DNA of 64,000 bases from NCBI GenBank assembly GCA_963805625.1, contig CAWDVE010000013.1, positions 544,001 to 608,000 on the forward strand, in the 5' to 3' direction. This document shows, one piece after another, positions 1-64,000 of the stretch; the first letter of the stretch is position 1; each line of letters opens with the position of its first letter. The notes beneath the pieces were generated by a model, which saw only the letters and a list, made by a program, of their open reading frames with translations, was not told where the DNA came from and did no database searches. The stretch is from an uncultured Candidatus Rokubacteria bacterium (GTDB taxonomy: Bacteria; Methylomirabilota; Methylomirabilia; Rokubacteriales; DASRDR01). A program made the position numbers and the translations under genes.

Positions 1-2
1 CC

Positions 3-254
3 ATCACGCTCGACCGGCTGTACCTCGAGACCCTCCCCCGCGTCGCGGCCACGCTCGAGCTGGCCCTGCTCGGGCGCCTCGACGAGCCGGCCGCGTGCCG
101 CTGCCGGGCGCTCCTGCGCTCTCGCCCTCCGGAGTACGCGCGGGCGTTCTCCCCCCGCCGTGAGGGCGCGCCGGCTCGGGCTGCTCCTCCCCTCCTCGGG
201 CACGGTCCAGGAGGTGGGACACGATCGCCGCCGCGCTCGGCGTGCCCGTCGTGA
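3..254 (+). CDS. 3' end of an upstream gene (partial; possibly MTAP/purine phosphorylase-like tail)
   Basis: Frame 3 is open from the window start with high-GC codon usage (ITLDRLYLETLPRVAATLELALL...ACRCRALL), stop TGA at 252-254; the family call is weak. Confidence 0.3.
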   Translation: MTLDRLYLETLPRVAATLELALLGRLDEPAACRCRALLRSRPPEYARAFSPRREGAPARAAPPLLGHGPGGGTRSPPRSACPS

Positions 255-313
255 CCAGCAACCAGGCGGCGCTCGGCGCCGCGCTGCGCGTGCTCGACGG
301 GGACCGCGGGTGA
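160..313 (+). pseudogene. Asp/Glu racemase / maleate isomerase family remnant (internal deletion)
   Basis: N-terminal motif RLGLLLPSSGTVQE (frame 1) is joined out of frame to C-terminal motif LGVPVVTSNQAAL (frame 2, stop 311-313). Confidence 0.6.
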
Positions 314-353
314 GCCGCCGGGAACAGGCGGGCGGAGCGGGCCGGGACGACGC

Positions 354-575
354 TCAGGGATTCAGCGCCTTCCGCCGTTCCAGCTCGGCGGCCACCAGCC
401 GAGCGACGTTCTCGTGGCCGGCGGCCCTCAGGTGGCCGTCCAGCACGTAGTAGTCGGCCGGCCCGAGCGCGCGCGACACGTCGACGGCGTTGACCCATCG
501 CGCGAGCGCCACGTATCGCGGCTGGGCGAGCCAGCCGCGCAGCGCGCCGACGAACCGCCGCGACGTGCATCGGGC
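354..575 (-). pseudogene. C-terminal fragment of an SGNH/AlgX-like hydrolase
   Basis: VDVSRAL...YYVLDGHLRAAGHENVARLVA carries the DxH catalytic motif; no credible 5' part. Confidence 0.45.
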
Positions 576-599
576 CAGCCGCCCGATATACAGTGAGCG

Positions 600-2087
600 A
601 TGCTGGTGAACTCGGACGCGGCCAACAGAGAGCGACGGACGCCGAGCGACGGGCCGCCCGGAGCCGCGGCCGTCGCTCCCCTGGAACGGCTCCGTCCGCT
701 CGTGGTCCTCCTCCTCGCCGCGCTGGTCCTGTTCACGGCTCGCATGGGGGACCTGAGCCTCGCCTCGCTGGAGGATGCCTTCTACGCGCGCGAGGCGGTG
801 GAGATGGCCCGGAGCGGTCGCATCTACACCGTCACCTGGAACGGGGTGCCCACGCACCAGCACCCGCCGCTCCACCTCTGGCTCGTCGCCCGGACCTTCG
901 ACGCCCTCGGCGAGCGCGACCTCGCCGCGCGGCTCCCCACGGTGCTGCTGGCGCTCGGCACTCTTGCCCTCACCTGGCGGATCGGCGTGCTCACCGTCGG
1001 ACGCGCGGCCGCCGTCGCCGCGACGGCGTGTCTCCTCGCCACGCCGATCTTCGTCGACAACGCGCGCCGCCTCATGATGGAGGTGCCCCTCACGTTCTGG
1101 ATCACGGCCACCGTATGGGTGTACCTGGAGGCGCGTGGCCGCCCCCGGTGGCAGGTCGCGCTCGCGGTGCCCCTCGGCGCGGCCATCCTGACGAAGAGCG
1201 TGCTCGGCCTGATGCCGCTCCTCGCGCTCGTGGGCGTGCTCGCCAGCGAGGAATTACGCGCGCCCCTCCGCCGGCCCTGGGCGTGGATCGGTCTCGGACT
1301 CGGCCTCGGCATCGGCGCGTCGTGGCTCGTCCACCAGTGGTGGACGCAGGGACCGGACGCCGTGGCGTCGCACCTCCTCGCGCACGTGGTCCGGCGATCC
1401 TCGCGGTCCTTCCGTCTCCGCGCCCTCTACGCCTACCCGCTGATCCTGCTGAAGTTCTACCAGCCGATCATCCTCCCCGCCCTCGTGGGGCTCTGGCTCG
1501 TCCTCCGCCGGCCGGGCGGACTCCGCTCCCGGGCCTCCGTCCTCGCGGCCTGGATCGTGCTCCCCGTGGTCCTCTACAGCCTGTCGTCCTTCCGGACGCC
1601 GCGCTTCATCTTCCCGATCCTGTCGCCGCTCGCGCTCTGCGCCGGTCACGCCCTCGTCCTGATCGTCCCGCGCGTCGCGGCTCTCCTCGCATCGGTCCTG
1701 GTCCCGGCCGCCGCGGTGATCGTCGCCCTCCTCTTCTGGTGGACCCCGTCCCTCCTGACGCGGGACCCGAATGCCGCCTTCAAGCGGAACGCGGGGACGA
1801 TCCAGGCGCTGGCGCCCGCAGGCGAGTCGGTGCCGTACCTCGGGAGCCACTACTGGGCGTCGGCAAACCCACTCCTCTACTATGGCGAGCGCCACCTCGC
1901 GCTCTCCAGCCGGTCAGGCGCCGAGGCGGTCGAGGCGGCGCGGCGCCACGGTGGCCGGCTCATCCTGGTGACGCGGAAGCGGCTGCCCGAGCTGGCGGGC
2001 CTCGACGCCCCCCACGAGACCCTCCTTGAGGGGCGCGACTGGGTCCTGCTTCGTTTCACCGCGGCGGGCGGCAGCCCGGGCGGCTGA
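600..2087 (+). CDS. ArnT/PMT-like membrane glycosyltransferase (GT-C fold)
   Basis: EDAFYAREAVEM, HPPLHLWL, AARLP and LTKS motifs; many TM helices. Confidence 0.8.
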   Translation: MLVNSDAANRERRTPSDGPPGAAAVAPLERLRPLVVLLLAALVLFTARMGDLSLASLEDAFYAREAVEMARSGRIYTVTWNGVPTHQHPPLHLWLVARTFDALGERDLAARLPTVLLALGTLALTWRIGVLTVGRAAAVAATACLLATPIFVDNARRLMMEVPLTFWITATVWVYLEARGRPRWQVALAVPLGAAILTKSVLGLMPLLALVGVLASEELRAPLRRPWAWIGLGLGLGIGASWLVHQWWTQGPDAVASHLLAHVVRRSSRSFRLRALYAYPLILLKFYQPIILPALVGLWLVLRRPGGLRSRASVLAAWIVLPVVLYSLSSFRTPRFIFPILSPLALCAGHALVLIVPRVAALLASVLVPAAAVIVALLFWWTPSLLTRDPNAAFKRNAGTIQALAPAGESVPYLGSHYWASANPLLYYGERHLALSSRSGAEAVEAARRHGGRLILVTRKRLPELAGLDAPHETLLEGRDWVLLRFTAAGGSPGG

Positions 2088-2105
2088 GGACAGCCTGCCC
2101 GGCGC

Positions 2106-2588
2106 TCAGGGATGCTCGAAGCAGTAGTAGATGTAGTCGAGGTCGCCGGGCGAGCGCCCGAGACGCTCGAGAAGCAATCCCGTCTCCGCCCGGTGTGCCG
2201 TGCCGTGGTTCACGACGTGCGTGATCGCGTGCGCCAGCACGACCTGGCGCGCGTTCCCGCGGAGATCCGTGTAGCGGAGCACCCGATCGGCGTCGGTGTC
2301 GGAGAGCCCGGCGACGTACGCGCGGAGGGCCCCGTGCGTTGCCGCGTAGGCCTCGCGCCAGGGCTCGGCGATGGTCTGGTCGTAGGGCGGCGCCTCGCCG
2401 CGCCACCGCGCGAGCCAGTTACGCTGCGCCACGAGCGTGTGCCGGACGTTCGCCGCGATCGTCCCGAAGTACGCCTCGCGCGGCCGGGTGAGCTCCTCGG
2501 TCGAGAGTCCGTCGAGCGCTGTCAGGATCCGTTCGTCCGCCCACTGGTTGTAGGCGACCAGCCGGCGCAGCTGTCCCGAGTCAGCCAT
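2106..2588 (-). CDS. DinB family protein
   Basis: YNQWADERIL, FGTI...H, HVVNHGTAHRAE; ATG at 2588 after GGAGGG SD. Confidence 0.8.
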   Translation of the reverse strand: MADSGQLRRLVAYNQWADERILTALDGLSTEELTRPREAYFGTIAANVRHTLVAQRNWLARWRGEAPPYDQTIAEPWREAYAATHGALRAYVAGLSDTDADRVLRYTDLRGNARQVVLAHAITHVVNHGTAHRAETGLLLERLGRSPGDLDYIYYCFEHP

Positions 2589-2787
2589 GCCCGTTCCCTC
2601 CCTGCGTGAATGTGTCGTCGCGGCCCTGATCACCGTCCGGCCGCCGGAGGCAGCGTAGCATGCCGCCCGGCGACTGGACGGGCGCGCATGGCGGGAGATC
2701 CCCGCCTGTGGCAACATTTCGGACGGTCGGGCCGTGCCGCCCCGCCCTCGACGCCACCCGCGACGCGAGCATGACACGAGGAGACTC

Positions 2788-3903
2788 ATGAAGATCACCG
2801 ACGTCCGCACGATCCCACTGTCAGGGGCCACCCACGACACGGGCTGGCCCGGCGGCACCCGGACCGACGAGCAGATGAACACACTCCTCGAGGTGACGAC
2901 CGACGAGGGTCTCAGCGGGATCGGCAGCGTCTTCACGAGCCAGGCCCTGGTGGAGGCGGCGCTCCAGCTCCTCCGGCCCATGCTGATCGGGGAGACGGGC
3001 CTCGAGGCCGAGCGGGTCGCCGAAAAGCTTCGCCAGATGACCTTCTGGCAGGGGCGGGGGGGCAGCGTCGAGCACGCGATCAGCGGCATCGACATCGCGC
3101 TGTGGGACCTCCAGGGGCATGCACTCGGTCAACCCGTCTCGCGGCTCCTCGGCGGCAACTATCGGGATCGCATCAAGCCCTACGCCTCGATCCTCTTCGA
3201 CCACCCCCCGGTGCTCCGCGAGAAGCTCCTGGTCCAGACCTCGCGCGGCTTCCGCGCGATCAAGATGGGCTGGCGCCCGTTCGGCCGCGTCAGCCGGAAG
3301 CTCGACGAGCTGCTGATCAAGACCGCGCGCGAGACGGTGGGAGAGGACGTGGAGCTGATGGTCGACGCGGGCGGAAGCGAGCAGTTCTGGCCCCACGGCG
3401 TCTCCTGGGCTCGCGAGACCGCCAGGATGCTGGGCGACTACGGGATCGTCTGGTTCGAGGAGGCTCTCCGCCCCGACGACGTCACAGGCTTCAAGGAGCT
3501 CCGCCAGACCTCGCCCGTCCTCGTCGCCACCGGCGAGGTCCTCACGCGCCGCCAGGCATTCCAGCCCTTCATCACCGAGCGGGCGGTCGACGTGATCCAG
3601 CCGGACGCCACCAAGTGTGGCGGGCTCTCGGAGGTGCGCCGGATCGGCTGGATGGCGCAGGACCACGGGGTCCTCCTGGTCCCCCATGGCTGGAACACGG
3701 GCATCGGCGTGGCCGCGGACCTGGCGCTCAGCGCCGCGATGCCGGTCGCCCGCTGGGTCGAGTACCAGACCGGCGTGCCGTACATCGAGGACATCATCGA
3801 TCCGCCGTTCCGGCTGGACGACGAGGGGATGCTCCGGGTGCCCACGGGCCCGGGCCTCGGCGTGCGGTTGAACCGGGACGCGCTCAGGCGCTACACGCGA
3901 TGA
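2788..3903 (+). CDS. Mandelate racemase/muconate lactonizing enzyme family (enolase superfamily)
   Basis: MKITDV start, SGIDIALWDL, MVDAG, FEE, TGE, QPD, PHGW; SD GAGGAG. Confidence 0.88.
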   Translation: MKITDVRTIPLSGATHDTGWPGGTRTDEQMNTLLEVTTDEGLSGIGSVFTSQALVEAALQLLRPMLIGETGLEAERVAEKLRQMTFWQGRGGSVEHAISGIDIALWDLQGHALGQPVSRLLGGNYRDRIKPYASILFDHPPVLREKLLVQTSRGFRAIKMGWRPFGRVSRKLDELLIKTARETVGEDVELMVDAGGSEQFWPHGVSWARETARMLGDYGIVWFEEALRPDDVTGFKELRQTSPVLVATGEVLTRRQAFQPFITERAVDVIQPDATKCGGLSEVRRIGWMAQDHGVLLVPHGWNTGIGVAADLALSAAMPVARWVEYQTGVPYIEDIIDPPFRLDDEGMLRVPTGPGLGVRLNRDALRRYTR

Positions 3904-4343
3904 CGAGCTGGCCCGTCCGCCCCGGACGCGCGCGCGCGCGGGGCATCGTGGCGGCCCTGCTCCTCCTTACCGCCACCGGCTGCACTGGGGGCGGACCTGC
4001 TCCGGCCCCCCTGCCGGGTACCCAGGCCCTCGTCCGGAGCGAGCTCTACTTCGGCCGGCTCAAGCCGGACGGCAGCGTCGTGACGGACGCCGAGTGGCGG
4101 ACCTTCGTCGCGGAGCAGGTCGTCCCCCGCTTCCCCGACGGCTTCACCGTGCTCGACGCCCTGGGCCAGTACCGCGGCCGCGATGGCAAGATCATCGCGG
4201 AACCGACGAAGGTCCTGCTGATCGTCCACGGGCCGGATGCCCGGCCGCGCGCATCGATCCAGGAGCTCCGCGACGTCTACCGCCAGCTCTTCCAGCAAGA
4301 GTCGGTGCTCCTGATCGAGAATCCCGCCCGCGCCGGCTTCTGA
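3900..4343 (+). CDS. DUF3574 family putative lipoprotein
   Basis: ELYFGR...WRTF...VVPRFPDGFTVLDA.GQYR...FQQESVL; lipobox-like ATGC; ATGA overlap with the upstream stop. Confidence 0.8.
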   Translation: MTSWPVRPGRARARGIVAALLLLTATGCTGGGPAPAPLPGTQALVRSELYFGRLKPDGSVVTDAEWRTFVAEQVVPRFPDGFTVLDALGQYRGRDGKIIAEPTKVLLIVHGPDARPRASIQELRDVYRQLFQQESVLLIENPARAGF

Positions 4344-4355
4344 CGAGGTCAGACC

Positions 4356-5399
4356 TTGGCGACCCGGCAATCCGACACCCTGCCCTCACCGGCCTCGGCC
4401 GGCCGGCCCCGGACCGTCGATGAGAACGGCGCCTTCCGTCCACCCTGGTGGGGCAGGAACGGCCACGTTCAGACGATCTGGGGCCCCCTCTTCCGGAATG
4501 AACGCCTCTCGCTCCGCCGGGAGCGGCTGGCGACGCCCGACGGCGACTTCGTCGACCTCGACTGGCTCGACGGCGATGGAGACGCGACCGGAGCACCGAG
4601 ACTCCTCGTGCTCCACGGGCTCGAGGGGTCATCGCGATCTCACTACGCGTCGGGGCTCCTCCGGGCGGGGCGGGCGGCGGGCTGGCACGGCGTCGTGTTC
4701 AACTTTCGCTCCTGCAGCGGCGAGCTGAACCGCCTCCCGCGCTTCTACCACTCCGGCGAGACGGGCGACCTCGCCTGGGTGGTCCAGACGCTCGTCGCGC
4801 GTGCCCCCGGCGTCCCGATCGGCGCCGTCGGTGTCTCGCTCGGCGGCAACGTCCTCCTCAAGTGGCTCGGGGAGGTGGGCGGGGCGGCGCCGGCGGAGCT
4901 CCGGGGCGCGGTCGGGATCTCGGTCCCCTTCGACGTGGCCGCCTCCGCGCGTGTGCTCGACCGCGGCTTCCATCGTCTCGTCTACGCCGCCAACTTCCTG
5001 AAGACGATGCGCTCGAAGGTGATCGAGAAGGAGCGGCGGTACCCGGGCTTCGTCGACGTCGCGGCGATGCGCCAGGCGCGAACCTTCGCCCGGTACGACC
5101 GGGTCGTCACGGCGCCGTTGAACGGCTTCCGGGACGAGGTCGACTACTGGACCCGGGCCTCGAGCGGCCCCTACCTCGCGCGGATCCGCCGCCCGACTCT
5201 CCTCCTCGGCGCCCACGACGACCCGATCGTGCCCGGACGGACCCTGCCGGATCCCCGGGACCTTCCGCTGGACGTCCGGACCGAGTTCACCGCGCGCGGC
5301 GGCCACGCCGGGTTCCTCGAGGGCCGATGGCCCTGGCGTGCGGGGTCGTGGGCGGAGCGGCGCGCCGTGGAGTTCCTGACTTCCCTGCTGCGAGGTTGA
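4356..5399 (+). CDS. YheT-family alpha/beta hydrolase
   Basis: GHVQTI, DGDFVDLDW, LHGLEGSSRSHY, GVSLGG nucleophile elbow, DDPIV, GGHAGF. Confidence 0.88.
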   Translation: MATRQSDTLPSPASAGRPRTVDENGAFRPPWWGRNGHVQTIWGPLFRNERLSLRRERLATPDGDFVDLDWLDGDGDATGAPRLLVLHGLEGSSRSHYASGLLRAGRAAGWHGVVFNFRSCSGELNRLPRFYHSGETGDLAWVVQTLVARAPGVPIGAVGVSLGGNVLLKWLGEVGGAAPAELRGAVGISVPFDVAASARVLDRGFHRLVYAANFLKTMRSKVIEKERRYPGFVDVAAMRQARTFARYDRVVTAPLNGFRDEVDYWTRASSGPYLARIRRPTLLLGAHDDPIVPGRTLPDPRDLPLDVRTEFTARGGHAGFLEGRWPWRAGSWAERRAVEFLTSLLRG

Positions 5400-5516
5400 C
5401 GGGAGCTTGCTACGATGGCGCGGGCGCCCGTTCGATTCGCCCCGCGCCGATCGCCGTGCCGCCGGGAAGCCGCGCCCCGAGGAGTTGTGCCCCAGGGAAC
5501 CGTGCCCGAAGGAGCC

Positions 5517-6062
5517 ATGCAAATGACGCATCCCGAGCTGACCTCCCCGCTAGGCCCGCGCGAGGTGGCCAACGCGCTCCGGGCCACGCTCCTCGCCGTG
5601 CGCGTGGAGTGCACCGGGCTGCCCGGGGCCATGCTGCGCTGGCACCCTGCTCCCGGCGAATGGTGCGTCCTCGATGTCCTCGGTCATCTGATCGAGGCCG
5701 AGGAGCGCGGCTTCGCGGGCCGCGTCCGGACCCTCCTCGCCGAGACCGATCCCGAGTTCCGGACCTGGGACCCGGACGCCGTTTCGCGGGACCGGCGGGA
5801 TTGCGAGCGCGATTTTTCGGCACTCCTGGCCGAGTGGACGCGCCTCCGGGAGGCGAGCACCGCGCTGGTCGACACACTCCGTCCCGGGGATCTCTCGCGA
5901 GCCGGCCGCCACCCCCATGTGGGGCGGCTGTCCATCGCGGAGCTCCTGGCCGAATGGGTCCACCACGATCGCAATCACCACCGGCAGATCCTGGCCAACG
6001 TCCAGGCGTACGTCTGGCCGCATATGGGGAATGCCCAGCGCTTCTCCCGACCCGGCCCATGA
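5517..6062 (+). CDS. DinB_2 family protein
   Basis: PAPGEW...GHLIEAE, HDRNH metal-binding histidines. Confidence 0.75.
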   Translation: MQMTHPELTSPLGPREVANALRATLLAVRVECTGLPGAMLRWHPAPGEWCVLDVLGHLIEAEERGFAGRVRTLLAETDPEFRTWDPDAVSRDRRDCERDFSALLAEWTRLREASTALVDTLRPGDLSRAGRHPHVGRLSIAELLAEWVHHDRNHHRQILANVQAYVWPHMGNAQRFSRPGP

Positions 6063-6125
6063 CCGGGCGGGCCGGGAACGGACGCCGCGGCACCGCTCAC
6101 GCTGACTGACCAAAGGAGCCCGACC

Positions 6126-7106
6126 GTGCGCATCGTCATCCCCGAGGGAGCCGAGTTCGTCCAGAAGCCCGAGCACCTCGATCCCCTCCGCCGCCTCGGG
6201 GAGCTCGTCGTCTCTCCCGGCCACCCCCGCGACCGGGCCGACTTCATCGAGCGCGTCAAGGACGCCGACGTGGTGGTCCTCGACTACACGCTCATGGACG
6301 AGGAGGTGCTCGCCCGCTGCCCGCGCCTCAAGTTCGTCGCGTTTCTCGGGATCGGCTACGCGAGCTGCATCGACATCGAGGCCGCCACGCGCCGCGGGGT
6401 CGTCGTGAGCAACACGCCCGACTACGGGGCGACCTCCGTCGCCGAGCACTGCCTGGGAATGATCCTCGCGCTCACCCGCCACATCGCCACGTCCTACGTG
6501 TCCCTCAAGGAGGGCCGCTGGGAGCCCGGGCGGTTCCAGGGCTCTGAGCTCCGGGGCAAGACGCTCGGCCTGGTCGGCCTCGGCCCCATCGGCCAGGAGA
6601 TGGCCCGTCTCGGGGCGGGGGTCGGCATGAAGCTCGTGGGCTGGACCCGCCACGCGACACCGGACCGCGCGAAGCACGGCCTCGTCCTCGTCCCCCTGGC
6701 GGAGGTCTTCAGCCGCTCGGACGTGGTCTCGATCCACCTCTCGCTCCGGCCGGAAACGGAGCATCTCGTGTCGCGGTCCCTCCTCTCGCGGATGAAGCCG
6801 GACGCCTACTTCGTGAACACGGCACGCGCGAAGATCGTGGACAACGCGGCGCTGGCCGATCTCCTCCGCGCCGGACGGATCGCCGGCGCGGCGTTCGACG
6901 TCTACGACGAGGAGCCCGTGCCCCCCGGTCCCCACATCTTCCGCGACCTGCCGAACACCCTCATCACGCCCCACATCGGCTACAACACCCACGAGGCAAG
7001 CCTCAACATGCTGAACATCGCCATCGCAACGATCGCCGCCCATCTGAAGGGGGAGCAGCTCCACGTCGTCAACCCGGACGCGTTCGCGCACCGGAGCGGG
7101 CGCTGA
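6126..7106 (+). CDS. D-isomer-specific 2-hydroxyacid dehydrogenase
   Basis: GLVGLGPIG Rossmann motif, VNTAR, DVYDEEP, TPHIG; SD AAGGAG. Confidence 0.88.
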   Translation: MRIVIPEGAEFVQKPEHLDPLRRLGELVVSPGHPRDRADFIERVKDADVVVLDYTLMDEEVLARCPRLKFVAFLGIGYASCIDIEAATRRGVVVSNTPDYGATSVAEHCLGMILALTRHIATSYVSLKEGRWEPGRFQGSELRGKTLGLVGLGPIGQEMARLGAGVGMKLVGWTRHATPDRAKHGLVLVPLAEVFSRSDVVSIHLSLRPETEHLVSRSLLSRMKPDAYFVNTARAKIVDNAALADLLRAGRIAGAAFDVYDEEPVPPGPHIFRDLPNTLITPHIGYNTHEASLNMLNIAIATIAAHLKGEQLHVVNPDAFAHRSGR

Positions 7107-7132
7107 GCCCCGTCTGCCCGCGTCCCGCGCCG

Positions 7133-7936
7133 ATGCGGGAGCGCCTGGCGCTTCACACCTGGACGCTCGACTCCTCGCCCTTGCCGGACGCGCTCCGGAC
7201 CGCGCGCGATGCGGGGTGGCCGGCCGTCGAGCTCCGGCGGCTCGACTTCGCGCGCGCCGCCGAGGCCGGCCGGCCGGCCGAGGCGGTGCTGGATCTGGTG
7301 CGCGCGAGCGGCCTGGTCGTGGCATGTGTCGGCGGCCAGCTCGGCTGGATGTTCGCGGATGGCGCGGAGCGGGCGCGGCTCCTCGCGGCGATGGCCGAGT
7401 CCTGCCGGTGGGCGCGGGCTCTCGGGGCCTCGACCGTCATGAGCCCCGCCGACCTGGGGACGGGCGACCTCGCCCGGGCGGCCGCCGCCGTCCGCGAGGT
7501 GGGGGACATTGGTGCCGCCCACGGGGTCCGGATCGCGCTCGAGGCCCCGTCGCAGGCCGCCCAGCTCAACACGATCGAGCGGCTCCGCGAGCTGCTCGCG
7601 CGGGCGGACCATCGATCCTGCGGCCTTCTGCTCGACGCGTATCACCTCCACCGCGGCGGAGGTGGGCTCCGCGCTGTGGAGGATCTCGATCCCGGCGAGA
7701 TCGCCTACGTCCAGTTCAGCGACGTGCCGGCGTCGGGGCTCCAGCCCGGCCAGACCCTCGACCGCCTCCCGCCGGGCCGGGGTGTCGTCCCGTTCCGCGA
7801 TTTCTTCCGGCTCATCGCCGACTCGGGCTACGCCGGGTACTGCTCCTACGAGGCGCCCAATCCCGCTGCCTGGGCGCGGGACCCCCTGACCGTCGCCCGC
7901 GAGGCGCTCGCCGCGACGCACGCCGTCCTTCCCTGA
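7133..7936 (+). CDS. Sugar phosphate isomerase/epimerase (AP endonuclease 2 TIM barrel)
   Basis: IALE, LLLDAYH, VQFSD, RLPPGRG, SYE metal ligands. Confidence 0.82.
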   Translation: MRERLALHTWTLDSSPLPDALRTARDAGWPAVELRRLDFARAAEAGRPAEAVLDLVRASGLVVACVGGQLGWMFADGAERARLLAAMAESCRWARALGASTVMSPADLGTGDLARAAAAVREVGDIGAAHGVRIALEAPSQAAQLNTIERLRELLARADHRSCGLLLDAYHLHRGGGGLRAVEDLDPGEIAYVQFSDVPASGLQPGQTLDRLPPGRGVVPFRDFFRLIADSGYAGYCSYEAPNPAAWARDPLTVAREALAATHAVLP

Positions 7937-8000
7937 CGGGGTCAGACCCCAGCATGCCCACAGAACGCTCCACAGTCATGAGATCCGGGGTCTGACCCCG
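7937..8000. repeat. REP-like paired palindromes
   Basis: CGGGGTCAGACCCC (7937-7950) and GGGGTCTGACCCCG (7987-8000) are perfect 14-bp inverted repeats, each nearly self-palindromic. Confidence 0.7.
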
Positions 8001-8011
8001 CAGGAGGACGC

Positions 8012-8962
8012 ATGACCCCGAGGGGACTCGAGCTGAACGTCATGATCGAGGGCCAGGAGGGTCTCACCTGGGAGCGCTGGCAGCGCCTGGCGCGGGCCGC
8101 GGAGGACGGCGGATTCGGCGGGCTCTACCGCTCCGACCACCTCACCGGGCTCTTCGGGGACTCGACGCGACCCTCGCTCGAGACGTGGGCGTCGCTGCCG
8201 TGGCTCGCGACCGCGACGAAGCGGATCCGCTTCGGCCCGATCGTCTCCCCCCTGACGTTCTACCACCCCGCGCTCCTGGCCAAGCGCGCCGCCGCCATCG
8301 ACCAGCTGGCCGGCGGCCGCTTCGACCTCGGCATCGGAGCGGGCTGGAACGAGATGGAGCACCGCATGTTCGGGATTCCGTTCCCGCCGCTTCGCGAGCG
8401 CATGGACCGCCTGGAGTCCGGGGCGCGGGCGATCCGCGCGCTCTGGCACGGGACGCCGGTGACGCTCGATCAGCCCTACTCTCCGCTCGTCGAGGCGCAG
8501 AGCTTCCCCCTCCCGACGGGCGTGCGGCTAATCGTCGGTGGGCGCGGCGAGCGGCGGACGATGCGCGTCGCCGCCGAGCTCGCCGACGAGTGGAACGCGA
8601 CGCGCGTGACCTTCGACGAGTATCCGCGGAAGCTCGAGGTTCTGGCCGGCCACTGCCGCGCCGTCGGACGGGATCCGGCGACGATCCAGCTGTCGCTGAT
8701 GGCCCCGATCGTGGTGGGCCGCACGCGGGCCGAGGTCCTAGCCCGGCTGGCCCGGGGCCGCGAGTGGTTCCCGCGCGTCCCGGAGCACGAGGCGGAGTGG
8801 CGGGCCCAGAGCTTCCTCTTCGGCTCGGTGGACGAGGTGGTGCGTGACCTCCGTCGCTGGCAGGAGCTCGGGATCCGGCGCGTCATGCTCCAGTGCCTCG
8901 ACATCGACGACCTCGCCGCGCTCGAGCTCGTCGCCCGCGAGGTGATCCCCGCCGTCGTTTGA
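8012..8962 (+). CDS. LLM-class (probably F420-dependent) oxidoreductase
   Basis: MIEGQEG, RSDH, SPLTFYHPALLAK, GGRFDLGIGAGW..EH. Confidence 0.85.
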   Translation: MTPRGLELNVMIEGQEGLTWERWQRLARAAEDGGFGGLYRSDHLTGLFGDSTRPSLETWASLPWLATATKRIRFGPIVSPLTFYHPALLAKRAAAIDQLAGGRFDLGIGAGWNEMEHRMFGIPFPPLRERMDRLESGARAIRALWHGTPVTLDQPYSPLVEAQSFPLPTGVRLIVGGRGERRTMRVAAELADEWNATRVTFDEYPRKLEVLAGHCRAVGRDPATIQLSLMAPIVVGRTRAEVLARLARGREWFPRVPEHEAEWRAQSFLFGSVDEVVRDLRRWQELGIRRVMLQCLDIDDLAALELVAREVIPAVV

Positions 8963-8981
8963 GCCGGAGTGCCTGAGTCCG

Positions 8982-9896
8982 ATGACCCCTGACCGTCCGC
9001 CAGCGTCAGCGCCGGCCCCAGCGTCGGCCAAGATCTCACGCGCGGGCCGCCTGCGCGCTCAGCTCGCCCGCGGGCGCCTCACGGTGCCGAGCTGCTACGA
9101 CGCGCTCGGCTTCCGCATGATCGCCCGGGCCCGCTTCCCGGCGGCCTTCCTCAGCGGGTTCTCGGTGTCCGCGGCCCGGCTCGGGGTTCCGGACGCCGGC
9201 CTCCTGTCCTACGGCGAGATGGCGGCGCAGGCCCGCGACGTGGCGGCGTCGGCGTCGATTCCCCTGATCGTCGATGGCGACACGGGCTTCGGCAGCGCGC
9301 AGAACGTGCAGCGCACGGTCCGAGGCTTGGCCGCGGCCGGCGCCGCGTGTCTCATGCTGGAGGACCAGGAAAGCCCGAAGCGGGACTTCGGAGCGCCCGG
9401 CGCGGTGGCTCCGCGAGCTGACGCCCTTCGCCGGGTGAAGGCGGCCGTCCAGGCTCGCGAGGCCGGCGCCGAGATCCTGATCATCGGTCGCACCGACGCC
9501 CGCAACGCGGCCGGGCGAGCCAGCGGGCTGGACGAGGCGCTGTGGCGCGCCGCCGCGTTCGCGGACCTCGGCGCCGATCTCGTGTTCGTCACCGGGCCGC
9601 ACGACGCAACGGAGCTCGGGCGCGTCCGCGGCGCCGCCCGGGTGCCACAGATCGTTCAGGTGGACGAACCGGGTCGGACATGGCTCGGGCCGGCCCAAGT
9701 CCACGAGCTCGGCTTCGAGGTCGCGCTGTACGGGATCTCGCTCGTGCTCGCGGCCGCCGCCGCGTTTCGAGACGCGCTGGCCGCGATGGCCGCCGGCCGG
9801 CCGCTGCCGGACGATCGGGCCGTCACGTCCGGGGAGATCGGCGACATCGTCGGGGTAGCCGACTACCTCGCCGTCGAGCGCGACCTGGAGAGCTGA
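8982..9896 (+). CDS. Isocitrate lyase/PEP mutase family protein
   Basis: YDA, SGFSVSAARLGVPD, VDGDTGFG, LEDQ, GRTDA; catalytic loop reads KRDFG. Confidence 0.82.
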   Translation: MTPDRPPASAPAPASAKISRAGRLRAQLARGRLTVPSCYDALGFRMIARARFPAAFLSGFSVSAARLGVPDAGLLSYGEMAAQARDVAASASIPLIVDGDTGFGSAQNVQRTVRGLAAAGAACLMLEDQESPKRDFGAPGAVAPRADALRRVKAAVQAREAGAEILIIGRTDARNAAGRASGLDEALWRAAAFADLGADLVFVTGPHDATELGRVRGAARVPQIVQVDEPGRTWLGPAQVHELGFEVALYGISLVLAAAAAFRDALAAMAAGRPLPDDRAVTSGEIGDIVGVADYLAVERDLES

Positions 9897-9993
9897 TGAG
9901 TTGACGAGTCACCGGGCCGGGTCTACCGTCAAGACAGGCGACTCGCGAGAGCGCCGGGCGTGACTCGGCGGCGAAACCGCCGTCACCGTCACG

Positions 9994-10018
9994 CCGCCAA
10001 CAGACCGCCAACAGACCG
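9994..10018. repeat. 11-bp tandem duplication directly before an SD
   Basis: CCGCCAACAGA x2 followed by CCG AAGGAGG. Confidence 0.6.
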
Positions 10019-10031
10019 AAGGAGGCCCATC

Positions 10032-10208
10032 ATGGCGAAGGTGCTTCATTGCGGAGACTTGATGCCAGGCTGCAAGGCCGTGATCGAGGGACACGACGTC
10101 GCCGAGGTCATGAAGAAGGGGGCGGAGCACGCCAAGACCGCTCACGGCATGAGCACGATTCCTCCGGACATGGCGAAGAAGGTGGAGGCGGCGATCAAGA
10201 ACAAGTAG
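10032..10208 (+). CDS. DUF1059 small metal-binding protein
   Basis: MAKVLHCGDLMPGC...EVM...EHAKTAHGM; SD AAGGAGG. Confidence 0.85.
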   Translation: MAKVLHCGDLMPGCKAVIEGHDVAEVMKKGAEHAKTAHGMSTIPPDMAKKVEAAIKNK

Positions 10209-10358
10209 CTCGCCTTCCCGCTAGCTCCCCGTGGCGGGCGGATTCGCCGTGCGGCGGCCGCTCCGTCATGGGCGAGACGCCGGCGCCCAGGCCAGAGCCC
10301 CGTAGTTACCGCTCCGCTGGCTGACGCGCCGGCGATTCCCGCCCGTCCGGATCGCTCG

Positions 10359-11072
10359 CTATCCTCCGAGCTGCCAGCGCCGGATCGCCTCGATCGGACG
10401 CAGGAGCATGAGAATGTTGAGCGTGAGATTGTCCCGGATCCAGACGGCCAGGATTCCCTCGAGGAGCCCGATTCCCACGACGAGCAGCCACACGGGCAGC
10501 CTCGTCGCGAGCACGCAGCCGAGCGTCACCGCCAGGATATCACCCACGGAGTTCAGCACGCTGTCGCCGTAGTAGCCGAGCGAGGCGGTGGCGGCGCGAT
10601 AGCGCTGGATCACGGCGTCGGTGTTCTCGAAGACTTCCCAGGAGCACTCGAGCGCGAGCGCGACGACGACGCGCGTCCGGGCCGGGAGCCGCCGGCACAC
10701 GAGTCCCACCAAGCCGAGGAGCAGGACGCCGTGCGTGACGTGCGTGAGCGTGTACGGATCGGTCAGCTGCTGCGAGTTCTGGTCGCTCTGGACGTCGCCC
10801 GACCACAGCCGGACGGGCCCGTGCCGATACACGAGTGGCCGGCCCATGGCGAGCAGGAGCGTCGCGCTCAGCGCCACGATCAGGCTCACGATCGCCACGT
10901 CCGTCCACACTGGCGGGGCCGCCCCATCCACGCCCGGCCGAGACCAGGCGAACCGTCTGCCCGCGAGCAGCAGCGCCGTCAGGAGCAGAACCAGAAGCGG
11001 CGGAAGGACACCGTCCAGGATCACGCGCCCGGAGACTCGCCTTCCATCGGACACGCGGGATCGCGGGCCCAC
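10359..11072 (-). CDS. DUF2585 (UPF0314) membrane protein
   Basis: LWSG...NSQQLTDPYT.THV.HG, WEVFEN, YYGDSVLNSVGD, IRDNLTLNILML; start uncertain. Confidence 0.8.
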   Translation of the reverse strand: MGPRSRVSDGRRVSGRVILDGVLPPLLVLLLTALLLAGRRFAWSRPGVDGAAPPVWTDVAIVSLIVALSATLLLAMGRPLVYRHGPVRLWSGDVQSDQNSQQLTDPYTLTHVTHGVLLLGLVGLVCRRLPARTRVVVALALECSWEVFENTDAVIQRYRAATASLGYYGDSVLNSVGDILAVTLGCVLATRLPVWLLVVGIGLLEGILAVWIRDNLTLNILMLLRPIEAIRRWQLGG

Positions 11073-11090
11073 TCCTCGAGCGAGCCATCG

Positions 11091-11300
11091 TCAGCGGGAC
11101 TGAACTGACGGAAGGCATTGAGCCGGGCCTCGTGGGCGCGCCAGTCGAGCGCGCCCGCCAATACTCGCGAGTGCACAGGACCGAGGTCCGGCGTCGCAGC
11201 CGTCCGGGAACCTCGTCGGCCAGCGCGTCCGCGCGAGTCGCTCGGAGATCTTGCAGGACCCCGTCGGGGACGTGCCCGTGACGGCGCCAGCAGTGCCCAT
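11091..11300 (-). pseudogene. Epoxide hydrolase N-terminal (EHN) remnant
   Basis: HVPDGVLQDL / RLARTRWP / DEVPG / EYWR / DWRAHEARLNAFRQF are spread over three frames. Confidence 0.6.
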
Positions 11301-11444
11301 CGCGCGCGCCTAGTATGCCTTGACCCTCTCCCGGCCAGGAGGGCAGAACGCGGCCCACCGACCGAGCCAGCCGGCCCGGGGAGGACCACATCCATGGCGG
11401 AACATCACCGGATGTTCGTCGAGGCAGTCCCCGCTGGGACGGCG

Positions 11445-11774
11445 CTAGCGCCCCCGGCGAGCCGCCACCGCGAAGTCGAGGAAGTAGCGGTCGAGATCCT
11501 CCAGCGTGGCTCCGTACTCGCGCCCGCCGTCGGCGGCGTCGCACAGCACCTCTCGGGCCCGCGCGATCTCCTTGAGCCGGCCCCGCCAGCGCGGGTCGGC
11601 CAGCGTGAGATCCAGGAGCTCCAGCGCGCGCTCGAAGGCGGCGGTCCGCTGCGCCGCAGCGCGGCGACGCATCCGTCCTACCTCCGCCCCGACGTTGGCC
11701 AGCTGCTCGGCAAGGGACAGCTGCTGCCAGCGGCCGCCGGCGAGACCCGGGTGACGGGGAGGCGGCGTCGTCAT
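11445..11774 (-). CDS. Conserved hypothetical helical protein (partner of DUF5674)
   Basis: RWQQLSLAEQLANVGAEVGR...FERALELLDLT...EIARAREV...LDRYF; ATG overlaps the DUF5674 stop. Confidence 0.75.
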   Translation of the reverse strand: MTTPPPRHPGLAGGRWQQLSLAEQLANVGAEVGRMRRRAAAQRTAAFERALELLDLTLADPRWRGRLKEIARAREVLCDAADGGREYGATLEDLDRYFLDFAVAARRGR

Positions 11775-12124
11775 TCCCGGACCAGGCGATCCACGATCGC
11801 TAGGATCCGCTCTCGCCGCGCGGCGTCCTCCACCGAGCGAGAGCGATTCCCCTGCAAGGGTCTGACGTTGATCATCGAGTCGAACTCGACGCGCTCGGCC
11901 CCGGCGGTGTCGGGATACAGGTTGATGCCCCACAGATCCGCCTGACGGGAGCCCTGATCCAGGAGGGCTGCCTCCTCGTCGGCGTGTAGCTCGCCGCCGA
12001 TTGCCATGATGCCCTGCTCCACGTCCACCACTGCCTTCACCATCTCGCCGAACTGCTCCCGCGCAAGGCTCCGCACCTCGTCGAGCGTGAGGGGTTCGCG
12101 GACGATCTGGATCGGGATGGCCAC
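11771..12124 (-). CDS. DUF5674 family protein
   Basis: MVKAVVDV...IGGELHADEE..LL..GS.Q.DLWGINLYP...FDSMINVRP..GNRSR; GTG after AGGAG. Confidence 0.8.
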   Translation of the reverse strand: MAIPIQIVREPLTLDEVRSLAREQFGEMVKAVVDVEQGIMAIGGELHADEEAALLDQGSRQADLWGINLYPDTAGAERVEFDSMINVRPLQGNRSRSVEDAARRERILAIVDRLVRE

Positions 12125-12170
12125 AGGACTCCTGTCCGGCCGCCGCCTCGGCGGCGGATCGCGAGCGATG

Positions 12171-12848
12171 CTATCCCGCGCGGTCCTCCGCAGCAACCCC
12201 GGGCGACGCCGACCGGTCCCAGGCCACGAACCGCCGCATGCTCCCGCTCGCCCGCCGGGTGGCGGGCTCGATGGCGAAGCCGGCGGCCTCGATGGTCCGC
12301 TCGGTGTCCCGGTTCGGCCGGCAGCCGCCGGCCACCCGGGTCCACGCGGGCTGGATCAGGTCCTGCACCCGAGCGCGCCAGGGGCGGTCGGACCGCACGT
12401 GCTCCAGCATCCGGAGCGCGCCGCCCGGGCGGAGGACGCGCCGGACCTCGGCGAGGCCCGCCTCCGGGTCGTCGACGCTGCAGAAGACGAGGCCGCTCAC
12501 CACCGTGTCGAAGGCCTGGCTCCGGAACGGCAGGGCCTCGGCCCGGGCCTGGACGAGCCGCGCGACAGGGGCACGCCGACGGGCGCGGCGGAGCGGGTCG
12601 CGCGCGGGGTCGACGGCCACGGTGCCGACCGGAAGGAGCGGCAGGTTCCGGCCGGTGCCGCAGCCCAGGTCGAGGACGCGGCCGCGGGCGCCCTCACAGA
12701 GCCAGCATCGCCAGCGCTTGAGCCCCGTCCACTCGGCAAGCGCAAGGGTCGCGTCGTAGAGCCACGGGATCTGCTCGAACCCCCGCCCCGGTGGACGCGT
12801 TGAGCGCGCCGCCCCGCTGCCCGACGAAGCGGCGGGGCGGCGCGACAC
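12171..12848 (-). CDS. Class I SAM-dependent methyltransferase
   Basis: VLDLGCGTG, AEALPF, FDTVV, LVFCSV, EHVRS, GGCRPNR; start approximate. Confidence 0.82.
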   Translation of the reverse strand: MSRRPAASSGSGAARSTRPPGRGFEQIPWLYDATLALAEWTGLKRWRCWLCEGARGRVLDLGCGTGRNLPLLPVGTVAVDPARDPLRRARRRAPVARLVQARAEALPFRSQAFDTVVSGLVFCSVDDPEAGLAEVRRVLRPGGALRMLEHVRSDRPWRARVQDLIQPAWTRVAGGCRPNRDTERTIEAAGFAIEPATRRASGSMRRFVAWDRSASPGVAAEDRAG

Positions 12849-12853
12849 TGGAG

Positions 12854-13726
12854 TCAGTTCGGCCGGCGGTGCGACTGGACGTGGCGGTACATGCCGGCCA
12901 CGTTGAGCGGGAACGTCTCCTTGTAGCCTCCCCACCCCTCGTATTTCGGCATCGTCACGGCCTGGACCACCTCTTGCTCGCTCTTCCCTTCCCGCGCGAG
13001 CCGGAGCACCTCGTCGCGGAGCTCCTCCATGTACACGCGGAAGGCGCGCACGTCGTCCTTCGTACCGACCGGGCCGTGGCCAGGGACGAGCACGTCGAAA
13101 TCCATCGCCTCGACGCGCCGGAGCGACTCGATCCACTCCTCGATGTAGGCGTCCGGCCAGTCCCGGAACCCGATCGCCTTCACCGGGATGAAGTCGACGG
13201 CGAACAGGAGGCGCTCCCTCGGGAAGCGCATCACGACGGAGTTGTCCGAGTGGTTCCGGCCCACGTACAGGAGCTCGACCATCGTGCCCCCCAGCTCGAT
13301 CGTCATGCGGTCGGAGAACGTGGCCTGGGGCACGGCCGTCGGCCGCTTCTCGGCGACGATCGTCCGCCGGGCATTCTCGTGGGCGATGATCCGGGCGGTG
13401 TCCGCGAAGACCTCGCCGCCCGAAATGTGATCGGCGTGGTCGTGGCTGTAGACCACGACTCGGATCGGCTGGGAGAAGCTCTTGGCGATCTCGGCCTTGA
13501 GCCAGCGGGCGGCATCGGCGTTGATGGGGTCGGTCGCGATGACACCCTCGGGCGTCACGGCGAAGACCGAGTAGTGGAAGTTGTTTCGGAAGCGGTACAC
13601 CGGCCCCACGAGCGGGGTGATCTCCCGGACCGGAGCCGTGGCCTGAGCGGATACCAGCTGGGCCCGGAGGGGCAGGACTGCCAGGCCGAGGCCCCCGGCG
13701 AGGACAGCGCGGCGCGTGATCGTCAT
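12854..13726 (-). CDS. MBL-fold metallohydrolase with Tat-like signal
   Basis: MTITRRAVL twin-Arg signal, SHDHADH, HSD, PGHG. Confidence 0.85.
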   Translation of the reverse strand: MTITRRAVLAGGLGLAVLPLRAQLVSAQATAPVREITPLVGPVYRFRNNFHYSVFAVTPEGVIATDPINADAARWLKAEIAKSFSQPIRVVVYSHDHADHISGGEVFADTARIIAHENARRTIVAEKRPTAVPQATFSDRMTIELGGTMVELLYVGRNHSDNSVVMRFPRERLLFAVDFIPVKAIGFRDWPDAYIEEWIESLRRVEAMDFDVLVPGHGPVGTKDDVRAFRVYMEELRDEVLRLAREGKSEQEVVQAVTMPKYEGWGGYKETFPLNVAGMYRHVQSHRRPN

Positions 13727-13883
13727 GAACGCCTCCTCTTTGTATGCGAAGGGTTAGAGCCGCGGGTGCCCGACAGCCCCGGGCATCACCCGCCGGTCGA
13801 CACTCATTCAACTGGCCGGGGCCCCCGGAAGTTCAAGGCTCCGCCGTACCCGGGGGGCCGCCCCGCGCCCGGCCCGGCAGGCG

Positions 13884-14684
13884 TCAGTGCATCAGGAAGC
13901 CACCGTCGACGGTGACCGCTTGCCCCGTGATGTACCCGCCCGCCGCGGACGCCAGGAAGACGATGACGCGGGCGACGTCGTCGGGGTCGGCCAGCCGGCC
14001 GAGAGGCACGGTGGCAGCGCGCTGCTTCATGAACTCGCCGGCGGCGAGACCCTGCTGGCGAACGCCGATCAGGTCGTCGAGCCGCCAGTTGAAGTCGGTG
14101 TCGACGATCCCCGGGCAGACCGCGTTGACGCGGACGCCGTGGCGGGCGAGGGCGCGCGCCGCCTGCTGCGTGAGCGACAGGACCGCCGTCTTGCTGGCCG
14201 CGTACGGGGGCGAGAGGCTCGCCGAGCCGCGGCCGGCGATGGACGAGACGTTCACGATGGCGCCCGCGCCCTGGCGGATCATCACCGGCGCAGCCGCCTG
14301 CATGCAGAAGAAGAGGCCGCGCGCGTTGACGGCGAAGGTCTCGTCCCAGTCGCGCTCGCTCACCTGGCCGAACGGGGTCGGCCGGATCACCCCCGCGTTG
14401 TTCACGAGGACGTCGAGCCGCCCCAGGCCCTCGGTGACGCGCGCGACCAGGCGCTCGATCTCCGGCACCGCCGAGACATCGGCCGGAAGCGCGAGGGCCT
14501 TCCGTCCGAGCGCGCGCACCTCGCCGGCCACCCGCTCGGCGGCGTCGGCGCGGAGGTCGTTGACGGCGAGGTCGGCTCCCGCGCGAGCCAGGGCGAGCGC
14601 CGTCGCCCGGCCGATCCCCTGCCCCGCCCCCGTGACGAGGGCGACCTGGCCCGCGAGCGACTCGCCCGCCGCCCTCTCAGGCAC
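13884..14684 (-). CDS. SDR family oxidoreductase
   Basis: TGAGQGIG, NNAG, YAASK, NAVCPG, VDGG. Confidence 0.88.
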   Translation of the reverse strand: MPERAAGESLAGQVALVTGAGQGIGRATALALARAGADLAVNDLRADAAERVAGEVRALGRKALALPADVSAVPEIERLVARVTEGLGRLDVLVNNAGVIRPTPFGQVSERDWDETFAVNARGLFFCMQAAAPVMIRQGAGAIVNVSSIAGRGSASLSPPYAASKTAVLSLTQQAARALARHGVRVNAVCPGIVDTDFNWRLDDLIGVRQQGLAAGEFMKQRAATVPLGRLADPDDVARVIVFLASAAGGYITGQAVTVDGGFLMH

Positions 14685-15747
14685 GGATCTTCTCCCGGCG
14701 CGCGCGCACGGCCTTCGCGAGGTCGTCCAGCACCGGCAGCGTGTCGTCCCAGGCGAGGCAGGCGTCGGTGACGCTCTGGCCGTACACGAGGGGCTCGCCG
14801 GGGCGGACGTCCTGTCGCCCCCCCACCAGGTGACTCTCGATCATCACCCCGAAAACGTGGCGGAGACCGTCGGCGATCTGCCCGGCGAGGTCGCGCGCCA
14901 CGGCGGGCTGCCGCGTATGGTCCTTGCCGCTGTTCCCGTGCGAGCAGTCCACCATGATCCGGGGAGGCAGCCCGGCCCGGGTGAGCACCTTCGCCGTCTG
15001 CTCGACGTCCTCGGCGTGGTAGTTCGGGCGCCGGTGGCCTCCGCGAAGGATCACGTGGCAGGCATCGTTGCCGCGCGTGACCACGATGGCTGCCAGCCCC
15101 TGCTTCGTCACGGAGAGGAACTGGTGCGGGTGCATCGCCGCCCGGATCGCGTCGACCGCGATCTGGACGTTGCCGTCCGTGCCGTTCTTGAACCCCACCG
15201 GCATCGAGAGGCCCGACGCGAGCTCGCGGTGGACCTGGCTCTCGGTGGTACGGGCGCCGATGGCCCCCCACGACACCAGGTCGGCGATGAACTGCGGAGT
15301 GATGGTGTCCAGGAACTCGCATCCCGCGGGGAGACCCATGTTCGCGAGATCGAGGAGAAGGCCCCGCGCCAGGCCCAGCCCGTCGTTGATCGCGAAGCTC
15401 CCGTCGAGCCTGGGGTCGTTGATGAGCCCCTTCCACCCGACGGTCGTCCGCGGCTTCTCGAAGTAGACGCGCATGACGAGCAGGAGGTCGGCGGCGAGCC
15501 GATCGGCGGCGCCCCGGAGGCGCGCCGCGTATTCGCGCGCGGCCTCGACGTCGTGGATCGAGCAGGGCCCCACGACGACCAGGAGCCGGTCGTCCTCGTC
15601 ACGGAGGACGCGGTTGATCGCCTCGCGCCCCTCGGCGATCGTGTTGGACGCCTCCTCCGTGATCGCGAATTGCTCCATCAGGATGGCAGGCGGGATCAGC
15701 GGCCGGAGCCGCTCGATCCGGAGGTCGTCGGTCGGACGCAGCATCAC
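14677..15747 (-). CDS. aroG: 3-deoxy-7-phosphoheptulonate (DAHP) synthase, class I-alpha
   Basis: GPCSIHD, MRVYFEKPRTTVGWKGLINDP, AIGARTTESQVHRELASG, DCSHGNS; isoform (aroF/G/H) not resolvable. Confidence 0.93.
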   Translation of the reverse strand: MMLRPTDDLRIERLRPLIPPAILMEQFAITEEASNTIAEGREAINRVLRDEDDRLLVVVGPCSIHDVEAAREYAARLRGAADRLAADLLLVMRVYFEKPRTTVGWKGLINDPRLDGSFAINDGLGLARGLLLDLANMGLPAGCEFLDTITPQFIADLVSWGAIGARTTESQVHRELASGLSMPVGFKNGTDGNVQIAVDAIRAAMHPHQFLSVTKQGLAAIVVTRGNDACHVILRGGHRRPNYHAEDVEQTAKVLTRAGLPPRIMVDCSHGNSGKDHTRQPAVARDLAGQIADGLRHVFGVMIESHLVGGRQDVRPGEPLVYGQSVTDACLAWDDTLPVLDDLAKAVRARREKIRA

Positions 15748-16019
15748 AGCTCAATCTCCGCCTTGATCGGCAATGGTTTACGCCCCCAGGACTCCGTCGG
15801 CGCATGAGGTCCGCCGATGGCAATCGGCCCGACCGTGGGGTCGGGCCGTCGTCACGACTATAGGGGCAGCTCCGCCCTGCCGCAAGCTGCTTGGAACCTG
15901 GGAAGCGTGAGGAGTGCGGAGGAACGGAACGCCCCGAGGTCCGAGGCCGGTTGACGCGACGCGCGAACGCGTAGCACAGTGCGGAGTGAGGCCCGACTCA
16001 GGGTTCCCGTGCGTGCTCC

Positions 16020-16793
16020 ATGACGCAATCGACGCCACCTCATCCCGTCCTCGACCGGTACTACGGCAGTGCGGCGGATCGGCGATCGTTCGTCGCCGCG
16101 CTGTTCGACGGCGCCGCTCGCCACTACGACCGTGTCGGGCGAACTCTCGACCTGGGCTCGGGACCGTGGTATCGACGCCAGGCCCTCCGGCGGGCCGGTC
16201 TGCGGCCCGACATGAAGCTCCTGGACGTCGCGACCGGCACGGGTCTCCTGGCCCGCGGAGCCGCGCGCATCCTCGGCAACCCGGGTGGGGTGGTCGGCGT
16301 CGATCCGAGCGCCGGCATGCTGCGGGAGGCACGGAAGGCGCTCACCGGGCCCCTCGTGCGGGGGTGGGCCGAGGCGCTGCCGTTCAGGAGCGACCACTTC
16401 GACATGCTCAGCATGAGCTTCGCCCTGCGTCACGTGGCGGAGCTCGAGGTGGCCTTCGGAGAGTATCTACGTGTCCTGAAGCCGGGGGGTCGCCTCCTGC
16501 TCCTCGAGGTGTCTCGTCCCCGCTCAGCCGTGACCCGCTGGGTGATGAGGGTCCACCTGCAGCGGGTCCTGCCGTGGCTCATGCAGATCAGCACGGGCAG
16601 CGAGCCCGCTCAGCTGCTCATGAAGTACTACTGGGACACGATCGACCGGTGCGTCCCGCCGGAGACGATCGTGGACGTCCTGCGCCGGAGCGGCTTCGTC
16701 GGCGTCGAGCGTCGGGTGTTCTTCGGCTTCCTCAGCGAGTACGTGGCGTCCAAGCCGGGCGGCGGGCGACCCGTCCGCGCCGTCAGCGGATAG
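16020..16793 (+). CDS. UbiE/MenG-like SAM-dependent methyltransferase
   Basis: LFD..A.HYD, LLDVATGTG, AEALPF, RVLKPGG, YYWDTI; 3' end overlaps the halogenase by 11 nt. Confidence 0.82.
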   Translation: MTQSTPPHPVLDRYYGSAADRRSFVAALFDGAARHYDRVGRTLDLGSGPWYRRQALRRAGLRPDMKLLDVATGTGLLARGAARILGNPGGVVGVDPSAGMLREARKALTGPLVRGWAEALPFRSDHFDMLSMSFALRHVAELEVAFGEYLRVLKPGGRLLLLEVSRPRSAVTRWVMRVHLQRVLPWLMQISTGSEPAQLLMKYYWDTIDRCVPPETIVDVLRRSGFVGVERRVFFGFLSEYVASKPGGGRPVRAVSG

Positions 16794-18120
16794 CCAGCGT
16801 GGAGGGATCGATCCCCCCCAGCCCGTAGCGGCTCAGCAGCCGCAGCAGGCCCCGGCTGTACCGGGAGGTCGTGGCGGCCCCGCTCGCCTGCAAGCCGATG
16901 TGGCGCTCGATGTGATGCTGCGCCCTCTCCCGGACGAACCTCGATCCGTGCCCCATGAACGCTCGCCCGGACCGCATGAGGGCCGCGAGCCGCCCATCGT
17001 AGAGGTAGGCGACCAGGTCCTGCCAGGCGGCCAGCATCGCCGTCTGGACCTCTGCGTAGGAGGCAAGCGCCGAGTCGAGCTCGGCCGGTGACGGGGGCTT
17101 GCGCCGCCGAATCACTGGACCGAGACCTTCGGCCACGAGCTCGGCCGAGCGCAAGGCGAGGAAGACCCCGGGCGAGAGCATGGGATCCACGAAGCCGAAG
17201 GCGTCTCCGACCATCACCCAGCCCGGGCCGTGGCCACGCCGGGAGATCAGCTGATAGTTGGCGTAGGTGGCAACGCCCGTGACCCGTCGCCCCTCCCCGA
17301 CCACAGAGCGGAGCCAGGAATCCCGGTCGACGGCCTGATCGAGCCGCTCCTCCGGGGTGCGTCCGAGCTTCGCGGCGTCCTCCTGGCCCAGCACGATCCC
17401 CACCGACAGCCGATCCTCGAGCGGAATGCACCAGCTCCAGCCCGCCGGGCCGCGCGCGATGAGCACCTGCCCCGGCGCGTCGTCCCAGCGGAAGCTCTCG
17501 AAGTGGGCGAAGTGCGCCACGTCCTTTCGCGGCCCGAGCTGGGCACCGATTCCCAGCGCACGGGCCCCGTGACGGGCTCGGCCCGTCGCGTCGACGATCA
17601 GGTCTGGCTGACGGCCGCCCAGAACGGGCGCCGCCGCCAGGGTCTCGGGCGCCAGGGCCAGTTCCGCTCCGGTCCCGTCGGCGAGCTTGCGCTCGAGCCG
17701 GGCCCGGCCGACCACGTGGTGGACGCCGGCCGCGAGGGCCCGGTCGCGCAGGGCCTCGTCGAAGCGCGGGCGCGGGATGTTGTAGGCGTACGGGAACACG
17801 GACGGCGCGAAGCGGGCGAACGTGAAGCTGAATCGGTCCGTCGGCGACCAGATGAAGGAGACGCCCGGCTTCACGCGGCCGAAGGCCGCCATCTCTTCCT
17901 CGACGCCGAGACGCTGGAAGATCGGCACGACGGCCGGCACGAGCGATTCCCCGACCAGGAGCTCCGGGCGTCGGTCCTCGTCGAACAGGGTGACCTCGGC
18001 CCCCTCGCGGGCCAGCAGCATCGACAGGGCTGATCCCGACGGTCCGGCGCCGATCACCGCGACCCGGAGGCGACCAGGGCCGTCGGGTGACCTTCGATGC
18101 GTGTCGCCCAGCCCACGCAT
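16783..18120 (-). CDS. Flavin-dependent halogenase-like oxidoreductase
   Basis: GAGPSG (GxGxxG), VGESL, K in RVKPG, WSWCIP (WxWxIP), GDAFGFVDPMLSPG. Confidence 0.78.
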   Translation of the reverse strand: MRGLGDTHRRSPDGPGRLRVAVIGAGPSGSALSMLLAREGAEVTLFDEDRRPELLVGESLVPAVVPIFQRLGVEEEMAAFGRVKPGVSFIWSPTDRFSFTFARFAPSVFPYAYNIPRPRFDEALRDRALAAGVHHVVGRARLERKLADGTGAELALAPETLAAAPVLGGRQPDLIVDATGRARHGARALGIGAQLGPRKDVAHFAHFESFRWDDAPGQVLIARGPAGWSWCIPLEDRLSVGIVLGQEDAAKLGRTPEERLDQAVDRDSWLRSVVGEGRRVTGVATYANYQLISRRGHGPGWVMVGDAFGFVDPMLSPGVFLALRSAELVAEGLGPVIRRRKPPSPAELDSALASYAEVQTAMLAAWQDLVAYLYDGRLAALMRSGRAFMGHGSRFVRERAQHHIERHIGLQASGAATTSRYSRGLLRLLSRYGLGGIDPSTLAIR

Positions 18121-18124
18121 GGGG

Positions 18125-19606
18125 TTACGACCGCTCCGCGGGAACGCGCGCCTCGGTCGGAGGCGGGCGCCTGAGGATCTTCCCGCCGGGCGTCTTCGGG
18201 ATGGCCGCCACGACCGTGAACTCGACGGGCACCTTGTGCGAGGAGAGCGCGCGAGCGCAGTGTGCCCTGAGAGCGTCCAGGTCGCAGGCGGCGAAGCCCA
18301 GCACGATCTCGGCCCGAGGGACTTCACCCAGGCGCGCGTGCGGGTGGCCGAACACCCGGGATTCCCTGACGCCCGGGAACGCGTTGATGCAGGCCTCGAC
18401 CTCCTCCGGAAAGAACTTCAGTCCGCCGACGAAGATGACGGCCTTCTTGCGCCCCTCCAGATAGAGTGCCCCGGACCCATCCACCCGGCCGACGTCGCCC
18501 GTGAGGAACCAGCCGTCCCGCGTGACCTGCTCGCGAAGCTGCCACGGGGCGTAGTACGCGGAGAAGAGCCCACCGCCCCGGAGCGCGATCTCCCCGACAG
18601 CGCCGGCGGCCAGCGTCGCCCCACTCTCGCCGAGTACGACGACCTCGTAGCCCGGGACCGCACGACCCACCGAGGTGGCGGGCAGCCCGTCGCCGGGGAC
18701 GTTGATGCAGGGCAGGCCCGCCTCGATGATCCCGTAAGCCTGAGCGACCGGGACGCCGTGGACGGACTCGAAGCGGTCCATCACCGCCGGCGTGATCGGG
18801 GCGCTGGTCGACAGGGCCAGCCGCAGGCTCGTCAGGGCTTCGCTCGCCGGCAGGTTGGCCAGGCGCTCGAAGTGAAGCGGCGAGGCGTAGAAGACGGTGG
18901 CCCGGAGTCCCCGGATCGCGTCGATCACGGTTCCGGGCAAGGTGTCCGGACACAGGAAGACGTGAGTCCCGGCCCGGACGTAGGCCACGATGGTCACCGC
19001 GAAATGGTAGGCCAGCGGCAGCACCCAGAGAACACGATCGTTCTCGGTGAAGCGAAGCACGCGGTCGGCCGCCTCGACCCGGGCAAGGGTGGCCTCGTGG
19101 GAGAGCACGACGCCTTTGGAGCGGGCCGTGGTCCCGGAGGTGAAGCGGATGAAGGCGGGGTTCACGCTCGAGAGCCCCACCGGCCCCTCGGCCTCGCGAT
19201 CGAGCCACTGGAACGTGAATCCCTGGCACGGCCCGCCGGCGAGGAGCGCGCGCTCGTCGGAGCTCGGCAGCGAGTCCGCCCTGGGCCAGGCGAGACAGCC
19301 GTTCACGTCGACCTGGCTCAGGAGCTCGGCCGTCTCGGTCGGCGTGAGGTGCTCGGCCACGGGCACCAGCGAAGCGCCGGTACCCAGGACACCGAAGGCC
19401 GCGGCCAGATACGCGAGGCCGTTCGGTGCGAGGAGCCCGATCCGCTGTCCCGGCTCGACGCCCCGGGCGCGGAGAAACACGGCGACCCGCTCCCCCTCGC
19501 GGGCCAACTCGCCGTACGTCAGCATCCGGGCGGACCGGACATCGGTCACGGCCGGACGGTGTGGATGCCGCGCGGACGTGGCTCCGAGGAGCTCGTTGAG
19601 ATTCAT
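18125..19606 (-). CDS. Adenylate-forming enzyme (AMP-binding, acyl/aryl-ACP or CoA ligase)
   Basis: FTSGTTARSKG, YGIIEAG, FLTGDVG, GRKK...GG..FFPEEVE, PKTPGGK. Confidence 0.88.
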   Translation of the reverse strand: MNLNELLGATSARHPHRPAVTDVRSARMLTYGELAREGERVAVFLRARGVEPGQRIGLLAPNGLAYLAAAFGVLGTGASLVPVAEHLTPTETAELLSQVDVNGCLAWPRADSLPSSDERALLAGGPCQGFTFQWLDREAEGPVGLSSVNPAFIRFTSGTTARSKGVVLSHEATLARVEAADRVLRFTENDRVLWVLPLAYHFAVTIVAYVRAGTHVFLCPDTLPGTVIDAIRGLRATVFYASPLHFERLANLPASEALTSLRLALSTSAPITPAVMDRFESVHGVPVAQAYGIIEAGLPCINVPGDGLPATSVGRAVPGYEVVVLGESGATLAAGAVGEIALRGGGLFSAYYAPWQLREQVTRDGWFLTGDVGRVDGSGALYLEGRKKAVIFVGGLKFFPEEVEACINAFPGVRESRVFGHPHARLGEVPRAEIVLGFAACDLDALRAHCARALSSHKVPVEFTVVAAIPKTPGGKILRRPPPTEARVPAERS

Positions 19607-19613
19607 CGAGCGC

Positions 19614-20921
19614 TCAGGGCCGCGCGGTCCATTCCATCCCCTCGGCGATTGCCTCGACGATCCGCGTGACCTCGTCCTCGCTCACGACCCCCTCGATCCA
19701 CGAGACGACGAGGTTGTCCTGCCCCGCGCACCGGTTGAAGAACACGCCGATCCCGGGCCGGAGCGGCACCGCCGGCACATGATAGGCGTTCAGGACGCGG
19801 CGATCGAAGCATCGATCCAGAGACGTCGGGAACGCCGTCACGTCGGCACAGTTGAACGAGAAGATTTCGCCGCCCTTCGTCCATGGAAGACTGCGCAGCA
19901 CCCTCGAGAGGGGGCGGTACTTGAGAAACTCCATGCTCACCTCGTTGGCCTCGATCTGACCGTCGCGCACCGCGTCGGCCATCTGGCGGCGCAGGCTCCG
20001 GGCCAGGCTGGACGGGTCGGCGGTGTCGGACGGCCGGAACCGCGCGAAGTGGAAGGCGAGGAGATTCCCGAAGGTCGGTCCCGCCTCCCCCTTCGGGCGG
20101 AGATCCACCGCGATCGGCAGAAGGAACGGGACGTCCGGAAGGCCCCGCCGCTCCCACAGATGCGCCATGGCCCGGCCGACGACGGCCACACGCCAGGAGA
20201 TCTCCCGGCTCGTCGGCCGGTGTCCGTTCCTGTTCGTCCCCCCGAAGGTCACGCGCCGGAAGCGCGCCCCTCTCGAGGCGACCCGTGCGGGGGCCGGTGA
20301 GACCGGGGGAACGGGAGCCAGGGTGCGGATGTACGCCAGGCTCTGGCGGCCGAGCCGCGCACGCTCTCCGAGAGGCCGCTTGTCCGGGGACGGCACGAAG
20401 GCGGGGAGCGCCCCGTTCCACGGCCACTCGCCCTCGAACCGATCGAGGTGGCAGAGGTGCGCGAGGAGGTTCTGAGCGCCTCGCGGGTCCATCAAGGGAT
20501 GGAACCACGTCAGGACCAGGAAGCCCCGCTCCGGCCCGTCGAGGAGCAGCACGCGGAGTGGCGCCTCGCGCGCAGGATCGACCGGCGCGTTGAGCTCCGT
20601 CGTCAGCGCACGCTGGAGATCCTCAGGCGTGGCGACGGCTCGCCGGCTGATCGGCGGGCGGGTCAGCCTCTCGCGCGGACCGGCCGCCCAGTGAAGCTGG
20701 CCCCACGGAAACGGGCGGCGCAGGCGCGCCCCGGGCCACGGGCACGCGTCCAGAAAGCGATCGAAGGCGCGACCGATCCGCTCGAGGTCGACCGGGCCAT
20801 CGCACTCGACCACCAGGAGGGCATTGTTGCTCAGCCCCATGCGGCGGCCGCGCATGTGCATCGCCATCAGGACGAGGTCCGCCCCGCGGAGGGGAAGCCG
20901 ACGACGCAACGCTCGCTTCAT
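19614..20921 (-). CDS. Stand-alone condensation-domain-like / CoA-dependent acyltransferase
   Basis: APLRVLLL...LVLTWFHPLMDPRG (HxxxD), PIAVDLRP, FGN. Confidence 0.62.
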   Translation of the reverse strand: MKRALRRRLPLRGADLVLMAMHMRGRRMGLSNNALLVVECDGPVDLERIGRAFDRFLDACPWPGARLRRPFPWGQLHWAAGPRERLTRPPISRRAVATPEDLQRALTTELNAPVDPAREAPLRVLLLDGPERGFLVLTWFHPLMDPRGAQNLLAHLCHLDRFEGEWPWNGALPAFVPSPDKRPLGERARLGRQSLAYIRTLAPVPPVSPAPARVASRGARFRRVTFGGTNRNGHRPTSREISWRVAVVGRAMAHLWERRGLPDVPFLLPIAVDLRPKGEAGPTFGNLLAFHFARFRPSDTADPSSLARSLRRQMADAVRDGQIEANEVSMEFLKYRPLSRVLRSLPWTKGGEIFSFNCADVTAFPTSLDRCFDRRVLNAYHVPAVPLRPGIGVFFNRCAGQDNLVVSWIEGVVSEDEVTRIVEAIAEGMEWTARP

Positions 20922-20974
20922 AGGTCACGTGACGCCGTCGGGCCCGGTTCGGCCCGGATGCGGCGAAGGGGTGG

Positions 20975-21319
20975 CTAAGCCAGGCTCCTCCGGCGGGACA
21001 CGTAGCCCGCCAGGGCACGGAGGGACGAGACGTTCTCCGTCCGGAGATCCGCGTCGGGCATCCAGAACCCGAATTCGGCCTCGACGAAGAGCAGGATCTT
21101 CAGCAGTCCCATGGAGTCCACGCCGGCCGCCTCCAGGTCGTCGTCCGGCTGGATCGGACGGCCGCGGGCCATGATGTGAGCGTTGACGAAAGCAGCCAGG
21201 GCGCGGGCCACGCCGTCCGCGTCGGCGGATGGCCCGGGGGTGGGCGAAGACTCCGTGCGACCCGGATCAGGCTCCGGGTCGCGGAGATGCAGTCCGGCCC
21301 ATGATCCTCCCCTCGGCAC
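20975..21319 (-). CDS. Acyl carrier protein
   Basis: DDDLEAAGVDSMGLLKILLFVEAEFG phosphopantetheine Ser motif; start is either GTG 21319 or GTG 21211. Confidence 0.85.
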   Translation of the reverse strand: MPRGGSWAGLHLRDPEPDPGRTESSPTPGPSADADGVARALAAFVNAHIMARGRPIQPDDDLEAAGVDSMGLLKILLFVEAEFGFWMPDADLRTENVSSLRALAGYVSRRRSLA

Positions 21320-21328
21320 GGCGCGGTA

Positions 21329-21358
21329 ACACTACCGCCGGCGCCGCTCCCGGGTCAA
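21329..21358 (-). promoter_or_regulatory. Putative sigma-70 promoter of the ACP-to-halogenase operon
   Basis: TTGACC-18 nt-TAGTGT on the minus strand. Confidence 0.45.
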
Positions 21359-21435
21359 CCCGCGGCCGACCCGACTCCGGGGCGGTCGGGACTGGTCCTC
21401 GCGGGCCGTTGCCGGGGGCGTCCGCGGGAGGGATC

Positions 21436-22209
21436 ATGGGGGCCGTGAGGCTCGGCTGGAAGGCCCGCGCCACGCAGTGGGGCAAGGCTCCGGGAGCCCC
21501 GGAGGACATCCAGTTTCTCCGGGGTCCGCAGCGTCGGAGCTTCGAGCTCTGGCGGACCATCCGGATCTTCTTCGAGTTCCTGCGCGGATTCCGGACCCTT
21601 CACTTCGTGGGCCCGTGCGTCACCGTCTTCGGCTCGGCGCGCTTCCCCGAGACGCATCCCTACTACGTCCTGGCCCGCCAGCTCGGGGCGCGCCTCGGGC
21701 GCGCCGGGTTCACCGTCATGACGGGGGGCGGCCCCGGCATCATGGAGGCGGCAAACCGGGGGGCGCGCGAGGTCGGAGGCCGCTCGGTCGGCTGCAACAT
21801 CGAGCTGCCGCAGGAGCAGCGCCCGAACCCCTACCTCGACCGCTGGCTCACCTTCCGGCACTTCTACGTGCGGAAGGTCATGCTAATAAAGTACTCGTAC
21901 GCCTTCGTCGCGCTGCCGGGCGGATTCGGCACGCTCGACGAGATCTTCGAGACGGCGGTGCTGATCCAGACCGGGAAGATCCGGGACTTCCCGCTGGTCC
22001 TCATGGGCCAGGAGTTCTGGCAGCCGCTCCTCGACTTCGTCGAGGTGCGCCTCCTCCGCGAGGGCCTCGTGGACCCTATCGACGCCAAGCGCTTCACGGT
22101 CACGGACTCGGTCGAGGAGGCCGTGACGGCCATCGTCGACGCCGCGACGCGCCACTTCGGGCTGACCTACCACCCGCCGGTCAAGCGGCGCTGGTTCCTC
22201 TGGGAGTAG
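21436..22209 (+). CDS. LOG family (TIGR00730) nucleotide phosphoribohydrolase
   Basis: VTVFGSAR, TGGGPGIMEAANRGA, RKVML, PGGFGTLDE. Confidence 0.9.
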   Translation: MGAVRLGWKARATQWGKAPGAPEDIQFLRGPQRRSFELWRTIRIFFEFLRGFRTLHFVGPCVTVFGSARFPETHPYYVLARQLGARLGRAGFTVMTGGGPGIMEAANRGAREVGGRSVGCNIELPQEQRPNPYLDRWLTFRHFYVRKVMLIKYSYAFVALPGGFGTLDEIFETAVLIQTGKIRDFPLVLMGQEFWQPLLDFVEVRLLREGLVDPIDAKRFTVTDSVEEAVTAIVDAATRHFGLTYHPPVKRRWFLWE

Positions 22210-22260
22210 CCCCCCCACGCCGCCCTGGGACGAGCAGCGGCCGGGCGCGCGGCGAACCGG

Positions 22261-23670
22261 TCAGTCGAGCGTGACGAGCTCGCGGTAGTCCGGGACGGAC
22301 GCCTCCCAGCCGAGCTCGCGGCGGATACGCCCCGCCAGCGTCTCCGCGGGCCCGAGCTCTCCATGGACCACGAAGACGTGCCGCGGCCGGCGGGCGGCGG
22401 TGCGGAGCCAGCGGAGCAAGCCGTTGGCGTCGGAGTGAGCGGAAAGCCCGTGGATCACCTCCACGTGCGCACGAACGGGGACGTCCTCGCCGAAGATGCG
22501 CACCGTGCGAACGCCGTCCTGGATCAGCCGGCCGCGCGTCCCGGGGGCCTGGAAGCCGACGAGGAGGACCGTGGTCTTCGAATCCGGGAGGCGGCGGCGG
22601 AGGTGGTGCAGGACGCGCCCTCCCGTGACCATGCCGCTCGCGGCGATGATGATCGCGGCGCCGCGGACGTCGTTGATCTTCCGCGACTCTTCCACGGAGC
22701 GGGTCAGCTGGAACCGCGCCGTGTGGAGCGGGCAGGTTCCCGAGATCACGGGCTTGGCCGTGTCCGGATCCAGGTCCTCCGGGTGGGAGCAGTAGAGGCC
22801 CGTCGCCTCGATCGCCATCGGGCTGTCCACGAAGGTCGGCAGCCGGGGAATGCGGCCCGCATCCTCGAGCGCCCGGAGGTGATAGATCAGCTCCTGGGTC
22901 CGGCCGACCGCGAAGGCCGGCACCACGAGCGCGCCGCCCCGGTCTACCGCGGCCCGGACGACGCGCTCGAGCTGGTCGGGAATTGACGTGGGATCGTGGA
23001 GCCGGTCGCCGTAGGTCGACTCGACGAAGATGTAGTCGGCCTCGTCGATCGGCTCCGGATCGAGGAGGATCGGCGCCGCATAGCGGCCGATGTCTCCCGA
23101 GAAGACGAGGCGCCGGGGAACCGCGCCCGCGGCGAACTCGAGGTGAACGGCCGCCGACCCGAGGATGTGCCCGGCCCGCCGGAACGTCCCCTGGAGCCCG
23201 GGGAGCAGCCGGATCGGCTTGTGGTAGTCGATGCCCTTCACGGTCTCGGCGGTCCGGGCGCCCTCCTCCGCGGTGTAGAGCGGCAGGGCGGGTGTGTGCT
23301 TGGACGTCCCCCGCGCGTTGTGGTACGCGGCCTCCTCCTCCTGGAGGTGGCCCGAGTCCGGCAGGAGGACCCGCGCGAGATCCTCGGTCCCTCGAGTCGC
23401 GGTGATCCGGCCTCCGAAGCCGTCCTTGACGAGCCTGGGCAGGTACCCGATGTGGTCGATGTGGGCGTGGGTGAGGGCGACGGCATCGATCCGCGCGGGA
23501 TCGACGGGCAGCTTGTCCCAGTTCCGGAGGCGGAGGTCCTTCAGGCCCTGGTAGAGACCGCAGTCCACCAGGAGCCGCCGGTCGGCCGTCTCGACCAGGA
23601 ACTTCGAGCCGGTAACCGTCCTCGAGGCACCCAGGCACTGGATGGTGGCGATCGGCGCGCGCGTGGGAAT
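22261..23670 (-). CDS. MBL/beta-CASP ribonuclease (COG1236-like), probable ATT start
   Basis: IQCLGASRTVTGSKFL, DCGLYQG, THAHIDH, AGHILGS, SGDIG, ESTYGDR, FAVGRTQE, SAHSD, VHGE. Confidence 0.9.
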   Translation of the reverse strand: MPTRAPIATIQCLGASRTVTGSKFLVETADRRLLVDCGLYQGLKDLRLRNWDKLPVDPARIDAVALTHAHIDHIGYLPRLVKDGFGGRITATRGTEDLARVLLPDSGHLQEEEAAYHNARGTSKHTPALPLYTAEEGARTAETVKGIDYHKPIRLLPGLQGTFRRAGHILGSAAVHLEFAAGAVPRRLVFSGDIGRYAAPILLDPEPIDEADYIFVESTYGDRLHDPTSIPDQLERVVRAAVDRGGALVVPAFAVGRTQELIYHLRALEDAGRIPRLPTFVDSPMAIEATGLYCSHPEDLDPDTAKPVISGTCPLHTARFQLTRSVEESRKINDVRGAAIIIAASGMVTGGRVLHHLRRRLPDSKTTVLLVGFQAPGTRGRLIQDGVRTVRIFGEDVPVRAHVEVIHGLSAHSDANGLLRWLRTAARRPRHVFVVHGELGPAETLAGRIRRELGWEASVPDYRELVTLD

Positions 23671-23721
23671 GGTCGACCTCCTTTGCGAACGGACGAGCTC
23701 GGTGACCGAGCACCTGCGACG

Positions 23722-23750
23722 AGCCTATGCTCGGGCGGGCGCCTCGTCAA
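23722..23750 (-). promoter_or_regulatory. Putative sigma-70 promoter of the beta-CASP gene
   Basis: TTGACG-17 nt-TAGGCT; SD AAGGAGG at 23683-23677. Confidence 0.6.
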
Positions 23751-23837
23751 ACACGCCGGCCCTGATTCGCATCGCCCATCGCCGCGGGGAACTCGTGCTC
23801 TTGACGGAAGGCGGGTGCGGTGCGATAACCCCGAGCG

Positions 23838-24824
23838 ATGACCGCGCGCCGCGTCCTCATCACCGTGCCCCACACCTATCAGCGCGACGCCCCCTACCTC
23901 GGGCGTCTCGAGGCCGCCGGGCTCGAAGTCGAGCGCCGCATCGGCCGCCACGGCAAGATGACGGAGGACGAGCTGCGGGAGGCCCTGCCCGGCGTCTTCG
24001 CCACGCTCGCGAGCAGCGAGCCCTACACCGAGCGCGTGTTCCGATCGGCTCCCGACCTCCGCGTCGTCGCCCGCTGGGGCGTGGGCTTCGACGCGATCGA
24101 CGTAGACGCCGCGACCCGCCACGGCGTAGTCGTGTGCACCGCGGTGGGCGCCAACCACGAGGCGGTGGCGGACTACGCGGTGTCCCTGATGTGTGCGCTC
24201 CAGCGGGGACTCCTGCGGAACCACCACCTGATCACGGGCGGGCAGTGGAAGACCGAGTTCCGGCCGGGTCTCTGGCGCGCCACGGTCGGGGTCGTCGGCC
24301 TGGGCCGCATCGGCCAGGCGGTCGTTCGCCGGTGCCGCGGCTTCTCGATGACGATCCTCGCCTACGAGCCCTACCCTGATCGGGACTTCGTGCGCGAGCA
24401 TGGCGTGGAGCTCGTGTCGCTGGAGGAGCTCCTCCGCCGCGCCGACCTCGTGACCCTCCACTGCCCCGCGACGGCCGAGAACCGGCACCTGATCAACCGC
24501 GAGCGCTTGGCCCTGATGAAGCCCACCGCCCACCTCGTCAACACCGCGCGAGGGCCGCTCATCGACGAGAGCGCACTCCACGAGGCGCTGGTCACCGGCC
24601 GGATCGCGGGCGCCGGGCTCGACGTGTTCGAGAAGGAGCCGCTGTTCGACTCCGCCCTGTTCGGCCTCGACAACGTCGTGCTGAGCCCTCACGTGGCAGG
24701 GATCGACGAGACGTCCGAGGTCGCGATGGCGGACCGCGCCATCGACGCGATCCTGGCGGTCTGGCGAGGCGAGGCCCCGCCGAAGGAGTGCGTCGTCAAT
24801 CCCGAGGCGATCCACCCGCGCTGA
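23838..24824 (+). CDS. Phosphoglycerate dehydrogenase-like 2-hydroxyacid dehydrogenase
   Basis: RWGVGFD, GVVGLGRIG, VNTARG, LDVFEKEP, SPHVAG. Confidence 0.88.
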   Translation: MTARRVLITVPHTYQRDAPYLGRLEAAGLEVERRIGRHGKMTEDELREALPGVFATLASSEPYTERVFRSAPDLRVVARWGVGFDAIDVDAATRHGVVVCTAVGANHEAVADYAVSLMCALQRGLLRNHHLITGGQWKTEFRPGLWRATVGVVGLGRIGQAVVRRCRGFSMTILAYEPYPDRDFVREHGVELVSLEELLRRADLVTLHCPATAENRHLINRERLALMKPTAHLVNTARGPLIDESALHEALVTGRIAGAGLDVFEKEPLFDSALFGLDNVVLSPHVAGIDETSEVAMADRAIDAILAVWRGEAPPKECVVNPEAIHPR

Positions 24825-24846
24825 CCGCAGGGCGTCCGGCCGCGCA

Positions 24847-26025
24847 GTGTCCCTGAGCGCTTCCGGCGGGACGATGTCGACGTTCGAGCTGCTCCTCGAC
24901 TGCGTCACCGCTCCGCGGCGGGACGAAGCGCGCGCGCGGCTCCGCCGGCGGCTCGGCGGGCCGATCGACTGGGATGCGGTGCTGGACTCCGCGCGCCGGC
25001 ACGGGATCACGCCGCTCGTCTACCTGGAGCTGCGCGCCGCGCCCGACGGTCTCGTGCCGCCCGACGCGCTCGCACGGCTGCAGGCCTTCCACTCCGGGAA
25101 CACGCGCCGCTGCCTCCTCCTCACCGGATGGCTCCGGCGTGCTGTCGACGCTCTCGCGGCCGCGGGCGTCCAGGCGATTCCCTACAAGGGGCCCGTGCTC
25201 GCGGCGCTCGCATATGGGAGCATCGCCAGCCGCCAGGCCGGTGACCTCGACATCCTGATCGATCCCGGGGACCTCGGCACCGCCAAGGAGGCGCTCCACG
25301 CGGAAGGATTCCGGGCGCAGATCCCGCTCGAGGGCTGGCAGGAGCAACAGCTGGTGCGGTCCGCGCACCCCTACGGCCTCGTCCGGGACCATGAGGGCAT
25401 CGTGCTCGAGCTCCACTGGAGCGTCTCTCCGCGGTCCCTCTCGGCCGGTCTGGGCGGGAAGCTCCCGCGCGAGCGGCTCGAGGAGGTGGCGGCGGCGGGC
25501 ACGACCTTTCTCACGCTCCCGGTGGACGTGCTCCTCGTCGCGCTGTGCGTCCATGGCGCCAAGCACGTGTGGGAACGGCTCGGCTGGATCGTGGACGTGG
25601 CGGAGCTGATCCGGAGGCGGCCGGGACTCGACTGGGCCGGGGTGCTTGCCCGCGCCGGCGAGGCAGGTCACCTGCGAGAGCTCCTGCTCGGCTGCCTCCT
25701 GGCGCGGGACCTCCTGGGCACGGATCTGCCCGAGATCCTGTGCCGCCGCCTCGCCGCCGATCCATGGCTCCCGGCGCTCGCGCGCGTGGCTCGCGCCCAG
25801 CTCGCCCTCACGGCTCACGGGCGCCTCGGTATCGCCGAGACGGCGCGGTTCCACCTCGGGGTCCGCGGAACCTGGCGCGACCGCCTCGCCTACTTCCGGT
25901 TCGCGATGATGCCGACCGTGGCCGACTGGACGGCCGTCCCGCTACCGCGGTGGCTCGCGCCCCTCCACTATCCCCTGCGGGCGGCGCGCCTGCTCCGGGG
26001 CGGGGCGTCCCACGGTCACCACTGA
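24847..26025 (+). CDS. Uncharacterised nucleotidyltransferase family protein (NTP_transf_5-like)
   Basis: YKGPVLA...YG...RQAGDLDILI, ELHW, HGAKH.W.RL.WI.D; alternative ATG at 24874. Confidence 0.75.
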   Translation: MSLSASGGTMSTFELLLDCVTAPRRDEARARLRRRLGGPIDWDAVLDSARRHGITPLVYLELRAAPDGLVPPDALARLQAFHSGNTRRCLLLTGWLRRAVDALAAAGVQAIPYKGPVLAALAYGSIASRQAGDLDILIDPGDLGTAKEALHAEGFRAQIPLEGWQEQQLVRSAHPYGLVRDHEGIVLELHWSVSPRSLSAGLGGKLPRERLEEVAAAGTTFLTLPVDVLLVALCVHGAKHVWERLGWIVDVAELIRRRPGLDWAGVLARAGEAGHLRELLLGCLLARDLLGTDLPEILCRRLAADPWLPALARVARAQLALTAHGRLGIAETARFHLGVRGTWRDRLAYFRFAMMPTVADWTAVPLPRWLAPLHYPLRAARLLRGGASHGHH

Positions 26026-26069
26026 CTGAGCGCCCGTCAAGGGAGGCTCGGTGCGGGTGGACGGCGGCG

Positions 26070-27038
26070 TCAGGGGATCAGGAGGACCTTGCCGGTCGTC
26101 CGGCGCCCTTCCAGGTCCCGGTGCGCCTGGGCGGCCTCGGCGAGCGGGAACGTCGCGCCGATGCGGAGCTTGAGCTCGCCCTTCTGGATCCAGCCGAGGA
26201 CTTCGCCGGCGCGCTGCACGAGGTCGTCCCGCGACGCGATGTAGTGGGAGAGGTTCGGCCGGGTGAGGAAGAGCGAGCCCTTGGCGTTCAGCACCTGGGG
26301 GTCGAGCGGCGCCACCGGCCCGCTCGATGCCCCGTAGAGCACCATGTACCCGCGCGGGGCCAGGCAGTTGAATCCCTTCTCGAAGGTGTCCCGGCCCACC
26401 GAGTCATAAACGACCTGGACCCCCTTCCCGCCGGTCAGCCGCTTCACCTCGGCCTCGAAGTCCTGGCGCGTGTAGAGGATCACGTCGTGCGCGCCTGCCT
26501 CGTGCGCGAGCTTCGCCTTGTCCTCCGTGGAGACGGTCCCGATGACCCGGGCGCCCGCGCGCTTCGCCATCTGGCACAGGAGGAGGCCGACGCCCCCCGC
26601 CGCCGCGTGGACCAGGCACGTGTCCCCGGGCTTCAGCGGGTAGGTCGAGTGGGCGAGGTAGTGAGCCGTCATGCCCTGGAGCATCGCGGACGCCCCCGCG
26701 CGCGCGTCGACCCCGGCGGGCAGCGCGACGACCCGGTCGGCCGGCACGACGTTGTGGGTCGCGTACGATCCCGGCACACCGGTCCACGCGACACGGTCCC
26801 CGCCGTGCACGGTGGTGACCCCGGATCCCCGCGCCTCGACCACGCCCGCCCCTTCGAGTCCAAGGGGAACCGGGAGCTGGCCCTTGTAGAGCCCGGAGCG
26901 CTGGTAGACGTCGATGAAGTTCACGCCGGCCGCCTCGAGACGGACGAGGACCTGGCCGTCACCGGGCTTGGGCATGGGCAGTTCCTCGAGCCGCATGGCC
27001 TCCGGACCGCCGTACTCGTGGACGCGGATCGCACGCAT
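26070..27038 (-). CDS. qor: NADPH:quinone oxidoreductase (zeta-crystallin type)
   Basis: GVNFIDVY.RSG.Y, QGMTAHYL, HAAAGGVG, VYDSVG, KGSLFLTRP, TTGK. Confidence 0.88.
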   Translation of the reverse strand: MRAIRVHEYGGPEAMRLEELPMPKPGDGQVLVRLEAAGVNFIDVYQRSGLYKGQLPVPLGLEGAGVVEARGSGVTTVHGGDRVAWTGVPGSYATHNVVPADRVVALPAGVDARAGASAMLQGMTAHYLAHSTYPLKPGDTCLVHAAAGGVGLLLCQMAKRAGARVIGTVSTEDKAKLAHEAGAHDVILYTRQDFEAEVKRLTGGKGVQVVYDSVGRDTFEKGFNCLAPRGYMVLYGASSGPVAPLDPQVLNAKGSLFLTRPNLSHYIASRDDLVQRAGEVLGWIQKGELKLRIGATFPLAEAAQAHRDLEGRRTTGKVLLIP

Positions 27039-27091
27039 CAGGGAACCCTCCTCGTGGTATTGGCTCGTCGGGCCGGCTTGCGGCGCGGGCG

Positions 27092-27604
27092 CTAGCGCCG
27101 CCGCCCGCGGCGAGGGCGCGCGCGACGCCGCCGGGACGCCGCCGCCCGCCGGGGCTTGCTGCGCTCGGCGGCGGCCGCCGCCAGGAGCCGCTTCGCCTGG
27201 CGCCGCCCGAGCCGGCGGAGACCGACGAGCGCCGCGCGATTCTTCCCCGCCGGCGTGGCGCGGCCCTGCTCCCACTGGACGACGGCGGCGGGACTCACGC
27301 CCACTAGGCGCGCCACCGCCGCCTGGCTTAGAGCGAGCCGCTGCCGGAGCTTCCGGATGAGACCGGGCGACAGCCGCGCGGCCCGTGCCTCGTCCTCGGA
27401 CACCGCGGGCTGCCACCCGCGGCCCGCGAGGGACTCCGTCCAGCGCGCCGCCACCTCGCGGAGCGCCCCGACCTGCGCGCGCAGCTCCCGCACCGCCTGA
27501 CGCAGCCGCCGCACGTCACGCCGGAGGGGCGTCGCCACGCTCCGGATGTGCTTGCGCGCACCGCGCGCGATCGCGTCCTTGATTGCCATCTCGATTTTGG
27601 CCAA
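27092..27604 (-). CDS. XRE-type HTH protein with N-terminal coiled coil
   Basis: LRQRLALSQAAVARLVGVSPAAVVQWEQG; TTG after GGAGGAG; basic tail. Confidence 0.78.
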   Translation of the reverse strand: MAKIEMAIKDAIARGARKHIRSVATPLRRDVRRLRQAVRELRAQVGALREVAARWTESLAGRGWQPAVSEDEARAARLSPGLIRKLRQRLALSQAAVARLVGVSPAAVVQWEQGRATPAGKNRAALVGLRRLGRRQAKRLLAAAAAERSKPRRAAASRRRRARPRRGRRR

Positions 27605-27663
27605 GCCGGGCTCCTCCGGGATTCTCGCGTTGAGTCAAGCGATTCGTCGCGTTCGACGAGTCG

Positions 27664-27693
27664 ACGCTAGCAGCGAGGGATGGGGCTTGTCAA
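27664..27693 (-). promoter_or_regulatory. Putative sigma-70 promoter of the HTH gene
   Basis: TTGACA-18 nt-TAGCGT with TG extension. Confidence 0.5.
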
Positions 27694-27758
27694 ACGACGG
27701 GTGCGGCGGGCGATCCGGAGACCCTTCGCGGGCTTGGCGCGTTAGAATCGTCCGGGAC

Positions 27759-27911
27759 TACTACGACCTCGCCGCTGGCCGACGGCTCGAGATCGAGACG
27801 CTCAACGGAACGGTCGTTCGGCTCGGCCGGGAGCGCGGCGTCCCCACCCCGGCCAACTTCGCCGTCTATGCGGCGCTCAAGCCGTACGCGGCCGGCGCGC
27901 CGGCCGCCTGA
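27759..27911 (+). pseudogene. panE: Ketopantoate reductase C-terminal remnant
   Basis: YYDLAAGRRLEIETLNGTVVRLG...VPTPAN matches the ApbA_C tail; rest of gene absent. Confidence 0.65.
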
Positions 27912-28061
27912 GCCCCCGGCGTGAGGAGCCGCGACCCGCGCGGGCGCCGGGCGCGGAACAGGCCCGCTCCCCGCTGACGCCCGCGTGCTAGGATGGGGCA
28001 TCCGCGCCCCGGGCGCGGGAGCCCGCGGCGCACGTGCCCCCCGCGCCGGAAGGAGTCGCGC

Positions 28062-29234
28062 ATGTCCGGTCGGCCGTTCCTGCAGATCCCCGGCCCCACC
28101 CTCGTTCCCGAGCGGATCGTGCGCGCCATGTCACAGTCGATCATCGACCACCGCGGTCCGAAGTTCGCGGCGCTGGTCGGCGAGATCCTCGCCGGGCTGA
28201 GGACCGTGTTCCAGACCGAGCGTGGCCAGGCGATCCTGTACCCGGGCTCGGGCACGGGCGGCTGGGAGGCGGCCGTCGTCAACACGCTGTCTCCCGGTGA
28301 CCGGGTCCTCGGGGTCGTCAACGGCCACTTCTCGAACCACTTCTGCCGGACCGCCGCGGCGCTCGGCATCGAGGTGGACCGCCTCGAGGTGCCCTACGGC
28401 GACGGCGTGCCCGCGGCGCGCGTGGCCGAGCGGCTCCGCGCCGACTCGACCCACCAGGTGCGGGCGGTCCTCGTGGTCCACAACGAGACCTCGACGGGCG
28501 TGACGAGCGACATCGCGGCGGTGCGCCGGACCCTCGACGAGGCGCGCCACCCGGCGCTGCTCCTCGTCGACGTCGTCTCGTCCCTGGCGTCGATCGACTT
28601 CCGGTTCGACGAGTGGGGAGTGGACGTCGCCCTCACGGGCCCCCAGAAGGGGCTCATGCTCCCGCCCGGGCTCACGATCCTGGCGGCGAGCGAGCGGGCC
28701 ATCCGCGCGAGCCAGGCCGCCAAGTGCCCGCGCGCCTACTGGGACTGGGGACCGGTGCTCGAGCGGAACAAGCGCGGCGAGTTCCCCTACACGCCCGCCA
28801 CCGCGCTCCTCTTCGGCCTCCGCGAGTCGATCGCCATGCTGGAGGAGGAGGGCTTGCCGCAGGTGTTCCGGCGCCACGCGCGGCTGGCCGAGGCCTGCCG
28901 GCGCGCCGTCCGGGCCCTCGGGCTCGGGATCCTGTGCCGCGACGAGCGCGAGCACTCGAACACGCTGACCGCCGTGGTCATGCCGCCCGGCTTCGATTCG
29001 GACGCGTACATCGTCCACGCCAACCGGACGCTCGACATGTCGCTCGGCATCGGGCTGGGCGAGGTCAAGGGCAAGGTGTTCAGGATCGGCCACCTGGGGA
29101 GCCTGAACGAGCTGGAGCTCCTCGCCGGGCTGGCCGGCGTGGAGATGACCCTCAAGAGTTTCGGCGTGCCGGTGACCCTCGGAGCGGGGGTCGCCGCCGC
29201 CCAGTCGTACCTGATGGAGAGCCGACCGAACTGA
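28062..29234 (+). CDS. Serine/alanine-glyoxylate aminotransferase (class V PLP)
   Basis: FLQIPGPT, HNETSTGV, DVVSS, GPQKGLMLPPG, FRIGHLG. Confidence 0.9.
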   Translation: MSGRPFLQIPGPTLVPERIVRAMSQSIIDHRGPKFAALVGEILAGLRTVFQTERGQAILYPGSGTGGWEAAVVNTLSPGDRVLGVVNGHFSNHFCRTAAALGIEVDRLEVPYGDGVPAARVAERLRADSTHQVRAVLVVHNETSTGVTSDIAAVRRTLDEARHPALLLVDVVSSLASIDFRFDEWGVDVALTGPQKGLMLPPGLTILAASERAIRASQAAKCPRAYWDWGPVLERNKRGEFPYTPATALLFGLRESIAMLEEEGLPQVFRRHARLAEACRRAVRALGLGILCRDEREHSNTLTAVVMPPGFDSDAYIVHANRTLDMSLGIGLGEVKGKVFRIGHLGSLNELELLAGLAGVEMTLKSFGVPVTLGAGVAAAQSYLMESRPN

Positions 29235-29332
29235 CCAGGAGACCGTCGCGTCCCCCCGGGCCGAGGGCCGTCCAGACGGTCCGGAGGCCCGAGGCGCGAC
29301 GGCGAGCTCACCGAGCCAAAGGAGACGCCCCC

Positions 29333-30463
29333 ATGAAAGGCCGCCTCGCCGTCATGACGAAGTTCAGTGCCGACTTCGACATCCGGGAGTACACCGTCCC
29401 GGAGGTCGAGCCCGACGCCGCCCTGGTCCGGATCACGCGCGGTGGGATCTGCGGGTCGGACCTCCACATCTGGCGTGGTGAGCTCCAGGACCTCATCGGG
29501 GCGCCGGATCGCGGCCAGACCTTCGGCCACGAGATGTGCGGCGTGATCGAGCGGCTCGGGAAGAACGTCACGACCGATTCGACGGGTGCCCCCCTCAAGG
29601 AGGGGGACCGGGTCACCTATTGCTACTTCTACCCGTGCGGACGCTGCCCCGCCTGCCTCGACGGGCATCGGGCCGCCTGCCCGAACAAGCGGCGCGGGAC
29701 GCGGTACGCGGACGACCCGCCGCACTTCGTGGGCTCCTACGGGGAGTACTTCTACCTGCGCCCCGGCCACTTCGTGTACCGGGTGCCCGACAGCATCTCC
29801 GACGACGTGGCCACGCCGGTCAACTGTGCTCTCGCCCAGGTCCTGTACGGGCTGGACCGCGTGCGCGTCCGGGTCGGGGACACGGTCGTCCTCCAGGGCG
29901 CGGGCGGGCTCGGGCTCAACGCCGCCGCCGTCGCCAAGGAGATGGGCGCAGCGCAGGTCATCGTCATCGATCAGATCCCGGAGCGGCTCGAGCTCGCCCG
30001 GCGGTTCGGCGCCGACCACACGCTGAGCCTCCAGGAGCTCTCCCGGCCCGAGGACCGCGTGGCGGCGGTGAAGGAGCTCACGCGGGGCTGGGGCGCCGAC
30101 ATCGTCTGCGACTTCGTCGGGTTCCCAAGCGTCATCCCCGAGGGCCTCCAGATGCTGAAGAGCGGGGGCACCTATCTCGAGATCGGCCACATCAGCCCAG
30201 GGCACAAGTTCGAGTTCCACCCGGCGTCCATCGTCTGGCGGTCCCAGACGATCGTCGGCATGATCCAGTACGAGCCGTGGGCGATCCAGCGAGGCCTCAC
30301 GTTCCTCGAGCAGAACCAGCGGAAGTACCCGTTCACCGAGGTGATCTCGCACGTCTACCCGCTGGAGAAGATCAGCGAGGCGTTCCGCGAGGCGGAATGG
30401 CTGGGTCGCCAGCACAGCCCGCACAAGATCAGCCGCGCGGCGATCGCGCCCTGGGGCAAGTGA
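29333..30463 (+). CDS. Zinc-dependent alcohol dehydrogenase family
   Basis: GICGSDLH, GHE, CGRCPAC...C, QGAGGLG; SD AAGGAG. Confidence 0.88.
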   Translation: MKGRLAVMTKFSADFDIREYTVPEVEPDAALVRITRGGICGSDLHIWRGELQDLIGAPDRGQTFGHEMCGVIERLGKNVTTDSTGAPLKEGDRVTYCYFYPCGRCPACLDGHRAACPNKRRGTRYADDPPHFVGSYGEYFYLRPGHFVYRVPDSISDDVATPVNCALAQVLYGLDRVRVRVGDTVVLQGAGGLGLNAAAVAKEMGAAQVIVIDQIPERLELARRFGADHTLSLQELSRPEDRVAAVKELTRGWGADIVCDFVGFPSVIPEGLQMLKSGGTYLEIGHISPGHKFEFHPASIVWRSQTIVGMIQYEPWAIQRGLTFLEQNQRKYPFTEVISHVYPLEKISEAFREAEWLGRQHSPHKISRAAIAPWGK

Positions 30464-30497
30464 GGGCGGTCCGACCGCGGATGGCCCTCGGGAGCGA

Positions 30498-30797
30498 GTG
30501 ATGCCGGCCGAACGCATCGAAAACTGGATGATGGAAGAAGTGAAGAAGTTCATGGAGCAGGCGTTTCTCGAGAGCACGGTGGACTACTTCCCCCGGGGGA
30601 ACGGCTCCGCGGTGCTCTTCCGGGCCGAGGGACGGCCGTCACATACGGAACCGCGGAGGCTCCTCCATCAGCTCTGGATCGACAAGAGCTTCTTCCTGCG
30701 CTGTGCCGACCGCACCAGCCTGCAGAACGCCCTCGAGGGGGCCGACGTGATGGTATCGATGAAGAAGGCCGGCGACAAGATCGTGGAGCTCCATTGA
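30498..30797 (+). CDS. Hypothetical protein (99 aa)
   Basis: Protein-like composition and GC3 bias, SD GGGAG, stop overlaps the next TTG start. Confidence 0.55.
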   Translation: MMPAERIENWMMEEVKKFMEQAFLESTVDYFPRGNGSAVLFRAEGRPSHTEPRRLLHQLWIDKSFFLRCADRTSLQNALEGADVMVSMKKAGDKIVELH

Positions 30798-31393
30798 GGA
30801 AGCCCGGCCGGCGGGCCGCGTCGTCCCCCCGGAGCCGAAGGCCGCCCGCTCGGCCGAAGGTCCGACGTCTGGCGGCAAATCGAACGCCCAACCGCCTCGC
30901 GTTCCGCCCGGCCGCCCGGACCGACGTCCCGACGATCCTCGGCCTGATCCGGGGCATCGCCGAGTACGAGCGCCTAGCGCACGAGGTCGAGGCCACCGAG
31001 TCCTTGCTCCACGAGCACGGCTTCGGGCCGCGTCGCGTCTTCGAGGCGATCCTGGCCGAGCGCGAGGGGCGGGCGGTGGGATTCGCCCTCTACTTCTTCA
31101 CCTTCTCGACCTTCACGGGTCGGCCGACGCTCTACCTCGAGGATCTCTTTGTCGTCCCCGAAGAGCGGCGGGGTGGCATCGGCAGCCGCCTGCTGACTCG
31201 TCTCGCCCAGATCGCGGTCGAGCGGGATTGCGGTCGGATGGAGTGGTCGGTTCTCGACTGGAACACGCCGGCCCGGGACCTGTACCTCAAGCTCGGCGCC
31301 AAGTCGATGGACGAGTGGACGGTCTTCCGCATGACGCCCGAGGCCTTCGGCCGCCTCGCGCGCGAGGGCGTGACGGGCGGATCATCGGAATAG
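30794..31393 (+). CDS. GNAT N-acetyltransferase (SSAT/diamine acetyltransferase-like)
   Basis: AEYERL, FSTFTG..LYLEDLFV.PE.R..GIG, MEWSVLDWN. Confidence 0.88.
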   Translation: MRKPGRRAASSPRSRRPPARPKVRRLAANRTPNRLAFRPAARTDVPTILGLIRGIAEYERLAHEVEATESLLHEHGFGPRRVFEAILAEREGRAVGFALYFFTFSTFTGRPTLYLEDLFVVPEERRGGIGSRLLTRLAQIAVERDCGRMEWSVLDWNTPARDLYLKLGAKSMDEWTVFRMTPEAFGRLAREGVTGGSSE

Positions 31394-31465
31394 CCGGCTC
31401 GCGGCCGCAGCCGGGCAAAACCGGATGCTTGGGCGACGACGGCGCTTGCTACGTTCCACCCCACC

Positions 31466-32512
31466 ATGATCGGCTCTCCTCCCGATTCCGGCGCGCCCTC
31501 GACGGTCCCCCGCAGAAGGGTGCCGGCGAGACGGGGCGCCGCCCGCTTCCTCGTCCCGGCATTCGTCCTCCTGATCGCGTCGCTCACCCCGAAGGCCGAG
31601 GCGCAGCCTGGTAGGGTCTGGCGGGTCGCCGTGCTCACCGGCGCCGTGCCGCGAGAGGCCCCGGCGCCGCACGCCCTGGAGCAGCGGCTGGCCGAGCTGG
31701 GCTACGTCGAAGGCAAGAACCTCCTCATCGACTTCCGTACCGCGGGGGGGCAGCTCGACCGGCTACCGGCGCTGGCCGCCGAGCTGGTAGGCCGCAGGCC
31801 GGATGTCATCGTCGCGATCTCCACGCAAGCTGGGATCGCCTTGAAGAACGCGACCCGACAAATCCCTATTGTCCTCGCCGCCGCCGGGGACCCGGTGGGA
31901 ACGGGAATCGTTCCCAGCCTGGCGAGGCCGGGGGGGAACATCACCGGCGTATCGCTGCTCAACGCCGAGCTGAGTGGCAAGGCGTTGCAGCTCCTGAGGG
32001 AGGGGGTGCCGGCCGTCTCGCGCGTCGCGGTGTTCTGGAACTCGGAGAACCCGCTTCACCAACAGGTCCGTGCTGCCACCGAGGCGGCGGCCACGACGCT
32101 CAAGGTCACCCTCCATTTCCTCGACGTGCGGAGACAGGACGATCTGCCGAACGCGTTCGACGCGGTGACTCGACAGCGCGCCGAGGCCCTCCTCGTGTTT
32201 CCCGACGTCGTCACCCTCGCCCACCGAAAACCGATCATCGCCCATGCCGCCAGGCGCCGGCTGCCTGCCATGTATCCCTTCCGGGAGATGGTGGATGACG
32301 GCGGACTGATGTGCTACGGCCCGAGCCTGGCCGAGAGTGGGCGAGCGGCCACCGACTACGTTGACAAGATCCTGAAGGGCGCGACCCCCGGGACCCTGCC
32401 CATCGCCCAGGCGACGAGGTTCGACCTGCTCATCAACCTCAAGACTGCCAAGGCGCTAGGTCTGACCATCCCGCCCGCGCTCCTCCTCCGGGCCGACCAG
32501 GTGATTCACTGA
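31466..32512 (+). CDS. ABC transporter substrate-binding protein (ABC_sub_bind type), orphan
   Basis: LGYVEGKNL.I, GDPVGTG.V.SLARPGGNITG, GGLM.YGP, INLKTAKALGLTIPP.LL.RADQVI. Confidence 0.88.
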   Translation: MIGSPPDSGAPSTVPRRRVPARRGAARFLVPAFVLLIASLTPKAEAQPGRVWRVAVLTGAVPREAPAPHALEQRLAELGYVEGKNLLIDFRTAGGQLDRLPALAAELVGRRPDVIVAISTQAGIALKNATRQIPIVLAAAGDPVGTGIVPSLARPGGNITGVSLLNAELSGKALQLLREGVPAVSRVAVFWNSENPLHQQVRAATEAAATTLKVTLHFLDVRRQDDLPNAFDAVTRQRAEALLVFPDVVTLAHRKPIIAHAARRRLPAMYPFREMVDDGGLMCYGPSLAESGRAATDYVDKILKGATPGTLPIAQATRFDLLINLKTAKALGLTIPPALLLRADQVIH

Positions 32513-32544
32513 CCCGAGCCAGGCGGGGTCTGGAACGCCGGCTG

Positions 32545-33237
32545 TCACGCCTCGTCCATCGTGAGCTGGAGACGGTGCGCGCCGAGGACGGCGTCTGCGG
32601 CGAGGCCATGGCCCGCGAGGTCGGCGGGCTTGAAGTAGCGGCCGGCGATCGCCTGGGCGAACCCGATCCCGCCCGTCTCGACGAGGAGCACCCAGGGCCA
32701 CGGCTCCTCGCCCTTCGCAACCTCGCCACCCTTGAGCTTCCCCTCCGCCGTCTTCACCTGGGTCATCTCCGGAACCGTCCGCAGGAGATGCACGCCCACC
32801 ACCCCGGTCTCGTCGAGGAGCGCCGCCGGCGCAGTCTCGCGAAGCCACCGCTCGGCCGCCGCCTCGCGGCCGGGCGCGGGCCGCGCCCGGAGCGTCAGGA
32901 GCCCGCCCCCCTGCCCGCGCCCCGTCGTGAGGATGACCTGGCATCCGAAGCGAACGGTGTTCCGGAAGTGCGGGAGCACGCGCTTCGTCCACTCGGTGGG
33001 GAAGTTGAGCCGCAGGATGTACGCCGCGCTCCGGACGGTCTCCACGCTCTCGGTCTCGTAGATGTCGAGATACTCGCGCGGCCGGTCGGCGCTGTCGTAG
33101 CGCCGGCCGCGCAGGAAGCCCGGGATGCCGACGCGCTCCGCGACGTGCTCGCGGTCGTGCCAGCGGATCATCTCGAGGTCCCCCTCGGGAGTCATCGCGT
33201 GCCAGATGATGAGGACGCCCTGCCCGGTCAACGCCAT
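32545..33237 (-). CDS. DUF4286/EthD-like hypothetical protein, paralog B
   Basis: WHDREHVAERVGIPGFLRGRRY, YL.IYE, TEWT; SD GAGGAG. Confidence 0.7.
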   Translation of the reverse strand: MALTGQGVLIIWHAMTPEGDLEMIRWHDREHVAERVGIPGFLRGRRYDSADRPREYLDIYETESVETVRSAAYILRLNFPTEWTKRVLPHFRNTVRFGCQVILTTGRGQGGGLLTLRARPAPGREAAAERWLRETAPAALLDETGVVGVHLLRTVPEMTQVKTAEGKLKGGEVAKGEEPWPWVLLVETGGIGFAQAIAGRYFKPADLAGHGLAADAVLGAHRLQLTMDEA

Positions 33238-33935
33238 TTGGGGTCTCCTCGCTCGGGGTCGATGCTGATCTGGAGCTGATACGCGCCAACCGCGCGCAGC
33301 TCGGCGCCGTGGGCGCGGAGGCTCTCCGGCCCGAGCGGCCCCGCCCGGAGCCCGTCGAGGACCACCGCGTCGTCCGCCTCCACGAGAAGGCACCACGGCT
33401 CGACCGCGCCCCGGTCCCGGTCGCCCGGGCCGCGGAGGCGCTTCTCCTCGGTCGCGATGCTCGTGACCTCGGGCGTCGCGGCCAGCACGTGGACGGAGAC
33501 GACGCCGGTCACGTCCTGGAGCGCGGCGAGGCCGGGACCGGCCAGCGCCGTCGGCCTGTCAGCCGCCCCGCCCGCGGCCTCGAGCTGGAGGGTGAGGAGC
33601 ACGCCTCCCTGTCCGCGGCCCGCGCTCGTCGCCACCCGGTATCCCACCCGCAGCGTGTTGATGAAGTGCGGCACCACGCGGCGGGTCCAGGGCGTGGGAT
33701 CGTTCAGGCGGGCCAGGTACGGAGCGCTCCGGAGCGTCTCCACGTCCTCCACCTCGTAGAGATCGAGGTAGTCGAGCGAGCGCGCGAGGCTCCGGTAGCG
33801 CCGGCCGCGCAGGAAGCCCGGGACGCCCACCCGCTCGGGGATGTGCTCCCGGTCGTGCCAGCGCCAGTACTCCGCCTCCCCCTCCGGCGTGATCGTGTGC
33901 CAGATCGCGAGGACGCCCCGACCTAGGAGCGGCAT
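33228..33935 (-). CDS. DUF4286/EthD-like hypothetical protein, paralog A
   Basis: WHDREHIPERVGVPGFLRGRRY, YL.LYE, PTPWT. Confidence 0.7.
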   Translation of the reverse strand: MPLLGRGVLAIWHTITPEGEAEYWRWHDREHIPERVGVPGFLRGRRYRSLARSLDYLDLYEVEDVETLRSAPYLARLNDPTPWTRRVVPHFINTLRVGYRVATSAGRGQGGVLLTLQLEAAGGAADRPTALAGPGLAALQDVTGVVSVHVLAATPEVTSIATEEKRLRGPGDRDRGAVEPWCLLVEADDAVVLDGLRAGPLGPESLRAHGAELRAVGAYQLQISIDPERGDPKWR

Positions 33936-33968
33936 CCGATCCGCCTCAGCTCGGCTCGCGGCTCGGCG

Positions 33969-34946
33969 TCACGGGGCCGCGGCCTCGAGCGTCCCGCGGG
34001 CGTGGGCGGCCTCGGGCGGCCCGATCGGCCGGACGACCGGAAGCGTGGCGCCCGCCGCCCGGTACGCCTCCACCTCCGCCCGGGCGCGCCGCGCGTCCCC
34101 GATGGCGCCGAGCGCGTCGACCAGGCCGGCCGGCACGGCGTCCGCGTCACGCCCCGGGCTGCGGTCGCGGTCGAACGCGGCCAGCGCGTCGCCGAAGCCG
34201 CTCGCCCGGAACATGGTCCGGTAGTACGGCAGCGAGAGGTAGCGCACCAGCTCGTCACGGAACAGCCGCGCCGCGCCGGGGTGATCATCGGTGACGGCGA
34301 GCGGGACCGGGGCCACGATCTCGAAGCCCTCGAGCGCCTTACCGGCCCGGGCGCGCCCACGGGCGAGCGCGGGTACGACCACGTCGCGCACGTACGCCGG
34401 ACACGCGAGCCAGAGCACCACGCCGTCGGCGATTTCCCCGGCGAGCTCGAGCATCGGGGGCGCGAGGCCGGCCAGGAGCACGGGCGGCGCCGGCGCCCGG
34501 AACGCGCCGGTCCACCGGACGCGGTAGTAGCGCCCCTCGAAGAACGCCTGCCCTTCGAGCGCCGCCCGGAGGACCGTCATGTACTCGCGCATCACGGCGA
34601 GGGGCTCGCCCATGTCGAGGCCGAGGGCCCCGACCATCGACGGCCGGTGGCTCAGCCCGATGCCGAGCCGGAAGCGGCCGCCCGACAGCTCCATGAGCGT
34701 CGACGCCTCCTGCGCCATGGCGACCGGATGGCGCGGGTAGATCGGCACGACACCCGTCCCGAGCCCGATGCGCTCCGTCGCGTGCGCGTACGCCGCCAGC
34801 ACGAGAAAGCCGTCCCGCCCCAGACCGTGGGTCAGCCACACGCTGTCGTAGCCGAGCGTCTCCGCGCGGTGCGCGAGGTCGGTCGCGGTCGCGAGGCGGT
34901 CGCGGGGAGAGAGGTAAGCACCGAGGCGTCGCGCGGAACCGGTCAC
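33969..34946 (-). CDS. LLM-class flavin/F420-dependent oxidoreductase
   Basis: AE.LGYDSVW, LGTGVVPIYPRHP..MAQ, SGGRFRLGIGLSH, LAGEIADG. Confidence 0.85.
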   Translation of the reverse strand: MTGSARRLGAYLSPRDRLATATDLAHRAETLGYDSVWLTHGLGRDGFLVLAAYAHATERIGLGTGVVPIYPRHPVAMAQEASTLMELSGGRFRLGIGLSHRPSMVGALGLDMGEPLAVMREYMTVLRAALEGQAFFEGRYYRVRWTGAFRAPAPPVLLAGLAPPMLELAGEIADGVVLWLACPAYVRDVVVPALARGRARAGKALEGFEIVAPVPLAVTDDHPGAARLFRDELVRYLSLPYYRTMFRASGFGDALAAFDRDRSPGRDADAVPAGLVDALGAIGDARRARAEVEAYRAAGATLPVVRPIGPPEAAHARGTLEAAAP

Positions 34947-35051
34947 GGCCGCCTAGCATAGCAGAGTCGATCGTGAGCACGGGGACGCCCCCCACTACCG
35001 ACGTCGCGGGCCGGTTGCGCCGGCGCGGAGAGGTTCGGTACCATCGGCGCC

Positions 35052-35930
35052 GTGCTCCTCCAGCAGGCGATCAACGCGCTCACGCTGGGCAGCCTGTACG
35101 CCCTCATCGCCATCGGGCTCGCGATCACGTTCTCGATCCTCGACGTCGTCAACTTCGCCCAGGGCTCGCTCGTGATGTGGGGCGCCTATCTCGGCGTCGT
35201 CTTCGCGGTCGGCCTCGGCCTCGGGCTCTGGGTGCCCATGCTCGGCTCGATGTTCCTCGTGGGACTCCTCGGGATGCTCCTCGAGCGCACGGCGCTCCAA
35301 CCGCTCCGCGTCCGCAACGCGCCGCCGATCGCCGCGCTCCTCGCGACGCTCGGCGCGGCCACCATCCTGGACCACCTCATCCTGATCGTGTTCGGGCCCG
35401 ACACACGCGCCTTCCCGAGCCCGTTCCCGGTGCGCATGGTCGAGATCGGGGGCGCCCAGATCTCGACGCTCGAGCTGACGATCACGGGCATCGCGCTCCT
35501 GCTCCTGGTCGGGCTCCAGGCGATGCTCAGACGCACGCGCCTCGGTCTCGCGATGCGCGCCATCGCCCAGGACAGCCGGGTCGCCGGGCTCATGGGCATC
35601 GACACCAACCGGGTCGTGGCGCTCGCGTTCGGGGTGGGCGCCGCGATCGGCGGGGTCGGGGGCGTGCTCACGGGCATCTACTACAACTCGGTCGACATCA
35701 GCATGGGCTACTCGGCGGGCCTGAAGGGGTTCACCGCGATGGTGATCGGCGGCATGGGAAGCCTCCCGGGCGCGATCCTCGGCGGATTCCTGCTCGGAAC
35801 GGCGGAGACCGCCGCGACCACCGTGTTCTGGTCCGGCTACCGGGACATCGTGGCCTTCAGCCTCCTGATCCTCGTCCTCATCGTGCGGCCATCGGGGCTC
35901 CTCGGCACTCCCGAGATCCGGAAGGTCTGA
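35052..35930 (+). CDS. livH: Branched-chain amino acid ABC permease
   Basis: GSLYALIAIG, VVNFAQG, T.LG.AMRA, IGGMGSLPGA, RPSGLLG. Confidence 0.9.
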   Translation: MLLQQAINALTLGSLYALIAIGLAITFSILDVVNFAQGSLVMWGAYLGVVFAVGLGLGLWVPMLGSMFLVGLLGMLLERTALQPLRVRNAPPIAALLATLGAATILDHLILIVFGPDTRAFPSPFPVRMVEIGGAQISTLELTITGIALLLLVGLQAMLRRTRLGLAMRAIAQDSRVAGLMGIDTNRVVALAFGVGAAIGGVGGVLTGIYYNSVDISMGYSAGLKGFTAMVIGGMGSLPGAILGGFLLGTAETAATTVFWSGYRDIVAFSLLILVLIVRPSGLLGTPEIRKV

Positions 35931-35933
35931 CCG

Positions 35934-36929
35934 CTGACGCGGCAACGTCTGGTCCTCGGCGCGCTGCTCGCCGCCGCGCTCCTCGTGCCCGCGGTCGTCC
36001 GGTCGCCCTACGTGCTCCACGTAGCCGTGCTGGCAGGGATCTACGTGATCCTGACGCTCTCGCTCAACCTCGTGACCGGATTCTGCGGCCAGTTCTCGCT
36101 CGGCCATGCGGGCTTCTACGGGATCGGTGCCTACACCGCCGCCATCCTCGCCGTGAACTGGGGGAGCCCGTTCGTCCTGAACCTCGCGGCGGCGGCCGGC
36201 GCCGCCGGCGCCGCCGGATTCCTGATCGGCCTCCCGACCCTGCGGCTCGGCGGCATCTACCTGGCGATGGCGACGCTCGGGTTCGGCGAGATCATCCACC
36301 TGATCCTCCTGAACTGGCTCGGGGTCACCCGGGGCCCGCTCGGCATCCCCGCCATCCCCGGCCCCGCCGTCTTCGGAGTCGACCTCGGGACGCCGGCCCG
36401 CCAGTACTACGTCGTGCTGGCGCTCGTCGTGATCGCGACCGTCGTCGTCTCCCGGCTCGTGGACTCGGGCTTCGGCGAGGCGATCCAGGCCATCCGCGAG
36501 GACGAGGTCGCGGCCGAGGCCCTGGGCGTCCCCACCACCCGCCTGAAGGTGGTGACCTTCACGCTGTCGGCCGCGCTCGCGGGGGTCGCAGGCGCGTTCT
36601 TCGCCCACTACGCGACGTTCGTGAGCCCCGGCTCGTTCACCCTCATCGAGTCGATCCTCGTTCTCTCGCTCCTCGTCTTCGGCGGCATGGGGAGCGTCGA
36701 GGGCTCGATCGCGGGCGCGGTGGTCCTGACGGTGGCGCCCGAGGTGTTCCGGTTCCTCGCGGAGTACCGCATGGTGATCTACGGCGCGATCCTGCTGGGT
36801 CTGATCCTCTTCCGGCCGCAGGGGCTCCTCGGCGGATTCTCGCTCGGCCTCACCCGGCGACCACAGGCCGCCACAGGCCGCCACAGGCCGCCACAGGCCG
36901 AAGGCCGTCCGATGAAGACCGTCCGATGA
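35934..36929 (+). CDS. livM: Branched-chain amino acid ABC permease (probable CTG start; GTG alternative at 35985)
   Basis: SLNL..G..GQFSLGHAGF, LRL.GIYLA.ATLGF, AIREDE.AA, GGMGS, RPQGL. Confidence 0.88.
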   Translation: MTRQRLVLGALLAAALLVPAVVRSPYVLHVAVLAGIYVILTLSLNLVTGFCGQFSLGHAGFYGIGAYTAAILAVNWGSPFVLNLAAAAGAAGAAGFLIGLPTLRLGGIYLAMATLGFGEIIHLILLNWLGVTRGPLGIPAIPGPAVFGVDLGTPARQYYVVLALVVIATVVVSRLVDSGFGEAIQAIREDEVAAEALGVPTTRLKVVTFTLSAALAGVAGAFFAHYATFVSPGSFTLIESILVLSLLVFGGMGSVEGSIAGAVVLTVAPEVFRFLAEYRMVIYGAILLGLILFRPQGLLGGFSLGLTRRPQAATGRHRPPQAEGRPMKTVR

Positions 36930-36955
36930 GGCCGTCCGATGAAGGCCGTCCGATC
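36861..36955. repeat. Two adjacent tandem repeat arrays
   Basis: CCACAGGCCG x4 (36861-36900), then about 4 imperfect copies of AAGGCCGTCCGATG (36901-36955). Confidence 0.85.
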
Positions 36956-36972
36956 AACGCCGGTGTCGTCCA

Positions 36973-37740
36973 ATGAGTGAGACGGTCCTCGAGGTGCGCG
37001 ACCTCTCCGTCCGGTTCGGCGGCATCCGCGCCGTCTCGAGCGTCTCGCTGGCGGTGGGCGCGGGCGAGATCCTCTCGATCATCGGCCCGAACGGCGCCGG
37101 CAAGACCACCATTTTCAACGTCGTCACGGGCCTCTACCGGCCAACCGCCGGCGAGGTGCGCCTCCGGGGCCGCCCGATCTCCGCCCTCCCGCCCCACGCG
37201 CGCGCCCGGATGGGCGTCGCCCGGACCTTCCAGAACATCCGCCTCTTCCGCGACCTCACGGTCGGCGAGAACGTGCGCGTCGCGCGGTACGGACGGGCGC
37301 GGACCGGCCTCGTGGGCGCGCTCCTCAGAACGCCCGGGTTCCGCCGCGACCGCGGCGAGACGGACGCGAGGGTGGAGGCCCTGCTGGACGGCGTCGGGCT
37401 CCGGGGCCGGGGCGGCGAGCTGGCCCGCAACCTCCCCTACGGCGACCAGAAGCGCGTCGAGCTGGCGCGCGCGCTCGCGGCCGAGCCGAGCGTGCTCTTG
37501 CTCGACGAGCCGGCGGCGGGGATGAGCACCGGGGAGGCGGACGCGCTGATGGCGCTCATCCGGGGCCTCCGCGACCAGGGCCTCGCCATCCTGCTCGTGG
37601 AGCACCACATCCGGGTGGTCATGGGTGTCTCCGACCGCGTCGTCGTGCTGAACCACGGCGAGCTCATCGCCGAGGGCCCGCCGGCGGCGGTCCGCCGCGA
37701 CCCGGCGGTCATCGCCGCGTACCTGGGAGAGGGCGCGTGA
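36973..37740 (+). CDS. livG: Branched-chain amino acid ABC ATPase
   Basis: [29 protein letters not shown]. Confidence 0.9.
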
Positions 37741-37821
37741 GGCATGCGCCGAGCGCCGTCGCCGCCCGCGCGCGGCGTTCCCGGAGGACAATGAGCCGGT
37801 GAGCGACTGGGTCAGCGAGCC

Positions 37822-38271
37822 ATGAGCGCGACAACCTGGGCGCTCGCGTGGATCGCGGCGGGGGCGACGACGCTCTTCGCGGGCGGGGCCCTCTACGTGA
37901 GCCTGGTCGAGCACCCGGCGCGCCTCCTCACGGGGCCGCCGATGGCGGTCGCCCAGTTCCGGATGAGCTATCCCCGCGGCGCGCGGCTCCAGGGCGGGCT
38001 GGCGGTGCTGGGGGCCCTGGCGGCGATCGGCGCGTGGCTCGGCGGCGCCCGGATCGGCTGGCTCGCGGCCGGCCTGCTCCTCGGCCTGGTCGTGCCGTAC
38101 ACGCTGGTGGTCATCCTCCCGACCAACAAGCGCCTGCTCGACCGCGCGCTGTCCCCCGACGCGCCCGAGGCGCGGCAGCTCCTCCGCCGCTGGACCGCAC
38201 TTCACGCGGTGCGCACCGTCTTGAGTCTCGCCGCCGCGGCGGCCATGGCGCACCTCCTGGCCCACGGATGA
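37822..38271 (+). CDS. DUF1772 (anthrone oxygenase-like) membrane protein
   Basis: LFAGGALYVSLVEHPAR, PTNKRL, W..LHAVRT. Confidence 0.75.
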   Translation: MSATTWALAWIAAGATTLFAGGALYVSLVEHPARLLTGPPMAVAQFRMSYPRGARLQGGLAVLGALAAIGAWLGGARIGWLAAGLLLGLVVPYTLVVILPTNKRLLDRALSPDAPEARQLLRRWTALHAVRTVLSLAAAAAMAHLLAHG

Positions 38272-39020
38272 GTGCGCCCCACGGCGAGGGACCCGGCGCC
38301 CCGGCCTCGGTCCCCCACCTCGAGATCCGGGCGCTCGCCGTCCGGTACGGGGCGATCCGCGCCGTTCACGACGTGTCCCTCGAGGTGCGGCACGATGAGA
38401 TCGTCACGCTCGTGGGATCGAACGGCGCGGGGAAGTCGTCGACGCTCAATGCGATCGCGGGCTTGGTGCACCCCGCCACCGGCGAGATCCGCCTCGCGGG
38501 AGCCCGGGTCGACGGCAGGCCGCCCTGGGAGCTCGTCGCGCGCGGCGTGAGCCTCACCCCCGAAGGCCGGCAGGTCTTCCCGCGCTTCACCGCCGAGGAG
38601 AACCTGGCCGTCGGCGCCTACGCCCGCCGCGACCGGGCCGGCGTGGCGGACGACCTCGAGCGCGTGTTCGCCCTGTTCCCGGTGCTGCGGGAGCGCCGCC
38701 AGCAGCCGGCGGGGACGCTCTCCGGCGGCGAGCAGCAGATGCTCACCATCGGGCGAGCGCTCATGGCACGCCCGCGGCTTCTCCTCCTGGACGAGCCGTC
38801 GCTCGGGCTCGCGCCCCTGATGGCCCGCCAGATCTTCCAGACCATCGCCGAGATCCGTCGCCAGGGGGTGACCGTCCTCCTCGTCGAGCAGAACGTCCAT
38901 CTCGCGTTCACCGTCGCGGATCGCGCCTACGTCATGGAGACCGGGCGGGTGCGCCTTCAGGGCACGCCGGCCGAGCTCTCCCGCGACGAGGCGATCGTCC
39001 GCACTTACCTGGGAGGCTAG
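38268..39020 (+). CDS. livF: Branched-chain amino acid ABC ATPase
   Basis: GSNGAGKS, PEGR..F, LSGGEQQML, LDEPSLGLAP, VEQN. Confidence 0.9.
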   Translation: MSAPHGEGPGAPASVPHLEIRALAVRYGAIRAVHDVSLEVRHDEIVTLVGSNGAGKSSTLNAIAGLVHPATGEIRLAGARVDGRPPWELVARGVSLTPEGRQVFPRFTAEENLAVGAYARRDRAGVADDLERVFALFPVLRERRQQPAGTLSGGEQQMLTIGRALMARPRLLLLDEPSLGLAPLMARQIFQTIAEIRRQGVTVLLVEQNVHLAFTVADRAYVMETGRVRLQGTPAELSRDEAIVRTYLGG

Positions 39021-39024
39021 CCGC

Positions 39025-40021
39025 ATGTCCGACCGATCCGATCGAGCTGATCGACACCAGGTCCTCTACTGGAATCGCGCCACCCCCGAGCTCTACGCCG
39101 TCATCCGCGAGCAGGCGCCTCCCGAGCTCGAGCCGGTGTTCATCGAGACGGAGGACCCCGCCGAGGCGCGCGGCAAGCTCGCCCGGGCGGAGTTCCTCAT
39201 CATCGCCGACTGGGCGCTCGGCCCGGCCGATCTCGAGGGCGCGCCTCGCCTCCGCATGGTCCAGCACCAGGGCGTCGGCTACGAGCGCATCGACACGCAA
39301 GCCCTGGCCGCCCGGAAGATCCCCCTCTGTCTCTGCCCCGCCGGCACCGCCACGGGCGTGGGCGAGCACACCATGACGCTCATCCTCGCCGTCCTGAAGC
39401 AGGTCGTGCGCGCGCACAACGCCCTCGTCCAGGGCAAGTGGCTCCAGTGGACGCTCCGGCCGCTGACGCGCGACCTCGAGGGGAAGACCCTCGGGCTCTT
39501 CGGGTTCGGCCGGACGGGGCGCGCCACGGCCCAGCGGGCGCTCGGCTTCGGGGTGCGGATCCTCGCCTGCGACCCCTACATCACGCTCACGCCCGAGGAG
39601 CGCGCCCGGTACGGCGGGCATCGAGCTGGTCTCGCGCGAGCGGCTCCTCCGTGAGTCGGACGTCGTGGTCTGCCACGTGCCCTTGACCGACGAGACGCGC
39701 CACATGGTGAACCGGGCGTTCCTCGGCCAGATGAAGCCGAGCGCGTACCTGATCAACATCTCGCGCGGCGGCGTCGTGGACCAGGATGCGCTCGTCGAGG
39801 CCCTCCGGGAGCGCCGCATCGCCGGCGCCGGGCTCGACGTCTTCACGCCCGAGCCGCTCGCGCCCGGGCATCCCCTCACCACCCTCGACAACGTCGTGCT
39901 CACCCCGCACGTGGGCGCGGGAACGCTCGACGCCTTCCGCACGAAGATGCGGTTCGCGATGGGCAACATCCAGCGCGTCGTCCAGGGAGAGCCGCCGCTC
40001 GAGCGCGTCCCCGGCACCTGA
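39025..40021 (+). pseudogene. 2-hydroxyacid dehydrogenase split by a frameshift near 39616
   Basis: GLFGFGRTG in the first frame; TAC GGC G GGC ATC shifts to GIELVS...INISRG, LDVF..EP, TPHVG in the second frame. Confidence 0.78.
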
Positions 40022-40042
40022 CGGGCGGTCGCGGAGATCGCC

Positions 40043-40777
40043 CTGCCATCGCTCGCCGGCATCTTGCTCCTGCTCGCCGCCGCCTTCCCCGCGGCCGTGG
40101 CCGGGGGCGCGCTCGGCTTCGGGACCGGGCTCGTCATGCTGCCGCTCGTCGTCTGGGTGGTGGGCGTGCGCGCGAGCGTCCCGGTCCTGACGATCGCCCT
40201 CATCGTGGGCAACGTCTCGCGCGCGTGGTTCAGCCGGGACGAGCTCGACTGGCGTGTGATCGGGGCTTACCTCCTGGGCGCGGTGCCGCTCGCGGTGATC
40301 GGCGCCGTGCTCTACACGGCGACCCCGCCCGAGTGGCTCTCGCGCCTCATGGGGCTCGTGCTGCTCCTGGCAATCCCGCTCCACCGCTGGCTCGGGCGAG
40401 GTCCCCGCCGGATGCGGCTCCAGCACTTCCCGCTGCTCGGCGCGGGGACCGGTCTCCTGTCGGCCCTCGTGGCCGCCACCGGCCCCGTCAACATGCCCTT
40501 CTTCCTCGGCTACGGGCTCCGCCGCGGGGCATTCATCGGGACGGAGGCCGTGTGCGCCGCGGCCGTCCATCTCACCAAGACCGCGATCTACGGCCGCTAC
40601 GCCCTCGTGACCCCCGAGACCGGCGCGCTCGGCCTCGCGATGGGCGCGGTCATGTTCGTCGGCGCGTTCGTCGGCCGCCGGATCCTCGAGCGGATGAGCG
40701 ACCGGTCCTTCGTGCTGGCGCTCGAGGTCCTCGTCGCGGGTCTCGGCCTGCTCTTCCTCGTCCGTCCCCCGCACTAG
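40043..40777 (+). CDS. Sulfite exporter TauE/SafE family (CTG 40043 or TTG 40064 start)
   Basis: GFGTG...P, GP..MPF, FIGT.A, multiple TM helices. Confidence 0.8.
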   Translation: MPSLAGILLLLAAAFPAAVAGGALGFGTGLVMLPLVVWVVGVRASVPVLTIALIVGNVSRAWFSRDELDWRVIGAYLLGAVPLAVIGAVLYTATPPEWLSRLMGLVLLLAIPLHRWLGRGPRRMRLQHFPLLGAGTGLLSALVAATGPVNMPFFLGYGLRRGAFIGTEAVCAAAVHLTKTAIYGRYALVTPETGALGLAMGAVMFVGAFVGRRILERMSDRSFVLALEVLVAGLGLLFLVRPPH

Positions 40778-40793
40778 ACACAGGAGGGTCCTG

Positions 40794-41192
40794 ATGACCA
40801 TCGAAGCCGGGCTGGTGGGTGAAGTCCAGATCGTGGTCCAGCCGGCCGACACGGCGGCCGCGCTCGGGAACACGGGCGTCGACGTGCTGGCCACGCCACG
40901 CCTGGTGGCGCTCCTCGAGCTCGCGGCCATCCGCGCGGTCGAGGCTCAGCTCCCGCCCGGGGCCGGGACGGTGGGGACGCGGATCGACGTCCGTCACCTG
41001 GCGGCCACGCCGGTCGGCATGCGCGCGACCATCCGCGCGACGCTCCGCGAGGTCGACGGCCGCCGCTTCGTGTTCAACATCGAGGGCCACGACGAGGTCG
41101 AGCGCATCGTCGAGGGGACGCACGAGCGGTTCCAGATCGACCCGGCGAGATTCCTCGCCCGCATCGCCGCGAAGGGCCAGCGTTCGAGCTAG
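40794..41192 (+). CDS. FlK-like hotdog thioesterase
   Basis: VLATP....LE, TVG..IDVRHLAATPVG, G.H.R; SD AGGAGG. Confidence 0.85.
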   Translation: MTIEAGLVGEVQIVVQPADTAAALGNTGVDVLATPRLVALLELAAIRAVEAQLPPGAGTVGTRIDVRHLAATPVGMRATIRATLREVDGRRFVFNIEGHDEVERIVEGTHERFQIDPARFLARIAAKGQRSS

Positions 41193-41235
41193 CCACCCGC
41201 GGCGGTACATCACGGACGCTCGGAGAATCGAGGCG

Positions 41236-43362
41236 TCAGTCGGCGAGGACGACCTGGTCGCGGCCCTCGCGCTTGGCACGGTAGAGCGCGGCGTCGGCGG
41301 CCCGGAGGAGCGCGCTGCCCACCCCGCCGTGTTCCGGGAACGCGGCCACGCCCATCGAGCAGCGCACCGGCTCGAGGGGCCGGCCCTCGTGGGTCACCCG
41401 GAGCCCGCGAATCGCCTCGCGGATCTCCTCGGCCCGGCGCTGCGCGTCCACGAGCGACGCCGCCGGCAGGATGAGCACGAACTCCTCGCCGCCGTACCGG
41501 CACGCGACGTCTCCCGCCCGCGACGCGCTGCGGAGGAGCGCGCCGAGGCTCGACAGGATGATGTCGCCCGCTTCGTGGCCGAAGCTGTCGTTGAAATGCT
41601 TGAACCGGTCGATGTCGAGGAGGATCAGGGACAGCGGCCGATGCTCGCGCTCCGCTCGGCTCAGCTCCCGATCGAGCGTCTCCTCCATGTACCGGCGGTT
41701 GAACAGCCCGGTCAGCGGGTCGCGGATCGACTGGCCCTGCAGGGTCTCCCGCAGTCGGACGTTCGCCAGGGCGAGCGCGAACTGCTCCGCCACGGTCACG
41801 GCGAGGCGCACCCGGGCCTCGCCCAGGCCTCCCTCGACCGGCACGCCCGGGGGCACGGCGAGGGTGAAGAGGCCGAGCGTCTCACCCTGAGCCGCCAGCG
41901 GCACGCAGACGAACGCCGGCGGCGTGGGCTCGCCGAGGTGGAGACACGCCGGGCTCGCCTGGCCGTCGTCCACCCGGTAGACCCGGCCCCGGCGGAGAGC
42001 CCAGCAATCGTCGAGCTGGAACCGCTCCCGCCCGCCCGCGAGCGGCGGGCCCCAGACCGCGACGGCCCACAACCCGTCGCGCGAGGCGGGCGTCACCAGG
42101 ATCGCCCCCGACGCGTCCGGGAAGAGCCGGCCGCAGAGCTGACCCATTATGCCGTGCGCCTCGTCCGGGGTCGCGCAGGCCTGGAGGAGCTCGCTCAGCT
42201 GCCGCAGGAGCTCGACCTCCCGCGTCCGCTCCGCGACCAGCGTGTCGACGCGCCCGGCGAGGGAGTGCCGCGCCTCCCGCTCGGCGCTCACCATGGCGCT
42301 CACGCGCGCGGCCATCCCGTTCAGCCCACGCGCGAGCGCGCCGATCTCGTCCCCGCCCGCCACCTCCGCGCGCGCCTCCAGGTCGCCCGCAGCCAGCCGG
42401 CCAGCCGCGTCGGCCAGGAGCTTGAGCCGGCGGAGGACGATCCACTCGCTGCCGAGCCACGCGGCCGCGATCGCCACCACCGCGACGAGCCCCAGCCCGA
42501 GGAGGTTCCGCACGAACGCCCGGTCGGCGGCGGCGAACGCCGCCTCTCGCGGGAGCGACACGCTCAGGTACGCGCGCCGAGTCCCGGCCGGCCCGGGAAC
42601 GGGGGCAAACCCGAGCAGCCGCACCACGCCGTCGGCGCCGGCCACCTCGGCCGTGCCCTCCCCCTTCTCGGCCACGGCCGCCGACACCACCCCGGCCTCG
42701 GGAAGACGCTGGCCCACCCAGCGCCAGGGATCCGGATGCCGCGCCAGGATCGTGCCGCTGTCGTCCGAGAGGGCGACCGCCCAGTCCGCCGGCAAGTCGA
42801 CCGCGGCGAAGCGCCCCACCCACCCGAGATCGAGCGCTGCGAACACGACGAACTGCGTCCCGCCGCCCGGATACGGCACCGGAAGCGCGGCGACGAGCTG
42901 CGGCTTTCGCGTGGCGAGATCGAGCTCGTGGTCTCCCGTGGCAAACGCCTGGGTGCGGACGGCCCGATCGAACCACGGCCGGTCCGTCACGTTGAGCGGC
43001 CGGGACAGCGGCACGGCGCTGCACCTGACCTCGCCGCCCGCTCCTGCGACGCCGAGGGTCGTCATGTCGGGGAATTCCCGGAGGAGCGCCGCGTAGCGGA
43101 CACCACACGCCGTCGAGTTGCCCGCGCGGGTCTCGGGCTGCGCCGCCAGGGTCACGAGAAGCCGCCGCGCCTCCCCCAGCCGCTGCTCGTGCGCCCGGAC
43201 GAGGCCCCCGGCGAAGCGGAGCGCGGCCTCGCGCCCCTCCTGGGCGGCCTGCCGCCGTTGCGCGACGTGGGTGTAGAGGGCCAGCCCAAGGGTCGGGAGG
43301 GCGGCCAGCACGATCAAGGCCACCAGGCGCTCTCGGAGGCTCCCGAATCGCATCGACACCAT
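41236..43362 (-). CDS. Diguanylate cyclase (Cache-HAMP-GAF-GGDEF)
   Basis: RDPLTGLFNRR, DIDRFK.FND.FGH..GD, RAGD I-site (RxxD), RYGGEEF. Confidence 0.9.
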   Translation of the reverse strand: MVSMRFGSLRERLVALIVLAALPTLGLALYTHVAQRRQAAQEGREAALRFAGGLVRAHEQRLGEARRLLVTLAAQPETRAGNSTACGVRYAALLREFPDMTTLGVAGAGGEVRCSAVPLSRPLNVTDRPWFDRAVRTQAFATGDHELDLATRKPQLVAALPVPYPGGGTQFVVFAALDLGWVGRFAAVDLPADWAVALSDDSGTILARHPDPWRWVGQRLPEAGVVSAAVAEKGEGTAEVAGADGVVRLLGFAPVPGPAGTRRAYLSVSLPREAAFAAADRAFVRNLLGLGLVAVVAIAAAWLGSEWIVLRRLKLLADAAGRLAAGDLEARAEVAGGDEIGALARGLNGMAARVSAMVSAEREARHSLAGRVDTLVAERTREVELLRQLSELLQACATPDEAHGIMGQLCGRLFPDASGAILVTPASRDGLWAVAVWGPPLAGGRERFQLDDCWALRRGRVYRVDDGQASPACLHLGEPTPPAFVCVPLAAQGETLGLFTLAVPPGVPVEGGLGEARVRLAVTVAEQFALALANVRLRETLQGQSIRDPLTGLFNRRYMEETLDRELSRAEREHRPLSLILLDIDRFKHFNDSFGHEAGDIILSSLGALLRSASRAGDVACRYGGEEFVLILPAASLVDAQRRAEEIREAIRGLRVTHEGRPLEPVRCSMGVAAFPEHGGVGSALLRAADAALYRAKREGRDQVVLAD

Positions 43363-43406
43363 TGTCGCCGGCGGGGTTCTCTCCTTTCTCTATCACGACT
43401 CCCGGG

Positions 43407-43412
43407 TACAAT
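43407..43412 (+). promoter_or_regulatory. -10 box of a probable leaderless transcript
   Basis: TACAAT 7 nt before GTG 43420, no SD. Confidence 0.55.
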
Positions 43413-43419
43413 CTAGCCC

Positions 43420-45045
43420 GTGCGCCCGCCCCGGGACGCCCTGCTTCTCCTCGCGCTCGCGGGGCTCCTCCTCCTCGTCGGCCTGGGAGCCGTGGCGCTC
43501 ACGGACCGCGACGAGGGCGCCAATGCCGAGGCGGCCCGCGAGATGCTGGAGGCGCGCTCCTGGATCACGCCCACCCTCGGCGGGGTGCCGCGCTTCGCCA
43601 AGCCCGCGCTCGTCTACTGGCTCACGGCAGGGGCGTACGCGGTCCTGGGAGTGGGCGAGACGGCGGCGCGCCTCCCGTCGGCCGTCGCGGCGCTCCTCCT
43701 CGTGCTGGTCCAGTACGCCTTCGCCCGCTGGGTCTTCGGGAGGGACGTGGCCTGGCGCGCCGCGCTGGTGCTGCTCCTCTCCGTCGAGTACGTCGCGATC
43801 GGCCGGATGGCGCTCACCGACGCGACGCTCGCGCTCTGGACGACCGTCGCGGGCTACGCGTTCCTCCGGGGGTGGTGGGGAGGCGCACCACGCGGCCCCT
43901 GGTACGCGGTCGCCTGGATCGCCGCCGGTCTCGCGGCGCTCGCCAAGGGGCCGGTGGGGCTCCTGATCCCGCTCGGCGGGGTGGTCGCCTACCTCCTGCT
44001 CGCGAGTGGCCTCGGTCAGGCGTGGCGGGAGGCGTGGCCCCTCCGCGGGCTGGGGCTCTTCCTCCTGGTCGCCGGACCGTGGTACGCCGCCATGTTCTGG
44101 CTCCACGGCTGGGACTACGCCGCGCGAGCCCGGGGCGAGACCCTCGGCCGCGTGCTCCGGCCCGTGACCGGGCCGGGCGGGACGGCGCTCTTCTACGTCC
44201 CGGTGCTGCTGCTGGGCTTCTTCCCCTGGAGCGCATTCCTGCCGGAGGCCGTCGTCGCGGGGCTCCGGCAGGCGCGCGTGCGGGCCCGACGCACCCGGCA
44301 GGAGGCGGTGACTGTCTTCGCCGGCGTCTGGTTGCTCGCGGGCCTGGCGCTCTTCTCGGTGGCCCAGACCCGGCTCCCCCACTACGTCCTCCCGCTGTTT
44401 CCCGCGGCCGCCCTCCTCGTCGCGGCGTCCTGGCCGGCGCGGCCCTCGCGCCTGTCCCGGAGCCTCCTCGGCGGGACCGGTGTCGCCGTGGGCGCGCTCC
44501 TGGCCGGGGCGTGGCTCGCGTCGGACCAGCTCGTGCGCCTCCTCGCCCCCGCGTACCCCGCGGCCGCCGGCGCGCGCCTGCCCGCGAGCGCCCTCCTCGT
44601 CGCGGTCCTGGTCGCGGGCGCCGGCGGGGTGGCGCTCGTGCGCGATGGCGCCCGTCTCTTCACGACGCTCGCCGCGCTGAGCGTGCTCGTGCTCGCGATC
44701 GGCTTTCAGGTCGCGCTCCCGGCCTTCAGCCGGGACTTCGTCGCGCCCGCCGGCGAGCTCGCGGCCCGGGCTGCCCGCGCCGCGGGGCCGTGCGACACGC
44801 TCGCCGCGGCCGGCCCGTACCGGCCGAGCCTCCTCTTCTACGCGCGGCGGCCCGTCGAGTTCCTGGGCCGGCAGGGCGACGCCCGCCTCGGGGAGCTCGG
44901 GACACGCCCCGGACGGCTCTTCGTCATCGCGCCGGCCGCGCTCGTGCGGACGCTCCCGGGCGCCGCGGCGCTCTCCGTCCTGGAGACGCGGGGCGGCTAC
45001 GTCCTCCTGGCGAGCGACGCGGCGGCGCGCGGATGCGTCGCGTGA
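43420..45045 (+). CDS. ArnT-like glycosyltransferase
   Basis: DRDEG...AAREM, FAKP.LVYW, ARLPS, KGPVG, LPHY.LP. Confidence 0.85.
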   Translation: MRPPRDALLLLALAGLLLLVGLGAVALTDRDEGANAEAAREMLEARSWITPTLGGVPRFAKPALVYWLTAGAYAVLGVGETAARLPSAVAALLLVLVQYAFARWVFGRDVAWRAALVLLLSVEYVAIGRMALTDATLALWTTVAGYAFLRGWWGGAPRGPWYAVAWIAAGLAALAKGPVGLLIPLGGVVAYLLLASGLGQAWREAWPLRGLGLFLLVAGPWYAAMFWLHGWDYAARARGETLGRVLRPVTGPGGTALFYVPVLLLGFFPWSAFLPEAVVAGLRQARVRARRTRQEAVTVFAGVWLLAGLALFSVAQTRLPHYVLPLFPAAALLVAASWPARPSRLSRSLLGGTGVAVGALLAGAWLASDQLVRLLAPAYPAAAGARLPASALLVAVLVAGAGGVALVRDGARLFTTLAALSVLVLAIGFQVALPAFSRDFVAPAGELAARAARAAGPCDTLAAAGPYRPSLLFYARRPVEFLGRQGDARLGELGTRPGRLFVIAPAALVRTLPGAAALSVLETRGGYVLLASDAAARGCVA

Positions 45046-46745
45046 GCGGCCGCGGGCGCCTCGGTCCCGTGCTGCTCGTCCTCGCGCTCGGCGCGGTCCT
45101 CTACCTGCCCGGGCTCGGGCGCGAGATCCTGCGCCACCCGCTGGAGGCGAAGTACGCGCTGGCCGCGCGCGAGATGGTTCGCGGGGGGCCGTGGCTGGTG
45201 GCCCACCTCTTCGGCGAGATCTATCCCGACAAGCCGCCGCTCTTCTTCTGGGCCGCCGCGGCCGTGGCCGAGCTGCGGGGCGGACGCCTCGACGAGGTGT
45301 CGGCCCGGCTGCCCGCGGCCCTGGGCGGCCTCGCGAGCCTCGTCTTCACGCTGGCGCTCGGCGCGGCGCTCTTCGGCGCGCGAGCGGGCCTGCTCGGCGC
45401 CGCCGTCCTGGCCACGAGCGGCCTCTTCTTCTGGTACGCGCGGCAGGGGCACCCCGACCAGTTCCTGATCGCGGGGGTGACGCTCGCGTGCCTCGGCCTC
45501 TGGCGGAGCTTCACCACCGCGCGGGGACCGCGCCGCACCGCCTGGATCGCGCTCGCATACGCGGCGATGGCGCTCGCCGTGTTGAGCAAGGGACTCCTCG
45601 GGCTCGTCCTCCCCCTGCTCGCGGGTCTTCTCTACCTCGCCCTGACCGGGCCGCTCCGGGTGGTGCCCCGGCGGGTCGGGCTCTGGCCCGGCCTTCCCGT
45701 CTTCGTCGCGGTCGTGCTCGGCTGGTACGGCCCTGCCGTCTCACGCCACGGCCTCGGTTACCTTCGCGAGACGATCGTGCACCAGCAGGTCGAGCGATAC
45801 GCCCGGAGCTGGGTGCACCACGGCCCGTGGTACCAGTACTTCGCCGACTTCACGACCGGGTTCCTGCCGTGGAGCCTGTTCATGCCGGGCGCCGTCGCCC
45901 TGGCGTGGGCGGCCTGGCGCGGCGCGAAGGACCGCCTGCGAGAGGCGCGCGCGGCGGACGCCCCGGACGGCCAGGCACCGGCGCCGTTCCTGTTCCCGCT
46001 CTGCTGGTTCGTGGCGGGGTTCGTGTTCTTCAGCCTGTCCACCGGCAAGCGCGCCGCCTATCTCCTCCCGCTCTATCCCGCGGCGGCGCTGCTCGTCGGC
46101 TGGATGTGGGCGCAGGCGATCGCGGAGGGACGGCGCTCGCGCTGGCTCGCGGTGCCGGTCGCGCTCCTCGCGGGCGTCGCCGCCCTCCTCGCGGGGGCCG
46201 CAGCCATCCAGGCGCTGGGCGTCCTCGTCCTGCCGCGGCGCCTCATCCCCGGCCGCATGGTGGACACGCTGGTGCCCGCCGATCCCGCGTGGCAGGTCGT
46301 GGCCGCCGTGGTGCTGCTCGCCGGGGGCGCGGCGGTCTGGCTGACGTGGCGGCGCGGCCGTCCCGGGGCGACGTTCGTCGCGATCGTCGCGGCGGCCGCG
46401 GTCTGCCTCCTCGGCGTCACGCTCGTCCGCGCGCCCCAGTACGAGGCGCGATACCCGGCGCGCGCGCTGGCCGCGCGCATCGCCCTTCACGTGCCCCCGG
46501 GTGAGCCCGTGCTCTCGCTCCTCGGCGACTACGACTTCCTGGTGGCCTTCTACCTCGACCGCCCCATCGCGCCCTTGCCGGGTCCCTCCGAGCTCCTGGC
46601 GGCCCGTCGCGCGGCCCCGCGCCTGGCCCTCCTCGACAACAACGACCGGGCGCTCCTCACCGAGCCGGGCGTCACAATCCTCACCGAAGGACGCCTAGGT
46701 CCGAAGCGCATCGTCCTCGTCCGGCTCGACCGGCACCCCGGCTGA
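45033..46745 (+). CDS. ArnT-like glycosyltransferase
   Basis: EAKYALAAREM, DKPPLFFW, ARLP, SKG..G, K...YLLP.YP. Confidence 0.85.
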   Translation: MRRVSGRGRLGPVLLVLALGAVLYLPGLGREILRHPLEAKYALAAREMVRGGPWLVAHLFGEIYPDKPPLFFWAAAAVAELRGGRLDEVSARLPAALGGLASLVFTLALGAALFGARAGLLGAAVLATSGLFFWYARQGHPDQFLIAGVTLACLGLWRSFTTARGPRRTAWIALAYAAMALAVLSKGLLGLVLPLLAGLLYLALTGPLRVVPRRVGLWPGLPVFVAVVLGWYGPAVSRHGLGYLRETIVHQQVERYARSWVHHGPWYQYFADFTTGFLPWSLFMPGAVALAWAAWRGAKDRLREARAADAPDGQAPAPFLFPLCWFVAGFVFFSLSTGKRAAYLLPLYPAAALLVGWMWAQAIAEGRRSRWLAVPVALLAGVAALLAGAAAIQALGVLVLPRRLIPGRMVDTLVPADPAWQVVAAVVLLAGGAAVWLTWRRGRPGATFVAIVAAAAVCLLGVTLVRAPQYEARYPARALAARIALHVPPGEPVLSLLGDYDFLVAFYLDRPIAPLPGPSELLAARRAAPRLALLDNNDRALLTEPGVTILTEGRLGPKRIVLVRLDRHPG

Positions 46746-46778
46746 CGACCGCGGCCCGCGCGTGAGAAGTGCTCTCCA

Positions 46779-47074
46779 TCAAGACCGACGCTGCCACCTT
46801 CGCGGGTCTCGCTTGGCGTGCATGCACGCGACCACGACGATCGTGTCTCCGTAGCTACGATAGAAGAGACCATAGGGGAAGCGCCGCGGAATCAGAGCGC
46901 GGCGAGTGCTCCGGTGGATGACGGCGAACGCCTCTGGCTGCGTCACCACGCGGTCAAGCGCCAACCCGAGCGCCACAAGAACTCGTCGCCCAACCCCGGC
47001 CGCTGCTGCTCGTACCACTCGTACGCGGCCTCGATCTCAGCGGCAGCCGCAGGCCGGACAACGACGTGCTTCAC
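46779..47074 (-). pseudogene. parE: RelE/ParE family toxin with a 1-nt deletion near 46976
   Basis: VRPAA..EI..AYEWYEQQRPGLGDEF, then a shift to ...RRFPYGLFYR...HAKRDP; span is 296 nt. Confidence 0.75.
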
Positions 47075-47292
47075 CGACTCCGACTGCGGATCCGGCTCAG
47101 CACCTCGTCCCAAGGGATCCCGACGGGGCCGTCATGCTCAAGCTCGTCCAAGCGCCGGTCGAGTTCCGCACGCTGGGCATGCGTCAATGGTACAGCCTCG
47201 GGTCGGGACGCTAGGCTGTCCCAGAGTTGTTCCAACAAGGTCAGCCGTTCGTCGGGAGTCAGTGCTGCGATGTCAAGACCTCGTTCGCTCAT
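47071..47292 (-). CDS. Addiction module antitoxin (TIGR02574-like)
   Basis: LTPDERL.L.E.LWDSL...AQRAELDRRL...IPWDEV; GTGA overlap with the toxin. Confidence 0.85.
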   Translation of the reverse strand: MSERGLDIAALTPDERLTLLEQLWDSLASRPEAVPLTHAQRAELDRRLDELEHDGPVGIPWDEVLSRIRSRSR

Positions 47293-47458
47293 GCCGCAAG
47301 TATAGCCTCTTCGCGCGCGAGCTGGTTTCTGCTCCGCCGAAAGATCTCTCGCTCGCGCTCCTCGACCTGCCGCCGACGTTCCCGCTCGGCAAACTCCCGC
47401 AGCGCGGCCGAACGAGCGCCGAGCGCGGCCGGCGGGGAGACGCCCCTGAGGTTTTCAT
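47289..47458 (-). pseudogene. Possible ribbon-helix-helix antitoxin remnant
   Basis: MKTS start and out-of-frame RSAALREFAERERRR...EIFRR...LARE. Confidence 0.3.
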
Positions 47459-47479
47459 CCCGAGCAGGGTTCCCGGCGC

Positions 47480-48733
47480 TCAGCCGAGCCCGCCGGCGAG
47501 CCGGCGGCTCTCGGGCCGGAGGCGAAGCCAGATCGTCGAGATGAGGCCGATCGCCCCGCCGGCCCCGAGGAGGCAGTAGGCCCACCCCCACTCCGTGTAG
47601 GGTGGGCCGGGATTCGTCGCGTCGAGCACCTTGCCGAACGCCCACTGGGCGACCGCGCCGGCCCCGAACCCGAGGAGCGACCGCAGCGCCAGCGCCGAGC
47701 CGAGCACCGACGGCGCGACCGTCTCGGTCAGCGCCACCGAGAGCACGGGTGAGTCGCCCACCGAGCTGAACCCGTACACGAGCCCCACGAGCAGCAAGAA
47801 CCAGAACGGCGCCGCCACCAGCCACCCGAAGGTCATGGAGCACACGGTGCTCACCGCCAGCATCGCGATGATCACCGTCGTCCGGCCGAACCGGTCCGAG
47901 AGGTGGCCGGCGGTGGAGGACGCGACGAACCCCGTGAGGTGGAAGAGCGCGCCCAGCCGGGCGCCGCCCCCCGTCGCCCGCGCGAGGTCCTGGCCCTGGA
48001 GCATGAGGGACGCCGACAGGAACGCCGGCGTCCACGCCCACATGCCGAGCAGCTCCCACGAGTGGCAGGTGTACCCGGCGGTCAGGAGGAGCGCCGCGGG
48101 ATTGCGGAGGAACTCCGCGGCGAACCCCTGGCCGGCGCCGCGTGGATGGACCCGGTTCGGCATGCCCCACACGGTCCAGACCGCGGCGACCGCGCCGAGG
48201 ACGGGGCCGAGCGAGGCCACCAGCAGCGCCGCCCGCCATCCGAACCGGGCGAGCACGGCGCCGGTGATGAACAGGGAGCCCGCGTAGCCGATGGAGGTCG
48301 CGGCGAGGAAGAACCCGGTCGCCCGGCCGCGCTTGGCGGCCGGGAACCGCTCGGCGATGAGGATCAGCCCCGGCGTGTAGTTGCCGCCCATCGACAAGGC
48401 GGTGAGGCCGTAGAGCAAGGCGGCCGAGCCCGGGCTGTCCGCGAGGAGCGCGAACGCGAGCGCCATGGGAGCCCCGGCGACGCTCGACCAGAGGAAGGCC
48501 GGGCGCGCGCCGACCCGGTCCGAGAGGAGGTTGAAGCCCACGAGCGAGCACGCGTAGCCGATCTGGAAGGCCGAGCCGACCGCGCCGGCCGCGGCGGCCG
48601 ACATCTGCCACTCGCGCTGCAGCACCGGGAGGACCGCGGCGTAGCTCGTGAAGACCAGGGCGACCAGGAAGCGCGACAGGCAGAGGCCCGTCAGCCAGGC
48701 CGTGTCGCTGCGCCGGTAGCCTTCAGGGCTCAC
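47480..48733 (-). CDS. MFS transporter
   Basis: LSDRVG and GHLSDRFGR motif A, about 12 TM helices. Confidence 0.88.
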   Translation of the reverse strand: MSPEGYRRSDTAWLTGLCLSRFLVALVFTSYAAVLPVLQREWQMSAAAAGAVGSAFQIGYACSLVGFNLLSDRVGARPAFLWSSVAGAPMALAFALLADSPGSAALLYGLTALSMGGNYTPGLILIAERFPAAKRGRATGFFLAATSIGYAGSLFITGAVLARFGWRAALLVASLGPVLGAVAAVWTVWGMPNRVHPRGAGQGFAAEFLRNPAALLLTAGYTCHSWELLGMWAWTPAFLSASLMLQGQDLARATGGGARLGALFHLTGFVASSTAGHLSDRFGRTTVIIAMLAVSTVCSMTFGWLVAAPFWFLLLVGLVYGFSSVGDSPVLSVALTETVAPSVLGSALALRSLLGFGAGAVAQWAFGKVLDATNPGPPYTEWGWAYCLLGAGGAIGLISTIWLRLRPESRRLAGGLG

Positions 48734-48997
48734 GCCCCGCCCCCGGCCCAGCCCTGCGGTCTCGCCGCAACCTGCTGCGGGTCCCGACGGCGGCAGATCG
48801 TCACGAGTTCCGGAGTCGCCAAGCCGCCGCGGGTCCTGCCGGTTCGCCCCGGTCGCGCCTCGGCGCCGTCCCCCGTACATCATCTCGGGCTTCTCGGCGC
48901 GCCGGGGCCCTCACCGGTGCCACCCGCGACGGGCTGGCGATCACACCGGATCCGCGGCGGCCGGCAGGGCAGCGCCGCCGTGTGGGGAGGGGCGGCA

Positions 48998-49765
48998 CTA
49001 GCGCGTGGGCGCGCGCGGCTGGAGCGGGATGATGCCGCCGTCGACGAGGATCGTCGTCCCGGTCGTGGCGCGCGCCTCGGCGGCGAGGAAGAGCGCCGCC
49101 TCGCCGCAGTCCTCCGGCGTCGGCAGATCCGGCGTGGTGACCTCGTGGCGCCCGGCCTCGAACACGCTCGGCGGCCACCCCACGAAGTCGGTCTCCACGA
49201 GACCCGGGGCGATCGCGTTGACGCGGATCGCCGGCCCGAGCGCGCGGGCGAGCGATCGGGTCATCGAGTCGACCGCCGCCTTCGACGCGGCGTAGGCGAG
49301 CGAGGAGCCCTTGCCGCTGAACGCGGCCACCGACGTGATGTTGATGATGACGCCTCGCCCCTGGGCGCGCATGACGGGCGCGGCGTGCTTGATGCAATAC
49401 CAGACGCCCATCACGTTGGTGTCGAGCACCTTGCGCCAGATCTCGTCGGTGAGCGCCTCGAGATTCCCGTGCGACACCGGCGTCGTCCAGCCGGCGTTGT
49501 TCACGAGCACGTCGAGCCGCCCGGACGCCCGCACCGCCTCGTCGACCAGGCGCTTGCAGTCGGCCTCGCGGCGCACGTCGGCCTGGACGGCGAGCGCGTG
49601 GCCCCCGCCCTGGCGGATCTCGCGGACCGTCGCCTCGGCCTTGTCCTTGGATTTCTGGTAGTTGACGACGACCGAGGCGCCTTCCCGCGCGAAGGCGAGC
49701 GAGATACCTCGGCCGATGCCCGTGCCGCCGCCGGTCACGAGCGCCACCTGTCCCTTGAGCCTCAC
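48998..49765 (-). CDS. SDR family oxidoreductase
   Basis: TGGGTGIG, NNAG, YAASK, NAIAPG; SD GAGGAGG. Confidence 0.88.
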   Translation of the reverse strand: MRLKGQVALVTGGGTGIGRGISLAFAREGASVVVNYQKSKDKAEATVREIRQGGGHALAVQADVRREADCKRLVDEAVRASGRLDVLVNNAGWTTPVSHGNLEALTDEIWRKVLDTNVMGVWYCIKHAAPVMRAQGRGVIINITSVAAFSGKGSSLAYAASKAAVDSMTRSLARALGPAIRVNAIAPGLVETDFVGWPPSVFEAGRHEVTTPDLPTPEDCGEAALFLAAEARATTGTTILVDGGIIPLQPRAPTR

Positions 49766-49787
49766 GCGCGAGTCCTCCTCGGATGGG

Positions 49788-50543
49788 TCAGCGGCCGGGC
49801 TGCACGATGAGCGGCGCGCCCTGGCCCGGCCCGGGGGCGATCGCCAGTCCCACGGCACTCTCCTGGTACGGGATGCCGCGCTCCGCGAGCCGCCGGGCCA
49901 GCGCCGGCAGGTCTCCGGTCCGGAGCCGCAGCGCCGTGAACGTCGGCTTGGGGTAGCCTCCGCCCAGCGGGCTCAGCTGGATCATGAGCCCGGCCAGACT
50001 CAGCTGGACGACCGAGCCGTCCTCCGGCGCGAAGCCCCGGGTCATCCCGAACAGGTCCTGCAGGCGCTGGGCTGCCGCGCCCACGTCGGCGACCTTCCCA
50101 TGGACCGCCGCGAGCGCGAGCGGCGTCTCGGGCAGAGGGGCTTCCGCCGACGGCGTCGCCAGCTCCACCAGGAGCTTCTCGCAGGAGCGCGGGTGGACGA
50201 AGGCGACCTTGCCGGCGAGACCCTGGCGCGGCTTCCCGTCGATCATGTCGACCCCGGTCCCGAGGAACCGCCGCACCTCGCGCACGACGTCGTCCGACTC
50301 GAAGCAGACATGGTGCAGGCCTTCGCCGCGGCCGGCCAGGAAGCGCGCGACCCCCGAGTCGGGCGTCGTCGGCGCCAGCACTTCCACCTCTCCCGGGCCG
50401 CAAGCCAGGAGCGCCGCCCGGACACCCTCCTCGGGCAGATCGGCGGAGCGGAGAAGGGGGAGCTCGAGCGTGTCGCGCCAGAAGGCGAGCCCGGCGTCCA
50501 GGTCCTGGACGACGACGGCGACGTGGTGGATGCGGGTGATCAC
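49788..50543 (-). CDS. VOC family protein (methylmalonyl-CoA epimerase-like N-domain plus degenerate second domain)
   Basis: IHHVAVVV, EVLAP, RGEGLHHVCF, VAFVHP...LVEL. Confidence 0.78.
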   Translation of the reverse strand: MITRIHHVAVVVQDLDAGLAFWRDTLELPLLRSADLPEEGVRAALLACGPGEVEVLAPTTPDSGVARFLAGRGEGLHHVCFESDDVVREVRRFLGTGVDMIDGKPRQGLAGKVAFVHPRSCEKLLVELATPSAEAPLPETPLALAAVHGKVADVGAAAQRLQDLFGMTRGFAPEDGSVVQLSLAGLMIQLSPLGGGYPKPTFTALRLRTGDLPALARRLAERGIPYQESAVGLAIAPGPGQGAPLIVQPGR

Positions 50544-50693
50544 CGCCCCTCACCCTACCCTACGCCCCCGGGAATGCAAAGAGGCCCGGGGCCCGGCCAC
50601 GATTCATGAACCCTCCGGGAGGGAGGCCTCCGTCGATGTCGAGGCGATGAGGACACGAGCCCTGGCGCCGTGCGCTACGCCTGCCGTGTGAAA

Positions 50694-50705
50694 CATGTTA
50701 ACATG
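50694..50705. promoter_or_regulatory. Palindromic operator overlapping an extended -10 of the TA operon
   Basis: CATGTTAACATG perfect palindrome containing TGnTAACAT, 7 nt before ATG 50712. Confidence 0.6.
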
Positions 50706-50711
50706 CCGCCC

Positions 50712-50966
50712 ATGAAGACGATGACGGTGCGAGATATTCGCTTGAAGTGGCCGGAGGCGGAACGCGCGCTGGCGCGAGAGGGCGAGATCATCGTCACCCG
50801 GGACTCGAAGCCAATCGCACGCATCCTGCCCTACGAGGCCTCTCCGCGTGCCCGTCGCGTCCGCTTCGATCCTGACGCGCAATTACGCTGGCTCGGCCGG
50901 TTCTGGCGCAACCGCCCGCCAGGCCCGTCCACGGACGAGCTGCTCCGCCGCGACCGGGAGGCGTAG
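50712..50966 (+). CDS. Phd/YefM-like antitoxin
   Basis: MKTMTVRDIR...GEIIVTRDSKPIARI.P. Confidence 0.78.
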   Translation: MKTMTVRDIRLKWPEAERALAREGEIIVTRDSKPIARILPYEASPRARRVRFDPDAQLRWLGRFWRNRPPGPSTDELLRRDREA

Positions 50967-50972
50967 CGTCCG

Positions 50973-51407
50973 GTGAGCCTCTACCTCGACACGAGCTGCT
51001 TGCTGAAGACGCTCTTCCCCGAGCCCGAAGCCGAGCGGGTGATGCGGCTCGTCGCCGCCGAGGAACACGTCGTCGTGTCTACCCTGGCGCGCCTGGAGAC
51101 GCTGGTCCAGATATACGCGAGGGGCGCCGGCGGCCTCCTCGAGGACACCGCCGTGCGGTCGCTCGCCGCCCGCCTCGAAGCCGTCCTCCGCCAGGCGCCC
51201 TACGAGGTCGTTCGGACGCCGGCGGAGGTGGTGGACGTGGCCGAGAGACACCTGCGGTCGCTCCCGCGAGAGGCCCACTGTCCGACGTCGGACCGGCTGC
51301 ATCTGGCGGTGATGAGGTCGCTCGATGTGCGCCGCCTCCTCACCAACGACGATGCCCAGGCCCGCGCGGCCCGAGCGCTGGGGTTCGCCGTGATCGTTCC
51401 GCGCTGA
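50973..51407 (+). CDS. vapC: PIN-domain toxin
   Basis: YLDTS.LLK, E, D.LHLA, LLT.D..Q..AA..LG acidic PIN residues. Confidence 0.82.
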   Translation: MSLYLDTSCLLKTLFPEPEAERVMRLVAAEEHVVVSTLARLETLVQIYARGAGGLLEDTAVRSLAARLEAVLRQAPYEVVRTPAEVVDVAERHLRSLPREAHCPTSDRLHLAVMRSLDVRRLLTNDDAQARAARALGFAVIVPR

Positions 51408-51413
51408 TCGGCG

Positions 51414-52535
51414 CTACGCGCCCCGGAGCTTCAGCAGCGCCACCGTCGCGACGGGGCGCGCGAAGCCCTTGAGGGCGAGATCCCCCACCAGCTCGGCCTC
51501 GATGAGGTCCTCGACCGCCGCCACCACACGCTTGGTGGCGAGCACCTGGCCGGGCCGCGCCTCGCTGCACAGGCGGAAGGCGACATTGGTCACGCTGCCG
51601 ATCGCGCCGTAGTCCCATCGACCCTCGAACCCGATGGCGCCGATGGTGGCGAATCCCTTCGCGAGCCCGAGGCCGACGTCGAGCTCGTAGCCCCGCTTGC
51701 GCCAGCCGGCCGCGAGCTCGGTGACGCGGTCCCGCATGGCGAGCGCCATCCGGACGGCGCGCTCGTCCGGGTTCGGGACGACCACCGGGTCGTTGAAGAA
51801 GACCATCATGCCGTCGCCGGCGAAGCGCTCCAGCGTCCCCTCGTGCGCCACGACGAGCGTGCCCATCTCGTGGTGGTACTCGCGGAGGACGCCCATCACC
51901 TCTTCCGGCTCGGCCGTCTCGGCGAAGGCCGTGTAGCCGCGCAGGTCGAGGAAGACGACCGTGACGTCGCGGCGGTGGGTGCGGAGCGGGTCGTCGGCTC
52001 CCCCGGACACGATCAGCTCCGCCAGCTGCGGCGAGAAGAAGCGCTTGAGCTTCGAGAGCCGCTCGAGCTGGCCGACCTGGTCCGTGACCCGCTGCTCGAG
52101 CGTCTGGTTCAGCTCGGCGAGCTGCGCCGACTGGGCCTCGACCGTGTCGTAGAGCTCCTTGATCCGGAGGAGCGACCGCACGCGCGCGAGCAGCTCGGGC
52201 AGGTTGATCGGCTTGGTGAGGAAGTCGTCCGCCCCCGCCTCCAGCCCCTTGATCCGCTCCGAGGACGGGTCGAGCGCCGTGACCATCACCACCGGCATGA
52301 TCCCGGTCGTGCCGGCGGCCCGGATCCGCTGGCACACCTCGTAGCCGCTCATGCCCGGCATGACGACGTCCAGGAGGACGAGGTCCGGCCGCTCGGCCTC
52401 GACCTTCGCGAGGGCCTCGGCGCCGGACGCCGCCGTCACCACCGCGTAGCCCTTCACCGTCAGGAGGTCGGCGAGGAGCTTGACGTTCTGGGGGGTGTCG
52501 TCGACGACGAGGATCTTGGCGGGCGCGGACGCCAT
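51414..52535 (-). CDS. Response regulator with class III nucleotide cyclase output
   Basis: REC (VDD, LLD, KP) plus FLDLRGYT, FAGDG, DYGAIG..TN.A.R. Confidence 0.88.
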   Translation of the reverse strand: MASAPAKILVVDDTPQNVKLLADLLTVKGYAVVTAASGAEALAKVEAERPDLVLLDVVMPGMSGYEVCQRIRAAGTTGIMPVVMVTALDPSSERIKGLEAGADDFLTKPINLPELLARVRSLLRIKELYDTVEAQSAQLAELNQTLEQRVTDQVGQLERLSKLKRFFSPQLAELIVSGGADDPLRTHRRDVTVVFLDLRGYTAFAETAEPEEVMGVLREYHHEMGTLVVAHEGTLERFAGDGMMVFFNDPVVVPNPDERAVRMALAMRDRVTELAAGWRKRGYELDVGLGLAKGFATIGAIGFEGRWDYGAIGSVTNVAFRLCSEARPGQVLATKRVVAAVEDLIEAELVGDLALKGFARPVATVALLKLRGA

Positions 52536-52924
52536 CAGGCGCCTCCCCGGGGGCCGGCCGCCAGGACCCCCGCCACCAGCTGGATGAAGCCCTTCACGTC
52601 GATCGGCTTCGACTGGTAGGCGTCGAAGCCGGCGGCCAGGATCCGCTGCCGGTCCTGTGTCATGGCGGAGGCCGTGACGGCGACGATGGGAATGTGGCGG
52701 GTGCGCGGGTCGGCCCGGAGGTGGCCGAGGGCGTCGATCCCGTTCATGCCCGGCAGCTGGATGTCCATCAGGATGAGCGCCGGCTGGGACTCCCGCGCCA
52801 GCTCGAGACCGAGCTCCGCCGTCTCCGCCTCGAGCGTGCGGTAGCCCTTGAACTGGAGCACGTCCCGCACCAGCTTCCGGTTCTTCTCGTTGTCCTCGAC
52901 GATCAGGATCAGCTCGCCGGCCAT
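52535..52924 (-). CDS. Single-domain response regulator (DivK-like)
   Basis: IVEDN, LMDIQLPG, VTASAM, KPI. Confidence 0.88.
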   Translation of the reverse strand: MAGELILIVEDNEKNRKLVRDVLQFKGYRTLEAETAELGLELARESQPALILMDIQLPGMNGIDALGHLRADPRTRHIPIVAVTASAMTQDRQRILAAGFDAYQSKPIDVKGFIQLVAGVLAAGPRGGA

Positions 52925-55900
52925 GGCCTCACGGGTAGGTTGAAGGTGAAGGTCGAGCCATCCCCGAGGCGGCTCTTGACCCAGATCCGTCCGCCGTGGA
53001 GATCGATGAACCGCCGCGCGAGGGCGAGCCCGAGCCCCGTCCCCTCGCGCTTTCGCGCGTAGTCCGTGCCCACCTGGCGGAACTCCTGGAAGATCGCCTC
53101 CTGGTCCTCGGGCGCGATCCCGATCCCGGTGTCGGACACCGAGATCTCCACCGCGCCGTCGGCCGGCACCGCGCGCACGGCGACGCGCCCCCCCTCCGGG
53201 GTGAACTTGACGGCATTGGACAGGAGGTTCAGGAGCACCTGCCGGATCTTCCGCTCGTCGCCCACGAACGGCCCGAGCCGGTCGTCGACCGACACGTCGA
53301 GCGCGAGCCCGTGGCGGGTCGCCCGCTCGCGGACCAGGATGACGGCGCTGCCGATCGCCGCCGGGAGGTCGAAGCGCGAGAGGTCGAGCTCCATCCGCCC
53401 CGCCTCGACCTTCGAGAGATCGAGGATGTCGTTGATGAGGGCGAGGAGATGGCGGCCCGAGGAGAGGATGTCCTGGATGTACTCGGCCTGCTTGTCGTTG
53501 AGCTCGCCGAACATGCGCTCCCCGAGGACCTCGGAGAAGCCGATGATCGCGTTGAGCGGCGTGCGGAGCTCGTGCGACATGTTCGCGAGGAACTCGGACT
53601 TGTGGCGGCTGGCCGCCTCGAGCTCCCGGCTCTTGTCCTCCAGCTCGCTGAAGAGCCGGGCGTTCTGGATCGCGATGGCGGACTGGGCGGCGAGCGTCTT
53701 CAGGAGGTCGACGACCTCGGGGGCGAAGCGTCCCGGATTCTTCCGGGCCACCACGAGACCGCCCAGGACGCGGCCCTCCCGGACCAGCGGCACCGCGAGG
53801 ACCGCCCGCAGGCCCGATCGCGTCATCGCGTCGCGCAGCCGGCTCTCGTACGCGCCGGGGTCCAGGATGTCCGGGATCTCCACCGGCTGCCGGGTGACGG
53901 CGACCCGCCCGACCGCGCCCTCCCCGATGGGGATCGGGGCCGCGCGCAGGACCGTCACGAGCTCGGGGTCGAAGCGCTGCGTCGCGCGCAGGTGGAACAC
54001 CCGCTGCGCCTCGTCGTACTCGTAGATGCCGCCGCCGTCGGCGCCGGCCAGGAGGTCGGCGCGCGACACGATGGTCGTCAGCACCGTCTCGACGTCGAGC
54101 GTCGAGCTGACCGCCTGGCCGACCGCGCCGAGCGCCTGGAGCTGCTCGACGGAGCGCGCGAGGTCCTGCGTGCGCGCCTGCAGCTCCTGGAAGAGCCGGG
54201 CGTTCTCGATCGCGATGACCGCCTGGCTGGCGAAGGTGGACACGAGCTGGATCTGCTTGTCCGTGAACGGGCGGATCTCGCGCCGGTACATCATGATCGA
54301 GCCGATCATCTGGCCCTCCCGCACCAGCGGCACGCCGAGGACGGTCCGGACTCTCTCCGTCCGGACGATCTCCTCGAGCTGCGGGTCCTGCATGACCGCG
54401 GTCGTCGTGACGTCCTCGATGTGCACGGGGTGCCAAGGGCCCTCCGGCCGGAACATGGGCCGGCCTACGCGATAATCTCGGGTCCGGAGAAGCTCCGCGA
54501 ACACCGGCCCCACCCCGCGCCACGCCGCGGCGTCGAACGTCTCGCCTTCCAGCCGGAAGACCGCGCCGAGCTGCGACTCAGAGAGCGCGCAGGCCTTGTC
54601 GAGGATGGTGTCGAAGACGGGGGCAAGGTCGGTCGGCGAGCTCGAGATGACCCCGAGGATCTCCGCCGTCGCGGTCTGCTGCTCGAGCGCCTCGCTGAGG
54701 TCGACATTCCGCCGCTCGAGCTCCTGGAACAGGCGCACGTTCTCGATTGCGATCACGGCCTGAGCGGCGAACGTCTGCAGGAGCTGGACCTGCTTCTCGG
54801 TGAACGGCACCACCTCGGCGCGACGGATCAAGATCGCGCCGATGGGGACCCCCTCCCGCAGGAGCGGCGTCGCGAGGGTCGTGCGGTGGCCGTAGCGCCG
54901 GGCCATGTCTCGACCCCGAGGATACTCGTCGCCGGCGGCCGCCAGATCGGGCACGTGGATGGGACGCCGATCCACTACCGCGCGGCCGGTCACCCAGTCG
55001 CGCCCGATCCGGTAGTCGTCAGTCGGGTCGGCCTTCGGGATCGGGCCGTAGCCCGCCTCGTGGCGAAGGGTTTCACCGTCCACGCGGAAGATGACCGCGT
55101 CACGCGCCGCGCAGACGCGCGCGGCGTTCTCGGCCACCGCGTCCAGGACGGGCTGGATGTCCGTCGGCGAGCTCGAGATGACCCGCAGGATCTCCGCCGT
55201 GGCGGTCTGCTGATCGAGGGCCTCGCTGAGCTCGCGCGTCCGGTCCTCGACCTTGTGCTCGAGGTTGGCGTACGACTCCTGGAGGTGGGCCGCCATGCGG
55301 TTGAACTGGTCGGCGAGCCCCTCGAGCTCGTCGCCCGTCTTCACGTCGATCCGCTGGTCGAGCGCGCCCGCCCCGATCCGCTCCGCGCCCGCCTGGAGCG
55401 CCCGGATCGGCGTCGTCATGCGCCGGGCCAACAGGAGGCTCGCCAGCATCGAGAGCGCGACGCCGGCGATGAGCAGGCCGACGGTGCGGTACGCCGAGGC
55501 ATAGAGGGGCGCGAGGGCCTCGCCGAGGGGCTGCTCCACGAAGACCCACCAGCCGAGCGGCGAGATCGGCGCCGATGCCGTCAGGACCTGGCGCCCGCCG
55601 GAGTCCTGGGCCACGGTCATCTCCCGGTCCGGCGAGCCCGGCGCCGGCGGGCCGGCCAGCGCCGTCCGGACCTGATCGAGCCGCGAGAGGTCGGTCTTCT
55701 GAAGGACGAGGCTGATGTCCGGGTGGGCGACGAGCTGACCCCGGCCGTCCACGACGTAGGCGCGTCCCGTCGACCCGATCCGGATCTGGGAGACGACGTC
55801 CCAGATGAACTTCAGGTTGACCTCGGCGACGGTCACGCCCGCGTCGCCGCCGCCGGCCACCGAGAGCGTGAGGTAGGGCTCGGACTCCTTCCGGAAGTAG

Positions 55901-56355
55901 ACGGGCCCGAAGTACGGCCGGCCCGGCCGCGCCTCCTTGAAGCGCGGATCGGTGGAGAAGTCGGCCTGGCTGCCCACCACGTCCATTGCCAGACGGGAAA
56001 CGCGCAGCTGTTCCCGGCCCGCGGTGTCGAGCTGGCTCACTTCGGTGACCGCGGGCGCCTGGCGCTGGAGGCGGATGAACTCGAAGCGCCGCTGCTCGAT
56101 CGTCTGCCGGGTGCCGACCTGGCCCTGGCTCGCCCATCCCACCTGGCGCTCGATGTCGCGGACGAAGGCGTCGATGCGCGCGGCGGCCCCGGCCGCCTGC
56201 TCCCGCTGGAGCGACACCACGGCCGCCAGGTTCTCGCGATAGGAGAAGTAGAGCTCGACGAGGCCGCTGGTGAGCAAGGCGCCGCTCACCAGGATCGCGA
56301 AGAGCACGACGTACTTCCAGAACAGCCGGCCTCGCGGCCGCACGGGTGGCGGCAT
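52909..56355 (-). CDS. Sensor histidine kinase (Cache-HAMP-3xGAF-HisKA-HATPase)
   Basis: Two TM helices, repeated EQQTATAEIL..ISSSPTD GAF linkers, MSHELRTPLN, NAVKFT, DTGIG, GTGLGL. Confidence 0.92.
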   Translation of the reverse strand: MPPPVRPRGRLFWKYVVLFAILVSGALLTSGLVELYFSYRENLAAVVSLQREQAAGAAARIDAFVRDIERQVGWASQGQVGTRQTIEQRRFEFIRLQRQAPAVTEVSQLDTAGREQLRVSRLAMDVVGSQADFSTDPRFKEARPGRPYFGPVYFRKESEPYLTLSVAGGGDAGVTVAEVNLKFIWDVVSQIRIGSTGRAYVVDGRGQLVAHPDISLVLQKTDLSRLDQVRTALAGPPAPGSPDREMTVAQDSGGRQVLTASAPISPLGWWVFVEQPLGEALAPLYASAYRTVGLLIAGVALSMLASLLLARRMTTPIRALQAGAERIGAGALDQRIDVKTGDELEGLADQFNRMAAHLQESYANLEHKVEDRTRELSEALDQQTATAEILRVISSSPTDIQPVLDAVAENAARVCAARDAVIFRVDGETLRHEAGYGPIPKADPTDDYRIGRDWVTGRAVVDRRPIHVPDLAAAGDEYPRGRDMARRYGHRTTLATPLLREGVPIGAILIRRAEVVPFTEKQVQLLQTFAAQAVIAIENVRLFQELERRNVDLSEALEQQTATAEILGVISSSPTDLAPVFDTILDKACALSESQLGAVFRLEGETFDAAAWRGVGPVFAELLRTRDYRVGRPMFRPEGPWHPVHIEDVTTTAVMQDPQLEEIVRTERVRTVLGVPLVREGQMIGSIMMYRREIRPFTDKQIQLVSTFASQAVIAIENARLFQELQARTQDLARSVEQLQALGAVGQAVSSTLDVETVLTTIVSRADLLAGADGGGIYEYDEAQRVFHLRATQRFDPELVTVLRAAPIPIGEGAVGRVAVTRQPVEIPDILDPGAYESRLRDAMTRSGLRAVLAVPLVREGRVLGGLVVARKNPGRFAPEVVDLLKTLAAQSAIAIQNARLFSELEDKSRELEAASRHKSEFLANMSHELRTPLNAIIGFSEVLGERMFGELNDKQAEYIQDILSSGRHLLALINDILDLSKVEAGRMELDLSRFDLPAAIGSAVILVRERATRHGLALDVSVDDRLGPFVGDERKIRQVLLNLLSNAVKFTPEGGRVAVRAVPADGAVEISVSDTGIGIAPEDQEAIFQEFRQVGTDYARKREGTGLGLALARRFIDLHGGRIWVKSRLGDGSTFTFNLPVRPWPAS

Positions 56356-56516
56356 CCCCCCTCCGCGGAGTCAGTCGGGTGGCTCGGTGGCGGGCCCATT
56401 CTAGCGCGGACCGCCGGCTGGCCACGATGGCCGCGGGCGGGGCGCCGGCGCCGCCCGCCGGGCGGAGAGGAGGGCGCCGGCTGGCCGGCTGGACGCCGGG
56501 CGAGGGCGGATTCCGC

Positions 56517-56807
56517 CTACTTGGCCGTCGGCTGCCCCACCCGCACGATGCTACAGCCGTAGAGGTATCCGAAGAGATGGGTGTGGCCGCGACGGTCCCG
56601 GCGACGCCGGTCGTCGACGAGCGCGCCCGGGCTCTGCCGCCGCACCGCCTGCCGCCGGTCGACGATGACGTCGATCCCGCTCCCCGCGAGCATGCCCGCC
56701 AAGTAGTCGACCCGCGACGGCAGGCGGGGCGGGACCACGATCAGGAGGCGCCCAGCCACTCCATCGCTCGAGCTCCCCTCGTGATGCGGGGCACGCGGAT
56801 CGTCCAT
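56517..56807 (-). CDS. Small hypothetical protein with DRR repeats, paralog 1
   Basis: VIVDRR...RR...DDRRRRDRR; SD GGAGG; similar to 59776-60123. Confidence 0.7.
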   Translation of the reverse strand: MDDPRAPHHEGSSSDGVAGRLLIVVPPRLPSRVDYLAGMLAGSGIDVIVDRRQAVRRQSPGALVDDRRRRDRRGHTHLFGYLYGCSIVRVGQPTAK

Positions 56808-56819
56808 CGCCCGTTCCTC

Positions 56820-56855
56820 CAACATTCTCGGCAACATTCTCGGCAACATTCTCGG
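56820..56855. repeat. 12-bp tandem repeat x3
   Basis: CAACATTCTCGG x3 immediately upstream of the SD of the DRR protein. Confidence 0.85.
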
Positions 56856-56999
56856 TCCCATCATGGAGTTCGACAGGCAGGGAGCTGAAATGAATCCCGG
56901 GAAAGGCCGCAGATGCAGGGGCACGTAAAGGGAGTCCCGCGTGGAGTGGAGGCAATCACACTGTAACTACTACACGCAGCCTCCTGGTCCTGTCACCAG

Positions 57000-57026
57000 G
57001 CAAGAGATTGCTATGCAATCTCTTGC
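57000..57026. promoter_or_regulatory. Perfect 12-bp inverted repeat, candidate regulator binding site
   Basis: GCAAGAGATTGC-TAT-GCAATCTCTTGC, AT-rich, no U-tract. Confidence 0.55.
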
Positions 57027-57080
57027 ACATCTGGGATCGGGATGACTCGAGCGGGACGGCCGGTGAGGCCGATGCGCCCC

Positions 57081-58214
57081 CTAATCAGGAGGGGGACCTT
57101 TGGGAGGGGTAAGTCCACACTCGGTCAACTTGTTGAGGAGCGTCTTGTAGGAGACCTTCAGGATGCGCGCAGCTACCGTTCGGTTCCAGCGTACCCGCTC
57201 CAGAACCTCGGCGAGGGCCTTCCGCTCCGCATCCCGGGCTGCCCGACGCGCGATGGCCTTGAGGTCGAACAGGCCAGCCAGGGACTGGTCGGTCGCGGCC
57301 GCGGCTGGGCTCCCGGCGCGCCCGGGGTCGGGCGTCGCCGGAGCCGGCGCGGGGTCAGCGCTGGACGTCTGGATCCGTGCCAGCAGCTCCCGGTGAGCCC
57401 GGCGCGGGTCCCCGAGAACAACCAGGCGGCGAACAAAGTTCTCCAATTCGCGCACATTGCCGGGCCATGCGTAATCGCCCATGAGCGTTACGGTCTCGGC
57501 AGGCAACTCCGCCTCACGGGCATACTGAGTGTTGAACCGGGCAAGGAAGAATTGGGCCAACCCGGGGATGGCCTCCACGCGCTCGCGCAACGGGGGGACG
57601 TGCATCTCGACGACGTTGAGCCGGTAGTAGAGATCCTCGCGAAACTCACCGACTTGGATCGCGGCCTCGAGATCGCGGTTCGTGGTGGCGATCAGCCGGA
57701 CGTCCGCGTGGATCAGCTCCCGACCACCGACGCGCGTGAACTGAAGGTCCTGAAGGACGTGGAGAAGCTTCGCCTGGAGGGGACGTGGCATCTCCCCGAT
57801 CTCGTCGAGGCACAGCGTCCCGCCGCCGGCGAACTCGAAGCGGCCGGGCTTTCGGCGGTAGGCGCCGGTGAACGCTCCCTTCTCGTGGCCGAACAGCTCG
57901 GACTCGAGGAGCCCGCCCGGCAGCGCGGCACAGTTGACCAGCACGAACGGCCCGTCACGCCGCCTCGAGGCCGCATGGATGGCGCGCGCAACCAGGTTCT
58001 TGCCGACCCCGCTCTCGCCGCGGATCAGGACCGTCGCGTCCGTGCGGGCGACCTCGCGAATCACCTCGAGCAAGGCCCGCATCCGCGGGCCCAGGCCGAA
58101 CAGCGGGAGGTACTCGTCGAGGCTCCGAACGCCCGATTCTGATTCGGGTGCGGATGCCTCCGGCCCATCCGGGACCGCGCGAGCGCGTGAACCGCGCGCA
58201 GCGCCCTTTTTCAT
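57081..58214 (-). CDS. Sigma-54-dependent activator (AAA+ plus Fis HTH) with no N-terminal sensor domain
   Basis: [45 protein letters not shown]. Confidence 0.9.
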
Positions 58215-58377
58215 CAAGAACTCGCCCTCATCCGGCACGTTGGTTGGGTTGTGCAGACACTCCTCTTACCTTATTCTCATATCATCTAATTGCATATTTT
58301 TCTGTTCTAATGATAAGCTCAGGGAGCGTTCAATCGGGAGGGGCAGTCTGGAGGGACCGTTTCAATCGGGAGGCACG

Positions 58378-58737
58378 ATGCACATCGTGATCATCGACGA
58401 CGAGATTGTCGTGGCCGAAACCCTCGCCGAGGCGGTCAGAGGGCAAGGGCACACCGCGGCCGTCGCCCGCTCCGGCTCGGAAGGACTGGCTCTGCTCGCC
58501 GAGAAGACGCCCGATGCCGTGTTCCTGGATCTGGTCATGCCTGGATTGAGCGGTGTGGAGCTGCTGCGGGAGATCCGGCGCGGCAATCCGGAGCTGCCGA
58601 TCGTCGTGGTCACGGGCTGGGCGGGACCCAAGGATCTCGATGAGGTCAGGCGCCTGGGGGTGACCGACATCGTCGAGAAACCTTGGGCGCTCAAGTACGT
58701 CGACGAGGCACTCCGAACCATCGGAGCCAATGAATGA
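58378..58737 (+). CDS. Single-domain response regulator
   Basis: IIDDE, FLDLVMPG, VVTG, KP; SD GGAGG. Confidence 0.85.
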   Translation: MHIVIIDDEIVVAETLAEAVRGQGHTAAVARSGSEGLALLAEKTPDAVFLDLVMPGLSGVELLREIRRGNPELPIVVVTGWAGPKDLDEVRRLGVTDIVEKPWALKYVDEALRTIGANE

Positions 58738-58739
58738 GT

Positions 58740-59010
58740 GTTCGGCGCCCTGCGCCCGCAGTGGCGCGGACGCGACAGCTCTGAGAGCATTCGCCTCACG
58801 GAGTAGCGCCGTCCGATCGGGGGCAGTCATCGGATAGCAGCTCGCCCCCACGCTCACCGACACGATCTGCCGTCCCCGAACGAAGCGCCGCCCTTCCGGC
58901 AACGGGGCGTTCGCGGCCCGATCAAGAATCCTGGCAAGCATTCCTGGCTCGGTATCGACCAGGAGCAGGGCGAGGATCTCCCGCGACAGCCTCGTGGCGA
59001 CGAACCTCTA
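58740..59010 (-). pseudogene. Degenerate GGDEF-like C-terminal remnant
   Basis: ATRLS...LALLLVD...VSVSVGASCYP..A.D...LL.EA; upstream in-frame stop. Confidence 0.45.
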
Positions 59011-59049
59011 CACGGTCTGCTACGGGGCCGCGACGCCGGTACCTGCAGA

Positions 59050-59584
59050 ATGGTCGAGTTCAGCGCGCCGAGCTTCAGCGCGGCGGAGAACGTGAGTCCA
59101 GCCAAAACATCCCGGTGCGCCGCGCGGGAGACCTGACCGGAACCGTCACGGTCAACCTCACGACGAGCAACGGGACGGCCCAGCAGGGTCAGGACTATTC
59201 GAACGCCAGCCAGCTGGTGACCCTCGGGCCCAACGTCGCCAGCGCGGTCGTCGGCGTGCCGATCGTCAACAACGGGACCCGCAGGACCCCCGCACGGTGC
59301 TCCTCAGCCTCACCGGCCCTGGCGGCGGGGCCACGCTCGGGCCGCTCAGCACGGCCGTGCTCACGATCAACACGACGACCCGCGGGTCCGCTTCAGCAGT
59401 ACGACGCCGATCAGGTACGCTCACGTTCGGCACCAACGAGACGAGCAAGACGTTCACGGTGCCGGTGCATACGAATGCGGGATCCGCGGCGAACAAGTCC
59501 GTGACCCTGACGCTATCGAGCCCGTCGACCGGGGCCACCCTGGGCGCGCCTAGCCCGGCGACACTCCGGAGCGTGAGCGACTGA
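59050..59584 (+). pseudogene. Calx-beta domain surface protein remnant (frameshifted, deleted)
   Basis: VEFSAPSFSAAEN / GTVTV..TT.NGTA..G.DY / SGTLTF..NETSKTFTVPV / LTLS.P..GATLG in different frames. Confidence 0.7.
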
Positions 59585-59775
59585 GCCCGGTCCAGGGTGT
59601 GATGTTCAGCGCCGGCCCTGGGCGGGAGGCTTCGCTCGTCAGCTGGCCGAAGCCTCGACGGCAGGTTGAGCAGACTCGGCAGGAGCTGCGGCGGCTTCGC
59701 CACGGTGGGCGCCGAGGCGGCGAGCCGCGGTGTGTAACGTGTGGCGCCGGCGACCGGGCGGCGCGTCTTGGCGTT

Positions 59776-60123
59776 TTAGCTTTCCGGCCACCGTCCGGAA
59801 CCGCCCCGGTGGAACTGCAGCACGGATCCTTCGAACCCCCCGCTCGCACGCGGCTCTCTCGCCGGGGACTCCGCGGGCCCGCCAACGGTTGTGGGCACTC
59901 CCACCGCGACGACCGGGCACGCGTAGACGTACGCCACGACTCGTGTCGCGGCACGGCGATCGCGGTGGCGCCGCTCCGCGGCGGCCGCCTGACGGGCACG
60001 CCGACGGTCTCCCTGACGTCGGTCGACGATGACGCGAATGGTACTCCCCGCCAGCACGTCCTTGAGGGTAGCCGCCCGCGATGAAAGGTCGCGCGGCACG
60101 ATGACCACGAGGTTGAGATCCAT
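59776..60123 (-). CDS. Small hypothetical protein with DRR/ERR repeats, paralog 2
   Basis: VIVDRRQGDRR...ERRHRDRR...YVYAC; similar to 56517-56807. Confidence 0.65.
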   Translation of the reverse strand: MDLNLVVIVPRDLSSRAATLKDVLAGSTIRVIVDRRQGDRRRARQAAAAERRHRDRRAATRVVAYVYACPVVAVGVPTTVGGPAESPAREPRASGGFEGSVLQFHRGGSGRWPES

Positions 60124-60477
60124 CTTCGGCGCGCATACGCTCCGTTCCACGCGGTCTCTCCCGACGGAGTCCCCAGCAAGTTTGTCGCCACCCCCCACCC
60201 GGAGGCCTGGTGACTCCACGCCAAGTCGCCAATCCCTCCACCAGACGGCCCGACAGGAGGCTTTTCCACCGCCAGGACCCAGGGCCACGCGGCTCGCCGA
60301 GCAGTAAGCTCGATGCCCTCAATGCGAAGGCCGTTGCACAGGGAGTGCACTAAACTGCCGTCATCTGCCCGTAGGACCGACAACCGATGCACACCCGGAG
60401 TCCACAGTCCACCGGACCGCCGCAGTCCTCCAGGAACGAACGGCCGCTGGCGTCCCTGAGGCGGTCCTGATCCGCCC

Positions 60478-60519
60478 ATCTTGACAGGCCACCGATGAAT
60501 CTTGACAGGCCACCGATGA
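60478..60519. repeat. 21-bp tandem duplication containing TTGACA
   Basis: ATCTTGACAGGCCACCGATGA x2. Confidence 0.85.
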
Positions 60520-60538
60520 ACCGGTGAGGATGCTGCGG

Positions 60539-61798
60539 ATGAGCCACCCTCGCGGTGCCGGCGTCCCGTGGATCTCCTGGTGGGCCGGGTTACGCGGGCC
60601 AGACCAACGGGCGAGACCGACCCGAGCGTGGCGGAGATCCAGGCGCGCCGGGGTCCACGCGCTCAGCGCCGCGCTCGGCCTGGCTCTCCTCGCGGGTCCG
60701 GAAGCGGCGTTGGCCCAGGGGCCATGGACGTTCACCCCGTCCCTCCGCGTCGCGGAACGGTACACCGACAACGTCTTCGGAACGGCGGACGATCGCAAGT
60801 CCGACTTCATCACCGAGATCACACCGGGGATCGCCCTCTCCTACGAGGCGCGCCTCTTGCGGATGTCGGCCAGCTATTCAGCAACCGGGGAGATCTACGC
60901 CGACAACTCTGATCTCGACAACTTCGGCGAGAACCAGAACGGCTCGCTCGGACTCGACTACCGGCCCGAGGAGCGCCTGGGCCTCCGCCTCGCCGGCTAC
61001 TATGTCCGGACGAACGATCCATCGTCGTTCCTGGTGGCGCCGGCCGCCGCGCCGCCTGGTACCGTTGTCGTCCCGACCGTCGAGACGACCCGCCACGAGA
61101 CCGCCGTGTTCACACTCTCGGCTGCGGGCGACTACCGCTTCACTTCGCGGTTCTCCGGCCGGGCCGGCTATGCCTTCTCCTACCTTAAGCAGGAAGGGGA
61201 AGAGGACGGCCGCTCTCATACCGGGGACCTCGGCGGGGACTACCAGCTGACGCGGCAGGATGTGGGGTTCTCCACTCTCTCGGTCTCGGCGCTCGACTCG
61301 ACCGAGTCCGACACGAGCGCCGCACTCCTCCTCGGCTGGCGCCGGCAGTGGTCGGCCAACCTCACGACGAGCGTGGCCGCCGGCCCCCGCATCACCGATG
61401 GCACCTGGAGGGGAGCCGCCGATGCGTCGGCCACCTATCAGGCCGCGCGCGAGTGGTCGTTCACGCTCGCCTACTCGCTCGGGACCGGCCTCGCCGTGGG
61501 GACCACGGGGGCCCAGACCGTCTCGGCGCTCACCGCGTCCACCGCCTACCAGGCGTCCCGGGAGCTTTGGTTCACCGCGAGTGGGGGATGGACCCTGACG
61601 TCGCCCCTCGATGGGGGGCCGGACGAGGAGACGACCAACGCCTACGGCGCGGGTGTCTCGGCGTTATATCGGCTCACGACGTGGCTCACGCTCAGGCTGA
61701 GCTACCGGTTCTCCCTCGAGGATCAGAGCCGGGGGGATTCGATCCTCACCAACGAGGTGACCCTCGGGCTCACGGCGGCGTACCCGATCCGGTTCTGA
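60539..61798 (+). CDS. Outer-membrane beta-barrel protein of polysaccharide (EPS/PEP-CTERM-type) loci
   Basis: Signal ending ALAQ, FTPSL.V.E.YTDNV, SDFIT.I.PGI, alternating beta-strands, C-terminal F; start uncertain. Confidence 0.75.
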   Translation: MSHPRGAGVPWISWWAGLRGPDQRARPTRAWRRSRRAGVHALSAALGLALLAGPEAALAQGPWTFTPSLRVAERYTDNVFGTADDRKSDFITEITPGIALSYEARLLRMSASYSATGEIYADNSDLDNFGENQNGSLGLDYRPEERLGLRLAGYYVRTNDPSSFLVAPAAAPPGTVVVPTVETTRHETAVFTLSAAGDYRFTSRFSGRAGYAFSYLKQEGEEDGRSHTGDLGGDYQLTRQDVGFSTLSVSALDSTESDTSAALLLGWRRQWSANLTTSVAAGPRITDGTWRGAADASATYQAAREWSFTLAYSLGTGLAVGTTGAQTVSALTASTAYQASRELWFTASGGWTLTSPLDGGPDEETTNAYGAGVSALYRLTTWLTLRLSYRFSLEDQSRGDSILTNEVTLGLTAAYPIRF

Positions 61799-62020
61799 CT
61801 GGGCCGGATCGCTCTCCCTGAGGTCCCCTCGGCAGAGTCTCTTCGGATGGGAAGACGCTCATCACGTGGCGTCCCCGCCGGGCCGATGGGCAATGCCCTT
61901 CACAATGGGTAACGCGCTACCCAGGAAGAGCAACCGCGAACTGAGGGATGCCTGCCATTGCCCGTTCGGAACACTCCCCGATGCGCAAGTATTTTCAATG
62001 GTTCTCGGGATGACCTCGGC

Positions 62021-62035
62021 TGGCACGGAGGTTGC
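62021..62035 (+). promoter_or_regulatory. Sigma-54 (-24/-12) promoter
   Basis: TGGCACGGAGGTTGC matches TGGCAC-N5-TTGC with exact GG-N10-GC spacing. Confidence 0.8.
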
Positions 62036-62076
62036 GGAACAGTCTCCTCGCCAATGTGTGGGCTGGAACCGGTCAC

Positions 62077-63546
62077 TTGATCAAGGAACGCGCAGTCCTC
62101 GTCCTAGAGTCCGACCCTGTGAGCCAGCATGGGCTCCAGACGGCACTCCGGAACCTCGGGTACCGGGCGGTGCTCGCGGCCTCCCTCGACGACGCGGTCG
62201 TCGCGCTCGGCCGGGACGACTACGTGTGTTGCCTCCTCGCCGCGCGGTTCGAAGGGCGGGACGGGTTGGATCTCCTCCGCCGGCTTCGGGACGATGGACG
62301 CTCGCCGGCCCCGGTGATCCTCATCGCCGACGAGCAGGACACGCGACGGGTCTCCGAGGCGGCGGCGCTCGGCGCGGAGGACTTCCTCCCGAAGCGCTTC
62401 CACCCGGCCGACCTCGAGAACATCCTCAAGGAGGTCGAGGCCCGCCCGCGGGCGGCGACCCCCCCGGCGACGTCAGCGACGCCAGCGACGCCAGCGACGG
62501 AAGACGGCGACGACCCCGCGGCCCAGATCCGCCGCCAGGTAGCGCTCTGGCAGAGCCCCCGGATGGCCGAGGTCTGGGAGACCATCCAGCAGGCCGCGCG
62601 GGTCGACGTCACCGTCCTCATCGAGGGCGAGACCGGGACCGGCAAGGACGTAGTCGCACGGGCGATCCACCAGCTCTCGTCCCGCCGGGCGCAGCCCTTC
62701 GTGAATGTGAACTGCGCGGCCATGCCCCGGGAGCTCCTCGAGTCCGAGCTCTTCGGCCACGAGCGAGGGGCCTTCACGGGCGCCCACCAGACGCAGCCGG
62801 GGAAGTTCGAGCTCGCGAACCGCGGCACGATCTTCCTCGACGAGATCGGGGACCTCCACCCGGCGCTCCAGGCCAAGCTGCTGCACGTCCTCCAGGACGG
62901 CACCTTTTCCCGCGTCGGGGGCCGGGCGCCGATCGAGGTGGACGTGCGGATCCTGGCCGCAACGAACCGGGACCTCGAGCGCGAGGTCGAGGCGATGCGG
63001 TTCCGGGAGGACCTCTTCTACCGCCTGAACGTCATCCAGATCATCGTGCCGCCCCTCCGCGAGCGGATGGAGGAGCTGCCGCTCCTGGCCGCGCACTTCG
63101 CGCGGCGCTACGCGAAGCTCTTCCGCCGCGAGGGCTTCGTGCTCGCGCCGGCCGCGATGGAGCGCCTTAGCCACCACCGCTTCCCGGGGAACGTCCGGGA
63201 GCTCGAGAACCTCGTGAAGCGGATGATCGTCCTCGACGACCCCGGGCTCGACCGCACGCCGTTCCTGCGCACGGGCCGGGCCAACGGGGACGACCCCCGG
63301 GCGGGGACCGGGCCGGGCGGCGCGAACGGCGAGCCCCAGCCGACACCCCGGGCCAGCGTGGTGCCGCTCAAGGAGGTCGCCCGGGCGGCGGCGCGGGCCG
63401 CCGAGCGCGAGGCGATCGCCCGCATCCTCGAGGAGACCGGCTGGAACCGCGTCCGGGCCGCCAAGATCCTCAAGATCAGCTACCGGGCACTGCTCTACAA
63501 GATCAAGGACGTGGGGCTCGGCCAGCTGCCCGAATCGAGCCAGTGA
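62077..63546 (+). CDS. NtrC-like sigma-54 activator with pseudo-receiver domain
   Basis: GETGTGK, GAFTGA, LDEIGD, FPGNVREL, Fis HTH; REC has CLLAARF in place of the phospho-Asp. Confidence 0.88.
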   Translation: MIKERAVLVLESDPVSQHGLQTALRNLGYRAVLAASLDDAVVALGRDDYVCCLLAARFEGRDGLDLLRRLRDDGRSPAPVILIADEQDTRRVSEAAALGAEDFLPKRFHPADLENILKEVEARPRAATPPATSATPATPATEDGDDPAAQIRRQVALWQSPRMAEVWETIQQAARVDVTVLIEGETGTGKDVVARAIHQLSSRRAQPFVNVNCAAMPRELLESELFGHERGAFTGAHQTQPGKFELANRGTIFLDEIGDLHPALQAKLLHVLQDGTFSRVGGRAPIEVDVRILAATNRDLEREVEAMRFREDLFYRLNVIQIIVPPLRERMEELPLLAAHFARRYAKLFRREGFVLAPAAMERLSHHRFPGNVRELENLVKRMIVLDDPGLDRTPFLRTGRANGDDPRAGTGPGGANGEPQPTPRASVVPLKEVARAAARAAEREAIARILEETGWNRVRAAKILKISYRALLYKIKDVGLGQLPESSQ

Positions 63547-63554
63547 GGGAGCCA

Positions 63555-64000
63555 ATGAACGGACGATTGGTGATGGCGCTTCAACGAGTCCTCGTCCTCG
63601 CCCTTCTCGTGGCGTGGGCGCTCGGAATCACTCCCGCACTCGCCCAGACGCCGGCCCCCGCCGGCGCGGCCGCCGCCCCGAGCGCCGCCCCCACCGGCGC
63701 GCCAGATGACTCGCCAAACAGCGCGGTCGACCCGAACGAGTACCGCATCGGGCCGGAGGATGTCCTCCAGATCTCCGTTTGGAAAAACGACCCGATGAGC
63801 TCGAGACAGCCGGTCCGGCCCGACGGGAAGATCACCCTCCCCCTCCTGAACGACGTTGCGGTGGCCGGTCTCACGCCCATGGAGTTGCGCGAGCTCCTCG
63901 TCCAGAAGATCGCCGAGTACATCCCCTCCCCCGAGGTATCGGTCATTGTCCTCGAGCCCCGGAGCTTCAAGGTCTCGGTGATGGGCGAGGTCCCGAAGCC
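63555..64000 (+). CDS. Polysaccharide export protein (Wza/Poly_export plus SLBB), partial
   Basis: EYRIGPEDVLQISVW, VRPDGKITLPLL.DV...GLT, V.V.GEV; runs off the window end. Confidence 0.88.
   Translation, partial: MNGRLVMALQRVLVLALLVAWALGITPALAQTPAPAGAAAAPSAAPTGAPDDSPNSAVDPNEYRIGPEDVLQISVWKNDPMSSRQPVRPDGKITLPLLNDVAVAGLTPMELRELLVQKIAEYIPSPEVSVIVLEPRSFKVSVMGEVPK

Follow-up and report, generated by a model that had tools for sequence, protein, structure and literature searches.

Described systems built from a ligase, a carrier protein and tailoring enzymes

In the β-tyrosine module of C-1027, an adenylating enzyme (SgcC1), a carrier (SgcC2), a flavin halogenase (SgcC3) and a free-standing condensation (C) enzyme (SgcC5) act together. 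The halogenases of the pyrrole systems PltF/PltL/PltE/PltA, Bmp1-4 and Mpy15/16 are carrier-protein-dependent, and vibriobactin biosynthesis employs the aryl-acid ligase VibE, the aryl carrier VibB and VibH, a free-standing C domain that acylates a free amine. For the Arc clusters, PMC3949708 describes an AMP ligase for hydroxybenzoate (ArcT), an ACP (ArcV), a flavin halogenase (ArcA) and a methyltransferase (ArcM).

The window analysed here, a stretch of 64,000 nucleotides, is part of the 7.27-Mb genome of an uncultured soil bacterium (Rokubacteria, Methylomirabilota) and carries a five-gene cassette that resembles each of these systems in part. It shares the logic of the C-1027 module, i.e., discrete adenylation and carrier proteins, halogenation of the tethered unit and a free-standing C enzyme that passes it to an acceptor. 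The modelled C-like protein also shares its fold with SgcC5 (4znm, Z 22.8), but SgcC5 ranks far below the best matches (AzeD, Z 32.4; C domains of NRPSs, ∼27). Moreover, the ligase is of the acyl-CoA-ligase type rather than an amino-acid adenylation enzyme, there are no genes here for an aminomutase or for an enediyne or other scaffold, and the cassette stands alone in an NRPS-free genome. With the pyrrole systems it has in common a discrete carrier and activating enzyme as well as a flavin enzyme related to PltA, Bmp2 and Mpy16; in contrast, its ligase does not belong to the adenylation enzymes of the proline type (152 bits with TIGR01733, cut-off 317), and the window lacks a prolyl oxidase of the acyl-CoA-dehydrogenase type. 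By analogy with vibriobactin, ligase, carrier and free-standing C enzyme would couple an acid to a small soluble amine as an amide. However, VibE/VibB/VibH work without a halogenase or methyltransferase, there are no siderophore genes here, and VibH is not among the 50 structural matches listed for the C-like model. The starter and tailoring genes of xanthomonadin/arcuflavin clusters comprise the same four enzyme types, a likeness at the level of enzyme type. Unlike these clusters, the cassette has no ketosynthase, dehydratase, reductase, acyltransferase, LolA or exporter genes beside it, and it has an added C-fold enzyme.

A compact set of five genes

Four genes lie on the minus strand. The ACP gene (20975-21211; 78 aa from a GTG at 21211, or 114 aa from an alternative GTG at 21319) is followed after 53 nt by the gene for the stand-alone C-like protein (19614-20921; 435 aa), after another 7 nt by that for an ANL-family adenylating AMP ligase (18125-19606; 493 aa), and after 4 nt by that for a flavin-dependent FAD enzyme of the halogenase type (16783-18120; 445 aa). 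The latter has its stop at 16783 and its likely ATG at 18120, while the longest ORF starts at 18327. A UbiE/COQ5-family SAM methyltransferase gene (MT; 16020-16793, plus strand; 257 aa) converges on it, and the two stop codons overlap by 11 nt (16783-16793).

The five genes, the convergent overlap and the motifs named in the initial annotation (GVDS in the ACP, FHPLMDPRG in the C-like protein, GAGPSG, K84 and WSWCIP in the FAD enzyme) were all found in place by ORF and motif reading. The set is more than a chance arrangement, since GC3 frame statistics select precisely the five annotated frames, comparison with four relatives gives every gene a dN/dS of 0.13-0.34 (MT: 0.15 versus L020), and the same order of genes is seen in 88 loci. 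Such ratios, set beside 0.06-0.11 for the neighbouring DAHP synthase gene, indicate that purifying selection acts on every gene of the cassette.

The flavin enzyme groups with halogenases

The FAD enzyme matches the Pfam families Trp_halogenase (6e-23) and FAD_binding_3. Named halogenases account for 11 of its 12 best PDB sequence matches, among them FasV (8zop, 3.6e-43), CndH (1.5e-30) and CmlS (2.5e-29), the twelfth being an uncharacterised flavoprotein; PltA, Bmp2 and Mpy16 also belong to the best solved relatives (1e-18 to 5e-23). Foldseek searches with the predicted structure returned only halogenases or the uncharacterised flavoprotein 3nix at ranks 1-40, with FasV at rank 1 (26% identity); monooxygenases came only after these, PqsL first at rank 41 and then KMO at rank 44. 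Thus, by sequence as well as by predicted fold, the nearest solved relatives of the enzyme are halogenases (FasV, CndH, CmlS, Bmp2).

In line with this, the three hallmarks of flavin halogenases named in PMC5945002 are all present and conserved. The enzyme carries GAGPSG (GxGxxG) at residues 24-29, Lys84, which in the alignments takes the place of CndH chain residue 76 and of the lysine of CmlS, and WSWCIP (WxWxIP) at 228-233. Each of 25/25 sequences has W228, W230, I232 and P233, and at least 90% have K84; among orthologues, WxWxIP occurs in 33/34 and the lysine in at least 31/34. According to a review (PMC11420778), the substrate that FasV chlorinates, at a late stage of the fasamycin pathway, is a free aromatic polyketide, which counts against a tethered substrate; a difference is that no type II PKS genes lie beside the cassette here.

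A stand-alone protein with a predicted condensation-domain fold

Pfam searches assigned no family to the C-like protein, with only a sub-threshold match to PapA_C. Its confident AF2 model (pLDDT 93.8) shows a two-lobed C-domain fold. The best Foldseek match was AzeD of Pseudomonas aeruginosa (8s6l, E 4.9e-23), another stand-alone member of the C family, followed by NRPS C domains. Structural comparison (VIA) gave a Z of 32.4 for AzeD, with an rmsd of 3.5 Å over 403 aligned residues at 16% identity, and a Z of 27.8 for the next match; AzeD was also the best PDB match of the family profile (E 1.5e-12). The active-site motif reads F-H141-P-L-M-D145-P-R-G148 and belongs to a conserved xHxxxDxxG pattern: all of 61 homologues have D145 and G148 and at least 90% have H141, and seven of the 61 family members weakly match PF00668.

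Two features count against a transferase role. At the first His position of HHxxxDG, the C-like protein has Phe; AzeD has a replacement there as well, namely Pro. In addition, a preprint (bioRxiv 10.64898/2026.07.17.738954) describes AzeD as a dehydratase that acts on a free bicyclic intermediate of an NRPS pathway, so that the nearest characterised relative is a free-substrate dehydratase and not a transferase. In contrast to the AzeD system, the C-like gene adjoins an ACP gene in nearly all loci, and an NRPS is absent here.

The ACP matches PP-binding (PF00550, 7.6e-07), and its phosphopantetheine serine lies within GVDSMG; the serine of D-S-M is invariant in 32/32 aligned orthologues. A predicted complex with the C-like protein scored 0.74, compared with 0.01 for the best of three controls; this mark was reached by 116/157 solved complexes and 2/215 mismatched pairs, counts that are rough as own alignments were used. 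The runs agreed in at least 87% of contacts with a partner pLDDT of at least 85, and the modelled interface places ACP residues 32-43, around Ser38, on residues 272-279, 304-319 and 360-366 of the C-like protein. Carrier-protein/C-domain complexes have already been solved, and the score may reflect likeness to them.

Ligase and methyltransferase

The ligase (AMP-binding, 3.8e-65; AMP-binding_C, 4.6e-12) contains PKTPGGKI with the A10 Lys at position 476. Its best PDB matches are near-equal, with fatty-acyl/feruloyl-CoA synthetase (8weu, 8wev) and malonyl-CoA synthetase chains at 5e-47 to 1e-45 and FadD13 at 8e-44. The sequence lacks the insertion by which fatty-acyl-AMP ligases (FAALs) that load ACPs are recognised. 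The protein resembles acyl/aryl-CoA ligases, and this counts against ACP loading. The MT scores above the cut-off for Ubie_methyltran (PF01209, 1.1e-26), and below those of the NCBIfam UbiE/MenG equivalogs (129 versus 216).

Conservation of the cassette and genome context

Co-conservation across Rokubacteria, on which the initial annotation had made its reading depend, is strong judging from the 88 related loci. Counting those long enough to judge, the ACP gene immediately precedes that for the C-like protein in 75/77, the ligase gene lies downstream of the C-like gene in 44/46, and the FAD enzyme gene accompanies it in 35/35. The MT gene is present and convergent in 23/28, one of these (L011) having a remnant only. 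It is lost in the closest relatives of the window (L011, L012, L017) and is dispensable there, a point against the proposed pathway. Likewise, the conserved companions include no acceptor-making gene, transporter or regulator, a further point against it. The canonical cassette also comprises a PF12831 flavoprotein (47/58 loci) and, in many cases, a divergent Rieske oxygenase (17/42), both absent from this window; by this comparison the window carries a reduced version, with five genes, of a cassette that otherwise numbers six to seven. A shorter form in some genomes combines C-like, FAD enzyme and MT genes with an amidase, without adjacent ACP or ligase genes, and this too counts against that pathway.

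The initial annotation had also described the locus as free of NRPS and PKS genes, and this holds beyond the window: PF00668 has no match in the whole genome (99.9% complete), and all nine PF00109 matches lie off the contig of the window (C13). The only multi-ketosynthase cluster of the genome, on contig C4, is lipid-type with four ketosynthases, and contig C19 carries a KS-ACP-KS trio. In genus g15, the cassette is found in 17/17 genomes and the C4 ketosynthase gene in 0/17; in genus g16 the counts are 1/21 and 19/21. The C4 cluster thus does not co-vary with the cassette, contrary to the suspicion that the latter is a satellite of a cluster such as this.

Proposed pathway and alternative explanations

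We favour, with a probability of about 0.55, a conserved carrier-protein cassette that activates an acid, loads it on the ACP, halogenates and methylates it, and releases it by transfer through the C-like protein. The ligase would activate a carboxylic acid and likely pass the acyl group to the small ACP, rather than to CoA, to form a thioester; the flavin enzyme would probably halogenate the tethered acyl group, the MT would probably methylate the acid, and the C-like enzyme would then pass the acyl group to an amine or alcohol, with the steps presumably in this order. The C-like protein is the candidate for off-loading because the cassette contains neither a thioesterase nor another release enzyme. 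Reduced flavin and phosphopantetheinylation would be supplied from outside the cassette, where the genome has a single Flavin_Reduct gene and a single PPTase gene, of the AcpS type. Flavin halogenases attack electron-rich aromatic or enolisable substrates, so the acid is probably of this kind. The product is likely a small acyl or aryl conjugate, probably halogenated, made without any NRPS or PKS. The interpretation in the initial annotation is supported as to co-conservation, independence from the C4 cluster and grouping with halogenases; its chemistry, i.e., loading, halogenation, ester or amide transfer and methylation, is inferred.

Within the same scheme, the flavin enzyme could instead be a halogenase-like monooxygenase that hydroxylates a tethered or free substrate to give a halogen-free product, which we regard as rather unlikely. 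QhpG, a proven hydroxylase according to PMC7876137, has a CmlS-like fold and channel residues Trp181/Trp183 that are reported there as mostly conserved in CmlS. Its NCBIfam model is the top-scoring one for the FAD enzyme (119 bits, cut-off 240; CmlS model, 115 bits), and the Rieske and PF12831 proteins of the canonical cassette make ring oxygenation plausible in the pathway. However, solved QhpG matches weakly (7.8e-07, residues 114-339 only) compared with the halogenases (3.6e-43 to 1e-18), and the late appearance of monooxygenases in the fold ranking and the conserved alignment of Lys84 with the catalytic Lys of CndH/CmlS favour halogenation. The C-like protein, in turn, might catalyse an AzeD-like dehydration or cyclisation, or hydrolytic release, so that a free modified acid and not an ester or amide is formed. 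This is unlikely in our view: the lead of AzeD by fold and profile, the missing first His and the C-like/FAD/MT trio without adjacent ACP or ligase all point that way, but identity to AzeD is low, the ACP gene is an almost constant neighbour, the complex model brings the segment around the ACP serine onto the C-like protein (although it may mirror solved complexes), and the cassette contains no other release enzyme. Moreover, the four trio-bearing genomes examined (G035, G143, G131, G130) each carry the cassette with ACP and ligase as well.

It is quite improbable that the set is a non-autonomous starter-unit or tailoring module for a polyene, lipid or polyketide pathway elsewhere, as in xanthomonadin/arcuflavin clusters. 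The four shared enzyme types and the ketosynthases on C4 and C19 would fit such a role, yet ketosynthase, dehydratase and reductase genes accompany the cassette in 0/88 loci, the C4 ketosynthase-like gene has a near-opposite distribution across genera, and aryl-polyene clusters do not need the C-fold enzyme that the cassette owns. Very improbable, finally, is a catabolic set that activates and degrades a lignin-derived aromatic or a halogenated acid, to which the feruloyl-CoA synthetase among the best solved ligase matches, the LigXa/VanA-like Rieske oxygenase upstream in many loci and the amidase in some could be related. Against this, the cassette has an ACP of its own whose serine is invariant, along with a C-fold enzyme and a SAM methyltransferase, features that typify biosynthesis rather than degradation, and the FAD enzyme falls into the halogenating clade and not into dehalogenating or ring-hydroxylating ones.

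Gene content and reading frames of the cassette

The 7.27-Mb genome around the window comprises 28 contigs, is 99.9% complete and has a G+C content of ~72%, and the relatives of the window's proteins are found in 'Candidatus Rokubacteria/Methylomirabilota' MAGs. Because G+C-rich DNA crowds mechanical ORF lists with false frames, reading frames were chosen by third-position G+C (GC3), and the frames picked in this way are exactly the five ORFs described in the initial annotation, which had proposed a carrier-protein cluster with a halogenase. Four of them lie on the minus strand, namely those of an acyl carrier protein (ACP; 20975-21211 or 21319; PP-binding in Pfam), a stand-alone protein of condensation fold with a sub-threshold PapA_C match only (C-like protein; 19614-20921), an ANL ligase (18125-19606; Pfam/NCBIfam) and an FAD enzyme (16783-18120; Trp_halogenase/FAD_binding_3 in Pfam), separated by spacers of 53, 7 and 4 nt. 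A methyltransferase of the UbiE/COQ5 family (Pfam) is encoded on the plus strand at 16020-16793; its convergence on the FAD gene with an 11-nt overlap can be read directly from the sequence, and every motif that had been quoted is present in the encoded proteins. The whole cassette spans 5.3 kb and contains no megasynthase.

In the soil RNA library X20, short contigs cover parts of the methyltransferase (16335-16609, 3 differences) and ligase (18609-18956, 8 differences) genes; these contigs stem from relatives, and DNA carry-over is possible.

Conservation and variants of the cassette

For conservation analysis, the window's proteins were mapped onto a synteny set of 8 genome loci and 80 metagenome loci around relatives of the C-like protein, and only loci with enough flanking DNA were counted. 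The metagenome scan gave loci of at least 58% identity only, all Rokubacteria-like, and the genome scan gave the 8 Rokubacteria loci only. The five genes, which the initial annotation had treated as one set, are co-conserved: the ACP gene is present in 75 of 77 loci, the ligase in 44 of 46, the FAD enzyme in 35 of 35 and the convergent methyltransferase in 23 of 28 (including locus L011, which retains merely a 43-residue remnant), these counts describing one conserved arrangement and not independent events, as the loci are all kin and contain near-duplicates (e.g., L036/L037 and L015/L083/L085).

Roughly one in five sampled genomes of the phylum carries the C-like gene (48/251; 19/104 among high-quality ones), which is restricted to two families (4/20 and 43/159 genomes). 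The window's own genus has it in 4 of its 14 genomes, and a different genus in all 17. The dN/dS ratio is 0.13-0.34 for all five genes, compared to 0.06-0.11 for the adjoining DAHP synthase gene (four relatives). Based on these ratios and the distribution in the phylum, the cassette is accessory but under purifying selection. The C-like family extends to Planctomycetota (P0133, 39% identical), and a protein atlas contains look-alike clusters from Lentisphaerota and Planctomycetota. A plasmid search with the C-like protein gave no match.

The canonical cassette has six to seven genes, with a PF12831 flavoprotein encoded between the C-like gene and the ligase in 47 of 58 loci and a divergent LigXa/VanA-like Rieske oxygenase upstream in 17 of 42. 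Both genes are absent from the window, their best genome-wide tblastn matches being 25% and 28% identical and located on other contigs; the window thus carries a reduced variant of the cassette. Within the genus, the flavoprotein is kept in L017, L019 and L020. It is missing from L011 and L012, which at 90% identity are the closest relatives and have lost the methyltransferase as well. A second form, consisting of C-like, FAD and methyltransferase genes plus an amidase, without ACP or ligase, is found in L013 and L014, and in all four trio-form genomes examined (G035, G143, G131 and G130) the cassette with ACP and ligase co-occurs. An amidase-signature gene is divergent from the methyltransferase in every trio-form case examined (L013, 11349-12905; L014, 11404-12915; L103, L106, L107 and L109). 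Together, the variants with or without flavoprotein, Rieske oxygenase or methyltransferase and the trio-amidase form could serve as a natural series for dissecting the role of each enzyme.

The flavin enzyme groups with halogenases

An FAD-binding GxGxxG motif, a catalytic lysine and WxWxIP are described as the three hallmarks for recognising flavin-dependent halogenases (PMC5945002). All three are present in the FAD enzyme. The first reads GAGPSG (residues 24-29), with G24, G26 and G29 invariant in an alignment of 25 flavin-enzyme sequences, and the third reads WSWCIP (228-233), with W228, W230, I232 and P233 likewise invariant in this alignment and WxWxIP kept in 33 of 34 orthologs. The lysine, K84, is equivalent to K79 of PrnA and matches residue 76 of the CndH chain and the CmlS and FasV lysine in HMMER alignments; no fewer than 31 of 34 orthologs and at least 90% of the 25 aligned sequences retain it.

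The initial annotation had left room for the FAD enzyme to fall among non-halogenating reductases. Of its twelve best PDB matches, eleven carry the name of a halogenase (3.6e-43 to 4.5e-11), the remaining one being the uncharacterised flavoprotein 3nix, so that the enzyme groups with halogenases. Its best solved relatives include FasV (8zop, 3.6e-43), CndH, CmlS, Bmp2, Mpy16, 3nix, ChlB4, RadH, PltA and CtcP, and the first named monooxygenase in this search appears at 1.7e-07, with QhpG at 7.8e-07. A Foldseek search with the AF2 model, which is of moderate quality (pLDDT 75.5), returned halogenases or 3nix at ranks 1-40, PqsL at rank 41 and KMO at rank 44. Two cautions apply to this assignment: QhpG is a hydroxylase of the same fold, whose Trp181 and Trp183 lie in the corresponding substrate channel (PMC7876137), and FasV, the closest solved relative, acts on a free substrate (PMC11420778). 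A literature search for '8ZOP' found no paper, and searches linking halogenases to Rokubacteria or Methylomirabilota yielded nothing relevant by title and abstract.

The genome encodes a second halogenase-like FAD enzyme (contig C24, 46278-47348; locus L101, 9095-10717), which is 34% identical and was set aside as unrelated; its neighbors are cupin, peptidase C69-like and solute-binding genes.

A stand-alone condensation-fold protein resembling AzeD

A 90%-clustered collection contains 595 relatives of the C-like protein (E<=0.001), and every named one is 'hypothetical'; at 50% identity, the family comprises 598 representative clusters, 333 of them at <=1e-10. PF00668 does not match the window's protein and matches 7 of 61 family members (E down to 5.6e-06). 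The AF2 model is confident (pLDDT 93.8) and has the two-lobed C-domain fold. Foldseek ranked AzeD first (E 4.9e-23, TM 0.73), followed by C, E and Cy domains of NRPSs (E up to 5.5e-17), and VIA-align gave Z scores of 32.4 to 22.5 over about 330-400 residues, including AzeD (32.4; rmsd 3.5 A over 403 residues), CDA-C1 (27.8), WS/DGAT (25.8), PapA5 (24.8) and SgcC5 (22.8). In line with this, a family profile searched against the PDB found AzeD best (1.5e-12), with NRPS C domains at 4.8e-12 to 1e-4. AzeD is thus the best structural and profile match, yet its identity to the C-like protein is just 16%. It has been described as the founding member of a stand-alone C-protein clade and as a dehydratase, with a PHxxxDG motif, that acts on a free intermediate (bioRxiv 10.64898/2026.07.17.738954).

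Compared to the HHxxxDG motif, the C-like protein reads F-H141-P-L-M-D145-P-R-G148: it retains the second His and the Asp, has Phe in place of the first His, and carries the Gly two positions further on. In an alignment of 61 homologs, H141 is found in at least 90% and D145 is invariant, and the pattern xH141xxxD145xxG148 is kept. A search for longer, fused forms of the C-like protein gave none, although this is only weak evidence for a discrete protein.

In a model of the complex, the ACP docks through residues 32-43, among them Ser38, onto the C-lobe of the C-like protein, with a score of 0.74 (best of three controls, 0.01), a contact agreement between runs of at least 87% and a partner pLDDT of at least 85. 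Of 157 solved complexes, 116 attained this mark, as did 2 of 215 mismatches; own alignments were used, so that this calibration is rough. The predicted docking is consistent with, and supports, binding of the ACP by the C-like protein, but because carrier/C-domain complexes exist in the PDB, it may reflect likeness to known complexes.

Ligase, carrier protein, methyltransferase and helper genes

The ligase, 493 residues long, is a generic member of the ANL enzymes (PF00501, 3.8e-65; PF13193, 4.6e-12), with 'SGTT' at 157 and 'GGK', including the A10 Lys, at 476. FAALs, the fatty-acyl-AMP ligases that load ACPs, are marked by an insertion between the two domains. This insertion is absent here: residues 352-402, which separate the two Pfam matches, form the usual A7-A8 region 'WFLTGD...GR.K'. 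The substrate is not readable from the sequence because fatty-acyl, feruloyl, malonyl, oxalyl and 4-coumarate matches (PDB, NCBIfam) score too closely. In the ACP (PF00550, 7.6e-07), D37, S38 and M39 are invariant in 32 of 32 orthologs. Genome-wide, there is a single AcpS-type PPTase and a single Flavin_Reduct gene.

The methyltransferase belongs to PF01209 (94 bits; cut-off 20.1) and stays below every NCBIfam equivalog cut-off (NF001244, 129.4 vs 216 bits; TIGR01934, 123.9 vs 158). A paralog with 48% identity is encoded ~470 kb away on the same contig (C13, 89245-89970) and may be the housekeeping UbiE/MenG.

The cassette is free of NRPS and PKS genes and probably no satellite of a lipid cluster

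The claim that the cluster operates without NRPS or PKS holds for the whole genome or contig, respectively. PF00668 has 0 matches in the 7.27-Mb genome, with the same search positive in 4 of 14 control genomes, and the nine PF00109 matches all lie on contigs C4, C10, C16 and C19, none on C13, which carries the cassette. A Pfam scan of 32 ORFs at 0.6-38 kb of the window found no synthase; beyond 38.3 kb, PF00668 and PF00109 are covered by the whole-genome searches.

A lipid-type cluster is located on contig C4 (24000-37000; L099) and contains four ketosynthase or ketosynthase-like genes, an ACP and a MacB/FtsX ABC transporter, as well as a CDP-alcohol phosphatidyltransferase, an LPG-synthase-TM protein and a B12-binding radical SAM enzyme. 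Contig C19 holds a KS-ACP-KS trio.

The initial annotation had considered that the five genes might be a satellite of an aryl-polyene or lipid cluster located elsewhere. The ketosynthase-like gene of the C4 cluster is found in 66 of 251 genomes of the phylum in a pattern nearly opposite to that of the cassette: ketosynthase and cassette are present in 0/17 and 17/17 genomes of genus g15, 0/4 and 4/4 of g24, and 19/21 and 1/21 of g16. The cassette is thus probably not a satellite of the C4 cluster. Moreover, no ketosynthase gene lies beside the cassette in any of the 88 loci, and neither at 0.6-38 kb of the window nor in the flanks of these loci are there ketosynthase, chain-length-factor, dehydratase or reductase genes of the aryl-polyene type.

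A proposed carrier-protein pathway in Rokubacteria

Most likely, the cassette encodes a self-contained carrier-protein pathway, in which an acid would be adenylated by the ligase and then tethered to the carrier, the tethered acid would be tailored by the halogenase-type enzyme and the methyltransferase, and the C-fold enzyme would pass the acyl unit to a nucleophile; in other lineages, extra oxygenases would also act on the acid. This logic matches that of the SgcC1-C5 module of C-1027 and of the xanthomonadin starter genes (PMC3949708 for the latter). In contrast to both systems, the cassette has a different C-fold family, lacks any synthase and occurs in another phylum.

To the full reading, an autonomous, NRPS/PKS-independent pathway of Rokubacteria in which the founder of an undescribed, Pfam-less, AzeD-related branch of stand-alone C-fold proteins off-loads a halogenated, methylated small acyl/aryl conjugate, we tentatively assign a probability of about 30%. 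If true, it would represent a class of soil metabolite overlooked by current genome-mining rules. Rokubacteria are abundant in soil, and, to our knowledge, no culture of them exists and almost nothing has been learned of their chemistry; a cassette this small is easily synthesised and expressed, which would give unusually direct access to a first metabolite from this group. The stand-alone C-fold family, with about 600 sequence clusters, has neither a Pfam model nor a studied member. C-1027, pyoluteorin and xanthomonadin already exemplify the logic of such cassettes, so that the gain would lie in a new family and a new product rather than in a new principle.

Neighbors of the cassette

Genes for a DAHP synthase, an SDR and a metallo-beta-lactamase-fold protein (12854-15747) were considered as a dedicated shikimate supply and rejected; they follow the cassette in this genus only (L011, L012, L017 and L020). 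In tblastn searches of the genome the DAHP synthase matches itself alone, and a PF01474 search gave no match; because no second copy was found, the gene is probably a housekeeping one outside the cassette. Also left out were a LOG-family gene (21229-22209) and beta-CASP, 2-hydroxyacid dehydrogenase and NTP_transf_5 genes, which are conserved just within the genus. A cluster that looked like a conserved small neighbor gene in 47 loci consists mostly of ORFs antisense to the ACP gene; a true secreted protein of 162 aa is present in few loci only and absent from this genome.

No match came from Rfam or tRNA scans of the entire window. Between the DUF2585 and metallo-beta-lactamase-fold genes, a region of ~1.7 kb (11100-12850) contains no ORF passing the GC3 test, is conserved in L011, L012 and L017, and shows a G+C content of 0.90-0.99 at one codon position within 12200-12650; it may represent an unrecognised gene or a miscalled frame. 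The NTP_transf_5 gene (PF14907, uncharacterised nucleotidyltransferase; 24847-26025) follows a D-2-hydroxyacid dehydrogenase gene, and the pair is conserved within the genus. At 7982-9896, a PEP-mutase/isocitrate-lyase-family gene comes immediately after one for a luciferase-like monooxygenase, and an anthrone-oxygenase-family (PF08592) gene lies at 37795-38271 after a branched-chain amino-acid ABC transporter operon.

Follow-up and report, generated by a model that had tools for sequence, protein, structure and literature searches.

Stand-Alone [D/E]RR-Triplet Proteins of a Rokubacteriales Bacterium Belong to a Large Uncatalogued Domain Family With c-di-GMP as a Tentatively Predicted Ligand

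Introduction

PilZ domains (PF07238) carry RxxxR and [D/N]xSxxG motifs on a beta-barrel, and BldD carries the motif RxD-x8-RxxD. The arginine-rich region (ARR) of the Cle proteins is a C-terminal tail that extends CheY-like receivers of alphaproteobacteria. In the published accounts, it is made of tandem [Y/F]xGP[D/E][R/K]R elements, the related CSP1 binds a c-di-GMP dimer via DRR-x11-[R/K]RxxD and is unfolded without the ligand, single-residue deletions in the CSP spacer lowered binding, and the partner domains of ARR matches include cNMP-binding and adenylsucc_synt domains (PMC5677366, PMC7382256). The small, Arg-rich DUF1127 proteins reportedly act on PhoR, a kinase, via direct contact (PMC12501420).

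We analyzed a 64,000-nt stretch of a Rokubacteriales genome, hereafter the window, in which two minus-strand genes, ORF1 (DRR1; 56517..56807; 96 aa + stop) and ORF2 (DRR2; 59776..60123; 115 aa + stop), encode stand-alone members of a [D/E]RR-triplet (DRR) domain family. The DRR loop resembles the Cle ARR in that a short tandem [D/E]-[R/K]-R element, predicted to be flexible, follows a Gly, and in having RRxxD after a [DE]RR element. Both are also graftable modules, the DRR module being found behind REC and cNMP-binding domains; at one locus (L075) a DRR gene begins 5 nt past an adenylosuccinate synthetase gene. However, the DRR loop has four triplets where the ARR has two, lacks the conserved Tyr/Phe and Pro of the tandem motif, and has a spacer of nine residues (120/133 members) rather than x11. 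It lies within a folded beta-alpha-beta-beta-beta domain rather than in a tail, neither ORF1 nor ORF2 is attached to a receiver, and its relatives occur chiefly in Methylomirabilota and Acidobacteriota. The earlier note had likened the Arg-rich element to those of c-di-GMP binders, a likeness that stands for the tandem G-[DE]-R-R and the RRxxD part but not for the aromatic and Pro positions or the x11 spacing.

Like PilZ, the DRR module is small and mobile, occurs alone or fused to REC and to other signalling or membrane proteins, contains RxxxR in its loop (R36-R40, R52-R56) and is sometimes encoded beside GGDEF or HD-GYP genes. Unlike PilZ, it matches no PilZ HMM, lacks [D/N]xSxxG and is modelled by AlphaFold2 as beta-alpha-beta-beta-beta and not as a beta-barrel. 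The GGDEF inhibitory site (RxxD) and BldD offer a further parallel, their Arg/Asp pairs reading the guanines of stacked c-di-GMP, but these motifs lie on unrelated folds and the DRR pairs lie in the four-fold repeat of a single loop. DUF1127 proteins are likewise small, basic, multi-copy bacterial signalling proteins; they are shorter and have neither the triplet repeat nor the beta-alpha-beta core (PMC12501420, PMC11707872). No sequence relation of DUF1127 to DRR was found by Pfam matching.

Results

ORF1 and ORF2 are real paralogous genes. As the earlier note had claimed, their cores align: BLASTP gave 49% identity over 75 residues, gap-free, at E 2e-8, and the Smith-Waterman score of 171 was reached by none of 2000 shuffles (mean 29, sd 5.3). 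The likeness was not confined to the Arg-rich loop, given that the N-terminal beta-alpha-beta part alone and the C-terminal strands alone each beat 2000/2000 shuffles. Minus frame 0 was the top coding frame in both cores, and the starts at ATG 56807 (ORF1) and ATG 60123 (ORF2), proposed before and favoured by the coding-frame analysis, are likely because the upstream extensions look non-coding; ORF1 has a ribosome-binding site, GGAGGA, 7 nt 5' of its ATG. In the tree, ORF1 grouped with P0047 and other metagenome proteins in a clade of 10 rows (SH-aLRT 98). ORF2 had 31 metagenome homologues with E values down to 1e-16 and with conserved hydrophobic strands, and one more at E 1.9e-3. A DNA contig of run X2 covered 59806-60227 and had a 1-nt insertion at 60190, 5' of the ORF2 ATG, and a contig from the RNA library of run X20 covered 59882-60066, inside ORF2. 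Differences between related contigs and the window were synonymous at conserved residues. The ORFs are conserved as proteins. At 72% G+C, Arg codons and long spurious ORFs abound in a genome, and the two could have been chance open frames with a compositional Arg-rich likeness; the synonymous differences speak against this reading, which is refuted by the homologues, the coding frame, the flank shuffles and the 1260 representatives of the family and retains practically no probability.

The [D/E]RR-triplet domain constitutes a large, uncatalogued and previously undescribed family, with 1260 cluster representatives at E<=1e-3 (clusters at 50% identity). It had no match in Pfam, NCBIfam, PHROGs, PADLOC or the PDB; ORF1 and ORF2 hit no Pfam family at E<=0.1, and no Pfam family covered the module at E<=1e-3 in the 39 family proteins scanned. 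The proposal of a new family made up of these two paralogues was therefore right as to novelty and far too narrow as to membership. ORF1 and ORF2 belong to two sister subfamilies, 'GYLYGC' and 'VVAYVYACP' respectively, and 40 relatives yielded no orthologue of the ORF1 or ORF2 type.

The predicted core consists of beta1-alpha1-beta2, a loop and a beta3-beta4 hairpin. AlphaFold2 modelled residues 1-80 of ORF2 with a pLDDT of 78.8 and a pTM of 0.62, the Arg-rich loop being the low-confidence portion (pLDDT 64-79), and the last ~35 residues of ORF2 were predicted to be disordered. The best Foldseek match reached E 1.1 and TM 0.24, and the best VIA-align Z was 3.6, with none >=5 among 48161 chains and several weak thioredoxin- or glutaredoxin-like rows. 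Structure and profile searches gave no likeness of the module to any known DNA- or RNA-binding fold. A receiver domain (PF00072) was considered and rejected: neither ORF has a Response_reg match, and only the first beta-alpha-beta is Rossmann-like.

The loop spans residues 34-57 of ORF2 (59953..60024, minus strand), where it reads DRR-QG-DRR-x8-ERR-HR-DRR with four [D/E]RR triplets, and, by translation and family alignment, residues 50-73 of ORF1 (56589..56660, minus strand), where it reads DRR-QA-VRR-x8-DRR-RR-DRR, Val replacing the acidic residue of the second triplet. Across the family the pattern is [DE]RR-x2-[DE]RR-x8-[DE]RR-x2-[DE]RR, with four near-invariant triplets at fixed spacing; within the 24-residue loop, the unit [DE]RR-x-G-[DE]RR recurs in tandem every 16 residues. 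Among 133 members (ORF2 numbering), the counts were D34 126, R35 130, R36 132 and G38 94 for the first triplet and its Gly, [ED]39 123, R40 131 and R41 133 for the second triplet, [ED]50 121, R51 123 and R52 133 for the third, and [DE]55 119, R56 133 and R57 133 for the fourth, i.e., 89-100% conservation of the triplets. The spacers were, in order, x3 in 133/133, x9 (R41-R51) in 120/133 and x3 in 130/133 members. Aromatic residues (F/W/Y) made up 41/3081 loop residues (1.3%), and neither aromatic nor Pro positions were conserved. With this strict spacing and its conserved acidic residues, the loop looks more like a defined pocket than an unspecific polycation. The parts that match c-di-GMP peptides are E39RR-x9-R51R52xxD55 (ORF2 numbering) and the tandem G-[DE]-R-R; the outer DRR sits 14 residues ahead of RRxxD, which is present in at least 119/133 members. 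The departures from the Cle motif (no conserved aromatic or Pro, x9 in place of x11) speak against c-di-GMP, as does the ease with which short Arg/Asp motifs are matched at 72% G+C.

The module was found alone, in tandem or fused to many signalling proteins. It was joined to REC, cNMP-binding, cytidylate-kinase-like and GNAT domains and, in a partial protein, to HisKA; among the 39 family proteins scanned, only P0068 had REC followed by the module. It ended a membrane-bound protein in the MASE1-PAS-HisKA-DRR fusion, and it ended a Zn-ribbon-cyclase-AAA-TPR-DRR protein with a class III cyclase. It was N-terminal on a degenerate sigma-54 AAA+ domain (P0196-P0199) and on an RsbW-like ATPase, and in DRR-TM-SLT proteins it formed the cytoplasmic head of a membrane-anchored SLT domain. 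This spread fits a mobile cytoplasmic signalling module, and the membrane-anchored forms sit poorly with a DNA-binding role. Relatives of the cNMP-binding+DRR and cyclase-AAA-TPR+DRR proteins carry an HTH at the position of the module, which would fit an output domain and count against a c-di-GMP sensor. None of the fusions seen involved GGDEF, EAL or HD-GYP, which also counts against c-di-GMP.

Gene neighborhoods and gene counts gave evidence on both sides. At L118, a single strand carries genes for GGDEF, REC-HD-GYP, DRR and a PilT-like ATPase; at L060 and L115, a DRR gene is oriented divergently to the same GGDEF/HD-GYP pair, and GGDEF/HD-GYP/DRR operons occur in two genera. A DRR gene was adjacent at 7/30 loci of REC-HD-GYP orthologues, and L066 has a REC-PilZ gene at a distance of two genes from DRR. 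In the genome of the window, one of the seven GGDEF genes and the sole PilZ gene lie 2.4 and 4.2 kb, respectively, from DRR genes, two cases against a roughly estimated 0.24 expected. The scarcity of known receptors there (one PilZ vs seven GGDEF and 22-23 DRR genes) was counted in favour of DRR as a receptor. In 110 genomes of the order, DRR and GGDEF counts correlated with a Spearman rho of 0.40, kin not being independent; GGDEF count against genome size gave rho -0.15. On the other side, DRR copies outnumber GGDEF genes (up to 33 per genome vs 6), which is unusual for a receptor and counts against this role. Module and GGDEF were not phyletically coupled among 151 genomes of the phylum, being present in 122/151 and 149/151, respectively; one family (f7) had the module in 0/10 genomes and GGDEF in 9/10, and one genome, 94% complete, had four DRR matches and zero GGDEF matches. 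Most DRR neighborhoods were unrelated to c-di-GMP or EPS, both in the genome of the window (18 loci, 131 proteins scanned) and elsewhere (~45 loci, 149 proteins). The usual neighbors were metabolic genes, transporters, transposases, rpoS/nlpD and NYN genes, and stand-alone DRR genes had no conserved adjacent partner across these loci.

The setting of the two genes among sigma-54 regulators and before an export locus was confirmed. Directly upstream of ORF1, with a gap of 273 nt, lies a REC-less sigma-54 activator (57081..58238, minus strand) with no N-terminal regulatory domain by Pfam and NCBIfam; it has AAA+ with GESGVGK and GAFTGA, a lid and a Fis-type HTH. A HAMP/GAF histidine kinase (52909..56355, minus strand) lies downstream of ORF1, followed by a REC protein (52535-52924) and a REC-class III cyclase (51414-52535). 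A lone receiver domain (58375..58737, plus strand; Response_reg E 1.8e-24 in Pfam) is divergent from the activator. Beyond ORF2, the plus strand encodes a PEP-CTERM-type outer-membrane protein (60524/60710-61798), a REC-sigma-54 activator (62032/62077-63546) and an export protein (from 63543). The active-looking diguanylate cyclase 13 kb away is a HAMP-GAF-GGDEF protein (41236-43362, minus strand) at 13.2 kb, with GGEEF and an RxxD five residues upstream. A GGDEF-like scar had also been proposed between the two genes and was not found: the intervening DNA contains the activator, the REC and two Calx-beta fragments that are out of frame, the six frames of 56300-60600 show no GG[DE]EF-like motif, the minus-strand ORFs 58333-58941, 58857-59105 and 59269-59703 have no Pfam match, and a genome-wide six-frame GGDEF search gave no match in this interval.

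Discussion

Binding of c-di-GMP by the DRR module is plausible by analogy with the Arg-rich binders. Our preferred reading, possible though somewhat short of probable, is that the paralogues ORF1 and ORF2, as stand-alone copies of this domain, act as cytoplasmic sensors of a small ligand, probably a nucleotide messenger and by prediction c-di-GMP. On the model of the Cle arginine-rich region, every acid-Arg-Arg unit would recognize a single guanine, its Asp/Glu contacting the Watson-Crick edge and its Arg the Hoogsteen edge, with cation-pi stacking in addition. Together the four triplets could enclose all four guanines of an intercalated c-di-GMP dimer, and binding would make the floppy loop fold. 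The ordered loop and sheet may then alter the contact of the module, or of a fused domain, with an AAA+ activator, kinase or ATPase, the neighboring activator being merely one candidate partner of ORF1 and ORF2. More doubtful is the wider proposal that the domain is a new, widespread c-di-GMP receptor fold and the main effector class of Rokubacteriales and some Acidobacteriota, replacing the near-absent PilZ and linking c-di-GMP to sigma-54 activators, kinases, cyclases, ATPases and cell-wall enzymes. Were c-di-GMP bound, this would be a new receptor class missed entirely by current annotation pipelines. It would explain how an uncultured phylum of soil bacteria that has 1-8 diguanylate cyclases and almost no PilZ reads the messenger, and would provide a compact natural scaffold with a logic related to that of engineered c-di-GMP-sequestering peptides. 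With another ligand, the domain, whose motif is sharply defined, would still rank among the larger signalling domains that are missing from the catalogues.

The module might instead be a nucleic-acid-binding output domain whose loop reads DNA or RNA, the stand-alone proteins being small transcription or RNA regulators. HTH domains are usually C-terminal in Crp, response regulators and MalT/LAL-type regulators, and the module is C-terminal after REC, cNMP-binding and cyclase-AAA-TPR; its loop is highly basic, as in arginine-rich motifs and basic regions, and base-reading basic regions also have a conserved Glu/Asp next to Arg. Members also lie beside rpoS-like sigma factors (L065, L069, L072, L103) and NYN RNase-like genes (L076, L110, L113). 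We nevertheless consider this unlikely: the N-terminal position on the degenerate AAA+ and RsbW-like ATPase and the placement in the SLT and MASE1-PAS-HisKA membrane proteins are typical of regulatory inputs, known nucleic-acid-binding folds show no similarity to the module, and four conserved acidic residues in a basic stretch would cost backbone affinity. Less likely again is a protein-protein adaptor or a binder of some other anionic ligand (a further nucleotide messenger such as cAMP/cGMP, cGAMP or (p)ppGpp, or else polyphosphate or acidic lipids) that docks through the triplet loop. Such roles would suit the class III cyclase and cNMP-binding fusions, the REC-cyclase gene in the ORF1 cluster and the membrane-protein-fused members, which could contact lipids, and would have a parallel in the reported action of DUF1127 proteins on PhoR (PMC12501420). 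However, none of these ligands is singled out, four guanine bases fit the four-fold acid-Arg-Arg geometry best, and the stand-alone genes have no conserved partner beside them.

The narrower version put forward in the earlier note, in which ORF1 and ORF2 are c-di-GMP sensors or sinks acting on the adjacent sigma-54 activators and so controlling the PEP-CTERM/EPS locus, is very improbable. In its favour are the missing regulatory domain of the 57081-58238 activator, the fusion to a degenerate sigma-54 AAA+ in P0196-P0199, and a short activator directly beside a DRR gene at L064 and G034:C68 and, by cross-matching, at G028:C209 and G028:C26. Synteny argues against it. The kinase/REC/cyclase block has a syntenic counterpart in G004:C11 (78-85% nucleotide identity), and this closest syntenic relative keeps the REC-cyclase/REC/kinase/activator/REC block, but has a ~95-nt tandem-repeat array where ORF1 would be and no ORF2/EPS block beside it. 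A DRR gene accompanied the activator orthologue at 2/30 loci, one being the window itself, so that a PspA-like pairing of DRR with an activator lacking a regulatory domain was not conserved. The absence of ORF1- and ORF2-type orthologues from the relatives weighs in the same direction, and no sigma-54 promoter was found upstream of either ORF at <=2 mismatches.

The non-coding DNA around the two genes contains several repeats, all given on the minus strand. Two tandem 21-nt repeats (TTCATCGGTGGCCTGTCAAGA; 60479..60520) lie in the intergenic DNA from which ORF2 and the PEP-CTERM outer-membrane protein gene diverge. CCGAGAATGTTG is present as three tandem copies (56820..56855) immediately 5' of the ribosome-binding site of ORF1. 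The perfect palindrome GCAAGAGATTGC-ATA-GCAATCTCTTGC (57000..57026), which lies between ORF1 and the activator gene, could be a protein-binding site or a hairpin.

Two small DRR genes in the window

The earlier note had placed two small genes in the window (G+C of 72%; bases 544001-608000 of contig 13 in a genome of 7.27 Mb), and the ORF list confirmed both of them on the minus strand, namely ORF1 (56517-56807) and ORF2 (59776-60123), with 96 and 115 residues, respectively, from the starts that it had claimed. With codon usage modelled on 197 long ORFs from this genome, minus frame 0 came out as the best frame in the cores of both ORF1 and ORF2, whose possible extensions upstream, to GTG 56924 and GTG 60288, appeared to be non-coding. 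Moreover, the homologues in a 33-row alignment begin at the same Met as ORF2. The likeness between the two cores, also claimed previously, was recovered as a gap-free alignment of 75 residues with 49% identity (E 2e-8). The local alignment score for the pair was 171, as compared with 29 +/- 5.3 for shuffled sequences, and was reached by none of 2000 shuffles. Because the N-terminal region and the strands at the C-terminus, each scored without the Arg-rich stretch, also outscored all 2000 shuffles, the likeness is not merely compositional.

RNA-library contigs were found on small portions of the sequence, and the portions that they miss are uninformative. One such contig, from run X20, covers 185 nt of ORF2 (59882-60066) with 8 differences, contig cover not being equivalent to transcription. 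The six differences listed comprise third-position changes in A59, R61 and Y67, together with three that alter A46, A47 and T60. A DNA contig from run X2 (59806-60227) has one extra nucleotide at 60190, ahead of the ATG at 60123, and the variation in the two contigs would fit a selected ORF2 protein that starts at 60123. RNA-library contig cover of low depth, which likewise does not amount to transcription, was found on 56437-56710.

Size, spread and phylogeny of the DRR family

Amongst 885 candidates, 31 homologues of ORF2 were identified at E<=0.01, all of them 92-128 aa in length and either annotated as "hypothetical" or without a name. In the 33-row alignment, V9, L20, R36, R40, R41, R52, R56 and R57 (ORF2 numbering) are invariant and a C-terminal RVVAYVYACPVV is almost so. 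When searched against 1.84 billion proteins, the 33-row profile returned a family of 1260 cluster representatives at E<=1e-3, of which the best 150 listed were mostly 66-120 aa long; it also matched 41/41 related genomes, usually several times each. Within this genome, hmmsearch on six-frame ORFs detected 22 members at E<=0.01, or 23 with a broader profile. The DRR module was present in 122 of the 151 genomes sampled from the phylum (Methylomirabilota) and was not found there in families f7 (0/10), f6 (0/2) and f10 (0/2) or in two large genomes of genus g40. By record title, matches in GTDB were mainly from Methylomirabilota/Rokubacteria, with one locus each from Aminicenantes, Thermoleophilia and Acidobacteriota, and the clusters that scored 0.87-0.89 in the ESM Atlas were from Rokubacteria/Methylomirabilota only, all without a name.

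The family has no match in any of the libraries scanned: neither ORF1 nor ORF2 nor the canonical DRR members matched a family in Pfam, NCBIfam, PHROGs or PADLOC, and PDB sequences gave nothing at E<=1 with the family profile. Nor was a description of it found in the literature on related topics, i.e., arginine-rich c-di-GMP binders, sigma-54-linked small proteins and Rokubacteria/Methylomirabilota.

In a quick maximum-likelihood tree of 153 rows and 101 columns, many forks of which are poorly supported, ORF1 fell in a clade of 10 rows (SH-aLRT 98) and ORF2 in one of 29 rows (90), the two clades being sisters (94). Given these separate sister clades, the tree places the two genes as old paralogues within a "Y-x-Y-x-C hairpin" subfamily, to the exclusion of a recent duplication. 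A profile search of 40 relative genomes yielded no orthologue of either gene. The best profile match outside this genome (E 5e-15) spans profile positions 6-61 only, and metagenome and GTDB scans for close orthologues returned distant members only (29-56% identity).

This genome also contains near-identical paralogues with an extra Arg-rich repeat, located at 168894-169256 of contig C11, 15510-15941 of C13, 2-331 of C25, 80693-81298 of C14 and 354098-354565 of C10. Several of these adjoin transposases and ABC_sub_bind (PF04392) genes, a setting that suggests a recent spread with mobile DNA.

Predicted fold and the triplet loop

An AlphaFold2 model of ORF2 residues 1-80, built on a 133-row alignment (pLDDT 78.8, pTM 0.62), predicts strand beta1 (residues 4-9), helix alpha1 (11-23), strand beta2 (30-33), a loop (34-59, with block means of 64-79) and a beta-hairpin (60-66 and 69-74); a first run with 33 close homologues only was poor past residue 35 (pLDDT 64.8). 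Foldseek comparison of the model with the PDB gave nothing at E<=1e-3 (best E 1.1) and a wide VIA-align search of 48161 chains gave no Z >=5 (best Z 3.6), neither result being proof of a new fold. Weak thioredoxin- or glutaredoxin-like rows were scattered through the fold searches.

The Arg-rich loop is the hallmark of the family. By column counts over 133 family sequences, the first half of the loop shows D34 in 126, R35 in 130, R36 in 132, G38 in 94, [E/D]39 in 123, R40 in 131 and R41 in all 133, and the second half shows [E/D]50 in 121, R51 in 123, R52 in 133, [D/E]55 in 119 and both R56 and R57 in 133. The triplet spacers are equally regular (x3 in 133/133, x9 in 120/133 and x3 in 130/133), and the loop reads as a [DE]RR-x-G-[DE]RR tandem repeat with a period of 16, i.e., four acid-Arg-Arg triplets. 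Aromatic residues are scarce in it (41/3081 residues), and in ORF1 the second acidic triplet residue is replaced by Val.

Domain architectures

Apart from proteins that consist of DRR alone, two or three tandem DRR copies were found in the metagenome proteins P0044, P0051, P0053 and P0057, and the domain is fused to REC in P0068, to GNAT in P0195, to a cytidylate-kinase-like domain in P0088 and to a cNMP-binding domain in P0107 and P0184, the last combination also occurring as adjacent genes in locus L067. DRR is further joined to a degenerate sigma-54 AAA+ domain that lacks Walker A, GAFTGA and HTH (P0196-P0199, one of which is labelled Vicinamibacterales), to an RsbW-like HATPase_c_2 (L055, L057), to a coiled coil (L193, L198) and to a C-terminal Zn-ribbon-like domain (L201, L202). 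In L187 (2347-4413, minus) and L204 (445-2310, plus), as well as in the partial P0078, DRR takes the position of the ATPase domain behind a MASE1-PAS-HisKA array; the L187 and L204 products are kinase-like sensors that, with HATPase_c replaced, are predicted to be unable to autophosphorylate as built. L191 (1169-2077, minus) and L200 (863-1777, plus) encode an N-terminal DRR head followed by hydrophobic segments and an SLT lytic transglycosylase, i.e., a cell-wall enzyme with a predicted cytoplasmic DRR head.

Proteins of ~1200 aa that combine a double Zn-ribbon, a class III cyclase, AAA_16 and TPR with a C-terminal DRR are encoded in L097 (1543-5280), L099 (1583-5239), L100 (5017-8586), L199 (254-4102), L033 and L037, and the cyclase, AAA_16 and TPR were verified with Pfam in all six. 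In L030, which ends at a contig edge, AAA_16 and TPR alone were seen with DRR. Judged by length and position, ~13 of 63 DRR genes, called across 69 loci, have this architecture. After the ~1200-aa gene there is often an 84-aa gene on the opposite strand, and a PEP mutase or amino-acid permease gene.

Mobile signalling modules such as PilZ likewise occupy N- or C-terminal positions and occur on membrane proteins. By analogy, the breadth of DRR, found at both termini and on membrane proteins, is the pattern of such modules.

Association with c-di-GMP genes

The 131 proteins scanned around 18 other DRR loci of this genome were heterogeneous, including transporters, metabolic enzymes, several transposases, a reverse transcriptase and HicA. 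A MASE1-PAS-GAF-GGDEF gene (C12:189004) has two DRR genes nearby, at 2.4 and 4.5 kb, and the sole PilZ gene of the genome (C17:492384) lies 4.2 kb from a third. With no more than 7 GGDEF genes and a single PilZ gene in the genome, alongside 22-23 DRR-module genes, only ~0.24 GGDEF/PilZ-DRR pairs within 5 kb would be expected, as compared with the 2 seen (rough Poisson P ~0.03, counting GGDEF and PilZ genes only).

A scan of 149 proteins around metagenome and GTDB loci identified, in L118, co-stranded GGDEF, REC-HD-GYP, DRR (8989-9222) and short T2SSE ATPase genes with gaps of 62 and 32 nt; the same GGDEF/HD-GYP pair is divergent from the DRR gene in L060 and L115. REC-PilZ is two genes away from the DRR gene in L066, a sigma-54 AAA+ gene is immediately upstream of it in L064, and an rpoS-like sigma factor gene and an NlpD-like gene adjoin it in four loci. 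NYN-DRR was found in three loci, with a REC gene next in L110 and L113, and the remaining loci had neighbours of no related kind. Amongst the best 30 REC-HD-GYP orthologue loci of the order, a DRR gene was adjacent in 7, all from genera g20 or g25; the GGDEF/HD-GYP/DRR operon is therefore real and confined to one clade.

Over 110 genomes of the order, which are kin, the copy numbers of DRR (counted among at most 36 scored candidates) and GGDEF were correlated (rho 0.40, nominal p 2e-5). This is not due to genome size, as the rho for GGDEF count against genome size was -0.15. GGDEF was found in 149/151 genomes, DRR-less families among them, and in G026, a genome that is 94% complete, DRR was matched 4 times and GGDEF not at all. 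Both findings speak against strict coupling of DRR and GGDEF, and the phyletic comparison of the two was uninformative to negative.

The local gene cluster

Domain scans bore out the proposed setting of ORF1 and ORF2 among sigma-54 regulators before a polysaccharide export locus, 13 kb from an active-looking DGC, except for a GGDEF-like scar between them, of which no remnant was detectable in the interval. What this interval contains is the activator, a REC gene and two Calx-beta pieces that are out of frame. The minus-strand order is activator (58238-57081), ORF1, a HAMP/GAF kinase (56355-52909), REC and a REC-class III cyclase, and the same minus-strand block is present on contig C11 of the relative G004 with 78-85% nucleotide identity. 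There, the kinase-activator gap of 643 nt (L184 8995-9638) has ~95-nt tandem repeats in the place of ORF1, and no DRR-like frame was found in it (best hmmsearch E above 0.01, filters off). Synteny stops near 59002, so that in G004 the block is not flanked by ORF2 and the PEP-CTERM/EPS genes.

A DRR gene was located within 1.5 kb at 2 of 30 activator-orthologue loci, the window itself being one, and cross-matching of the profile and activator results revealed two further short activators, in the relative G028, with a DRR gene directly upstream. The link between DRR and sigma-54 AAA+ proteins that are degenerate or have no regulatory domain recurs as fusions and a handful of adjacencies. It is not conserved for ORF1 and ORF2 themselves.

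The kinase (52909-56355, minus) is ~150 residues longer than that of G004 (L184 6017-8995, minus), at 1144-1148 versus 993 aa, and contains an internal repeat segment by blastn, consistent with one extra GAF unit. The two Calx-beta fragments (59115-59584, plus; E 9e-9 and 9e-4) overlap in separate frames, probably represent what is left of a disrupted gene and sit just past ~59002, where the G004 synteny ends. Window positions 58782-59002, a stretch of 220 nt downstream of the lone REC gene, share 82% nucleotide identity with G004 and hold no Pfam-matching ORF or Rfam family. An RNA-library contig of run X19 (58666-58851) reaches into this conserved stretch, contig cover again being distinct from transcription.

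Nowhere in the window did the minus strand have a sigma-54 site with <=2 mismatches, and searches for sigma-70 promoters, terminators and Rfam families gave nothing useful in 56300-60700 or 50000-64000. The only site in the window with <=1 mismatch is a near-consensus sigma-54 promoter, TGGCACGGAGGTTGCG, at 62021-62036 (plus; 1 mismatch). As this site overlaps the TTG at 62032, the REC-sigma-54 activator probably begins at about 62077; it may be autoregulated.

Candidate ligand of the DRR domain

According to the Cle work (PMC5677366, PMC7382256), an intercalated c-di-GMP dimer is bound by a tandem [Y/F]xGP[D/E][R/K]R peptide. In CSP1, a c-di-GMP-sequestering peptide related to the arginine-rich region (ARR) of Cle, the guanines are read by D154/R155/R156 and R169/D172, with two Tyr stacked on them, and the free peptide is unfolded. 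We infer that the DRR loop is the ligand site, which would present the Cle chemistry four times with rigid spacing, one triplet for each guanine of a c-di-GMP dimer. It is for this repeated, rigidly spaced chemistry that we tentatively prefer, as the best single reading, a receptor for c-di-GMP or at least for a guanine nucleotide. In contrast to the Cle ARR, the DRR loop lacks Pro and conserved aromatics, and its spacer is 9 residues long instead of 11. As a candidate member of the Cle ARR or PilZ families, DRR failed every tested feature of both, and it may function like them while belonging to neither.

The main rival, which we consider unlikely, is that DRR is a nucleic-acid-binding output domain; ranked after it, and more doubtful, is a domain that binds another ligand or acts purely as an adaptor. 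It is improbable, though possible for these two copies, that ORF1 and ORF2 act on the activators beside them and on the EPS locus, a model that overlaps with the c-di-GMP reading and has no conserved context. Two of the partner domains given for hits of the Cle ARR in PMC5677366, cNMP-binding and adenylsucc_synt, also occur with DRR, in the form of the cNMP-binding fusions and of a DRR gene that lies 5 nt after purA in L075.
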